32,198 bases of DNA from Crocinitomicaceae bacterium. Its GTDB lineage: Bacteria > Bacteroidota > Bacteroidia > Flavobacteriales_G > Salibacteraceae. The translations under genes and the position numbers were made by a program. The stretch is from positions 1 through 32,198 of the forward strand of contig JAAZVO010000001.1 in NCBI GenBank assembly GCA_018623405.1, written 5' to 3'. The notes beneath the pieces are model-generated. The model had not been told where the DNA came from and made no database searches. It saw nothing but the letters and a program-made list of their open reading frames with translations. Below, piece by piece: positions 1-32,198 of the stretch (positions are counted from its first letter, which is position 1; each line of letters begins with the position of its first letter).

Positions 1-1
1 A

Positions 2-1228
<1,227 letters not shown>

Positions 1229-1245
1229 AATCAAAATATTTTTAT

Positions 1246-1275
1246 AAAAAAGGGGGTTTTTTAGCCCCCTTTTTT
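1246..1275 (+). terminator. Rho-independent terminator after gdhA
   Basis: AAAAAAGGGGG-TTTTTTAG-CCCCCTTTTTT: a G/C stem extended by A/T pairs with a trailing T run, 18 nt after the stop. Confidence 0.8.
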
Positions 1276-1295
1276 ATTTATAACAATCACCCTTT

Positions 1296-1303
1296 TATAT
1301 TTG
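1296..1303 (+). promoter_or_regulatory. Candidate Bacteroidota -7 promoter box for kbl (and the downstream crp-like gene)
   Basis: TATATTTG matches TAnnTTTG, about 23 nt upstream of the kbl ATG. Confidence 0.4.
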
Positions 1304-1326
1304 TTAAACATCATTAAACCCACAAC

Positions 1327-2514
1327 ATGTACGGAAAAATAAAAGAGCATCTTAAAGCAGAATTATCAGAAATAAAAGAAAACGGTTTATTTAAAACCGA
1401 AAGGGTAATTACTACACCTCAAGATGCAGCAATAAAAGTTACTACCGGAGAAGAGGTGCTAAACTTTTGCGCAAATAACTATCTAGGTTTATCTTCTCAT
1501 CCTAAAGTAATTGAAGCTGCCAGAAATGCTTTAGAAACTCATGGTTACGGAATGTCTTCAGTTAGGTTTATTTGTGGAACCCAAGATATCCATAAAGAGC
1601 TTGAACAAAAGATTGCAAATTTTTGTGGAACTGAAGACACGATTTTGTATGCTGCTTGTTTTGATGCAAATGGCGGTGTGTTTGAGCCACTCTTAACAGC
1701 AGAAGACGCCATAATATCTGATTCTTTAAACCACGCTTCTATTATTGATGGAGTTAGACTTTGCAAGGCAGCAAGGTATAGATATGAAAACAATAATATG
1801 GAAGACCTAGAGGCCAAATTAAAAGAGGCGCAAGCAAGCAGGTTTAAAATTATTGTTACTGACGGGGTGTTTTCAATGGACGGTTACGTAGCCCAATTAG
1901 ATAAAATTTGTGACTTAGCAGATAAATACGATGCTTTGGTAATGGTAGATGAGTGCCATTCTGCTGGTTTTATTGGTAAAACCGGAAGAGGAACTATTGA
2001 GCTCAAAAATGTTATGGGCCGAGTAGATATTATTACCGGAACCTTAGGTAAGGCACTTGGCGGAGCAATGGGAGGCTATACAACAGGTAGAAAAGAAATA
2101 ATTGAGATGCTTAGACAAAGGTCTAGACCATATTTATTTTCTAACTCTTTAGCTCCAAGTATTGTAGGTGCTTCAATTGCCGTTTTTGACCTTTTAAGCG
2201 AAACTACCGAGCTAAGAGATAAATTGGAGTGGAACATCAATTACTTTAAACAAAACATAAAATCAGCGGGTTTTGATATCAAAGATGGAGATTCGGCTAT
2301 TGTTCCTATTATGGTTTACGATGCTGCCCTGTCTCAAAAATTTGCAGATAAGTTGCTACAAGAAGGTATTTATGTAATTGGCTTTTTCTATCCTGTTGTA
2401 CCTAAAGGTCAAGCTAGAATAAGAGTTCAGCTTTCTGCTGCTCACGAAAAAGAACATCTTGATAAAGCAATTGCAGCATTTACTAAAGTTGGAAAAGAAC
2501 TAAACATCATTTAA
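1327..2514 (+). CDS. kbl: Glycine C-acetyltransferase (2-amino-3-ketobutyrate CoA ligase)
   Basis: 395 aa alpha-oxoamine synthase. Motifs [19 protein letters not shown], and PLP-lysine context [10 protein letters not shown]. Confidence 0.92.
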
Positions 2515-2515
2515 A

Positions 2516-3145
2516 TTGGAAGAAGAATTAATTAAATACTTCCCGGATTTAAATCATCCGGACCTAAAAAAAGACATTTTAGAATACGCTATTGAAAAAG
2601 ATATTTTGGCAGGAGATACCTTAATGGATGTAGGAAGATACGTTAAGGCAATCCCTCTTTTGGTAAAAGGCAAACTAAAAATTTTTAGGGAAGATGAAGA
2701 AGGTAGGGAGCTATTTTTATATTACGTAAACCCTGGAGAAACCTGCGCAATTTCTTTAGTGTGCTCTGAAAGAGATAGAAAATCAAAGATTAAAGCAGTT
2801 GCCATTGAAGATACCACCTATTTAGCTGTTCCTGTTAGGTTTATGGATGAGTGGATGCAACAATATAAAAATTGGTACTACTTTGTTATGGAAACCTACC
2901 GTAAAAGGTTCGAAGAGGTTTTAAATACGGTAGATTCAGTTGCTTTTCATAAACTTGATGAAAGATTATTGGGATACATAAAAAAGAATACAGAGGCATT
3001 AGGAACGGATACCCTTAACACTACTCATCAAGAAATTGCCAATGAGTTAAGTACATCAAGAGAGGTCATTTCTAGACTATTAAAACAGCTAGAAAAAAAT
3101 GGTGTAGTTAAATTAGGAAGAAACAAAATTCAAATGTTAAGTTAG
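2516..3145 (+). CDS. Crp/Fnr-family transcriptional regulator (cNMP-binding-like beta-roll plus C-terminal HTH)
   Basis: 209 aa, with a TTG start 1 nt after the kbl stop. HTH THQEIANELSTSREVISRLLKQLEKNG. Lacks the N-terminal Cys cluster of FNR; its only two Cys form C77-x5-C83 in the beta-roll. Confidence 0.85.
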   Translation: MEEELIKYFPDLNHPDLKKDILEYAIEKDILAGDTLMDVGRYVKAIPLLVKGKLKIFREDEEGRELFLYYVNPGETCAISLVCSERDRKSKIKAVAIEDTTYLAVPVRFMDEWMQQYKNWYYFVMETYRKRFEEVLNTVDSVAFHKLDERLLGYIKKNTEALGTDTLNTTHQEIANELSTSREVISRLLKQLEKNGVVKLGRNKIQMLS

Positions 3146-3212
3146 GTACATTTCATTTGTTGATGAAAACATAAACTAAAGCCAATATCGGTTAATTAAT
3201 ATTTCTTACCTT

Positions 3213-3229
3213 AGTGTATCAAATACACT
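3213..3229. promoter_or_regulatory. Perfect 7-3-7 palindrome AGTGTAT-CAA-ATACACT just upstream of the Nudix-like gene start
   Basis: Read directly; it ends 4 nt before the TTG start at 3234. Possible operator. Confidence 0.3.
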
Positions 3230-3233
3230 TAGT

Positions 3234-3947
3234 TTGAAAAACAAAGCAGCCGAACCAACAAAAGATACTTTTAAGCACTTTTTTAATGGGGCATTTTCAG
3301 TAGATATTGTCTTAATTGCCTATTTAGACGGTAGCCTGAAGTTTTTACTCCAAAAAAAGCAAGATTATCCCTTAGTTAACGAGTGGGGTTTACCAGGAGA
3401 CCTTATTTTACCTGAGCAAGACACCGATAAAGCAATAGACGAGTTATTGATTAAGAATATAGGCCATTCCGATGTTTTCAAATCAAACCTTAGGGCATTT
3501 TCAGAACTCAATAGGCATCCATTAGGTAGAATAATAACCATAGCTTTTTATGGTTTAATAAGTTTTGATAAGGTGCCCAACAAACTACCCGAAAACTTTA
3601 AATGGGCCAACCTTGAAGCAAATTATGAGCTAACCTTAGATCACAATCATATTTTAGAAGAGGCTAAAAAGAAGTTTAAAGAAAACCTTATTCAAAAGCC
3701 TGTGGTGTTTAATCTTTTACCGGAGAAATTTATCATTTCAGATTTAATTAAAATCTATGAGTTAGCTTTCGATAAAAAAGTAGATGTAGCCAACTTCAGA
3801 AAAAGGATAGTTTCAAGTAAAATGATTCGCTCTACTGGCGAGTTTAAACAGCGTTACAAAAGCCACGGAAGACCGGCAGAATACTATACTTACGAGGGGC
3901 CAACTAAAAAGAAGTCTGAAAAAGAAAGTATACTATTTAACTTTTAA
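3234..3947 (+). CDS. Nudix-fold protein with C-terminal winged-helix-like region (NrtR-like putative regulator; degenerate Nudix box)
   Basis: 237 aa. Nudix-like N-terminus (FSVDIVLIAY...WGLPGDLILPE) in which the REx2EE catalytic glutamates are replaced (DELLIKNIG). Basic C-terminal half. There is no in-frame ATG near the 5' end, so a TTG start is needed. Confidence 0.5.
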   Translation: MKNKAAEPTKDTFKHFFNGAFSVDIVLIAYLDGSLKFLLQKKQDYPLVNEWGLPGDLILPEQDTDKAIDELLIKNIGHSDVFKSNLRAFSELNRHPLGRIITIAFYGLISFDKVPNKLPENFKWANLEANYELTLDHNHILEEAKKKFKENLIQKPVVFNLLPEKFIISDLIKIYELAFDKKVDVANFRKRIVSSKMIRSTGEFKQRYKSHGRPAEYYTYEGPTKKKSEKESILFNF

Positions 3948-4060
3948 CATACCGATATTGAAAGTTGTATAAAAGTCCATTTTTTACTAAAAAAGGTAAA
4001 ATACCATTTGTAACTTCCTCAAAATGAATTCTTAAAAAAGAGACGAAAGTCATATTTAAG

Positions 4061-4076
4061 TGTGATTTACATCACT
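4061..4076. promoter_or_regulatory. CRP/FNR-type box TGTGA-TTTACA-TCACT upstream of tauE
   Basis: 9/10 match to TGTGA-N6-TCACA. Its centre lies 29.5 nt upstream of the TAATTTTG -7 box. Confidence 0.5.
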
Positions 4077-4097
4077 GGTTAGCCTTTACAGTCGAGG

Positions 4098-4105
4098 TAA
4101 TTTTG
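4098..4105 (+). promoter_or_regulatory. Candidate -7 promoter box for the tauE operon
   Basis: TAATTTTG matches TAnnTTTG, 14 nt upstream of the ATG at 4120. Confidence 0.5.
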
Positions 4106-4119
4106 ACCAAAATTTTTGA

Positions 4120-4920
4120 ATGCTCGAAATAATAGGTTACGTATCGGCAATAGTTATCGGAATTTCTCTAGGATTAATAGGTGGAGGAGGTTCCATTTTA
4201 ACTGTTCCAATTTTGGTGTACCTAATGGGTGTGGAGGCCGGTGAGTATGCTCCGGCTTATTCATTATTTATTGTAGGCTCGACAGCTTTAATTGGTGGTA
4301 TTCAAAAATATAGAGAGGGCTTTGTTGATATCAAAACCTTTGTTGTTTTTGGTATTCCCGCAATAATTACTGTTTATTTTACTAGACACAACCTTGTGCC
4401 GGCTATTCCTGACGAAATGCTTTTGGGTGATTTTGTGCTTACCAAAAGGCTATTAATCATGGCAATTTTTGCAGTGCTTATGGTATTAGCTTCTGTTTCT
4501 ATGATTAGAGGAAGAAAAGAACCCGAAAACGATGGTGAAGAAGAGCAAAAATTCAATTATCCGTTAATTTTAGTAGAAGGCGTAGTGGTAGGCGTATTAA
4601 CAGGATTGGTTGGTGCGGGAGGAGGCTTTTTAATTATTCCGGCCTTGGTAAAACTTAGCAAATTGAGTATGAAAAAGGCTGTAGGTACTTCATTATTAAT
4701 TATTGCGGCCAAATCACTTTTTGGATTTGTAGGAGATGTAACTCGTTTAGATATAGATTGGGCCATGTTATTCATTATTACTGTTTTAGCAATAGTTGGA
4801 ATTTTTGTGGGTAATGTTATGTCAAGAAAAATTCCGGGCCAAAAACTAAAAGTTGGCTTCGGGTGGTTTGTGCTAATAATGGGTGTTTACATATTAGGAA
4901 GAGAACTATTTTTTCAATAA
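4120..4920 (+). CDS. TauE/SafE (TSUP, DUF81) family sulfite/organosulfonate exporter
   Basis: 266 aa polytopic membrane protein with two internal repeats, each opening with a Gly-rich motif (GGGGSILTVP and GAGGGFLIIPAL). Confidence 0.88.
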   Translation: MLEIIGYVSAIVIGISLGLIGGGGSILTVPILVYLMGVEAGEYAPAYSLFIVGSTALIGGIQKYREGFVDIKTFVVFGIPAIITVYFTRHNLVPAIPDEMLLGDFVLTKRLLIMAIFAVLMVLASVSMIRGRKEPENDGEEEQKFNYPLILVEGVVVGVLTGLVGAGGGFLIIPALVKLSKLSMKKAVGTSLLIIAAKSLFGFVGDVTRLDIDWAMLFIITVLAIVGIFVGNVMSRKIPGQKLKVGFGWFVLIMGVYILGRELFFQ

Positions 4921-4947
4921 TAAAATCAATAACTAAAACCAAAATTT

Positions 4948-6357
4948 ATGAAAGTAGAACAATTGTACACAGGTTGCTTAGCAGAAGCAGCTTATTACAT
5001 TGAATCAAATGGCGAAGCAGCCATTATTGATCCATTAAGAGAAACGGCTCCTTACATGAAAAAGCTGGAAGAACGTGGCACTAAATTGAAATATATTTTA
5101 GAAACTCACTTCCATGCCGATTTTGTTTCAGGTCATATAGATTTAGCCAAAAAAACCGGAGCTACTATTGTTTACGGACCTAACGCCGTTGCAGAATATG
5201 ATATTTATGTAGCAAAAGACGATGAAGAACTAAAAGTAGGTGATGTAACAATTAAAGTGCTTCACACACCCGGCCATACCATGGAGTCTTCTTGCTTTTT
5301 ATTGGTAGATGAAAATGGAAAAGATCACGGAATATTTACCGGTGATACCGTATTTATTGGTGACGTTGGCCGCCCTGATCTTGCAGTAAAAACCGATCTT
5401 TCTAGAGAAGATTTAGCACGCCATTTATATGATTCTATCCAAAATAAAATTATGCCATTGGCAGATGATGTAATCATTTACCCTGGTCATGGTAAAGGTT
5501 CGGCTTGTGGCAAAAACATGAGTGATGAAACTACCGATACTTTAGGTAATCAAAAGGAGAAAAACTATGCGTTACAACCAATGGAAAAAGAAGAGTTTGT
5601 AGCCAAGGTGATTGATGGCTTAACTCCTCCACCTCAATATTTTACTAAAAATGCCTTAATGAATAAAAAAGGATACGAAAGCTTCGATAAAGTTATTGCT
5701 CAAGGTTTAACTGCCTTAGATGCTGATACTTTTGAAGATGTAGCAAACGCAGAATGTGCTTTAATTTTAGATACCAGATTACCTGAAGAGTTTGTGGCAG
5801 GTTTTATTCCAAATTCAATTTTTGTAGGTATTGAAGGTTCTTTTGCTTCTTGGGTTGGTACTTTAATCGTAGATTTAAATCAACCAATATTATTCATTGC
5901 CGATGAAGGTAAAGAGGAAGAAGTAGTTACTAGATTATCTAGAGTTGGTTATGACAACACTATTGGATTCTTAAAAGGAGGAATAGAAGCTTGGAAAGCT
6001 GCAGGTAAAGAGCTAGACAAGGTAAATAGTGTTACACCACACGATTTTGCTGCAAAAATTGAAAATGGAGAAATCCTTAATGTAGTTGATGTAAGAAGGT
6101 ATAGCGAGTATAATCAAGGCCATCTTGAAAATGCTGAAAACATTCCGCTAGACTATGTTAATGATAACATGACTAATTTTAACAGAAATACAGAGTACTA
6201 CATGCATTGTGCAGGTGGCTACAGGTCTGTAGTAATGGCTTCTATATTAAAAGCAAGAGGATTTGATAAAGTGGTAAATATTGAAGAGGGTTTTAACGCA
6301 CTTCAAGAAAAAACCAACTTACCTATTGTTTCAGATATTTTAGAGCCAGAAGCATAA
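4948..6357 (+). CDS. Persulfide dioxygenase (MBL fold) fused to a pseudo-rhodanese and a catalytic rhodanese domain (CstB-like)
   Basis: 469 aa. MBL motif THFHADFVSGH plus HTPGHT. The middle rhodanese-like domain lacks the active-site Cys (FIADEGKEEE). The C-terminal rhodanese has the loop HCAGGYRS. Confidence 0.88.
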   Translation: MKVEQLYTGCLAEAAYYIESNGEAAIIDPLRETAPYMKKLEERGTKLKYILETHFHADFVSGHIDLAKKTGATIVYGPNAVAEYDIYVAKDDEELKVGDVTIKVLHTPGHTMESSCFLLVDENGKDHGIFTGDTVFIGDVGRPDLAVKTDLSREDLARHLYDSIQNKIMPLADDVIIYPGHGKGSACGKNMSDETTDTLGNQKEKNYALQPMEKEEFVAKVIDGLTPPPQYFTKNALMNKKGYESFDKVIAQGLTALDADTFEDVANAECALILDTRLPEEFVAGFIPNSIFVGIEGSFASWVGTLIVDLNQPILFIADEGKEEEVVTRLSRVGYDNTIGFLKGGIEAWKAAGKELDKVNSVTPHDFAAKIENGEILNVVDVRRYSEYNQGHLENAENIPLDYVNDNMTNFNRNTEYYMHCAGGYRSVVMASILKARGFDKVVNIEEGFNALQEKTNLPIVSDILEPEA

Positions 6358-6380
6358 GTTCTTAAACATATCTTGATAGT

Positions 6381-6411
6381 ATTAGCGCATTAGATTTTCT
6401 TTCGCGCTAAT
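6381..6411 (+). terminator. Hairpin ATTAGCGC-N15-GCGCTAAT after the dioxygenase gene (weak terminator or attenuator candidate)
   Basis: An 8-bp perfect stem 24 nt after the stop, with only a short T run after it. Confidence 0.25.
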
Positions 6412-6445
6412 GCTGTCTTTAACAACTAATACCAAACTAAAAACC

Positions 6446-7282
6446 ATGAAAGTATTAATACCAGTAAATTTCTCCGAGCTTTCAGACTATACCATGGGGA
6501 TTGCCTCAAAAATGTCAAAACAAATTGATGTTGAGGTACATGCTATTAATGTTATTGATGCTCCTGATGATAGCATGCTAGGCAGCGATGGTAGAACTAT
6601 TTCTGCAGGTTGTATGGCAGAAGAGGTTACCCCGGTTACCGAAGAACTAAAAAAACAACTACAAGAGTGGACCAATAAATACAAATTAAAAACCCTACCC
6701 GTAGTAATGTCTGGTGATAGAATTAGCAAGATTATTAACTACATAGAAGGAGCAGGAATAGACCTTGTTTTGGTTGGTACCCATGGCTCAAAAGGGTTTA
6801 AAGAGTTTTTAGAAGGTTCTCAGGCAGAAAAGCTAGTAAGATTATCACCCGCACCGGTAATAAGCATAAAAAGTTTTGATGAAACCTTAAACCTTAAGCA
6901 AATTCTTTTGGCTAGTGAGCTAGTAAAGCATGAACATAGTCATTTAGAGGCACTAAAAGAGTTGCAGGCTGCCTTTGATGCTCATATTTGGTTAGCCAAA
7001 ATAAATACTCCTAAAAACTTTGATACTACTCGTCATATCAAAAGAAAAATGACTGAATATATCGAAGAACATAACCTTCAAAACGTTACTCCAATTGTTT
7101 ACAATGCAGCAAATATTGAAGAAGGGATTAGAGATTTTGTTGAAGATTACAATATAGATTTGGTAGCTATTGGAGATCATGGATATACAGGAATTAAGTA
7201 TATCTTCCATAAAAGTGTATCAAAAGATGTTGTAAACCATATAGACCACCCAGTATTAACCTTTAAAATCGATCCATCATGA
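6446..7282 (+). CDS. Tandem-domain universal stress protein (UspA family)
   Basis: MKVLIPVNFSE opens a typical Usp. Two Usp repeats (..VGTHGSKGF.. and ..IGDHGYTGI..). I prefer the ATG at 6446 over the tracked start at 6410. Confidence 0.85.
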   Translation: MKVLIPVNFSELSDYTMGIASKMSKQIDVEVHAINVIDAPDDSMLGSDGRTISAGCMAEEVTPVTEELKKQLQEWTNKYKLKTLPVVMSGDRISKIINYIEGAGIDLVLVGTHGSKGFKEFLEGSQAEKLVRLSPAPVISIKSFDETLNLKQILLASELVKHEHSHLEALKELQAAFDAHIWLAKINTPKNFDTTRHIKRKMTEYIEEHNLQNVTPIVYNAANIEEGIRDFVEDYNIDLVAIGDHGYTGIKYIFHKSVSKDVVNHIDHPVLTFKIDPS

Positions 7283-7860
7283 CAGAATTTATCAATAGCG
7301 TAATTTATGAGCCGTGGCCATGGTACTTAGTTGGTCCTGCCATTGCCATAACATTGTTTTTACTGCTTTACTTTGGTAGAGAGTTTGGCGTTTCTGCCTC
7401 TTTAAGGGCAACTTGTGCAGCCATAGGCGGCGGAAAAATTTCATCTTTTTTCGATTTTGATTGGAAATCGCAGAAATGGAATTTCGTGTTTGTTTTTGGA
7501 ACAGTTGTAGGAGGAACAGTTTCTTCTCTATTTATGAACTCAAAAGGAGCCGTAGATATTGCTGAAAGCACTAAAGAAGCTCTAATTGGCATGGGGATGA
7601 CAAATCCAGGTTCAGATTATTTGCCTACCCAACTATTTACCTATGAAAATTTGGGTATCGGCACTATACTCTTTTTACTTATTGGAGGGGTATTGGTTGG
7701 CTTTGGTGCTAGGTATGCAGGTGGCTGTACCAGTGGACATGCCATAAGTGGCTTAAGCAATCTTCAATTACCATCATTAATTGCCGTAATTGGTTTTTTT
7801 ATTGGTGGTTTAACCATGACTTATTTTTTATTACCGGTAATTTTTAGTTGGGTACTTTAA
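7279..7860 (+). CDS. YeeE/YedE family (DUF395) sulfur-compound transporter, first half
   Basis: 193 aa membrane protein with the conserved Cys motif GGCTSGHAISG. Its start overlaps the usp stop (ATGA). Confidence 0.85.
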   Translation: MTEFINSVIYEPWPWYLVGPAIAITLFLLLYFGREFGVSASLRATCAAIGGGKISSFFDFDWKSQKWNFVFVFGTVVGGTVSSLFMNSKGAVDIAESTKEALIGMGMTNPGSDYLPTQLFTYENLGIGTILFLLIGGVLVGFGARYAGGCTSGHAISGLSNLQLPSLIAVIGFFIGGLTMTYFLLPVIFSWVL

Positions 7861-9275
7861 TGAAGAAGAGCTTAATATTATTATTTATTCTTTCTACATT
7901 TTTTGGGTTTACTCAAGAAGATGAAGTTCCGCCTATGGAACCACACCACCATGAGCATAGCCTTACAGAAGACCCCTACCATGAGCATCCTAAATGCGAA
8001 AAATTAATGGATGTTTTTAAATCAGGTTATATGGCAGGTAGAGTAAGGTATTATTTTATGAATACTAACCATACTCAACATGGGGAGAACTATTATGCCA
8101 ATGCAATAGGTGGGGCCTTAGCCTACCATACAGCGGTTTATTATGGTTTCAGTGCAGGTTTAAGCGGAATTTTTGTTTACAACATTGGCTCAAGCCATTT
8201 CCATGATACTTTGCTTTCTGTGAATGAGCTAGAGCTTTTTGATGTTACTCACCCGGAAAACAGAAACGACTTAGACCGTTTAGAGGAGCTATACATTGCG
8301 TATGAGTGGAAAAAGAATAAAATTAAATATGGAAAGCAAGATGTTTCTACTCCATTGGTAAACATGCAAGATACTAGAATGAAGCCCTATGTTTTTAAAG
8401 GCATTTGGGGAAATTTTTGGATAACCGAAAGCACCACTTTTAATGCAGGTTGGTTTACTGAGGCTTCACCACGCTCTACAACGCATTGGTATCCAATTGC
8501 AGAAGCTATTGGCTTGTATGGCGAAGGGCAAAGCACTACAGGTCTTCCATCCGATTATCAAGGGTTTTTATCTTCTAAAGGGATGGGGATTTTTGGTTTA
8601 GAAGATCATAGAAGAAATCTGAATTCTCAAGCATGGTTTTATCATATAAATAATATACTAAACACCTACTATTTGCAATTCGATTACCAAATTCCATTGC
8701 AACACTATGCCTTAATTACAGGTATCCAAGGAGTTTACCAGCAACCGCACAATAAGGGTGGCAGTCCTGATGGAACTCACGTTTATTATGACCCTACCCA
8801 AACAACCACATTGGTTTCAGGTAGGTTGGGATTTAAAACTCCTCATCAAACCTATACGGTTAATGCAACTACTATTTCTAACTCAGGTAGGTTTATTTTT
8901 CCAAGAGAGTTTGGAAGAGAGCAATTTTACACCACCTTACCTAGAGGAAGAATTGAAGGTTTAGGCGGTGCATCGCAACTTGTACTAAAAGCAGAAACAG
9001 AAAAGCTTTTTGATGAGAAGTTTAATGGTTTTATTGCTTTTGGTAGAACATTTACTCCGGGTAGAACCAACTTTGAGTTAAACAAATACGCCACCGCAGA
9101 TTATGATCATTTTGCAGCTAACCTTCTTTTTAAACCAAGAATGGAAGAGGAAGAGGGGCTTACCATTAGGCTGTTATATGTGTTATTTTCTGCCTACCAT
9201 TTACCCAAAAATCCATCTCCGGATTTTCACAAACAATACCATCAAATTAACCTTATTGCCAACATCAAATTTTAA
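7860..9275 (+). CDS. Putative outer-membrane beta-barrel porin (OprD-like) with a His-rich N-terminal segment
   Basis: Signal peptide MKKSLILLFILSTFFGFTQ. Alternating aromatic/polar strand patterns and a C-terminal ...LIANIKF (terminal Phe). RVRYYFMNTN resembles OprD-family strands. The ATG at 7860 overlaps the yeeE stop (TAATG). Confidence 0.6.
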   Translation: MKKSLILLFILSTFFGFTQEDEVPPMEPHHHEHSLTEDPYHEHPKCEKLMDVFKSGYMAGRVRYYFMNTNHTQHGENYYANAIGGALAYHTAVYYGFSAGLSGIFVYNIGSSHFHDTLLSVNELELFDVTHPENRNDLDRLEELYIAYEWKKNKIKYGKQDVSTPLVNMQDTRMKPYVFKGIWGNFWITESTTFNAGWFTEASPRSTTHWYPIAEAIGLYGEGQSTTGLPSDYQGFLSSKGMGIFGLEDHRRNLNSQAWFYHINNILNTYYLQFDYQIPLQHYALITGIQGVYQQPHNKGGSPDGTHVYYDPTQTTTLVSGRLGFKTPHQTYTVNATTISNSGRFIFPREFGREQFYTTLPRGRIEGLGGASQLVLKAETEKLFDEKFNGFIAFGRTFTPGRTNFELNKYATADYDHFAANLLFKPRMEEEEGLTIRLLYVLFSAYHLPKNPSPDFHKQYHQINLIANIKF

Positions 9276-9279
9276 CATT

Positions 9280-9693
9280 ATGAAACTTTTTAAATTCTTT
9301 TTAGTCGGTATATTTTTCGGAATTGCACTCTCTAAAGGAGAGGTAGTATCTTGGTTTCGTATCTACGAAATGTTCCGTTTCGATGCATTTCACATGTACG
9401 GAATAATAGGCTCTGCAGTTGTATTAGGAGCATTAATAACATGGTTTATAAAACGAACTTCAATGAAGAGCGTGGAAGGCAGCTTAATAAAGTTTACGCC
9501 AAAAAAGTTTAGTATTCCTCGTTATTTGGTTGGAGGAACTTTTTTTGGACTAGGTTGGGCCATGGTTGGAGCTTGCCCTGGCCCTATGTATATTTTAGTA
9601 GGTAAAGGCTTTTTCACCATTTTCATTGTAATTATTGGAGCTATTATTGGCACCATGATTTACGGAGTGCTAAGACCCAAATTACCTCATTAA
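9280..9693 (+). CDS. YeeE/YedE family (DUF395) sulfur-compound transporter, second half
   Basis: 137 aa starting MKLFKFFLVGIFFGIALSKGE, with conserved GACPGP. The tracked start at 9103 overlaps the porin gene and is rejected. Confidence 0.85.
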   Translation: MKLFKFFLVGIFFGIALSKGEVVSWFRIYEMFRFDAFHMYGIIGSAVVLGALITWFIKRTSMKSVEGSLIKFTPKKFSIPRYLVGGTFFGLGWAMVGACPGPMYILVGKGFFTIFIVIIGAIIGTMIYGVLRPKLPH

Positions 9694-10377
9694 AGAGAGC
9701 TTTGCTAAATAATCATTAGCGTTCCCCTCTTTTACCTTAGAAGCATGCAAGCCTAAAGCGCTTGCTGTTTCTTTTAAGGTTTCAAAATCAATAAACAACC
9801 ACTCAAAGGGCTGATCGAAGTTGTTTTGGTAACTCACCTGATATTCTATTTCTCCGTAATAAGGAATTTCTTGTTTAGAAGGTAGTTCATCATACAAATA
9901 GTCTATATCTGCGGAGTCTAGATAGATAACTCCATCTGGCGCTAAAAAAGTTTTTAGCAAGCTAATAAAATTAGTTAGACTATCAATATTTTCAGCTATG
10001 CCTATGCCATTCATAAGCAAGTAAATAGTGTTGTATTGCTGTTGAGGATTATAGCTCCAAACCGATTTACAAATAACATTCTCTACTCCTCTTTCTTTCA
10101 TTATTGAACAAAACACTTCAGATTGTTCTATCGCATCAACATCAAAGCCCTCTTCTTGCAGTATAAGGGCATGGCAGCCAACACCTGCTCCTATGTCAAG
10201 AATTTTTCCTTTAGCTTTTGCTAATGCGGTTTGCTCAAGTAAAGGCATTTCACTTTTTGGCCTGTAGAAGTAAGAGGCATGATAGGTTACTTCATCACCT
10301 AAGTTAGATTTTACGCTAAAGGCTACCTCATTTTTCGTGAGCCAATATTCCGAAATCGCATTTTCAAAACAATTCAT
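9682..10377 (-). CDS. Class I SAM-dependent methyltransferase
   Basis: 231 aa with SAM motif I ILDIGAGVGCHAL and acidic motif II. Its 3' end converges on and overlaps yedE by 12 nt. Confidence 0.85.
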   Translation of the reverse strand: MNCFENAISEYWLTKNEVAFSVKSNLGDEVTYHASYFYRPKSEMPLLEQTALAKAKGKILDIGAGVGCHALILQEEGFDVDAIEQSEVFCSIMKERGVENVICKSVWSYNPQQQYNTIYLLMNGIGIAENIDSLTNFISLLKTFLAPDGVIYLDSADIDYLYDELPSKQEIPYYGEIEYQVSYQNNFDQPFEWLFIDFETLKETASALGLHASKVKEGNANDYLAKLSLMR

Positions 10378-10398
10378 GGGTCAAAGGTGATGAAAAAG

Positions 10399-10418
10399 AT
10401 GATTTATATCATAAATCA
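10399..10418. promoter_or_regulatory. Nested palindromes in the methyltransferase/sqr divergent region: ATGAT-TTAT-ATCAT (FNR-like TGA-N6-TCA core) and TGATTTAT-ATC-ATAAATCA
   Basis: Read directly. The 8-3-8 palindrome is perfect. Confidence 0.35.
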
Positions 10419-10436
10419 CTGTTTTTTACGCTATTA

Positions 10437-10452
10437 GGTGACCAAAATCACA
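10437..10452. promoter_or_regulatory. CRP/FNR-type box GGTGA-CCAAAA-TCACA upstream of sqr
   Basis: 9/10 match to TGTGA-N6-TCACA. Its centre lies 28.5 nt upstream of the TAACTTTG -7 box, the same architecture as at tauE. Confidence 0.5.
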
Positions 10453-10472
10453 ATTATACGCTAGATGTGAAA

Positions 10473-10480
10473 TAACTTTG
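10473..10480 (+). promoter_or_regulatory. Candidate -7 promoter box for the sqr-cydAB operon
   Basis: TAACTTTG matches TAnnTTTG, 25 nt upstream of the ATG at 10506. Confidence 0.5.
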
Positions 10481-10505
10481 AACCTTAAACCAAAACCAAT
10501 TTATT

Positions 10506-11783
10506 ATGGCAGAGAAACATCACCAAATAGTAATTATTGGAGCAGGAACAGGCGGAATTACTGTAGCTGCACAATTGTTGAGAAAAAACAAATCTTTAGA
10601 TGTAGTAATTGTTGACCCATCAGACAAGCATTATTACCAACCCGCTTGGACATTAGTAGGCGCAGGAACTTTTGATTATAAAGATACCGTAAGAGATCAA
10701 GCATCTGTTATTCCTCCCGGTGCAAAGTGGATACAAGAGTATGCAGAAGAAGTAGATCCGGAAAACAACGCTGTTAAATTAAGAAACGGAGATACGTTAA
10801 CATATGATTTTTTAGTGGCTTCGCCAGGAATCCAAATTGATTTAGATGGAATTGAAGGCCTAAAAGAAGCAATGGGTAAAAATGATGTTTGCTCCAATTA
10901 CGTTGATCCTGACTATACATGGGAAGTACTACAAAACTTTAAAGGCGGAAACGCTTTGTTTACTCAGCCTGCAACACCTATTAAGTGCGGAGGCGCCCCT
11001 CAAAAAATTATGTATTTAGCAGATGACCATTTTGCTAAATCAGGAATAAAAGATAAAACCAACGTAATTTTTGCAACTCCCGGTACTTCAATATTTGGTG
11101 TGCCAGAATTTGCTAGAACCTTAATGAATGCGATTAACAGAAAAGGAATCATCTTAAAGTTCTATCATAAATTAGTGAAAATTGATGGTGAAAATAAAAA
11201 GGCAATTTATGAGCTAACAGCAACAGATGAAAGTAATTGTATCATTACTGTTAATGATGACAATAACGTTATTCACGAAGAAATTGTAGGTACAACCAGG
11301 CTTACCATTCCTTATGATATGATGCATTTGGCTCCACCACAATCTGCCCCCGATTTTATTAAGACTTCTAAAATCTCTCATCAAGAGGGAGGTAGTAAAG
11401 GTTGGGTAAAAGTTGACCAAAACAGTTTGCAAAACCCAGATTACCCTAATGTATTTGCCCTTGGCGATGTTGCAGCTTTACCTACGGCAAAAACAGGAGC
11501 AGCAGTAAGAAAACAGGCTCCGGTAGTGGTAGATAATTTGCTAAAATTAATTGCCCATAAAGAGGCAAACAACAAAGGCTACACTGGCTATTCTTCTTGC
11601 CCATTAGTAACCGGTTACGGCAAAATGGTACTAGCAGAGTTTGGTTATGGCAACAAAAGAATGAGCGATCCTATCCTCTCTAAACTTGTGGATACCACAA
11701 AAGAGCAATGGAGTATGTGGATACTTAAAAAATACGGATTGCCTTACATGTATTGGAATTTAATGCTTAGAGGTAAGGCCTAA
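10506..11783 (+). CDS. sqr: Sulfide:quinone oxidoreductase, type II (SQRDL-like flavoprotein)
   Basis: 425 aa. FAD fold IVIIGAGTGGITVA, HYYQPAWTLVGAG, redox Cys contexts KCGGAPQK and SSCPLVTGYGK, and GDVAALPT. Confidence 0.85.
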   Translation: MAEKHHQIVIIGAGTGGITVAAQLLRKNKSLDVVIVDPSDKHYYQPAWTLVGAGTFDYKDTVRDQASVIPPGAKWIQEYAEEVDPENNAVKLRNGDTLTYDFLVASPGIQIDLDGIEGLKEAMGKNDVCSNYVDPDYTWEVLQNFKGGNALFTQPATPIKCGGAPQKIMYLADDHFAKSGIKDKTNVIFATPGTSIFGVPEFARTLMNAINRKGIILKFYHKLVKIDGENKKAIYELTATDESNCIITVNDDNNVIHEEIVGTTRLTIPYDMMHLAPPQSAPDFIKTSKISHQEGGSKGWVKVDQNSLQNPDYPNVFALGDVAALPTAKTGAAVRKQAPVVVDNLLKLIAHKEANNKGYTGYSSCPLVTGYGKMVLAEFGYGNKRMSDPILSKLVDTTKEQWSMWILKKYGLPYMYWNLMLRGKA

Positions 11784-11788
11784 AGCCA

Positions 11789-11980
11789 ATGGAGAAAGTA
11801 AAACAAACCTTTATATTATTTGCGGTTGTAACGGTACTTTACTTTCTGTTAAAAGTAATACCTCATCCACCTTTTTTGGATGAGCATACTTACAGGAAAA
11901 GCATTAAAGCGTTTTTAGGGCTCCTACTTTCGGTAGGAGCCTTATTTATTTATCAACCTCCCAAAAACAAATCGGTTTAA
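11789..11980 (+). CDS. Small two-TM membrane protein preceding cydA (possibly the DUF4492-type protein often found next to Bacteroidota cydAB)
   Basis: 63 aa with two hydrophobic helices. It starts 5 nt after sqr, and its stop overlaps the cydA start (TAATG). The family assignment is from memory and was not verified. Confidence 0.55.
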   Translation: MEKVKQTFILFAVVTVLYFLLKVIPHPPFLDEHTYRKSIKAFLGLLLSVGALFIYQPPKNKSV

Positions 11981-13371
11981 TGGAATATACAGTAGAGTTT
12001 TTATCCAGATTACAATTTGCTGCCACTGCAATGTTCCACTACATTTTCCCTCCATTTAGTATTGGCTTAGGGCTAATCTTGGTAATTTTCGAATCGTACT
12101 ATTTTATTACCAAAGACAAGGTGTATGAAAATATAACCCGTTTTTGGATAAAAATATTTGCAGCTAATTTTTCGGTAGGAGTTGCCTCAGGCATTGTGTT
12201 AGAGTTTGAATTTGGTACCAATTGGGCTACTTACTCTCGCTTTGTTGGAGATGTTTTTGGTTCGCCTTTGGCTGCCGAAGGAATATTTGCTTTCTTTTTG
12301 GAGTCAGGCTTTTTAGCCATTTTATTGTTTGGGTGGAATAAGGTAAAACCGTGGGTGCATCTCTTTGCCACTTTCATGGTTTTTATCGGTTCAATGATGT
12401 CTGGTTTTTGGATAGTTGCAGCAAACTCATGGCAACAAACCCCTGTAGCCTATGAGGTAATTACCGATGCTTCAGGCATCACCAAAGCCGTTATCACAGA
12501 TTTTTGGGAGATGGTTTTTAACCCATCAACACCTTCAAGGTTTTCACACACTATTATAGGAGCCTTTTTACAAGGTTCGTTTCTAGTATTAAGTATATCA
12601 GCATATTACCTCTACAAAAAAATACACTTAGAGTTTGCTACCCGTTCATTCACTATTGCTTTAGGAGTGGCGTTTGTTTCAGCTTTGGCGCAACCACTAT
12701 TAGGCCATGAAAGCGCCAAGGTAGCGTATGAATACCAACCGGCAAAAATGGCTGCTTTCGAAGGTTTGTATGAAACAAAAGACAATGCGCCACTTTACCT
12801 TTTTGGTTGGGTAGATGAAGAAGCGGAGCAAACAAAAGGTATAGCAATTCCCGGCATGCTGAGTTACTTATTAAACTGGGATAACGACTTTGTAGTTAAG
12901 GGGTTAAATGAATTTCCTGAGGAAGAAAGACCACCTGTAAATGCAGTTTTTCAATCGTATCATTTAATGGTAGCCATTGGTATGGGATTAATTCTTATTA
13001 CATTTCTAGGATTGTTATTGCTCTACAAGAAAACCGTATTCAGAAAAAAATGGATTTTATGGATTTTTATGCTGTCGGTTTTCCTGCCGGTTTTTGCAAA
13101 CCAAGCAGGGTGGATTTCTGCAGAAAGAGGCAGGCAGCCTTATACTGTGTATGGATTACTAAAAACCTCTGAAAGCTACTCTAAGTCTTTGGTTGAGAGC
13201 GAGGTATTAACAAGTCTTATTCTCTTCTTTTTAATTTATGGTTTGCTGTTTTTTACTTGGTTATTTGTTTTGAATAAAGAAATTCAGCATGGCCCTGAAA
13301 CCTTAAACCCTGAAGATAATTTGTATAGGCAAAGAAAACTAAGAATTAACCTCTTAAAATTCTTAAAGTAA
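11980..13371 (+). CDS. cydA: Cytochrome bd ubiquinol oxidase subunit I
   Basis: 463 aa. RLQFAATAMFHYIFPPFSIGL, GWISAERGRQPYTVYGLL, short Q-loop type. Confidence 0.95.
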   Translation: MEYTVEFLSRLQFAATAMFHYIFPPFSIGLGLILVIFESYYFITKDKVYENITRFWIKIFAANFSVGVASGIVLEFEFGTNWATYSRFVGDVFGSPLAAEGIFAFFLESGFLAILLFGWNKVKPWVHLFATFMVFIGSMMSGFWIVAANSWQQTPVAYEVITDASGITKAVITDFWEMVFNPSTPSRFSHTIIGAFLQGSFLVLSISAYYLYKKIHLEFATRSFTIALGVAFVSALAQPLLGHESAKVAYEYQPAKMAAFEGLYETKDNAPLYLFGWVDEEAEQTKGIAIPGMLSYLLNWDNDFVVKGLNEFPEEERPPVNAVFQSYHLMVAIGMGLILITFLGLLLLYKKTVFRKKWILWIFMLSVFLPVFANQAGWISAERGRQPYTVYGLLKTSESYSKSLVESEVLTSLILFFLIYGLLFFTWLFVLNKEIQHGPETLNPEDNLYRQRKLRINLLKFLK

Positions 13372-14444
13372 TGGACTACAATGTTGTTTGGTTTTTAATT
13401 GTGGGGTTTTTATTGGTAGGTTATGCCATTCTAGATGGATTTGATTTAGGTGTTGGTGCGTGGCATTTTCTCGGAAAAACCGACCATGAAAGAAGAATAT
13501 TAATGAACTCGATTGGTCCCGTTTGGGATGGAAACGAAGTTTGGCTTGTTACCGCCGGTGGTGCTTTGTTTGCTGCATTTCCGGATGTGTATGCAACCGC
13601 ATTTTCAGGTTTTTATTTACCATTCATGTTTTTGCTATTTGCTTTAATTTTTAGGGCGGTTAGCATTGAGTTTAGGAGTAAAGAAGAAAGTAAAACTTGG
13701 CGAAACTTTTGGGATTGGTGCTTTTCACTAGGTTCTATTGTTGCTGCACTATTGTTTGGTATAGCAATAGGAAATGTAATTGTTGGATTCGAAATTGGAT
13801 CTGATAAAGAATACCAAGGTGCCTTTCTAGATTTAGTTTCACCCTACACAGTGCTCACAGGAATATTTAATGTTATTATGTTTATGATGCATGGCGCCAT
13901 TTACTTAACTTTAAAAACCGAGGGGGACCTTCAAAAACGAGCAAAAAAATGGGCATCAAAAACCTATTTTGTTTTTCTGATTTTATATGCTTTTGTTACT
14001 GCTTTTACCATTTTCATTAGACCTGAAATGTTAGCCAACTTCTCTTTTGGGATGATGGAGCCTTCTACCAATCACCCTTTAATAATAAACCACCAAATAT
14101 TTATTTCTGTAGTTGCTTGGAGTATAGTGTTGTTAAATGCCTTAGCCATACTAAACATCTTAAGGGCATTAACTAAAAACAAGTTTTTGCAAGCCTTTGT
14201 TTCATCAGCATTAATGATGGCGGCAATAATTCTATTTTTTGCTTTAGGTTTATTTCCTAATATGATGGTTTCAACCTTATCACCTGATTTTAGCTTGGAT
14301 ATTTATAATTCCTCCTCATCAGATTATACCTTAAAAACCATGTTTGTTTTAGCCTTAATAGGGATGCCCTTTGTAATTGCTTACACCACAATTATTTACT
14401 GGAGTTATAGGGGGGTTACTAAAATTGATGAGCAGAGTTACTAA
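13371..14444 (+). CDS. cydB: Cytochrome bd ubiquinol oxidase subunit II
   Basis: 357 aa. AILDGFDLGVG and GPVWDGNEVWLVTAGGALFAAFP. TAATG overlap with cydA. Confidence 0.93.
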   Translation: MDYNVVWFLIVGFLLVGYAILDGFDLGVGAWHFLGKTDHERRILMNSIGPVWDGNEVWLVTAGGALFAAFPDVYATAFSGFYLPFMFLLFALIFRAVSIEFRSKEESKTWRNFWDWCFSLGSIVAALLFGIAIGNVIVGFEIGSDKEYQGAFLDLVSPYTVLTGIFNVIMFMMHGAIYLTLKTEGDLQKRAKKWASKTYFVFLILYAFVTAFTIFIRPEMLANFSFGMMEPSTNHPLIINHQIFISVVAWSIVLLNALAILNILRALTKNKFLQAFVSSALMMAAIILFFALGLFPNMMVSTLSPDFSLDIYNSSSSDYTLKTMFVLALIGMPFVIAYTTIIYWSYRGVTKIDEQSY

Positions 14445-14506
14445 ATTGTAGATAACAATGTGTAATTCAATTTGCTTTAGGTGTTGTTGTAATTAAAAAA
14501 TAGTCT

Positions 14507-14514
14507 TACATTTG
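14507..14514 (+). promoter_or_regulatory. Candidate -7 promoter box for rplM-rpsI
   Basis: TACATTTG matches TAnnTTTG, with TTG triplets 17-20 nt upstream. Confidence 0.4.
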
Positions 14515-14565
14515 CAGCCCCAAAATTTTGGGAAATTTGTTTGTTCATCACTAATTTATAGATAA

Positions 14566-15021
14566 GTGGATACTTTAAGTTATAAAACAGTTTCGGTAAA
14601 TAAAGAAAACGCTAACAAAAAATGGTTAGTTGTTGATGCAGAAGGTCAAACCTTAGGAAGATTTGCTTCTAGAGTAGCAATGGTGCTTAGAGGTAAACAT
14701 AAAGCTTCTTTTACTCCTCATGCCGATACCGGAGATAATGTAATTGTTATTAACGCAGAAAAGATTGTTTTGAGCGGAAACAAAGAATTGCAAAAAGAAT
14801 ATATCAGGCATACTACCTATCCTGGTGGTCAAAGGTCTACTACTTATGCTGAGATGAAAAGCAAACACCCTGAAAGAGTAATTGAAAAAGCTGTTAAGGG
14901 AATGCTTCCAAAAAATAAACTTGGTAGCGAATTATTCAGAAATCTTTATGTATATGCCGGTACAGATCACACTCACGAAGGTCAAAAACCGGAATCATTT
15001 AACATCAACTCAATAAAATAA
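14566..15021 (+). CDS. rplM: 50S ribosomal protein L13
   Basis: 151 aa, GTG start. MDTLSYKT..KWLVVDAEGQTLGRFAS..LRGKHK is typical uL13. Confidence 0.95.
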   Translation: MDTLSYKTVSVNKENANKKWLVVDAEGQTLGRFASRVAMVLRGKHKASFTPHADTGDNVIVINAEKIVLSGNKELQKEYIRHTTYPGGQRSTTYAEMKSKHPERVIEKAVKGMLPKNKLGSELFRNLYVYAGTDHTHEGQKPESFNINSIK

Positions 15022-15023
15022 AC

Positions 15024-15410
15024 ATGGAGGTAATTAATACCATCGGAAGAAGAAAAACTTCGGTAGCGCGTATTTATTTAAAGAAAGGTAAAGGAGCTGT
15101 TACTGTGAATGGAAAAACTCTTGAAGAGTATTTTCCTGTTTCTGAGCATCAAAAAAAGGCCTTAAAGCCATTTTCAGTAACCGAAACTGAAGGACAGTAT
15201 GATGTAAATGCAAATGCTGATGGTGGCGGAATAACAGGTCAATGTGAAGCTGTTTCTCTTGCTATTTCAAGAGCATTGGTTCAAATAAACGAAGAGTTTA
15301 AATCTAAATTAAGAGCTGAAGGCTTGATGACTAGAGACCCAAGAATGGTTGAAAGAAAGAAACCAGGTCAGAAAAAAGCTCGTAAGAAATTTCAATTCTC
15401 TAAACGTTAA
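15024..15410 (+). CDS. rpsI: 30S ribosomal protein S9
   Basis: 128 aa. GRRKTSVARIYL and the C-terminal KKPGQKKARKKFQFSKR. Confidence 0.95.
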   Translation: MEVINTIGRRKTSVARIYLKKGKGAVTVNGKTLEEYFPVSEHQKKALKPFSVTETEGQYDVNANADGGGITGQCEAVSLAISRALVQINEEFKSKLRAEGLMTRDPRMVERKKPGQKKARKKFQFSKR

Positions 15411-15420
15411 TTTTTTAAAC

Positions 15421-15528
15421 GTGTTTGGTACCCAAATCGCCTTACTACGCCATTTTTTGGTTAGGCGGTTGTCCGTTACTTGCATAGGATCCGAGGCAGG
15501 CAAACACACTGGCCCGACAGTTTTCGGG
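15421..15528 (+). promoter_or_regulatory. Candidate structured leader RNA upstream of rpsB-tsf
   Basis: About 52% GC over 15441-15520 (hand count) in a roughly 37% GC genome. Helices: TTTGG/CCAAA (15424-28 with 15432-36), long-range GTGTTTG/CAAACAC (15421-27 with 15501-07), CCCGA/TCGGG (15513-17 with 15524-28). Confidence 0.3.
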
Positions 15529-15547
15529 AAAATCTAAATTTTATAAA

Positions 15548-16321
15548 ATGGCTCAAGCAAATTTTGAGGAATTATTGCAAGCAGGTGTACACTTTGGCCA
15601 CCTAAAAAGAAAGTGGAATCCTAACATGTCTCCTTACATCTTTATGGAGAAAAATGGCATCCACATTATCGATTTACACAAAACTGTTGTTAAGCTTCAA
15701 GAAGCTTGTAATGCAATGAAGCAAATTGCTTATTCAGGCAAAAAAATCTTATTTGTTGCAACAAAAAAACAAGCAAGAGATATTGTAGCGAAAAAAGTAG
15801 GTGAAACAGGAATGCCATTCGTTACTGAAAGATGGACCGGTGGTATGTTAACCAATTTCGTTACCATTAGAAAAGCAATCAGGAAAATGGATAGCATTGA
15901 GAAATTGCTTAACAATCCTGAGGCTAATAATATTTCTAAAAAAGAGAGATTATTATTAGACAGACAAAGAGCAAAACTGGATAAAAACTTAGGTAGCATT
16001 TCAGACCTTACAAGGTTACCTGCAGCTCTTTTTATTATTGATATCCATAAAGAGCATATTGCAGTTGCAGAGGCTAAAAAATTGAATATTCCAACCTTTG
16101 CAATGGTAGATACTAACTCAGACCCTAGATTAGTAGATTATCCAATTCCATCTAACGATGATGCGTCTGATTCAATAGAAAAAATCCTTGATTTTATCAC
16201 AGCTTCAATTAAAGAAGGTTTGAAAGAAAGACAAGGAATGAAAGATAAAAAAGCTAAAGAAACCAAAGAAGTAAAAGCTAAAAAAGAAGAAGCTGTTACT
16301 GAAGAGGCTTCACAAGAGTAA
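15548..16321 (+). CDS. rpsB: 30S ribosomal protein S2
   Basis: 257 aa. LLQAGVHFGH, ERWTGGMLTNF, and a Lys/Glu-rich tail. Confidence 0.95.
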   Translation: MAQANFEELLQAGVHFGHLKRKWNPNMSPYIFMEKNGIHIIDLHKTVVKLQEACNAMKQIAYSGKKILFVATKKQARDIVAKKVGETGMPFVTERWTGGMLTNFVTIRKAIRKMDSIEKLLNNPEANNISKKERLLLDRQRAKLDKNLGSISDLTRLPAALFIIDIHKEHIAVAEAKKLNIPTFAMVDTNSDPRLVDYPIPSNDDASDSIEKILDFITASIKEGLKERQGMKDKKAKETKEVKAKKEEAVTEEASQE

Positions 16322-16344
16322 TAAACTGTTAAACAATATTTAAA

Positions 16345-17181
16345 ATGGCAACAATAACCGCCGCTGAGGTTAATAAACTAAGAAAGCAAACTGGCTTAGG
16401 GATGATGGATTGCAAAAAAGCCCTTGTTGAAGCCGAAGGTGATTTCGATAAAGCCATCGAAATTTTAAGAAAAAAAGGACAGAAAGTTGCAGAAAAAAGA
16501 GGCGACAGAGATGCTGCTGAGGGTCATGTTATGGCTATTACAAATGACGCAGGAAACGAAGGAGTTATCCTAGTTTTAAACTCTGAAACCGATTTTGTTG
16601 CAAACAATCAAGATTTTATAGATTTTGCTACCACTATTGCCAATACAGCATTAGCTGCAAAAGCAGATTCAAAAGATGCTGTTAATGGTTTATCTTTAGC
16701 AGATGGCAGAACTATTCAAGAGCACGTTACAGATCAAATCGGAAAAATCGGTGAAAAAATTGAAGTTTCTGAGTACGGATACATTGCTGCTGAAGCTGTT
16801 GTAGCTTACAATCACCCAGGAAATAACATTGCGGCCTTAGTTGGGCTTTCAAAAAATGTTGATGGCGTTGCAGATGCAGGTAAAGATGTTGCCATGCAAA
16901 TTGCTGCTATGGCTCCTGTAGCTATTGATGCCGATGGGGTAGCTCAAGAGGTAAAAGATAAAGAACTTGAAATTGGAAGAGAACAAGCTATTCAAGAAGG
17001 AAAACCAGAGCAAATTGTAGATAAAATTGCCCAAGGTAAATTGAATAAGTTTTTAAAAGAAAACACCTTGTTAACTCAAGACTTTATTAAAGATAACAAA
17101 CAATCTGTTGCAGGTTATTTAAAGTCAATTGATAAAGAACTTACCGTAACAGCTTTTAAGCGAATTTCTATCGCTAAGTAA
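16345..17181 (+). CDS. tsf: Translation elongation factor Ts
   Basis: 278 aa. ITAAEVNKLRKQTGLGMMDCKKAL (UBA-like N-terminus) and ETDFVA. Confidence 0.95.
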   Translation: MATITAAEVNKLRKQTGLGMMDCKKALVEAEGDFDKAIEILRKKGQKVAEKRGDRDAAEGHVMAITNDAGNEGVILVLNSETDFVANNQDFIDFATTIANTALAAKADSKDAVNGLSLADGRTIQEHVTDQIGKIGEKIEVSEYGYIAAEAVVAYNHPGNNIAALVGLSKNVDGVADAGKDVAMQIAAMAPVAIDADGVAQEVKDKELEIGREQAIQEGKPEQIVDKIAQGKLNKFLKENTLLTQDFIKDNKQSVAGYLKSIDKELTVTAFKRISIAK

Positions 17182-17185
17182 TTTG

Positions 17186-17217
17186 AAAGAGAGAAGGTTT
17201 CCTTCTCTCTTTTTTTT
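17186..17217 (+). terminator. Rho-independent terminator after tsf
   Basis: AAAGAGAGAAGG-TTT-CCTTCTCTCTTT followed by a T run. 12-bp perfect stem. Confidence 0.85.
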
Positions 17218-17248
17218 GTCTTAATTTTCGGCCCCAAAATTCTCTCAC

Positions 17249-17956
17249 ATGAAATACAAGCGCGTTCTACTCAAACTTTCAGGCGAAGCCCTTATGGGCG
17301 AAAAGAATTTCGGAATCGACCACGAAAGGCTTTCGCAATATGCAGAAGAAATAAAAGCAGCAAAAGAAACGGGAGTTGAACTGGCAATTGTTATTGGTGG
17401 GGGCAATATTTTTAGGGGAATTCAGCAGGTTGATGGATCAATAGATAGGGTACAAGGAGATTACATGGGCATGCTAGCTACCATGATAAATAGCATGGCC
17501 TTGCAAAGTGCCCTTGAAAACCTTGGCTTATATACCAGATTAATGAGCGCCATTAAAATGGAACAAATAGCCGAGCCATTTATTAGAAGAAGAGCTGTTA
17601 GACACTTAGAAAAGGGTAGAGTAGTGATTTTTGGCGCAGGAACAGGAAATCCATACTTCACAACTGATACTGCAGCATCTTTACGCGCTATAGAAATAGA
17701 GGCTGATATTATTTTAAAAGGTACACGGGTTGATGGTATTTATTCAGCCGATCCTGAAAAAGATGAAAATGCTGAAAAGTATCATACCATTTCATTTGCC
17801 GAAGTTTATGAAAAGGGCCTTAATGTAATGGATATGACAGCTTTTACGCTCTGCAACGAAAACAAGTTGCCTATCATAGTTTTTGATATGAATTCGCCCG
17901 GAAACCTAAAAAAGGTAATAAGTGGTGAACAAGTAGGAACCATAGTTGAGGTTTAA
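17249..17956 (+). CDS. pyrH: UMP kinase
   Basis: 235 aa. [33 protein letters not shown]. Confidence 0.95.
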
Positions 17957-17996
17957 TTTATTTAAATCGCTTTTTTTGCAGAGCAAAATTTAAGTT

Positions 17997-18560
17997 ATGA
18001 ACGAGGAGCTCAACATGATTTTTGACATGGCTAAAGAAAGCATGCAAGGATCAATTCAGCATTTAGCAAACGAATTATTAAAAATTAGAGCGGGGAAGGC
18101 CTCGCCAGCAATGTTAGATGGCATTTTTGTTGAGTATTATGGCTCAAGTACACCATTAAACCAAGTAGCGAATGTTAATACCCCTGATGCTAGAACACTT
18201 ACAGTTCAGCCGTGGGAAAAAAGTATGTTAGAGCCTATTGAAAAGGCCATAATAAATTCAAATCTAGGGTTGAATCCTCAAAATAACGGAGACATAATCA
18301 TAATTAATATTCCAACGCTTACCGAAGAGCGAAGAAGAACCCTCCTAAAACAAGCTAAGGCAGAAGGAGAAAATGCTAAAGTTGGAATTAGAAATGCTAG
18401 GAAGGATGCCAACGATGAGGTAAAAAGACTTCAAAAAGATGGTCTTCCTGAAGATATGGCTAAAGATGCCGAAGAAGAAGTTCAAAAAATCACCAATTCC
18501 TTTTCTAATAAAGTCGATGAATTAATCGAAAAGAAAGAAAAGGATATTATGACTGTATAA
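17997..18560 (+). CDS. frr: Ribosome recycling factor
   Basis: 187 aa. LKIRAGKASPAMLD, LTEERRR, and KD..DEVKRLQKDG. Confidence 0.95.
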   Translation: MNEELNMIFDMAKESMQGSIQHLANELLKIRAGKASPAMLDGIFVEYYGSSTPLNQVANVNTPDARTLTVQPWEKSMLEPIEKAIINSNLGLNPQNNGDIIIINIPTLTEERRRTLLKQAKAEGENAKVGIRNARKDANDEVKRLQKDGLPEDMAKDAEEEVQKITNSFSNKVDELIEKKEKDIMTV

Positions 18561-18589
18561 AACACTGCCACGCTATGCGTGGTAGTGTT
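18561..18589 (+). terminator. 13-bp hairpin immediately after the frr stop (terminator candidate without a U tract)
   Basis: AACACTGCCACGC-TAT-GCGTGGTAGTGTT, with one G-U pair. It starts 1 nt after the stop. Confidence 0.5.
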
Positions 18590-18751
18590 GGCTAAACCCT
18601 AAAGTAAACTTTTAAACCTCAAAGCCATCTGAAGTTGGGTTTCGCCAAAAAACTTCCCAAGTTAACAGCTTCAAATCTATCGTATAGCTACCATGACCTT
18701 TTACGTAATATGCCCTAAATCAACTACGGTACATTACGTATATTTAAACCC

Positions 18752-19423
18752 ATGAATAACCTCGTAAAACAGGTAGCAAATATTTTTAAGATTAATGGCG
18801 ATGAGGCAAATGCAAAACAGATGTCTCGTTACCTCAAAAATAAATTTGAGTTTTACGGATTAAAGCAAGCCTACAGAGCCGAGCTTCAAAAACCCTTTCT
18901 TACTAAAGAAGTTTTACCACCTTTAAATGATATTACCAATGTTGTTAATGCTTGTTGGGCCCACCCCAAAAGGGAGTTGCAATACTTTGGGTTAGATTTT
19001 TTGGTGAAATACTTAAAGCAAATGACTCCAGACCATCTGCTTTATTTTGAAGGGTTAGTTCAAGAAAAATCATGGTGGGATACGGTAGATTACATTAGCA
19101 CCCGATTATCAGGAGAATTATTGAAAAGGTTTCCTGAAAATATTGAGCATTTTGGAGAACGTTGGATTAACCATGAAAACCTTTGGGTAAATAGAATGGG
19201 AATCCTATTTCAATTAAAGTATAAAGAAAATACCAACGAAGCGCTTCTTTTTAAAGGTTGCCTTATGCATGCTAATTCAAAAGAGTTTTTTATTCAAAAA
19301 GTAATTGGGTGGACCTTAAGAGAATATGGAAAAACCAAACCAAATATTGTTGAGCAATTTATTGAAAATAACGATTTTGCACCGCTTTCTGTAAGAGAAG
19401 GTTTGAGGATAATTAGAAAATAA
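18752..19423 (+). CDS. DNA alkylation repair protein (AlkD/AlkC-like HEAT-repeat family)
   Basis: 223 aa. MSRYLKNKFEFYGLK and IGWTLREYGKTKP are typical of the family. Confidence 0.8.
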   Translation: MNNLVKQVANIFKINGDEANAKQMSRYLKNKFEFYGLKQAYRAELQKPFLTKEVLPPLNDITNVVNACWAHPKRELQYFGLDFLVKYLKQMTPDHLLYFEGLVQEKSWWDTVDYISTRLSGELLKRFPENIEHFGERWINHENLWVNRMGILFQLKYKENTNEALLFKGCLMHANSKEFFIQKVIGWTLREYGKTKPNIVEQFIENNDFAPLSVREGLRIIRK

Positions 19424-19424
19424 G

Positions 19425-20093
19425 ATGAAGAAATTTTTAGTTTTTTTTATTGGGATATGGGCTTTTTCATGCGCCCCCTCCCGATTTGTTGAACCATTGG
19501 AAAAAGGCCAACACGCTGTAGCGTTAGACTTGGGTGGGCAATTAATTGAGTTTGGTGGTTTAATAATTCCAACACCTATGAGTAGCATTAGCTATGGTTA
19601 TGGTTTAGACTCTACTAAAACTCTTTATGGAGGTTTACACACTACCTCCTTACTTTTTGGAAACCTACACCTCGATGCAGGCGCAACCTTTAAGCTACTA
19701 AACCAAACGGGTATTCAACCCAATCTAAGTGTTTCGCCTGCAATTACTTTTATTTCAAGGCCAGGTGCAGATGCTACTAACTTTTGGCCTCGTTTAGATG
19801 TGAATGCTTATTGGAATTATGGAAAAAGGAACAATTATTTTTATGCAGGGGCTACCAACTGGTTTGAGCCTCAAGCAAACAGGGCTTATGGAGAGGCAAC
19901 TTTAAAGCGGTTTTTATTTAACCCTCAAATTGGACATGCCGCCAAGTTTGGAACATGGCAATTACAAACTGAGCTTAAATTTTTGGCTCCGGGAGAGGAT
20001 AATTCATTTGTATTTGTTCCTTATCGCAGTGTATTTGGCAATAACGGAGCCACTGGCCTATACATTAACCTGATTAAAACCTTCGGAAAATGA
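19425..20093 (+). CDS. Hypothetical lipoprotein (beta-rich, unknown function)
   Basis: Signal peptide with a lipobox-like WAFSC. No recognisable catalytic motif. ATGA overlap with the next gene. Confidence 0.5.
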   Translation: MKKFLVFFIGIWAFSCAPSRFVEPLEKGQHAVALDLGGQLIEFGGLIIPTPMSSISYGYGLDSTKTLYGGLHTTSLLFGNLHLDAGATFKLLNQTGIQPNLSVSPAITFISRPGADATNFWPRLDVNAYWNYGKRNNYFYAGATNWFEPQANRAYGEATLKRFLFNPQIGHAAKFGTWQLQTELKFLAPGEDNSFVFVPYRSVFGNNGATGLYINLIKTFGK

Positions 20094-21013
20094 GAAAAGA
20101 AAAATTAAAGTTTTTAGTTTTTAGTTTGATGGTTTTTGGCTTATCAATAGCTTTTCAAGGATGTGCCAGGTTAGATGATGTTCCTTTCATCAACGAAACT
20201 TTAGAAGAATACAAGTTTGATGAATATGAAGAAGATCCGGAATTTCCGTTGCCTGATGGGATGTATGATGTTGATATGAGTATGGTAACTGAATTAACCT
20301 TACAATCACAAGGAGAAGATGAATCTGAAGCCACCAATATTGCTGCAATCTATGTAGGAGATGTTACCACCATTAACCAAGATAGTATTATAGTTTATTG
20401 CCATGGGCAAAGCCTTCATATGGATGTTTATTGGCCGCGAGTAAAATTATTAGCCCATTGTGGTGGCAAACATCGTTATGGGGTTTTGGAGATGGATTAT
20501 AGAGGCTATGGTAAATCAGAAGGTACTCCAACCGAGCAAGGAATGATTGAAGATGTAAAGGCTTGCCTAAGATGGTTACAAAGTCAAGGAGCAAATAATA
20601 ACAGGGTTTTTATTTATGGTTTTAGTCTTGGTACGGCCCCTTCTACCTATACAGCTGCAAATTTTGATGAGTTTAAGCCTAGAAAACTGATTTTAGAAGC
20701 TCCGTTTGCATCTGCCCAAAACCTGGGTCAAGAATCTACGCTCATAAATTTCAACACTAAATACATTACTGATATTTCTTTTGCCAATGCAGAGGAAATA
20801 AAAAAGGTTAATCAACCGTTTTGCTTATTGCATGGCGAGGAGGATGATTATTTAAAAATCTCAAATGGTGAAATAATTTATAAGAATTACAATGGCCCAT
20901 ATAGCGAGTTTCATAGAATTCCAGGAGCAGACCATGGCGGCGAAATGGGTATTCCGCCTGCTATGGGGTTTGAAGAATACCTCAATACAATTCATAACTT
21001 TTTAAGCAATTAA
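20090..21013 (+). CDS. Alpha/beta-fold hydrolase lipoprotein
   Basis: Lipobox AFQGC, nucleophile elbow GFSLGT, and a late ..GADHG.. His. Confidence 0.8.
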   Translation: MRKEKLKFLVFSLMVFGLSIAFQGCARLDDVPFINETLEEYKFDEYEEDPEFPLPDGMYDVDMSMVTELTLQSQGEDESEATNIAAIYVGDVTTINQDSIIVYCHGQSLHMDVYWPRVKLLAHCGGKHRYGVLEMDYRGYGKSEGTPTEQGMIEDVKACLRWLQSQGANNNRVFIYGFSLGTAPSTYTAANFDEFKPRKLILEAPFASAQNLGQESTLINFNTKYITDISFANAEEIKKVNQPFCLLHGEEDDYLKISNGEIIYKNYNGPYSEFHRIPGADHGGEMGIPPAMGFEEYLNTIHNFLSN

Positions 21014-21015
21014 GC

Positions 21016-22527
21016 TTGAATATATACCAACGTAAATTGATGTGGAAAAGGGTACTTTTTGTATTGGCCCTTTTAATTGTATTAAGTTCGTTATGGTATT
21101 CTAGCATTATTGTAAATCGTATTTCTAAAGAAGAGCGCACCAAAGTTCAGCTTTGGGCAGAAGCAATTCAAAAAAAGGCCAACTTGGTAAATTATACCGA
21201 TAAGCTTTTCGATAAGTTAAGAAATGAAGAGCGCAAGAAGGTAGAGTTGTATGTTGAAGCAATAAAGCGTTTAACCAACCCCGACCCAAACTTTAATCCC
21301 GACTATCTTTTTTTAAGCAAAGTGGTTACCAACAATACCACTGTGCCTGTTATTTTGGTAGATGAAGAAAAAAACATTAAAACCACTCGAAATCTCGACT
21401 CTCTGATATCATCAAACGAAGATTCATTATTAAAACAGTTGGTAATAATGGCTTCTAAATACGAGCCAATTGAGATAAACTATTTCGGAAATCAAAAAGA
21501 CTTTGTTTATTATAAAGATTCCCAACTTTTTTCTGAACTCCAAAAGGTATTTAAAGACCTTGAACAAAGTTTTATTAGTGAAGTAGTAAGCAATGCGGTT
21601 TCTGTTCCGGTAATTTATACAGACTCATCAAGAACTAGAATTTTGGCTCATGGAAACTTAGAAAACAGAAAAGTTGATGAATCTACCATGGAAGAAATAA
21701 TCATGGATATGAGTCAAGAAAACCCTCCAATTGAAATAGAACTTACTGAAGGACACTACAATTATATTTTTTACCAAGATTCTTGGATTTTAACACAACT
21801 AAAGTACTATCCAATTATTCAGTTTGGCGTAATTGGTGTTTTTATGCTTATTGCCTACTTTTTATTTAGCAACTCCAGAAGGGCAGAACAAAACCAAGTA
21901 TGGGTGGGTATGGCTAAAGAAACAGCTCACCAATTGGGTACACCATTATCATCATTAATGGCTTGGGTAGAGTTAATGAAGGCCAAAAACAGTGATCCTA
22001 AAATGGTTGAAGAATTAGAAAAAGATGTTGCCAGATTAGGAACGATAACAGACAGGTTCTCAAAAATTGGGTCGGCCCCGGTACTTACTCAACAAAACAT
22101 GGTTGAAGTAATTAAACATGCAATTAGATACATTAGATCTCGATCATCTCAGAAGGTTAAATTCACCATTCAACATGCTTCAACTGAAGATTATTTGGCG
22201 CGTGTAAATATTCCATTATTTGAATGGGTAATAGAAAACCTATGCAAAAATGCCATAGATGCTATGGAAGGGGAGGGCAGCCTTACCATTTCTATTGGAG
22301 AAATAGGAAATCAAATTTTTATTGATGTTGAAGATACAGGTAAAGGAATTTCACAATCACAGAAAAAAACTGTTTTTCAACCCGGTTTTACCACCAAAAA
22401 GAGAGGTTGGGGACTAGGTTTATCGCTTTCTAAAAGAATTATTGAATCTTACCACCAAGGAAAAATATGGGTTAAAGCTACCAAACTTGGAGCAGGAACC
22501 ACGTTTAGGATTTTACTAAATAAGTAA
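21016..22527 (+). CDS. Membrane sensor histidine kinase (no adjacent response regulator)
   Basis: 503 aa with two TM segments flanking a roughly 230-aa extracytoplasmic region. H-box ETAHQLGTPLSSL, N-box NLCKNAIDAM, G1 DTGKGI, G2 GWGLGLS. The start is TTG at 21016 or ATG at 21040. Confidence 0.85.
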   Translation: MNIYQRKLMWKRVLFVLALLIVLSSLWYSSIIVNRISKEERTKVQLWAEAIQKKANLVNYTDKLFDKLRNEERKKVELYVEAIKRLTNPDPNFNPDYLFLSKVVTNNTTVPVILVDEEKNIKTTRNLDSLISSNEDSLLKQLVIMASKYEPIEINYFGNQKDFVYYKDSQLFSELQKVFKDLEQSFISEVVSNAVSVPVIYTDSSRTRILAHGNLENRKVDESTMEEIIMDMSQENPPIEIELTEGHYNYIFYQDSWILTQLKYYPIIQFGVIGVFMLIAYFLFSNSRRAEQNQVWVGMAKETAHQLGTPLSSLMAWVELMKAKNSDPKMVEELEKDVARLGTITDRFSKIGSAPVLTQQNMVEVIKHAIRYIRSRSSQKVKFTIQHASTEDYLARVNIPLFEWVIENLCKNAIDAMEGEGSLTISIGEIGNQIFIDVEDTGKGISQSQKKTVFQPGFTTKKRGWGLGLSLSKRIIESYHQGKIWVKATKLGAGTTFRILLNK

Positions 22528-23651
22528 TGGCAGGAATTTACCTCCATATTCCTTTTTGCCAAAAAGCATGTATTTATTGCGATTTTCACTTTTCAACTTT
22601 ACTAAAAAAAAAGGAAGCAATTACAGAGGCTATAGTAAAAGAACTAAAGCTTAGAAGAGCTTATCTTGAAAATAAGCCTGTAGAAACTATATATTTTGGA
22701 GGTGGAACGCCAACCTTGTTAAAGCACTCCCAATTCGAAAGAATTTTTGATGAAATTTTCAAAGAGTTTAAGGTGGTTGAGTTTCCTGAAATAACTGTTG
22801 AGGCAAACCCTGATGATATCACTGCAGATAAGTTGAATAGTTTAAAAAGTTTTGGAGTAAACAGGTTAAGTATTGGAGTTCAATCTTTTTTTGATGAGCA
22901 CTTAAAATTCTTTAATCGCTCTCATAACTCAAATCAAGCTTTTAATGCAGTAAAAACGGCTCAAAACCTTGGAATTGATAACATTACCCTAGATTTAATT
23001 TACGGTTTTCCACAACTAACAGAAAATCAGCTAGAAGAAAACTTAAATAAGATTGATAGTTTACAAGTTCCACATGTTTCAACTTATTCGCTAACTGTTG
23101 AGCCTAAGACTGCCTTGCATCATCTAATTAGCAAAGGCAAAGCTCCAAACTTAGATGATGAAGTTGCGGCAAAGCATTTTGAACTCGTAAGGAATTTCTT
23201 AAAAACCAAAGGGTTTCATCATTACGAAATATCAAATTTCGGAAAGCCACAGTTTTACTCCAACCACAACAGTAATTATTGGTTGGGAAAACCATATTTA
23301 GGAGTTGGTCCATCGGCACATTCTTATAACCTTAACACCCGAAGTTGGAATGTTGCTAACAACAGTAGTTACCTAAAGCAACTAGCTGCAAATAAATTAC
23401 CTCATCAAGAAGAAACCCTTAGCACAAAAGACAAATTCAATGAGTTTATTTTAACAGGCCTCAGAACCAAATGGGGAATCACTTTTGAAGGACTTCAAAA
23501 ATTCCCTCAACAAATGGCAGAGGCCTTTCAAAGAGAATTAAATCCATTACTAAGTAAGTCGGTTTTACTCAAGAAAGAAAAAGGTTACGTTTTAAATGAT
23601 GAATATTGGTTTAAGGCAGACGGCATCGCAGCAGAACTTTTTCAAGTTTAA
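22527..23651 (+). CDS. hemW: Radical SAM heme chaperone HemW (coproporphyrinogen III oxidase-like)
   Basis: 374 aa. LYLHIPFCQKACIYCDF (CxxxCxxC) and a HemN_C-like C-terminus. Confidence 0.9.
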   Translation: MAGIYLHIPFCQKACIYCDFHFSTLLKKKEAITEAIVKELKLRRAYLENKPVETIYFGGGTPTLLKHSQFERIFDEIFKEFKVVEFPEITVEANPDDITADKLNSLKSFGVNRLSIGVQSFFDEHLKFFNRSHNSNQAFNAVKTAQNLGIDNITLDLIYGFPQLTENQLEENLNKIDSLQVPHVSTYSLTVEPKTALHHLISKGKAPNLDDEVAAKHFELVRNFLKTKGFHHYEISNFGKPQFYSNHNSNYWLGKPYLGVGPSAHSYNLNTRSWNVANNSSYLKQLAANKLPHQEETLSTKDKFNEFILTGLRTKWGITFEGLQKFPQQMAEAFQRELNPLLSKSVLLKKEKGYVLNDEYWFKADGIAAELFQV

Positions 23652-23678
23652 GCCAATGCAATAATGTAATTTTATGGC

Positions 23679-24425
23679 ATGATATCAACCCTTCAAGTTT
23701 TTAATTCAACCTATCAAGTAAACCTATCAAAGCCTTTAGATATTTCAATTCCCATTGGATCTAAAAAAAAGTGGGTAAAAGCATGGTATGTTAATGATGC
23801 TACCATAAAACCGGTAGAGGGAGATGGTTTTATTGGAGCTGTTGCCTTAGGTGGTAGTGTAAATTTTAGGGATATTTGTTTTAACCCTCACGGTAATGGA
23901 ACGCATACCGAATGTGTTGGCCACATTACAGAAAAAGTACATTCTGTAAATCAAAACTTAAAGCAGTTTTTCTTTCCTGCACAAGTAATAAGTGTTGCTC
24001 CTCAACCTATAGGAAACGATTTAGTAATCACAAGAGGACAAATTGAATCAGCTCAGTTAATTAATGGTATTGAAGCAATTGTGATTAGAACTTTACCGAA
24101 TGGTATCCCAAATAAAGATCTTTCAAATACAAACCCTCCCTTTTTAGATGTTGAGGCAACCAAGTTATTGGTAGATTGGGGTATTAAGCATTTGCTTATT
24201 GATCAGCCCTCAGTAGATAAAGAAGTTGATGGAGGTGCGCTTGCCTCACACCATGCTTTTTGGAATACAAAAGGCAACATTAGGTACGATGCTACCATAA
24301 CAGAGTTTATTTATGTTGATGATAGTATTTTGGATGGCCTATATCTTTTAAACCTTCAGGTGGCAGCTTTCGAAAATGATGCTTCCCCAAGTAGACCTGT
24401 ACTTTTTGAATTGCAAAAAGCATGA
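23679..24425 (+). CDS. Cyclase-family protein (kynurenine formamidase-like fold)
   Basis: 248 aa. HGNGTHTECVGH resembles the HxGTHxDxPxH metal motif, and IDQPSVD resembles the second motif. Confidence 0.7.
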   Translation: MISTLQVFNSTYQVNLSKPLDISIPIGSKKKWVKAWYVNDATIKPVEGDGFIGAVALGGSVNFRDICFNPHGNGTHTECVGHITEKVHSVNQNLKQFFFPAQVISVAPQPIGNDLVITRGQIESAQLINGIEAIVIRTLPNGIPNKDLSNTNPPFLDVEATKLLVDWGIKHLLIDQPSVDKEVDGGALASHHAFWNTKGNIRYDATITEFIYVDDSILDGLYLLNLQVAAFENDASPSRPVLFELQKA

Positions 24426-24772
24426 ATATAGAAGAGTTTAGGGCATATTGTTTATCTAAAAATGGTGTTACTGAAGAAACACCATTTGGGCCTGACACTT
24501 TGGTTTTAAAGGTTTCAGGTAAAATGTTTGCAGCTGCCGGAATAGAGTTGTTTGAGCGATTTAATGTTAAGTGTGACCCTATTGTTGCCATGGAGCTTAG
24601 AGAAAAATTTGATGCCGTAGAGCCGGGTTGGCACATGAATAAAACACATTGGAATACTATTTATGTAAACCGCGATTTGGGAGATAAACAATTAAAGCAT
24701 TGGATAAATCACTCATACGATTTAGTAGTATCTAAGCTCCCAAAATCAAAACGCGACCAATTAAAAAAATGA
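24422..24772 (+). CDS. MmcQ/YjbR-family protein
   Basis: 116 aa. EEFRAYCLSKNGVTEETPFGPDTLVLKVSGKMFA is typical of the family. Confidence 0.75.
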   Translation: MNIEEFRAYCLSKNGVTEETPFGPDTLVLKVSGKMFAAAGIELFERFNVKCDPIVAMELREKFDAVEPGWHMNKTHWNTIYVNRDLGDKQLKHWINHSYDLVVSKLPKSKRDQLKK

Positions 24773-25368
24773 AAAATACCATTAGTTTAATCTTGAAAGG
24801 TTTAGCGAGCTACTTTATTCAAGGCTTACTATTTGTTGTGCCAATAGCAGGAACCATTTTACTTATCCTATATCTGTTTTCTTTTTTAGATGGCATTATT
24901 CAATTCGAATATCCAGGTCTAGGTATATTAATATTAGTTTCAGGACTCACCTTTGTTGGTTTTTTAGCCAATACAATTATTGCCAAACCCATAATTAACT
25001 ATTTCGAAAAGCTTATAAATAGAGCGCCTTTGCTAAAATTAATTTATACAGCTTTAGCCGATTTAGTTGGGGCATTTGTAGGAAAAAAGAAATCATTTAA
25101 CCAACCGGTTTTGGTTAAAATTAGCGATGAACAAGAGATTGAAAAACCTGGTTTTGTTACAAGTGAAGATTTAGAAAAGGTTGGAATTGAAGGTGATAAA
25201 GTGGCAGTTTATTGTCCTCATTCTTATGCCTTTTCAGGATACGTAATTATTGTGCCGTCAAAAAACATTACTCCGGTAAATGTAAAAGCTGCAGATTTTA
25301 TGAAGTTTATTGTTTCAGGTGGAGTTACCAAAATGGAGAAGAAAACTGAAAAACCTTCCAATGAATAG
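24769..25368 (+). CDS. DUF502-domain membrane protein
   Basis: 199 aa with two N-terminal TM helices and a conserved ..PLLKLIY.. region. Confidence 0.7.
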   Translation: MKNTISLILKGLASYFIQGLLFVVPIAGTILLILYLFSFLDGIIQFEYPGLGILILVSGLTFVGFLANTIIAKPIINYFEKLINRAPLLKLIYTALADLVGAFVGKKKSFNQPVLVKISDEQEIEKPGFVTSEDLEKVGIEGDKVAVYCPHSYAFSGYVIIVPSKNITPVNVKAADFMKFIVSGGVTKMEKKTEKPSNE

Positions 25369-26257
25369 CTTTATTGATAAGTACAAAAATCATTTGCTAT
25401 TGCACTTTATTGTGCTTATTTGGGGGTTTACCGGAATTTTAGGAAAGGTAATTACCCTAAACTCATCTGCATTGGTTTGGTACAGAATGCTAATTGCTTT
25501 TTGCGGTATTGGCATTTACATTGCTTTTTCAAGTATCAAGTTTACTTTCTCATTTAAGAAAACCCTAAAATACATTGTAGTGGGTTTTGTGGTTGCCGGG
25601 CATTGGGTGTTTTTTTTTGAGGCTGTTAAGGTTTCAAACGTTTCGGTAACCTTAGCATGTTTAAGCTCTACCACTTTATTTGTATCGTTTATTGAGCCGC
25701 TTTTCTACAAAAGAAAAATTATTCCCTACGAGGTTTTTTTAGGTGCATTGGTAATTATTGGGTTAACCCTAATTTTCAATTTTGAACCTGAGTACAGACT
25801 AGGAATAATATATGCTTTGATAGCAGCATTTTTAGCTGCTACATTCGGAACATTAAATGGCGTATTGGTAAAAAACGACAGGCCTCGAATTATTTCATTT
25901 TACGAAATGCTAGGAGGTGTTTTGGGTATTTCGGTTTATTTACTAATAACCGGAGGAATACACACCGTGTTTGAATTCCCTCAGGGCTTAGACCTATTGT
26001 ATCTCTTAATTTTAGGGTTGATATGTACTGCTTTTGCTTTTGTGGTAAGTGTTGAGGTATTAAAATATTTGTCGCCCTATACAGTTAGTATTTCCATAAA
26101 CATGGAGCCAATTTATGCAATTATTTTGGCTCTAATTTTCTTTGGAGATGATGAGAAAATGGGATTAGGCTTTTATTCAGGAGCATTAATTATTTTATCT
26201 ACCATTTTTGCCAATGCATGGTTAAAGGCAAGAAAAAGGAAGCTTGAAAAAGCATAA
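25361..26257 (+). CDS. EamA/DMT-superfamily transporter
   Basis: About 298 aa and 10 TM helices in two EamA repeats. I prefer the ATG at 25361 (8-nt overlap with the DUF502 stop) over the tracked start at 25310. Confidence 0.85.
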   Translation: MNSFIDKYKNHLLLHFIVLIWGFTGILGKVITLNSSALVWYRMLIAFCGIGIYIAFSSIKFTFSFKKTLKYIVVGFVVAGHWVFFFEAVKVSNVSVTLACLSSTTLFVSFIEPLFYKRKIIPYEVFLGALVIIGLTLIFNFEPEYRLGIIYALIAAFLAATFGTLNGVLVKNDRPRIISFYEMLGGVLGISVYLLITGGIHTVFEFPQGLDLLYLLILGLICTAFAFVVSVEVLKYLSPYTVSISINMEPIYAIILALIFFGDDEKMGLGFYSGALIILSTIFANAWLKARKRKLEKA

Positions 26258-26297
26258 CCAACCATCAAAAATTTAGGGTTAAAAACCTATTGGCCTT

Positions 26298-26305
26298 TAT
26301 ATTTG
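26298..26305 (+). promoter_or_regulatory. Candidate -7 promoter box for pepC and the downstream sulfotransferase cassette
   Basis: TATATTTG matches TAnnTTTG, 14 nt upstream of the ATG at 26320. It lies inside the tracked TTG-start extension, which argues against that extension. Confidence 0.4.
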
Positions 26306-26319
26306 AGCAAACTAATTTT

Positions 26320-27474
26320 ATGAAACGAATATTCATTTTTATAGCAATAATTTCATCCTTGTCAATTCGTGCGCAAGAAAAAGTAATGACTTATGAAAAA
26401 GGATTTGAATTAGAGGTGTTGTATGACGTTGATAAATCTGCTGTAGAGAATCAATATAGGTCTAGCACCTGTTGGAGTTTTTCTTCCAATTCTTTTTTAG
26501 AATCTGAATTGCTTAGAATGGGAAAAGACCCTGTGGATATTTCTGAGATGTTTATTGTTTGGAATACCTATCGCGATAAAGCCGAAAAGTACGTGAGAAT
26601 GCATGGTAATTTCAACTTTGGTCCGGGTGGGGCTTTTCACGATGTTTTTTACGTAGCTAAAAATTATGGTTTAATGCCTGAAGAGGCATATCCGGGATTG
26701 CTAAAAGGTGAGGAGTTTCCGGTACACATGGAAATGGATGACATGCTTAAAGCAATGGTAGATGTAGTTGTAAAAAATCCAAACAGAAAACTAACAAATG
26801 AATGGAAAGGTGCAGTAGAAGGAGTATTAGATGCTTACTTGGGCGAAAAACCCGATAAGTTCGATTACAAAGGCAAAACTGTTACGCCACGTCAATTTGC
26901 TGATAACCTAGGTGTAAACTGGGATGATTATGTTGAGATAGGCTCTTTCACTCATCATCCTTTTTACGAAAAGTTTATCATTGAAATTCCTGATAATTGG
27001 ATGTTAGATGAAATTTACAATGTGCCTCTAAATGAGCTACAAGAAATTATGGAGTATGCCCTTTCTAAAGGTTATTCGTTTGCTTGGGGCGCAGATGTTA
27101 GCGAGAGAGGTTTTTCATGGAAACACGGTGTAGCCATTGTGCCTGAAAATGATTGGAATTCTGATGAAAAAGAAATTGCAGACTCTTTATTAAGTAATCC
27201 TATCAAAAACAGAGAAATTACGCAAGAATACCGCCAACAAGAGTTTGATAACTACAATACTCAAGATGATCATGGAATGCATATTACAGGGTTGTGTAAA
27301 GATGAAAATGGCACTAAATATTACATCGTGAAAAATTCTTGGGGTATCAAAAACGATGCAGAGGGGTTTATTTATGCTTCTGAAGCGTATGTTTTGTTAA
27401 AAACCATTGATATTATGGTGCATAAAGATGCTATTCCTGAGAAGATAAAAAGGAAATTCCAAAACTTTAAATAA
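26320..27474 (+). CDS. pepC: Aminopeptidase C / bleomycin-hydrolase-like C1B cysteine peptidase with signal peptide
   Basis: Signal peptide MKRIFIFIAIISSLSIRAQ. Catalytic Q..C in QYRSSTCWSFSS, His in DDHGMHITG, Asn in VKNSWG. Confidence 0.88.
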   Translation: MKRIFIFIAIISSLSIRAQEKVMTYEKGFELEVLYDVDKSAVENQYRSSTCWSFSSNSFLESELLRMGKDPVDISEMFIVWNTYRDKAEKYVRMHGNFNFGPGGAFHDVFYVAKNYGLMPEEAYPGLLKGEEFPVHMEMDDMLKAMVDVVVKNPNRKLTNEWKGAVEGVLDAYLGEKPDKFDYKGKTVTPRQFADNLGVNWDDYVEIGSFTHHPFYEKFIIEIPDNWMLDEIYNVPLNELQEIMEYALSKGYSFAWGADVSERGFSWKHGVAIVPENDWNSDEKEIADSLLSNPIKNREITQEYRQQEFDNYNTQDDHGMHITGLCKDENGTKYYIVKNSWGIKNDAEGFIYASEAYVLLKTIDIMVHKDAIPEKIKRKFQNFK

Positions 27475-28256
27475 TGCCTCTTGGTGGTCTTTTTAGAAGA
27501 AAACTAAAGAGGAATGTTTTTTTTCATATTCCTAAAACAGGAGGATCTACTCTTATTGGTGCTTTAAAGGAGCAATACCAAATAAATGATCAAATTCCTA
27601 CCCATGTTACCAAAGTAATTGGTGACTTGGAAATTTTTCATGTTGATTTTAAAGATCTAGAAAGAAAGTTTGAAGGACGGTATATTTTAAAGAAAATAGA
27701 TAAATATCCTAAAACAAACTTCTATATGATTCTTAGAGAGCCGGCCTCAAGATTATTATCGGAATTTAATTTTCAATTCCATATTTTAAATGGAAAGAAT
27801 AAAAACCCTAGTGCTGCTATTTTAAAAAAGGTTGGTTTCAGGCCACAATCTTTTTCTGAATATATCAGATTACCTGAGGTTCAAAATTACCAATCTAAGT
27901 TTTTATTAGGTCGACCCTTGGCAGATCCAAGATTAGTTGAAGAGAAAGAGCTTCAATCTCTTTTAAACATATTAAATCAACCCAATATGTTTTTTGGAAT
28001 TACTGAGAGTTATTCATCTTTTTTAGGTCTTTTTCAAATTAACTCAGCAATGAAACTCCCAGAAAAATTGATTATGAGAAAGAAAACACCAAAACAGATG
28101 AACTTAAAAATTTCATCAAATGATCTAGATTATATCAAGGAAAACAATCAATTAGATTATGAATTATATGAATTTGGTTTAGGAAAATTGAAAAGCTATT
28201 CAAAACAACCAAATACTAATCATAAATTTATTGACCCTAATAATTTTACCGTTTAA
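27474..28256 (+). CDS. PAPS-dependent sulfotransferase (Sulfotransfer_2 / HS-O-sulfotransferase-like), copy 1
   Basis: 260 aa. 5'-PSB loop FFHIPKTGGSTL and 3'-PB motif LREPASRLLSEF. TAATG overlap with pepC. Confidence 0.8.
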   Translation: MPLGGLFRRKLKRNVFFHIPKTGGSTLIGALKEQYQINDQIPTHVTKVIGDLEIFHVDFKDLERKFEGRYILKKIDKYPKTNFYMILREPASRLLSEFNFQFHILNGKNKNPSAAILKKVGFRPQSFSEYIRLPEVQNYQSKFLLGRPLADPRLVEEKELQSLLNILNQPNMFFGITESYSSFLGLFQINSAMKLPEKLIMRKKTPKQMNLKISSNDLDYIKENNQLDYELYEFGLGKLKSYSKQPNTNHKFIDPNNFTV

Positions 28257-28999
28257 TGTTTAGCTTTTTTAGAAAGAACCTCTCTCCTGCACCAATTCCG
28301 GAGATTTATTTAGGGAAGTTATCGAAAAGTGATTTCGAAAAAAACTTTTTTGCCCAAAGGAAGCCTGCATTGATAAAAGGAGGAATCAAAGATTGGTCAA
28401 TATTTCGCAATTGGAGTATTGAATATATTTCGAAAATGGCAGGAAATGAACCATGCACTATAGTTAATGATTCAAGGCCTGCTGCTTCAAAAAAGAGATC
28501 TACCCTGAAGCAATACTTTTTAGAGGAAAGAAACTCTGCAACTCTTTCCTTGACAGACTATAAAAAAGGGGCCAAACCAAAGTTTTTTAAAGACCTTGAA
28601 ATTCCTAATAAACTTTATGGGTTTAGTGACATTTATCGGTACTTCTTTTTCCATGCACCAATAGAATCGGGAACCTTGCCTCACAATCATGGAGATGCGT
28701 TCAATCACTTGGCATATGGAAAAAAATCATGGGTTTTGTTTGATGCTGATCCATTAAAAGATTTAAAAGGGTATGATTTATTAATGAATTTTAATAGAAA
28801 CTATCCTGTGGGTTCACATTCAAAAGATTGGTTTAAAAAGGAGGTTCCTAAATTGGGGAAATCGATTTCAAGCTATTTCCATTTTACTCAGGAACCAGGC
28901 GATATCGTTTATATTCCTCATAGGTTTGCTCATGCAGTTTTAAATTTTTCTGAAGTAATGGGAATTGTGATTGAAACAAAGAGATATGAAAGCAGGTAA
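28256..28999 (+). CDS. JmjC/cupin-8 Fe(II)/2-oxoglutarate-dependent oxygenase
   Basis: 247 aa. N-terminal F..QRKPALIKGGIKDW..W typical of JmjC-only proteins. Triad H145-G-D147 ... H226 (LPHNHGD, PGDIVYIPHRFAHAV) and 2OG Lys in YGKKSWVLF. Confidence 0.78.
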   Translation: MFSFFRKNLSPAPIPEIYLGKLSKSDFEKNFFAQRKPALIKGGIKDWSIFRNWSIEYISKMAGNEPCTIVNDSRPAASKKRSTLKQYFLEERNSATLSLTDYKKGAKPKFFKDLEIPNKLYGFSDIYRYFFFHAPIESGTLPHNHGDAFNHLAYGKKSWVLFDADPLKDLKGYDLLMNFNRNYPVGSHSKDWFKKEVPKLGKSISSYFHFTQEPGDIVYIPHRFAHAVLNFSEVMGIVIETKRYESR

Positions 29000-30092
29000 A
29001 GACAAGATTATTTTTATTCATATTCCTAAAACTGGAGGAACAACAATTAATACGGCCATGCAGGGTACTTATTGGCAAACTACCCCTGACTTTAATTATA
29101 GACATATAGATGGCAAAACAATGATCTCCAACACAGGGGATATTTTTAGACCATCATCTTTTGAAAAGTATAAAGATTTCAGGGTTTTTACCATGTTTCG
29201 AGATCCAGTAGATAGAATATTGTCTGAGTATTCGTTTATTAAAGAGAGACGGGATTTTATGAATTTACTAAAGCCCCAACCAAAGTCATTTGAAGAATAT
29301 GTGACGAATAGCCAAACTTCTAATGGAGTTTTAAAATTCTTACTAGGAAATAGAATGTATTCTACTATTAAACTAACAGAAGATGATCTGCAAAGAGTAA
29401 TTGATGCGATTCATGAGATTCCTATACATATCGGAATATTTGAAGAATTTGGCAAGTCACTTTCCTATTTTTCGGCTGTAACAGGAATTGATTGGGGAAA
29501 GAAAATAGAAGTAAAGAGAATTACCTTTAAAAGACCAAGAGTAAAAGATATTTCTGATGATATAAAACAAAAAATAATGGAAATGAATCCTCTTGATATT
29601 AAGTTATATCAAGCTGGTAAAGAGCTTTTCGAAAAAGAGGCAAGTGGTGTAAAATCAAATATTAAATTTTTGTCTGATAAATATAATCACGCTATTCCTT
29701 ATGCCTACAATTTTTGTTTTTTTGAGTATTGTATGGAGAATAAACTATTCATAAATCAAAACTTGGCCTTTTTCAAAACTATGACCCATTACTTGATAAA
29801 AGAAGAAAAGCTTAATGATGGGAGAGCATTTACTAAGTCTTGGATTCTTTCTTTTATGAGCCACTTTCAGCATCAATTTGGAAATACTAACACATTTAGG
29901 GAAATCCAAAAAATTATGAATCAAAAGTTAGAGCCCTTAGACTTGTTAGAGAACATAGCAGAAAGAATGGACCACTTATTTAAGAGCCAGGGTAAAGCTG
30001 AATTAAATAGAATAAAATTAAATTTTGAAAAGACATTAGTTCAAGTTCATAAACCTAGTCTTTCAGATAGGTTGGGTAAACTTTTTGGCTAA
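28986..30092 (+). CDS. PAPS-dependent sulfotransferase, copy 2, with an uncharacterised C-terminal extension of about 150 aa
   Basis: 5'-PSB IFIHIPKTGGTTI and 3'-PB FRDPVDRILSEY. The start is ATG at 28986 or 28971; both overlap the JmjC gene (14 or 29 nt). Confidence 0.8.
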   Translation: MKAGKDKIIFIHIPKTGGTTINTAMQGTYWQTTPDFNYRHIDGKTMISNTGDIFRPSSFEKYKDFRVFTMFRDPVDRILSEYSFIKERRDFMNLLKPQPKSFEEYVTNSQTSNGVLKFLLGNRMYSTIKLTEDDLQRVIDAIHEIPIHIGIFEEFGKSLSYFSAVTGIDWGKKIEVKRITFKRPRVKDISDDIKQKIMEMNPLDIKLYQAGKELFEKEASGVKSNIKFLSDKYNHAIPYAYNFCFFEYCMENKLFINQNLAFFKTMTHYLIKEEKLNDGRAFTKSWILSFMSHFQHQFGNTNTFREIQKIMNQKLEPLDLLENIAERMDHLFKSQGKAELNRIKLNFEKTLVQVHKPSLSDRLGKLFG

Positions 30093-31531
30093 TAAACCAT
30101 TAGCCTCGGTTCTGTAATTTCTTCCATAGTATATTTTATCCCCTCTCTGCCTAAGCCGCTGTCTTTTACACCACCGTAGGGCATACTATCAATTCTAAAG
30201 CCCGGAATATTGTTGATCATTACGCCACCAACTTCTAATTCTTTATGTGCATATTTCATGTGGTCAACACGGTTGGTAAAAACACCAGCCTGAAGTCCAA
30301 AAACAGAATCATTAGTTTGGGCAATTGCATCTTCAAAACTTTTGGCTTTTTCAATGGTGGCTACCGGACCAAAAACTTCCATATCGCAAACCTTCATTCC
30401 TTTACCTGTATTGGTAAGTAGGGTTGGAGCATAAATATTATGTTCTTCATCTAAAATTTTTCCACCTGCTAAAACTTCAGCACCTTTTTCAACAGCTTCT
30501 TTTACCCAATCATCAATTCTATTTAAATGCGTTTTATCGATAATAGGGCCAACCGAATTTTTTAATTCCATGGGGTTTCCTGCTGCAACTGCATTTATTT
30601 CTGAGGTGAGCAAACTTTTAAACTCATCAAATACAGAATCTACCACCAAAATACGTTGAGTAGAAATACAAATCTGACCTGCATACAAAAAGGCACCTAT
30701 TGCCGTAAGTTTTGCAGCTTCTTTTAGGTTAGCGCTATCATCAACAATAACTGCAGCGTTGCCGCCTAACTCCAATGCTACTTTTTTCTTACCACAAATG
30801 GTTTTTAAATACCATCCCACTTGAGGGCTTCCGGTAAAAGAGAAAAACTTAAACCGGTCGTCTCGTACCATTTTTTCTGCTTCAGGAATATCGGCCACCA
30901 ACACGTTTACCACTCCTGCTGGATAACCTACTTCATCTACCAATTTTGCAAATGCAAGCGCAGTTAAAGGAGATTGTGGTGCAGGTTTAAGTGTAATTGA
31001 GCAACCTGCTGCTAGTGCCGGGGCAATTTTATGCAAGGCAAGGTTTAAAGGGAAATTAAATGGAGAAATTGCTGCAATTGGTCCAATTGGAAATCTTTTG
31101 GTAAAGGCTGTTTTACCTTCGCCATTGTTATAATCTAGAGGTACCATTTCGCCCGAAAATCTAATGGCTTCTCGTACTGCTGTTTCAAGTGTAACTATGC
31201 ATCTATCTACTTCTCCTTTGGCATAGCTTAAAGGTTTTCCCGCTTCGCAAGCAATTAACTCGGCAAAAGCTTCTTTTTTGCTTTCAAAAGCTTCTTTTAG
31301 CTTCATTAAGTATTCAGACCTTTTTCCTGCACTCCACTTCCTGATGATGTTAAATCCATCAACAGAAGATGCAATAGCTTCTTCCATTTGAGCTTCAGAA
31401 ACAAAAGGAACCTCACCTATAAGCGTGTTTTCATATTTATCGTAAACAGCTAGGTTTTTGCCGTTGCCCTCATTATAATAAGCGCCATTTATATAGTTTT
31501 CTAGGTTTAGAATATCTTGAAGTGTGGGCAT
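30089..31531 (-). CDS. NAD(P)+-dependent aldehyde dehydrogenase family protein
   Basis: 480 aa. FTGSPQVG, ELGGNAAVIV (catalytic Glu), AGQICISTQR (catalytic Cys), and EVFGPV. Its 3' end overlaps the sulfotransferase-2 stop by 4 nt. Confidence 0.92.
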   Translation of the reverse strand: MPTLQDILNLENYINGAYYNEGNGKNLAVYDKYENTLIGEVPFVSEAQMEEAIASSVDGFNIIRKWSAGKRSEYLMKLKEAFESKKEAFAELIACEAGKPLSYAKGEVDRCIVTLETAVREAIRFSGEMVPLDYNNGEGKTAFTKRFPIGPIAAISPFNFPLNLALHKIAPALAAGCSITLKPAPQSPLTALAFAKLVDEVGYPAGVVNVLVADIPEAEKMVRDDRFKFFSFTGSPQVGWYLKTICGKKKVALELGGNAAVIVDDSANLKEAAKLTAIGAFLYAGQICISTQRILVVDSVFDEFKSLLTSEINAVAAGNPMELKNSVGPIIDKTHLNRIDDWVKEAVEKGAEVLAGGKILDEEHNIYAPTLLTNTGKGMKVCDMEVFGPVATIEKAKSFEDAIAQTNDSVFGLQAGVFTNRVDHMKYAHKELEVGGVMINNIPGFRIDSMPYGGVKDSGLGREGIKYTMEEITEPRLMVY

Positions 31532-31545
31532 GGTAGAATTTTCCG

Positions 31546-31553
31546 CAAAGCTA
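31546..31553 (-). promoter_or_regulatory. Candidate -7 promoter box for the aldehyde dehydrogenase gene (minus strand)
   Basis: The minus strand reads TAGCTTTG (TAnnTTTG), 14 nt upstream of the ATG. Confidence 0.4.
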
Positions 31554-31579
31554 GATTTTACAAAGGATTTTTGAGCTTT

Positions 31580-32074
31580 TTACAGGGTTAATTTTCCTGA
31601 AAATTTTGTTCCGAATGAAATTTGAGTTTTAGATTCCTCAAATGCATCAAATGTTTGGCAAATTGATTTGTTTGGCCAATGTAATTCTGCTGTTTTTTGG
31701 GATGAGTTATAAATTGCAGTGTAAAAGGTTTCAAAAGATTTTTCGAACTTTTGACTGTAAAGTGGTTTGGCCAAAAACTTCCTAATTAGCTCTTCTTTAG
31801 TTTCTGATTGATTGTATAAACAAGTTTCGAGGTAGGCTAGTCTTTCGCGAGTTTCTGTAAGTTCGGCATAGTCTTCCCATTCTACTTGGCCTTGGTGGTT
31901 TGTACCTATGGGGTAATCTAAAACTTCTGTTTCCCTATCAGGCGCAACAAATAAAGTAACATACCTTCCTGTGGAATCTAAAACCGTTATGTTGTAACTC
32001 ATGTGTGAGGGTACTTTTTGAAATACCTTAATTACCTCGCTTACATTGCTGCAGGTTTCTGATGCATAACGCAT
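31580..32074 (-). CDS. Short ORF resembling only the C-terminal lobe of C45-type Ntn acyltransferase/peptidases; possibly a truncated gene remnant
   Basis: 164 aa. MRYASETCSNVSEVIKVFQKVPSHMSYNITVLDSTGRYVTLFVAPD resembles the mid-to-C-terminal region of C45 family proteins, which are normally over 300 aa (from memory). An in-frame stop lies 8 codons upstream of the Met. Confidence 0.35.
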   Translation of the reverse strand: MRYASETCSNVSEVIKVFQKVPSHMSYNITVLDSTGRYVTLFVAPDRETEVLDYPIGTNHQGQVEWEDYAELTETRERLAYLETCLYNQSETKEELIRKFLAKPLYSQKFEKSFETFYTAIYNSSQKTAELHWPNKSICQTFDAFEESKTQISFGTKFSGKLTL

Positions 32075-32198
32075 AATTAATGGAATTAAAGTTTGGATTT
32101 ATAAATGTGAAGTTTTTGCAAGAGAATTTAGTCAAGAAACTAACAAAGTAATCCCAAAAGAAGGTAAAGAATAATGCTTCAACCAGTTAGAACTAGAT

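What the first reader, a model, noticed from the sequence alone, without database searches (positions are those of the whole stretch)
10437..10480. Second CRP-type box with the same box-to-promoter spacing in front of sqr-cydAB, defining a putative two-operon regulon
GGTGA-CCAAAA-TCACA (10437-10452) is also a 9/10 match. It lies 28.5 nt, centre to T of TA, upstream of TAACTTTG (10473-10480). This is within 1 bp of the geometry seen at tauE (29.5 nt).

Two independent promoters with the same operator-promoter architecture, both driving sulfur-oxidation genes, is much stronger evidence than either site alone. It links the two halves of the island into one regulon.
Basis: partly seen in the sequence, partly recalled or inferred. 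Interest (0 to 1): 0.62.

Follow-up and report, generated by a model that had tools for sequence, protein, structure and literature searches.

The report
Crp-type operator before sqr-cydAB
The 16-base palindrome in front of the sulfide-oxidising gene sqr is a real, evolutionarily conserved binding site for a neighbouring Crp/Fnr-type regulator, placed where such regulators switch promoters on; the site is ordinary in kind, but the regulator belongs to a family not yet described for sulfide control.

Summary
GGTGACCAAAATCACA lies at 10437-10452 and TAACTTTG at 10473-10480, 28.5 nt from box centre to T.

- **Rank in this genome.** A weight matrix built only from sites in other genomes ranks this box second in the 2.7-Mb genome. 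The tauE box and a third box before a sorA-type sulfite dehydrogenase operon on another contig also fall in the top four.
- **Conservation.** In 31 unique sqr upstream regions from several Bacteroidota families, only the box and the -7 element are conserved. The modal spacing is 29.5 nt. With the sigma-A box at -12 to -5, that puts the box centre at -41.5, the class II CRP/FNR position. This window's sqr box sits at -40.5.
- **Regulator.** The regulator at 2516-3145 has a CRP-type R-E-x-x-x-R recognition helix. It lacks the FNR iron-sulfur cysteines and has a conserved C-x5-C in the former cAMP pocket.
- **Regulon.** Regulator plus tauE/persulfide dioxygenase is the conserved core. sqr-cydAB is an accessory member.

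No published description of a Crp/Fnr-type sulfide regulator was found. Activation, the signal and direct cysteine sensing remain inferences.

The parts
10437..10452 (.). Main operator: imperfect palindrome GGTGACCAAAATCACA, upstream of sqr
   Evidence: Sequence read. It is the second-best genome-wide hit (17.4 bits) of a weight matrix built from other genomes. Orthologous boxes are found in same-genus and same-family sqr upstream regions.
10473..10480 (+). Bacteroidota sigma-A -7 element TAACTTTG; its T lies 28.5 nt from the box centre
   Evidence: In a Flavobacterium TSS map the TAnnTTTG box occupies -12 to -5 (PMC9723704). A -7 element is conserved at 29.5 nt in the orthologues.
10485..10485 (+). 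Predicted transcription start (inferred), giving a 21-nt leader
   Evidence: Inferred from the -12 to -5 position of the -7 box. No RNA contig covers 10360-10502, and one begins at 10503. This is consistent but not precise.
10506..11783 (+). sqr, sulfide:quinone oxidoreductase (425 aa)
   Evidence: Pfam Pyr_redox_2. Best NCBIfam match is type III SQR, below the family cut-off. RNA contigs cover the gene.
11789..11980 (+). 63-aa hydrophobic small ORF between sqr and cydA; its stop overlaps the cydA start (TAATG)
   Evidence: Translation. One RNA contig spans 11398-11902, joining sqr to this ORF.
11980..14444 (+). cydA and cydB, cytochrome bd oxidase subunits I and II
   Evidence: Pfam Cyt_bd_oxida_I at 2e-161 and Cyt_bd_oxida_II at 3e-108. 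sqr-cydA adjacency recurs in several genera.
2516..3145 (+). Crp/Fnr-family regulator (209 aa), the presumed protein that binds the box
   Evidence: Pfam HTH_Crp_2, cNMP_binding and Crp. The recognition helix S-R-E-V-I-S-R is invariant in orthologues. CRP fold with TM about 0.8. C77 is conserved in 100% and C83 in 99% of 81 orthologues.
4061..4076 (.). Sister operator TGTGATTTACATCACT before the tauE operon
   Evidence: Weight-matrix score 13.9, fourth in the genome. In all 30 family PDO loci the top matrix hit (11.5-20.5 bits) lies upstream of tauE or PDO or beside them.
4098..4105 (+). -7 element TAATTTTG of the tauE promoter, 29.5 nt from its box centre
4120..9693 (+). tauE, PDO-rhodanese, usp, yeeE half, porin-like gene and yedE half: the other operon of the regulon in this window
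   Evidence: Pfam and NCBIfam results.
10398..10413 (.). Weak possible second site GATGATTTATATCATA, 39 nt centre-to-centre upstream of the main box
   Evidence: Weight-matrix score only 5.1. A similar weak site lies at the same 39-nt distance in same-genus genome G015. Its function is not established.

Best explanation
The palindrome at 10437-10452 is the operator through which the Crp/Fnr-family regulator encoded at 2516-3145 controls the sqr-orf63-cydAB operon.

The regulator most likely binds as a dimer, reading the GTGA / TCAC half-sites with a CRP-type R-E-x-x-x-R helix. The site is centred about 40.5 nt upstream of the predicted start; the norm for this regulon is 41.5. From that position the regulator most likely contacts RNA polymerase and activates transcription, as CRP and FNR do at class II promoters.

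The same regulator and box geometry serve the tauE-persulfide dioxygenase operon in this window and a sorAB-rhodanese operon on another contig. Together they form one regulon that oxidises sulfide to sulfite and sulfate and supplies a terminal oxidase that tolerates sulfide.

What is shown:
- the box and its spacing;
- their conservation across Bacteroidota;
- the linkage of the box to this regulator family;
- the match between recognition helix and half-site.

What is inferred:
- activation rather than repression;
- a reduced or reactive sulfur species as the signal;
- sensing through the conserved pocket cysteines.
For: - **Unbiased dyad test.** Of 3,328 palindromic dyads tested, GTGA-N6-TCAC is by far the most enriched upstream of sulfur genes: 32/101 regions against 7/625, p about 2e-23.
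- **Rank in this genome.** A weight matrix from other genomes ranks the sqr box second, the sorA box third and the tauE box fourth in the 2.7-Mb genome.
- **Footprint.** In 31 unique sqr upstream regions the mean information content is 1.11 bits per position in the box, 0.12 in the flanks and spacer, and 0.53 over the -7 element, with the TA peak 29.5 nt from the box centre.
- **Same genus.** Both same-genus genomes keep boxes at sqr and tauE, and G015 also at sorA, although the loci are rearranged.
- **Position.** The sigma-A box TAnnTTTG lies at -12 to -5 in a Flavobacterium TSS map (PMC9723704), so a 29.5-nt spacing gives -41.5.
- **Recognition helix.** R-E-x-x-x-R is invariant in orthologues. 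The only other Crp paralogue in the genome has K-E-S-V-I-R.
- **Autoregulation.** In many relatives the regulator gene carries its own box at the same spacing.
- **Co-occurrence.** Of the two high-quality family genomes that truly lack the regulator, one has no box at PDO and the other only a degenerate one.
- **Expression.** sqr, the small ORF and cydAB are transcribed in natural communities.
Against: - No binding, expression or start-site experiment exists for this organism. The RNA data are sparse assembled contigs and do not fix the start.
- This promoter's spacing is 28.5 nt, 1 nt short of the conserved 29.5.
- The argument that the box replaces a -33 element carries no weight here, because ordinary promoters of this genome show no -33 TTG enrichment.
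- Most comparison loci were retrieved through the regulator, and many come from a single genus (Algoriphagus), so the counts are not independent events.
- The closest regulator orthologue (75% identity, L001) has neither sulfur genes nor boxes within 10 kb.
- The second cysteine is not conserved in the wider family.
Confidence: 0.78

Rival explanations
1. The box is an operator for the same Crp/Fnr regulator, but the regulator represses. It would occupy the upstream promoter region until a sulfur signal releases it, as CstR, SqrR and BigR do.
For: All well-studied dedicated persulfide sensors except FisR are repressors (review PMC13467558). The box overlaps the region where RNA polymerase would contact upstream promoter DNA.
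Against: A repressor does not need single-nucleotide phasing. Here the spacing is 29.5 nt (sometimes 28.5 or 30.5) across several Bacteroidota families and many different genes. That is the hallmark of a protein-protein contact with polymerase at -41.5. Crp/Fnr proteins at -41.5 are typically activators (established knowledge).
Confidence: 0.13
2. The regulator is an FNR-like oxygen or redox sensor, not a sulfur sensor. The regulon would be a low-oxygen programme that happens to include sulfide-handling genes and the high-affinity bd oxidase.
For: cydAB is a classic low-oxygen target of FNR-type regulators (established knowledge). Some databases label homologues 'anaerobic regulatory protein'. 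Usp and peroxiredoxin genes appear in the regulon of relatives.
Against: The protein has only two cysteines and lacks the N-terminal FNR cluster motif. The box is CRP-type (GTGA), not the FNR type TTGAT-N4-ATCAA, and the helix is R-E-x-x-x-R. The conserved core targets are tauE, persulfide dioxygenase-rhodanese, sqr, yeeE, rhodanese and sorA, all sulfur enzymes or transporters. cydAB is only an occasional member.
Confidence: 0.15
3. The box is functional but is bound by another protein: the second Crp paralogue on contig C167, or the NrtR-like regulator at 3234-3947.
For: The genome encodes one other Crp/Fnr protein. An NrtR-like winged-helix protein sits between the regulator and tauE.
Against: The paralogue's helix is K-E-S-V-I-R, not R-E-x-x-x-R. 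No NrtR-like gene was detected in any of the 80 related loci that carry the boxes, nor in same-genus G016, where the regulator directly precedes the box and tauE. The box follows the window-type regulator across families and often precedes that regulator's own gene.
Confidence: 0.04
4. The match is a chance resemblance to the CRP consensus in AT-rich intergenic DNA and has no function.
For: A 9/10 match is expected 0.67 times per window, and 18% of shuffles give two or more. The exact core is not over-represented genome-wide: 14 observed against about 29 expected from base composition (for the count; the expectation is my own calculation).
Against: The box is conserved in position while the flanks are not. 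It is the top dyad in an unbiased test, ranks second genome-wide with a matrix from other genomes, and is phase-locked to the -7 element.
Confidence: 0.02

Closest known systems
E. coli CRP (CAP) at class II promoters such as galP1, with the site centred at -41.5
   Same: The site is a 16-bp palindrome of the TGTGA-N6-TCACA type. The recognition helix has the same R-E-x-x-x-R pattern. The predicted fold matches CAP and CAP-DNA structures with TM about 0.8. The site is centred at about -41.5 relative to the inferred start.
   Different: The cAMP-contacting Arg aligns to Lys89, a position not conserved in this family. Two cysteines sit in the former phosphate-binding cassette. The promoter is the Bacteroidota sigma-A type (-7 TAnnTTTG), not -10/-35. 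The regulon is sulfur oxidation, not carbon catabolism.
E. coli FNR and relatives (ANR, FnrP), regulators of terminal oxidases including cydAB
   Same: They belong to the same protein superfamily, use class II geometry at -41.5, and control cytochrome bd.
   Different: There is no N-terminal Cys cluster for a [4Fe-4S] centre; the protein has only C77 and C83. The half-site is GTGA rather than TTGAT. The helix is R-E-x-x-x-R rather than the FNR type E-x-x-S-R (FNR helix from established knowledge).
Dedicated persulfide/sulfide sensors: CstR (CsoR family), SqrR/BigR/YgaV (ArsR family) and FisR (sigma-54 activator)
   Same: The regulon content matches: sqr, persulfide dioxygenase-rhodanese (CstB-like), tauE, rhodaneses. 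There is a conserved cysteine pair in the orthologue group.
   Different: The protein fold family is different. A review of August 2026 lists only the CsoR, ArsR and Fis superfamilies (PMC13467558). The likely mode is activation at a sigma-A promoter, not derepression or sigma-54 activation. Reaction of the cysteines with sulfane sulfur has not been tested.
Staphylococcus aureus cst operon (cstR, tauE, cstA, cstB, sqr)
   Same: It has the same functional gene set for sulfide and sulfane-sulfur detoxification, including a TauE exporter and a PDO-rhodanese fusion.
   Different: It is controlled by the CsoR-type repressor CstR, has no cytochrome bd or sorAB in the set, and has a different operator.
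PDB 3dv8, an uncharacterised Crp/Fnr-family protein from Eubacterium rectale
   Same: It is the best sequence and structure match (E 1e-21; TM 0.86). It shares the aligned C-x5-C and the R-E-x-x-x-R helix.
   Different: Identity is only 28%. It comes from a Firmicute, and its function and targets are unknown.

Membership tests
Crp/Fnr-family transcription factor with its operator | The regulator has a cNMP-binding-like beta-roll domain plus a C-terminal Crp-type helix-turn-helix | tested here: met
   Pfam cNMP_binding (35.3 bits, cut-off 27.5), HTH_Crp_2 (41.7, cut-off 27) and Crp (30.4, cut-off 21). AlphaFold model with pLDDT 89.9 matches CRP structures at TM about 0.8.
Crp/Fnr-family transcription factor with its operator | Palindromic operator with 5-bp half-sites separated by 6 bp, matching the recognition helix | tested here: met
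   GGTGA-N6-TCACA at 10437-10452. The R-E-x-x-x-R helix is as in CRP and Vfr. The same dyad is the top enriched one upstream of regulon genes.
Class II CRP/FNR-dependent promoter | Site centred at about -41.5 relative to the transcription start | tested here: inconclusive
   The start is inferred from the -7 box position (-12 to -5; PMC9723704). This gives -40.5 here and -41.5 for the regulon norm. RNA contigs are consistent but imprecise.
Class II CRP/FNR-dependent promoter | Transcription depends on the activator and on its contact with RNA polymerase | not testable with these tools
   This needs a regulator deletion, reporter fusions or in-vitro transcription.
cAMP receptor protein (CRP proper) | cAMP-binding residues of the phosphate-binding cassette (Arg82 and Ser83 in E. 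coli) | tested here: not met
   The Arg aligns to Lys89, which is not conserved in the family. Only the Ser (S90) is invariant.
FNR (oxygen-sensing [4Fe-4S] regulators) | N-terminal cysteine cluster plus a central Cys that ligate the iron-sulfur cluster; TTGAT-N4-ATCAA box | tested here: not met
   The protein has only two cysteines, at 77 and 83. The box has GTGA half-sites.
Thiol-based persulfide sensors (CstR, SqrR/BigR type) | Membership of the CsoR or ArsR fold families | tested here: not met
   The fold and Pfam domains are Crp/Fnr.
Thiol-based persulfide sensors (CstR, SqrR/BigR type) | Two conserved cysteines that form a di- to tetrasulfide link when exposed to sulfane sulfur | tested here: inconclusive
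   C77 is conserved in 100% and C83 in 99% of 81 orthologues. In 144 diverse family representatives, the first Cys is kept in about 77% and the C-x5-C pair in about 47%. The chemistry was not tested, and the model coordinates could not be read to measure the distance.
Thiol-based persulfide sensors (CstR, SqrR/BigR type) | Regulon of sulfide and sulfane-sulfur oxidation genes | tested here: met
   Boxes precede sqr, tauE-PDO-rhodanese, yeeE, rhodanese and sorA genes.

The most novel reading that the evidence does not exclude
The box and its regulator define a fourth, undescribed class of bacterial sulfide or reactive-sulfur sensor, widespread in Bacteroidota. It would be a Crp/Fnr-fold protein that senses sulfane sulfur (or sulfide or sulfite) directly through cysteine(s) in the former cAMP pocket. 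Unlike the CsoR- and ArsR-type repressors, it would switch on sulfide oxidation together with a sulfide-tolerant bd oxidase as a class II activator at sigma-A promoters.
Probability: 0.4. Interest if true: 0.78.

Novelty: new variant of a known kind. Interest (0 to 1): 0.64.

Why it matters
Heterotrophic Bacteroidota are abundant in marine, estuarine and sediment habitats where sulfide appears and disappears, yet how they regulate sulfide detoxification is not described.

A conserved and easily recognised operator (GTGAY-N4-RTCAC, 22 nt before TAnnTTTG) allows the whole sulfide-response regulon to be read from a genome sequence in this phylum. It ties sulfide oxidation (sqr, persulfide dioxygenase, sulfite dehydrogenase) to respiration through cytochrome bd.

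It also points to a Crp/Fnr-type regulator as the sensor. If that regulator senses sulfur species directly, it adds a new protein fold and a new mode (activation at a housekeeping-sigma promoter) to the known persulfide sensors. This can be tested directly with one purified protein and one 16-bp site.

Tried and rejected
- **-33 argument.** I tested whether the box replaces a -33 TTG element. In this genome 448 candidate promoters show no -33 TTG enrichment, so the argument carries no weight.
- **Start-site mapping.** I tried to map the start from metatranscriptomes. Only low-depth assembled contigs exist. None covers 10360-10502 and one begins at 10503, which is consistent but imprecise. At the rplM control promoter, contigs begin 23-27 nt after the T of the -7 box, so contig ends underestimate the 5' end.
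- **Population-level selection test.** Four independent metagenomes are identical over 10250-10650, so there is no variation to use.
- **Cys77-Cys83 distance.** The model coordinates are not exposed to the Python box.
- **CooA haem ligands.** I could not align C77 to the haem ligands of CooA because PDB sequences cannot be fetched by ID. A haem-based sensor therefore remains untested.
- **Closest regulator orthologue.** L001 (75% identity) was expected to give the best footprint, but it has no sulfur genes or boxes within 10 kb.
- **Phyletic test.** Regulator-less genomes were mostly an artefact: four of nine "absent" regulators are fragments at contig ends. Only two high-quality genomes are informative.
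- **Literature.** Three literature searches and two reviews turned up no Crp/Fnr-type sulfide regulator. This is absence from the searchable library, not proof of absence.
- **Divergent promoter.** The box does not drive the divergent methyltransferase gene as a class II promoter. No -7 element lies 28.5-30.5 nt away on the minus strand.

Full report
**Observation**

The window is contig C119 of a 2.70-Mb, 35.5% GC marine Flavobacteriales-type assembly. At 10437-10452 the sequence reads GGTGACCAAAATCACA, a 9/10 match to TGTGA-N6-TCACA. TAACTTTG, a match to the Bacteroidota -7 consensus TAnnTTTG, lies at 10473-10480. The distance from box centre to the T is 28.5 nt. The tauE box (TGTGATTTACATCACT, 4061-4076) lies 29.5 nt from TAATTTTG at 4098-4105.

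These are the only two matches with at most one mismatch in the window. That count alone is weak evidence: 0.67 matches are expected, and 18 of 100 shuffles gave two or more. Two exact GTGA-N6-TCAC cores are rarer: 0.19 are expected, and 1 of 100 shuffles gave two or more. Four independent metagenomes hold 10250-10650 without a single difference, so the sequence is real.

**Surroundings**

- Upstream on the minus strand is a SAM-dependent methyltransferase gene (9682-10377).
- Downstream are sqr (10506-11783), a 63-aa hydrophobic ORF (11789-11980), cydA and cydB.
- Further upstream are a Crp/Fnr-family regulator (2516-3145), an NrtR-like protein, and the string tauE, persulfide dioxygenase-rhodanese, usp, split yeeE/yedE and a porin-like gene.
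- Metatranscriptome contigs show low-level transcription of sqr, the small ORF and cydAB. One contig joins sqr to the small ORF. Separate contigs start at 14530-14534 for rplM, so the operon ends at cydB.

**Is the box more than chance in this genome?**

The genome has 14 exact cores, and 9 of them lie outside ORFs of 100 aa or more. Four have an exact TAnnTTTG 28.5-30.5 nt downstream, where about 0.04 would be expected. Three more have a one-mismatch version.

A weight matrix built only from sites in other genomes gives these top hits in this genome:

| Rank | Site | Score (bits) | Context |
|---|---|---|---|
| 1 | C242:40 | 17.5 | contig edge, target unknown |
| 2 | sqr box (10437) | 17.4 | this finding |
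| 3 | C58:16 | 16.6 | before sorA-like operon |
| 4 | tauE box (4061) | 13.9 | sister operator |

C58 encodes a SorA-type molybdoenzyme with a TAT signal, a small CxxCH protein and a rhodanese. Its box lies 29.5 nt from TAATTTCG. So at least three operons for sulfide, persulfide and sulfite oxidation share the architecture.

**Comparative evidence**

- *Regulator neighbourhood.* The regulator has orthologues at 46-75% identity across Flavobacteriales, Cyclobacteriaceae, Chitinophagaceae and others. In most of those loci it sits beside tauE, PDO, sqr, yeeE or cydAB genes.
- *Box frequency.* A box with at most two mismatches lies upstream of TauE in 36/41 cases, SQR in 12/15, PDO in 19/34 and the regulator gene itself in 30/62. 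The figure for other genes is 64/663. The spacing to TAnnTTTG is 29.5 nt in most cases and 30.5 in some.
- *Unbiased test.* Because that collection was seeded with the CRP consensus, I tested all 3,328 palindromic 4-mer dyads with gaps of 0-12. GTGA-N6-TCAC is the top one by a wide margin: 32/101 against 7/625, p about 2e-23.
- *Other box-bearing genes.* Several of the "other" genes with a canonically spaced box are themselves sulfur-related: single-domain rhodaneses, a SulP permease and a 1-Cys peroxiredoxin.
- *Loci retrieved through SQR.* In the window's own family, 21 of 58 genomes have an sqr orthologue. All but one of the upstream regions I could read carry a box, 50-66 nt or in some about 118 nt before the ATG. 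This includes both same-genus genomes: GGTGATGTTAATCACA and GGTGATAATTGTCACA, each 29.5 nt from a TAAnTTAG element.
- *Footprint.* Anchored on the box, 31 unique sqr upstream regions show 1.11 bits per position in the box, 0.12 in the flanks and spacer, and 0.53 over the -7 element, with peaks at TA and TT 29.5 nt from the centre.
- *Same-genus whole-genome scans.* G015 has only six sites. They lie before sqr, before tauE-PDO, about 0.9 kb upstream of sorA, at the orthologue of the C242 site, at the orthologue of the C305 site, and at one unassigned place. sorA itself has a variant box (AGTGATAATTGTTACA) immediately upstream. G016 has three sites, two of them before sqr and tauE-PDO. This holds although sqr and the regulator are about 29 kb apart and on opposite strands in G015.

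**Which protein binds?**

The regulator's helix S-R-E-V-I-S-R has the R-E-x-x-x-R pattern that aligns to the DNA-reading residues of Vfr/CRP. It is invariant in the orthologues. The genome has only one other true Crp/Fnr protein, and its helix is K-E-S-V-I-R. No NrtR-like gene was detected in the related loci that carry boxes.

The regulator is present in 49 of 58 family genomes and as contig-end fragments in four more. Of the two high-quality genomes that truly lack it, one has no box at PDO and the other only a degenerate one. PDO-rhodanese is present in 57/58 genomes, and in all 30 PDO loci examined the top matrix hit (11.5-20.5 bits) lies upstream of tauE or PDO or beside them. The core of the regulon is therefore regulator plus tauE/PDO. 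sqr, with or without cydAB, is an accessory member.

**Mechanism**

A genome-wide start-site map of Flavobacterium psychrophilum places the sigma-A TAnnTTTG box at -12 to -5 (PMC9723704). A 29.5-nt spacing therefore centres the box at -41.5, the class II position of CRP and FNR. The sqr box of this window is at -40.5, with a predicted start near 10485.

The single-nucleotide constancy of this spacing, across families and across unrelated target genes, is the main argument for activation through a contact with RNA polymerase rather than repression. That conclusion is an inference. The supporting idea that the box replaces a -33 element could not be used, because this genome's ordinary promoters show no -33 TTG signal.

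**Signal**

The regulator lacks the FNR cluster cysteines and the conserved cAMP-binding arginine. Its only cysteines, C77 and C83, lie in the former phosphate-binding cassette. C77 is at the N-cap of a short helix (residues 78-85) and C83 inside it, in a confident model.

They are conserved in 100% and 99% of 81 orthologues. The closest solved structure, the uncharacterised 3dv8, has the same aligned C-x5-C. In 144 diverse family representatives the first Cys is kept in about 77%, but the pair in only about 47%. Direct thiol sensing of sulfane sulfur is therefore plausible but unproven. A haem- or metal-based sensor and an indirect signal remain open.

**Comparison with what is known**

The site works like a class II CRP/FNR operator. 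The regulon resembles the staphylococcal cst system and the SqrR, BigR and FisR regulons in content. A review of August 2026 lists dedicated reactive-sulfur sensors only in the CsoR, ArsR and Fis superfamilies (PMC13467558). My searches found no Crp/Fnr-type sulfide regulator, and public databases give the family only generic names.

Earlier agents of this scan reported what looks like the same regulator-and-box system in several other Bacteroidota genomes. I treat those as leads. Their geometry, a 14-base palindrome 22 bases before the promoter box, equals the 29.5 nt measured here.

**Verdict**

The operator itself is an ordinary kind of element. The interest lies in the regulator family and regulon it reveals, which appear undescribed and can be tested directly.

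Noticed in passing
genome contig C58:16-31 and C58:87-3229 (outside the window): A third box, GGTGATTTTAATCACA, lies 29.5 nt from TAATTTCG. It precedes a SorA-type sulfite dehydrogenase (TAT signal), a small CxxCH protein and a rhodanese fused to a fatty-acid-hydroxylase-like membrane domain. In same-genus G015, sorA has its own variant box with the same TAATTTCG.
   Followed up: yes
genome contig C242:40-55 (outside the window): This is the best matrix hit in the genome (TGTGACTTTAATCACT, 17.5 bits). It lies 40 nt from a contig end, so its target is unknown. In G015 the orthologous site lies about 125 nt upstream of a YceI-like gene followed by an outer-membrane-like gene, without an obvious -7 element at the canonical spacing.
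   Followed up: partly
genome contig C305:14070-14085 (outside the window); L139 in G015: A box followed by CAAyTTTG at 28.5 nt lies between aroA and a small zinc-ribbon membrane protein. It is conserved in two species of the genus and may be an additional regulon member of unknown function.
   Followed up: partly
genome contig C151:2290-3956 (outside the window): A second PDO-rhodanese paralogue (59% identity) has no box. It is directly preceded by an ArsR-type helix-turn-helix gene. The genome may therefore run two separate sulfur-responsive circuits, one Crp-type and one ArsR-type.
   Followed up: partly
window 10398-10413: A weak palindrome, GATGATTTATATCATA (matrix score 5.1), lies 39 nt centre-to-centre upstream of the main box. 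G015 has a similar weak site (AATGATTTTCATCACT) at the same 39-nt distance. It could be a secondary low-affinity site.
   Followed up: partly
window 14507-14534: The rplM promoter has TACATTTG at 14507-14514. RNA contigs from three metatranscriptomes begin at 14530-14534, so the ribosomal protein operon is transcribed separately from cydB. This also shows that contig 5' ends fall 11-15 nt short of the expected start.
   Followed up: partly
window 9682-10390, minus strand: The methyltransferase gene divergent from sqr keeps this arrangement in all three genomes of the genus. A near-consensus -7 element (CACCTTTG, reverse complement of 10383-10390) ends 5 nt before its ATG, which would give a leaderless mRNA. 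A thiol or sulfide methyltransferase role is conceivable but untested.
   Followed up: no
L144 (G015), about 900 nt upstream of sorA: A perfect box, TGTGATTTTAATCACA, with TAATTTTG at 29.5 nt points into about 880 nt without any ORF of 70 aa or more. This may be a small RNA, a small peptide or a decayed gene under the same control.
   Followed up: no
L082 / G015:C153:1266-2471: The sqr orthologue of same-genus G015 (80% identity) is reported with two in-frame TAA stops. It may be a pseudogene or carry assembly errors, yet its box and -7 element are intact.
   Followed up: no
L001 (Flavobacteriales MAG JABAYK010000019.1): The closest regulator orthologue (75% identity) shares the glutamate dehydrogenase-aminotransferase-regulator synteny. 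It has no sulfur genes or boxes within 10 kb, so the stretch from the NrtR-like gene to cydAB in this window looks like an insertion relative to that genome.
   Followed up: partly

What the first reader, a model, noticed from the sequence alone, without database searches (positions are those of the whole stretch)
27474..30092. Sulfotransferase / JmjC oxygenase / sulfotransferase cassette with no assignable substrate, coupled to a secreted C1B aminopeptidase
Three tightly overlapping genes follow pepC. The joins are TAATG at 27474 and 28256, and a 14- or 29-nt overlap at 28971/28986-28999.

The two outer genes are divergent paralogs. Both carry PAPS-binding motifs: HIPKTGG(S/T)T for the 5'-PSB loop and R(E/D)P..R(L/I)LSE(F/Y) for the 3'-PB motif.

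The middle gene has a complete JmjC-type H-x-D...H iron triad and a 2OG-binding Lys.

The window contains none of the usual partners of these enzymes: no glycosyltransferase, polysaccharide export, PKS/NRPS, lipid-synthesis, precursor-peptide or PAPS-synthesis (cysDNC) gene. The only candidate promoter box (TATATTTG, 26298) sits upstream of pepC, so a signal-peptide cysteine aminopeptidase may be co-transcribed with three cytoplasmic-type tailoring enzymes.

JmjC-only enzymes typically hydroxylate protein or peptide side chains or modified nucleosides. Pairing one with two O-sulfotransferases suggests a hydroxylate-and-sulfate tailoring route for a peptide/protein, aminolipid or small molecule. 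I cannot map this to any characterised bacterial pathway.
Basis: partly seen in the sequence, partly recalled or inferred. Interest (0 to 1): 0.72.

Follow-up and report, generated by a model that had tools for sequence, protein, structure and literature searches.

The report
Hydroxylase plus two sulfotransferases, uncharacterised cassette
A marine flavobacterium carries a conserved but uncharacterised three-gene set, an unusual JmjC-type oxygenase flanked by two sulfotransferases, that probably adds hydroxyl and then sulfate groups to a peptide or a secreted surface protein, a kind of bacterial modification predicted in 2010 but never shown.

Summary
The three overlapping genes are real, and profile and structure searches support their folds: ST1 27474-28256, JmjC 28256-28999, ST2 28986-30092.

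Two details are wrong. The conserved metal motif is H143-x-H145...H226 (HxH, as in JMJD8), not HxD...H. A second promoter-like box lies at 28921, upstream of ST2.

Comparative genomics splits the triplet into two linked modules.

1. **JmjC plus a sulfotransferase.** This is a rare, tightly coupled pair.
   - It is adjacent in every Flavobacteriales locus examined, in either order.
   - It is once fused into one protein.
   - JmjC homologues in other phyla sit beside sulfotransferases of other families (subthreshold in L009), in NRPS, carrier-protein, radical-SAM or tail-collar contexts.

2. **ST2.** This is a much larger family.
   - Its gene lies directly next to type IX secretion (T9SS) cargo genes far more often than chance (24/72 vs 15/297, p=7e-10).
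   - The link is strongest for cargo with an unnamed N-terminal 'QC..SWGDGW' domain (18/72 vs 2/239, p=8e-11).
   - The window is an exception and has no such cargo gene.

pepC is a conserved flanking gene of one lineage, not part of the unit.

The best reading is sequential hydroxylation and O-sulfation of a peptide or protein, possibly secreted surface proteins. No characterised pathway matches.

The parts
26298..26305 (+). Bacteroidetes-type -7 promoter-like box TATATTTG upstream of pepC
   Evidence: The motif is depleted in the window (19 against about 50 expected), and most + strand copies lie 22-65 nt upstream of gene starts. This is a motif match only.
26320..27474 (+). pepC-like papain-family (C1) cysteine peptidase with a predicted signal peptide (MKRIFIFIAIISSLSIRA|QEK). 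It is a conserved flank gene, probably co-transcribed with the cassette.
   Evidence: Peptidase_C1_2 E=1.4e-14 and Peptidase_C1 E=4.8e-11. The stop overlaps the ST1 start. Orthologues at 79% identity occur in L024, L029 and L030 only. It is absent from the syntenic locus L005 and from all other loci.
27474..28256 (+). ST1: 260-aa Sulfotransfer_2 enzyme, the partner of the JmjC protein. 5'-PSB HIPKTGGST at 27525-27551; 3'-PB REPASRLLSE at 27735-27764.
   Evidence: Pfam 34.6 bits against a cut-off of 22. The family has about 23 clusters. Invariant residues are H18, P20, K21, G23, G24, S25, R88, P90, R93, S96 and E97. It is adjacent to JmjC in all Flavobacteriales loci except L060 and L062.
28256..28999 (+). 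JmjC/Cupin_8 oxygenase, HxH variant. H143 at 28682-28684, H145 at 28688-28690, N150 at 28703-28705, K157 at 28724-28726, H226 at 28931-28933.
   Evidence: Cupin_8 at 43.2 bits. PDB sequence hits are JMJD6 at 1.4e-7 (6e-14 with the profile) and JMJD5. The AF2 model has pLDDT 87 and its top Foldseek hit is JMJD5 at 5e-10. LPHxH is invariant, including in other phyla.
28921..28928 (+). Second -7-like box TAGGTTTG inside the 3' end of JmjC, 65 nt upstream of the ST2 ATG. A possible internal promoter.
   Evidence: This is a motif match only. It fits ST2 being a separable module.
28986..30092 (+). ST2: 368-aa Sulfotransfer_2 enzyme with an extra C-terminal helical domain of about 145 aa and unknown function. 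5'-PSB HIPKTGGTT at 29019-29045; 3'-PB RDPVDRILSE at 29199-29228.
   Evidence: Pfam 37.8 bits. The family has more than 254 clusters. The AF2 model has pLDDT 90.6, and its top Foldseek hits are HS6ST and HS2ST. The C-terminal domain has no Pfam or PDB match. It is enriched next to T9SS cargo genes.
30053..30086 (+). Weak terminator-like hairpin plus T-run at the 3' end of ST2, where it converges on the aldehyde dehydrogenase gene (30089-31531, - strand).
   Evidence: The count of such sites is not above the shuffled expectation, so confidence is low.

Best explanation
The region is a sulfation cassette made of two functionally linked modules.

**Module A: JmjC plus its partner sulfotransferase ST1.** The JmjC protein is a JMJD8-like HxH variant. 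It keeps the 2-oxoglutarate-binding Lys and Asn. I infer that it oxidises a C-H bond of an amino-acid side chain in a peptide or protein to a hydroxyl group. ST1 then transfers sulfate from PAPS onto that hydroxyl.

**Module B: ST2.** ST2 is a second PAPS-dependent O-sulfotransferase with a private C-terminal helical domain. In related genomes its gene sits directly beside genes for type IX-secreted surface proteins that begin with a distinctive Cys-bracketed 'QC..SWGDGW' domain.

**Most likely overall function.** All three enzymes lack signal peptides, so they should act in the cytoplasm. I propose that they decorate a secreted or surface protein (or its peptide precursor) with sulfate esters before export. 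ST2 would sulfate an existing acceptor, and JmjC plus ST1 would create and sulfate an additional one.

**This window.** The cargo gene is missing from the site. The target would then be encoded elsewhere, or could be the co-transcribed secreted peptidase PepC.

**Shown:** gene structure, folds, cofactor-binding motifs, and the gene-neighbourhood statistics.
**Inferred:** hydroxylase chemistry, the order of the reactions, and the identity of the substrate.
For: **Operon-like structure**
- Stop/start overlaps join the genes.

**Folds and motifs**
-.

**JmjC-sulfotransferase coupling**
- The pair is adjacent in all Flavobacteriales loci examined, across at least 8 different flanking contexts.
- Five arrangements occur: ST1-JmjC-ST2; JmjC-ST1-ST2; ST1-JmjC then reversed ST2; reversed ST2 then JmjC-ST1; and ST2-JmjC.
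- P0195 fuses a Sulfotransfer_2-like region to this JmjC.
- In a Sedimenticolaceae genome and a Myxococcota genome, the JmjC homologue (36-40% identity) is immediately followed by a Sulfotransfer_1 gene (E about 1e-43). These loci carry a carrier protein (L017) or an NRPS (L018), and each has an Asp/Glu racemase.
- In L002 a Gal-3-O-sulfotransferase-like gene and two radical-SAM/SPASM genes are nearby.
- In L009 a P-loop 'THPRTGSS' ORF follows JmjC, with a tail-collar protein and an Asn-synthase-like gene nearby.

**Substrate class**
- The nearest solved relatives are protein side-chain hydroxylases, JMJD5 and JMJD6.

**ST2 and T9SS cargo**
- 24/72 flanking genes carry a T9SS C-terminal domain (CTD), against 15/297 in the background: OR 9.4, p=7e-10. 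Pfam validated this in 7/7 tested, one below the gathering score.
- The N-domain protein is found at 18/72 flanking positions against 2/239 at distance >=3: OR about 40, p=8e-11.

**Island behaviour**
- Cassette genes are 42-56% identical where flanks are 60-89% identical at the same chromosomal site, and the gene order is shuffled. This is typical of surface-decoration islands.

**Precedent**
- Iyer et al. 2010 independently predicted a hydroxylate-then-sulfate route acting on co-encoded secreted proteins.
Against: - No biochemical data exist for any member.
- The window itself has no T9SS cargo or N-domain gene.
- ST1-JmjC-only loci show no cargo adjacency.
- The HxH site departs from the canonical 2-His-1-carboxylate triad, and activity of the only named HxH JmjC (JMJD8) is disputed.
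- Sulfotransfer_2 enzymes with solved structures act on glycans, not proteins.
- Cytoplasmic modification of a Sec/T9SS substrate before export is unproven for this class.
- PAPS-synthesis genes are not nearby.
- Gene adjacency could instead reflect co-regulation, or a ligand-receptor relation between a sulfated product and the cargo domain.
- The single fusion protein lacks the 5'-PSB loop and could be a gene-calling artefact.
Confidence: 0.42

Rival explanations
1. Small-metabolite pathway. JmjC hydroxylates a free amino acid or a short, non-ribosomal-type peptide. ST1 and ST2 O-sulfate it. The product, an osmolyte, signal or antimicrobial, leaves through the neighbouring EamA-type exporter. 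A sub-variant is that the sulfate serves as a leaving group for elimination or cyclisation, as in known sulfate-activated natural-product steps (from general knowledge).
For: - Distant JmjC homologues sit inside NRPS or carrier-protein clusters with Asp/Glu racemases and sulfotransferases.
- An EamA transporter is near the cassette in the window, L005, L024/L029 and the non-syntenic L001.
- ST1-JmjC occurs as a free-standing pair in at least 4 contexts with no co-encoded protein substrate.
- In Parvicella and L016 it lies beside the ArgRS and arginase genes.
Against: - No scaffold-building genes (NRPS, ligase, precursor) occur in any Flavobacteriales locus.
- EamA belongs to the conserved flank (64-68% identity), not to the divergent cassette.
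- This reading does not explain the very strong ST2 to T9SS-cargo/N-domain adjacency.
- The closest structural relatives of the JmjC act on proteins.
Confidence: 0.25
2. Glycan or lipid decoration. ST1 and ST2 sulfate a lipid-linked cell-surface glycan or an aminolipid on the cytoplasmic face of the membrane. Candidates are a protein O-glycan, LPS, or the anchor used by T9SS cargo. The adjacent cargo proteins would bind to, or be attached to, this sulfated polymer. JmjC would modify the same carrier or an associated residue.
For: - The best structural matches for ST2 are the glycosaminoglycan O-sulfotransferases HS6ST and HS2ST.
- A glycosyltransferase follows ST1 in L021/L022.
- Cytoplasmic enzymes can reach lipid-linked precursors but not exported proteins.
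- The cassette behaves as a hypervariable island, like glycan loci.
Against: - No glycosyltransferase, flippase or sugar-nucleotide genes occur in the window or in most loci.
- JmjC-only enzymes are not known to act on sugars or lipids.
- Adjacency to individual cargo genes, rather than to glycan loci, is unexpected for a general glycan modifier.
Confidence: 0.2
3. The JmjC protein is not a hydroxylase. With its 3-His site it could carry out another oxidation (demethylation or a thiol-dioxygenase-like reaction), or serve only as a binding subunit for the sulfotransferase. In that case sulfation would not depend on prior hydroxylation.
For: - HxH replaces HxD.
- HxH is the ancestral signature of non-2OG metal cupins.
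- JMJD8, the named HxH JmjC, has disputed activity.
Against: - The residues aligning with the 2OG-binding Lys and Asn, and the Thr at -3 from H143, are conserved.
- All three His residues are invariant across phyla, which implies a functional metal site.
- Persistent pairing with O-sulfotransferases of different families is most simply explained if the JmjC supplies the hydroxyl acceptor.
Confidence: 0.1
4. The genes are unrelated and lie together by chance, so there is no common pathway.
For: - The window lacks any other pathway gene.
- The promoter and terminator evidence consists of motif matches only.
Against: - Stop/start overlaps join the genes.
- Co-occurrence persists through at least five rearrangements and many contexts.
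- The pairing is repeated across phyla.
Confidence: 0.02

Closest known systems
Bacterial dioxygenase + P-loop sulfotransferase operons predicted by Iyer, Abhiman, de Souza & Aravind 2010 (PMC2938197)
   Same: - A double-stranded beta-helix dioxygenase is genetically linked to, or in eukaryotes fused to, a sulfotransferase.
- The proposed logic is hydroxylate first, then sulfate the new hydroxyl.
- The proposed substrates are co-encoded secreted proteins or peptide metabolites.
- L009 even shows the tail-collar neighbourhood they described.
   Different: - Their operons paired beta-hydroxylase or PhyH-type 2OG enzymes, not JmjC, with sulfotransferases. They often included PAPS synthetase and collagen-like or tail-collar genes.
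- Here the oxygenase is an HxH JmjC and there are two Sulfotransfer_2 paralogues.
- No PAPS genes are present.
- The associated secreted proteins are T9SS cargo with a new N-terminal domain.
- Their proposal was itself a prediction and has not been tested.
JMJD8 (eukaryotic JmjC-only protein)
   Same: HxH...H replaces HxD/E...H in strand 2 of a JmjC domain of the JMJD6-related clade.
   Different: - JMJD8 is an ER-resident eukaryotic protein with no linked sulfotransferase.
- Orthology to the bacterial family was not tested.
- JMJD8 activity is itself unsettled.
JMJD5 / JMJD6 / JMJD7 / FIH protein side-chain hydroxylases
   Same: - They are the best sequence and structure matches.
- They share the 'JmjC-only' architecture, the 2OG-binding Lys and Asn positions, and the distal His in the G-x5-P-x4-H-x3-N motif.
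   Different: - Identity is only 16-20%.
- The acidic metal ligand is replaced by His.
- The family is bacterial and operon-linked to sulfotransferases.
Heparan sulfate 6-O- and 2-O-sulfotransferases (Pfam Sulfotransfer_2)
   Same: - The 5'-PSB and 3'-PB PAPS-binding motifs match, as does the C-terminal N-x-L-D-x-x-L-Y motif.
- They are the best Foldseek hits for ST2.
   Different: - The animal enzymes are Golgi glycan enzymes.
- ST1 and ST2 are small, signal-less bacterial proteins.
- ST2 has a unique C-terminal helical domain.
- No glycan-synthesis genes accompany them.
RaxST-RaxX of Xanthomonas (cytoplasmic sulfation of a secreted peptide; from general knowledge, not tested here)
   Same: A PAPS-dependent sulfotransferase is encoded next to the gene for the secreted polypeptide it modifies before export.
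   Different: - RaxST is a tyrosyl-protein sulfotransferase-type enzyme from a different family.
- Its substrate is a small RiPP exported by a type I system.
- No oxygenase is involved.

Membership tests
Sulfotransfer_2 (PF03567) PAPS-dependent sulfotransferases | Profile score above Pfam's gathering cut-off | tested here: met
   ST1 scores 34.6 bits and ST2 37.8 bits against a cut-off of 22.
Sulfotransfer_2 (PF03567) PAPS-dependent sulfotransferases | 5'-phosphosulfate-binding loop with catalytic Lys (PKTGG[ST]T), and 3'-phosphate-binding Arg/Ser motif | tested here: met
   ST1 has invariant K21, G23, G24, S25, R88, R93 and S96. ST2 has invariant K15, T16, G17, G18, T19, R72, R77 and S80. These align to the HS6ST motifs.
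Sulfotransfer_2 (PF03567) PAPS-dependent sulfotransferases | Sulfotransferase P-loop fold | tested here: met
   The ST2 AF2 model (pLDDT 90.6) hits HS6ST, HS2ST and the cytosolic SULTs. ST1 was not modelled.
Sulfotransfer_2 (PF03567) PAPS-dependent sulfotransferases | PAPS-dependent sulfate transfer to an acceptor | not testable with these tools
   This needs an enzyme assay.
JmjC / Cupin_8 Fe(II)/2-oxoglutarate oxygenases | Profile match and double-stranded beta-helix JmjC fold | tested here: met
   Cupin_8 scores 43.2 bits against 27.4. Foldseek hits are JMJD5 at 5e-10, then JMJD6, TYW5 and JMJD7.
JmjC / Cupin_8 Fe(II)/2-oxoglutarate oxygenases | H-x-D/E...H facial triad | tested here: not met
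   The conserved motif is H143-x-H145...H226. D147 is Asn in about 8 of 29 members and varies freely in wider relatives. The JMJD6 alignment puts H145 on D189.
JmjC / Cupin_8 Fe(II)/2-oxoglutarate oxygenases | 2OG C5-carboxylate-binding Lys (and Asn/Thr) | tested here: met
   K157 and N150 are invariant and align with K204 and N197 of JMJD6. K157 also aligns with K336 of JMJD5. T140 is nearly invariant at -3 from H143. This rests on alignment only, with no ligand modelling.
JMJD8-like HxH JmjC subgroup | HxH in place of HxD in strand 2 | tested here: met
   The definition comes from Iyer et al. Table 1 and from PMC9820096.
JMJD8-like HxH JmjC subgroup | Closer in sequence to JMJD8 than to other JmjC families | not tested
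   No JMJD8 sequence or structure was available through the tools. PDB holds none among the hits.
Iyer-type dioxygenase + sulfotransferase peptide-modification operon | Dioxygenase gene adjacent to, or fused with, a P-loop sulfotransferase gene | tested here: met
Iyer-type dioxygenase + sulfotransferase peptide-modification operon | Co-encoded secreted substrate protein (collagen-like or tail-collar) and PAPS synthetase | tested here: inconclusive
   The window has no such gene and no PAPS genes. Relatives have T9SS cargo next to ST2, and L009 has a tail-collar protein.
NRPS/PKS or RiPP biosynthetic gene cluster | Scaffold-forming enzymes or a precursor peptide in the locus | tested here: not met
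   None are in the window or in any Flavobacteriales locus. They are present only around distant homologues L017, L018 and L002.
Peptidase C1B (PepC / bleomycin hydrolase-like), for the upstream gene | Peptidase_C1_2 profile match and the papain catalytic Cys/His/Asn | tested here: met
   Peptidase_C1_2 at 54.3 bits and Peptidase_C1 at 43.6 bits. 'SSTCWSF', 'DHGMHI' and 'KNSWG' are visible in the translation. The signal peptide was judged by eye only.

The most novel reading that the evidence does not exclude
Marine Flavobacteriia post-translationally O-sulfate a class of type IX-secreted surface proteins, those carrying the unnamed N-terminal 'QC..SWGDGW' domain. They would do this with dedicated cytoplasmic sulfotransferases encoded next to each cargo gene. 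In some lineages an HxH JmjC oxygenase would first install an extra hydroxyl acceptor. This would be a bacterial counterpart of the hydroxylation and sulfation of eukaryotic extracellular-matrix proteins, and a new modification of T9SS cargo.
Probability: 0.2. Interest if true: 0.85.

Novelty: new variant of a known kind. Interest (0 to 1): 0.62.

Why it matters
- **An untested prediction.** Sulfate esters on bacterial proteins and peptides are almost unknown outside one plant-pathogen peptide. The coupling of an oxygenase to a sulfotransferase has been a purely computational prediction since 2010.
- **A compact test system.** The JmjC-sulfotransferase pairing recurs across phyla. A cultured carrier of the ST1-JmjC pair exists (Parvicella tangerina). 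ST2 gives a concrete substrate lead, the adjacent T9SS cargo with a new N-terminal domain.
- **An enzymology question.** The system could settle whether HxH-type JmjC proteins, including human JMJD8, are active oxygenases.
- **Ecological relevance.** If surface proteins of abundant marine Flavobacteriia are sulfated, this bears on adhesion, phage and grazer recognition, and particle colonisation.

Tried and rejected
1. **H-G-D as the metal motif.** The JMJD5 alignment allows H145/D147. I rejected it for three reasons. D147 is Asn in a whole clade and is variable in wider relatives, while H143 is invariant. The H-to-K157 spacing fits H143 (+14, against +15 to +17 in templates). Thr140 sits at -3. 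The geometry could not be measured because model coordinates are not exposed.
2. **pepC as part of the unit.** Rejected. There is no homologue in 20+ loci outside one syntenic lineage.
3. **Any other conserved neighbour.** All-against-all clustering of flanking ORFs found only the cargo family.
4. **NCBIfam names.** No informative hit for ST1, JmjC or ST2 (ST1 only a spurious sub-cutoff FlgF match).
5. **Naming the ST2 C-terminal domain and the cargo N-domain.** Pfam, NCBIfam, PDB sequence and Foldseek searches gave nothing significant.
6. **Literature.** I searched for T9SS plus sulfotransferase, Cupin_8 plus sulfotransferase, and JmjC plus sulfotransferase plus BGC. Only Iyer et al. 2010 was relevant.
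7. **Rfam.** No RNA family in the window.
8. **Sigma-70-type promoter and terminator scans.** Counts were at or below the shuffled expectation and are not informative for Bacteroidota.
9. **The window's own contig beyond the window.** Only a 1.7-kb duplicate contig was retrievable.
10. **PAPS-synthesis genes elsewhere in the genome.** Not testable with these tools.

Full report
**1. What is in the sequence**

Four co-directional ORFs end at a convergent aldehyde dehydrogenase gene:

| Gene | Coordinates | Notes |
|---|---|---|
| pepC | 26320-27474 | the listed TTG at 26290 is less likely |
| ST1 | 27474-28256 | 260 aa |
| JmjC | 28256-28999 | 247 aa |
| ST2 | 28986-30092 | 368 aa |

- The joins are TAATG at 27472-27476 and at 28254-28258.
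- ST2 most likely starts at ATG 28986, giving a 14-nt overlap with JmjC. Homologues are 364-368 aa and begin MxxxxIFIHIPKTGG.
- The rest of the window is ordinary core chromosome: gdh, cytochrome bd, rplM-rpsI-rpsB-tsf-pyrH-frr, a sulfide/sulfite-handling cluster, hemN and others.
- There are no glycosyltransferase, export, PKS/NRPS or PAPS-synthesis genes and no Rfam match.

**2. Fold checks**

- ST1 and ST2 pass the Pfam Sulfotransfer_2 threshold. They are about 27-31% identical to each other.
- In alignments of their own families the PAPS-binding residues are invariant.
- The ST2 AF2 model (pLDDT 90.6) hits HS6ST, HS2ST and the cytosolic sulfotransferases. Its C-terminal helical domain of about 145 aa matches nothing.
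- The middle protein passes Cupin_8. By sequence it hits JMJD6 (6e-14 with a family profile) and JMJD5.
- Its AF2 model (pLDDT 87, pTM 0.84) retrieves JMJD5, JMJD6, TYW5 and JMJD7.

**3. The metal site is HxH, not HxD**

- In 29 family members H143, H145, H226, N150 and K157 are invariant.
- 'LPHxH' also holds in the gammaproteobacterial and myxobacterial homologues.
- Among representatives from an exhaustive search of 1.84 billion proteins, the two His persist while the D147 position is D, P, Q, S, E, T, G, N or K.
- The JMJD6 alignment puts H143 on H187, H145 on D189, N150 on N197, K157 on K204 and H226 on H273.
- The JMJD5 alignment allows the alternative register. The conservation pattern, the H-to-K spacing and Thr140 at -3 all favour H143/H145. 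The Thr rule is by analogy with FIH Thr196/His199, from memory.
- Iyer et al. note that JMJD8 'contain[s] a HxH instead of a HxD'. A 2022 paper records doubt about JMJD8 activity for that reason.
- The protein is therefore a JmjC-fold enzyme with conserved 2OG-binding positions but a non-canonical 3-His site. Hydroxylase chemistry is an inference.

**4. The JmjC-sulfotransferase pair is a real functional unit**

*Rarity*
- The JmjC subfamily is rare: about 30 clusters at 90% identity, and only 10 loci in one genome for each of 185,579 species.
- Only 33 representatives score at E<=1e-30.
- ST1 is equally rare, with 23 clusters.

*Adjacency in Flavobacteriales*
- In every Flavobacteriales locus recovered, a sulfotransferase of the ST1 or ST2 type is directly adjacent to JmjC.
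- This holds across at least eight different flanking contexts and five arrangements:

| Arrangement | Loci |
|---|---|
| ST1-JmjC-ST2 | window, L005 |
| JmjC-ST1-ST2 | L024, L029, L030 |
| ST1-JmjC, then ST2 on the opposite strand | L004, L006, L008, L013 |
| ST2 on the opposite strand, then JmjC-ST1 | L021 |
| ST2-JmjC, no ST1 | L060, L062 |
| ST1-JmjC alone | L001, L007/L014/L015, L010, L016/L019 |

- L019 is the cultured Parvicella tangerina.

*Fusion protein*
- One representative, P0195, is a single polypeptide. A Sulfotransfer_2-like N-terminal part (E=7e-13 to ST1) precedes this JmjC (E=1e-29).
- It lacks the 5'-PSB loop and could be a gene-call artefact.

*Other phyla*
- In a Sedimenticolaceae genome (L017) and a Myxococcota genome (L018) the JmjC homologue is immediately followed by a sulfotransferase of a different Pfam family (Sulfotransfer_1, E about 1e-43).
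- In L017 the neighbours are a carrier-protein-sulfotransferase fusion, an aminotransferase and an Asp/Glu racemase. In L018 the gene sits inside an NRPS cluster, again with an Asp/Glu racemase.
- In L002 it lies by two radical-SAM/SPASM genes and a Gal-3-O-sulfotransferase-like gene.
- In an Opitutaceae contig (L009) it lies between an Asn-synthase-like gene and an ORF starting 'THPRTGSSLL'. That ORF has subthreshold Sulfotransfer_3/Stf0 hits. A phage-tail-collar protein is upstream.
- Replacement of the partner by sulfotransferases of other Pfam families is hard to explain unless the oxygenase supplies what sulfotransferases need, namely a hydroxyl acceptor.
- All the non-flavobacterial contexts are peptide-type.

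**5. ST2 is a separable module with its own association**

- Its family is about ten times larger, with more than 254 clusters. Only 9 of 39 non-redundant ST2 groups carry JmjC.
- I fetched 76 further ST2 loci from metagenomes and called ORFs on them. I also built a T9SS C-terminal-domain (CTD) HMM from annotated examples.
- Genes directly flanking the ST module carry the CTD in 24/72 cases against 15/297 elsewhere on the same contigs (OR 9.4, Fisher p=7e-10).
- Pfam found Por_Secre_tail in 7/7 tested, one of them below the gathering score.
- The typical layout is a divergent cargo/ST2 pair.
- Many of these otherwise unrelated cargo proteins share a mature N-terminus directly after the signal peptide. 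It is a Cys-bracketed domain of about 105-130 aa.
  - 'QC-x-Y-T-L-E-x-x-D-S-W-G-D-G-W-N-G...C-P-A-C' occurs in the MAM/fn3/GEVED giants.
  - 'QCxxGEVxVxxDxTTDxWGYExYWE' occurs in a family of about 520 aa.
- An HMM of this domain hits 18/72 flanking positions, 1/58 at distance 2 and 2/239 at distance >=3 (OR about 40, p=8e-11).
- The three tandem ST2 copies of L046 and the two of L064 are counted separately. That leaves about 15 distinct loci of 35.
- The domain has no Pfam, NCBIfam or PDB relative.
- I found no relevant paper connecting T9SS and sulfotransferases.
- Loci with only ST1-JmjC lack such neighbours.

**6. The window in this light**

- The same chromosomal site (DUF502-EamA ... aldehyde dehydrogenase) holds the cassette in the window, L005, L024, L029/L030 and L033.
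- Flanks are 60-89% identical and pepC 79%. The cassette genes are only 42-56% identical, their order differs, and pepC is missing in L005.
- In the relatives whose contigs extend past ST2 (L005, L024, L029, L033) a 1,400-1,700-aa N-domain/MAM/T9SS cargo gene sits between ST2 and the dehydrogenase gene; L030 ends at ST2. In the window the ST2 stop abuts the dehydrogenase stop.
- No CTD or N-domain ORF exists anywhere in the 32 kb.
- The site therefore behaves as a replaceable island, and this window carries the enzymes without the usual cargo.
- pepC is a secreted C1 peptidase whose stop overlaps whichever cassette gene comes first. It is best seen as a conserved flank whose promoter probably drives the cassette.
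- A second -7-like box at 28921 may serve ST2 separately.

**7. Mechanism**

- *Best reading.* JmjC hydroxylates a side chain of a peptide or protein. ST1 then O-sulfates it, and ST2 adds a further sulfate. The likely targets are secreted surface proteins, modified in the cytoplasm before export.
- *Confidence in parts.* I put about 0.6 on 'oxidise, then sulfate a common substrate', about 0.3 on 'the substrate is a T9SS cargo protein', and 0.42 on the combined statement.
- *Rivals.*
  - A sulfated small metabolite exported by EamA (0.25).
  - Sulfation of a lipid-linked surface glycan or lipid that the cargo binds or is attached to (0.2).
  - A non-hydroxylase role for the HxH protein (0.1; this overlaps with the others).
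  - Chance adjacency (0.02).

**8. Relation to what is known, and novelty**

- The idea of dioxygenase-sulfotransferase operons that hydroxylate and then sulfate co-encoded secreted proteins or peptide metabolites was put forward computationally by Iyer et al. 2010. It concerned other dioxygenase families and remains untested.
- This cassette fits that kind but differs in its components: an HxH JmjC, two Sulfotransfer_2 paralogues, no PAPS genes, and T9SS cargo with a new domain.
- I classify it as a new variant of a known (predicted) kind.
- It fails one defining feature of canonical JmjC oxygenases, the acidic ligand. I therefore file it as JmjC-fold and JMJD8-like in signature, not as a proven 2OG hydroxylase.

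**9. Verdict**

- Interest is moderate to high at 0.62. The function is unproven. However, the cross-phylum JmjC-sulfotransferase coupling and the strong ST2 association with T9SS cargo and its N-domain are specific, testable leads that I did not find reported.

Noticed in passing
L005:10056-15173, L024:9182-14299, L011:5071-10578, L006:3051-7007, L021:5989-7647, L045:8241-9803 (- strand), L073:8315-9883 (- strand), and others: An unnamed Cys-bracketed N-terminal domain of about 105-130 aa lies directly after the signal peptide of T9SS cargo proteins encoded next to ST2. It reads 'QCxYTLExxDSWGDGWNG...CPAC' or 'QCxxGEVxVxxDxTTDxWGYExYWE'. It has no Pfam, NCBIfam or PDB match. It is highly position-specific: 18/72 flanking positions against 2/239 distal.
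   Followed up: partly
window 4120-11783: A sulfur-handling gene cluster: a TauE/SafE sulfite exporter, a metallo-beta-lactamase (ETHE1-like) plus rhodanese fusion, Usp, a YeeE/YedE-like sulfur transporter, a porin-like protein and a Pyr_redox_2 (possibly SQR-like) gene. It is followed by cytochrome bd oxidase at 11980-14444. It is about 17 kb from the cassette and is not PAPS synthesis.
   Followed up: no
window-wide; + strand copies at 1296, 4098, 10473, 14507, 26298, 28921: The Bacteroidetes -7 motif TAnnTTTG is strongly depleted (19 matches against 50 +/- 6.5 in shuffles). Six of the nine + strand copies lie 22-65 nt upstream of start codons. This suggests the motif is selected against within genes and marks real promoters.
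   Followed up: partly
window 24769-31531 compared with L005, L024, L029, L030, L033: At one conserved chromosomal site the flanking genes are 60-89% identical. The cassette genes are only 42-56% identical and have a different order. pepC and the giant cargo gene are each present or absent depending on the locus. The site behaves as a hypervariable, replaceable island.
   Followed up: partly
L018:1096-18867: A Myxococcota NRPS cluster. Its genes in order are: A-C-PCP-nitroreductase/oxidase, Asp/Glu racemase, C-PCP with a TubC docking domain, the JmjC homologue, Sulfotransfer_1, a PEP-utilising/PPDK-like enzyme, and C-A-PCP-TE. It is probably a sulfated, hydroxylated non-ribosomal peptide of unknown identity.
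   Followed up: no
L017:4684-12515: A Sedimenticolaceae locus holding a class-III aminotransferase, a carrier-protein (PP-binding) plus Sulfotransfer_3 fusion, an Asp/Glu racemase, an unknown 363-aa protein, the JmjC homologue, Sulfotransfer_1 and a PhzF-like isomerase. This is an unusual carrier-protein-linked sulfation pathway.
   Followed up: no
L046 (three tandem copies after 10001) and L064 (two copies): ST2 paralogues are tandemly amplified next to a single N-domain cargo gene.
   Followed up: no
L019:10001-14227 (Parvicella tangerina OU015584.1) and L016:9423-13401: The ST1-JmjC pair is convergent with the arginyl-tRNA synthetase and arginase genes in two related genomes. This may be coincidence, or a hint at an arginine-related substrate, since JMJD5 is an arginyl hydroxylase.
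   Followed up: no
P0189, P0215, P0225, P0229 (representative proteins): Other architectures of HxH-type JmjC relatives were seen: a tandem duplicated JmjC (P0189), a JmjC with a C-terminal extension of about 200 aa (P0215), and ankyrin repeats plus an HxH JmjC (P0225, P0229; probably eukaryotic).
   Followed up: partly
window 31580-32074 (- strand): The 164-aa ORF matches only the C-terminal part of the acyl-CoA:6-APA acyltransferase (AAT) family model (positions 78-223). Syntenic loci have a 332-aa version, so the ORF start as listed may be truncated, or the gene may be split near the window end.
   Followed up: no
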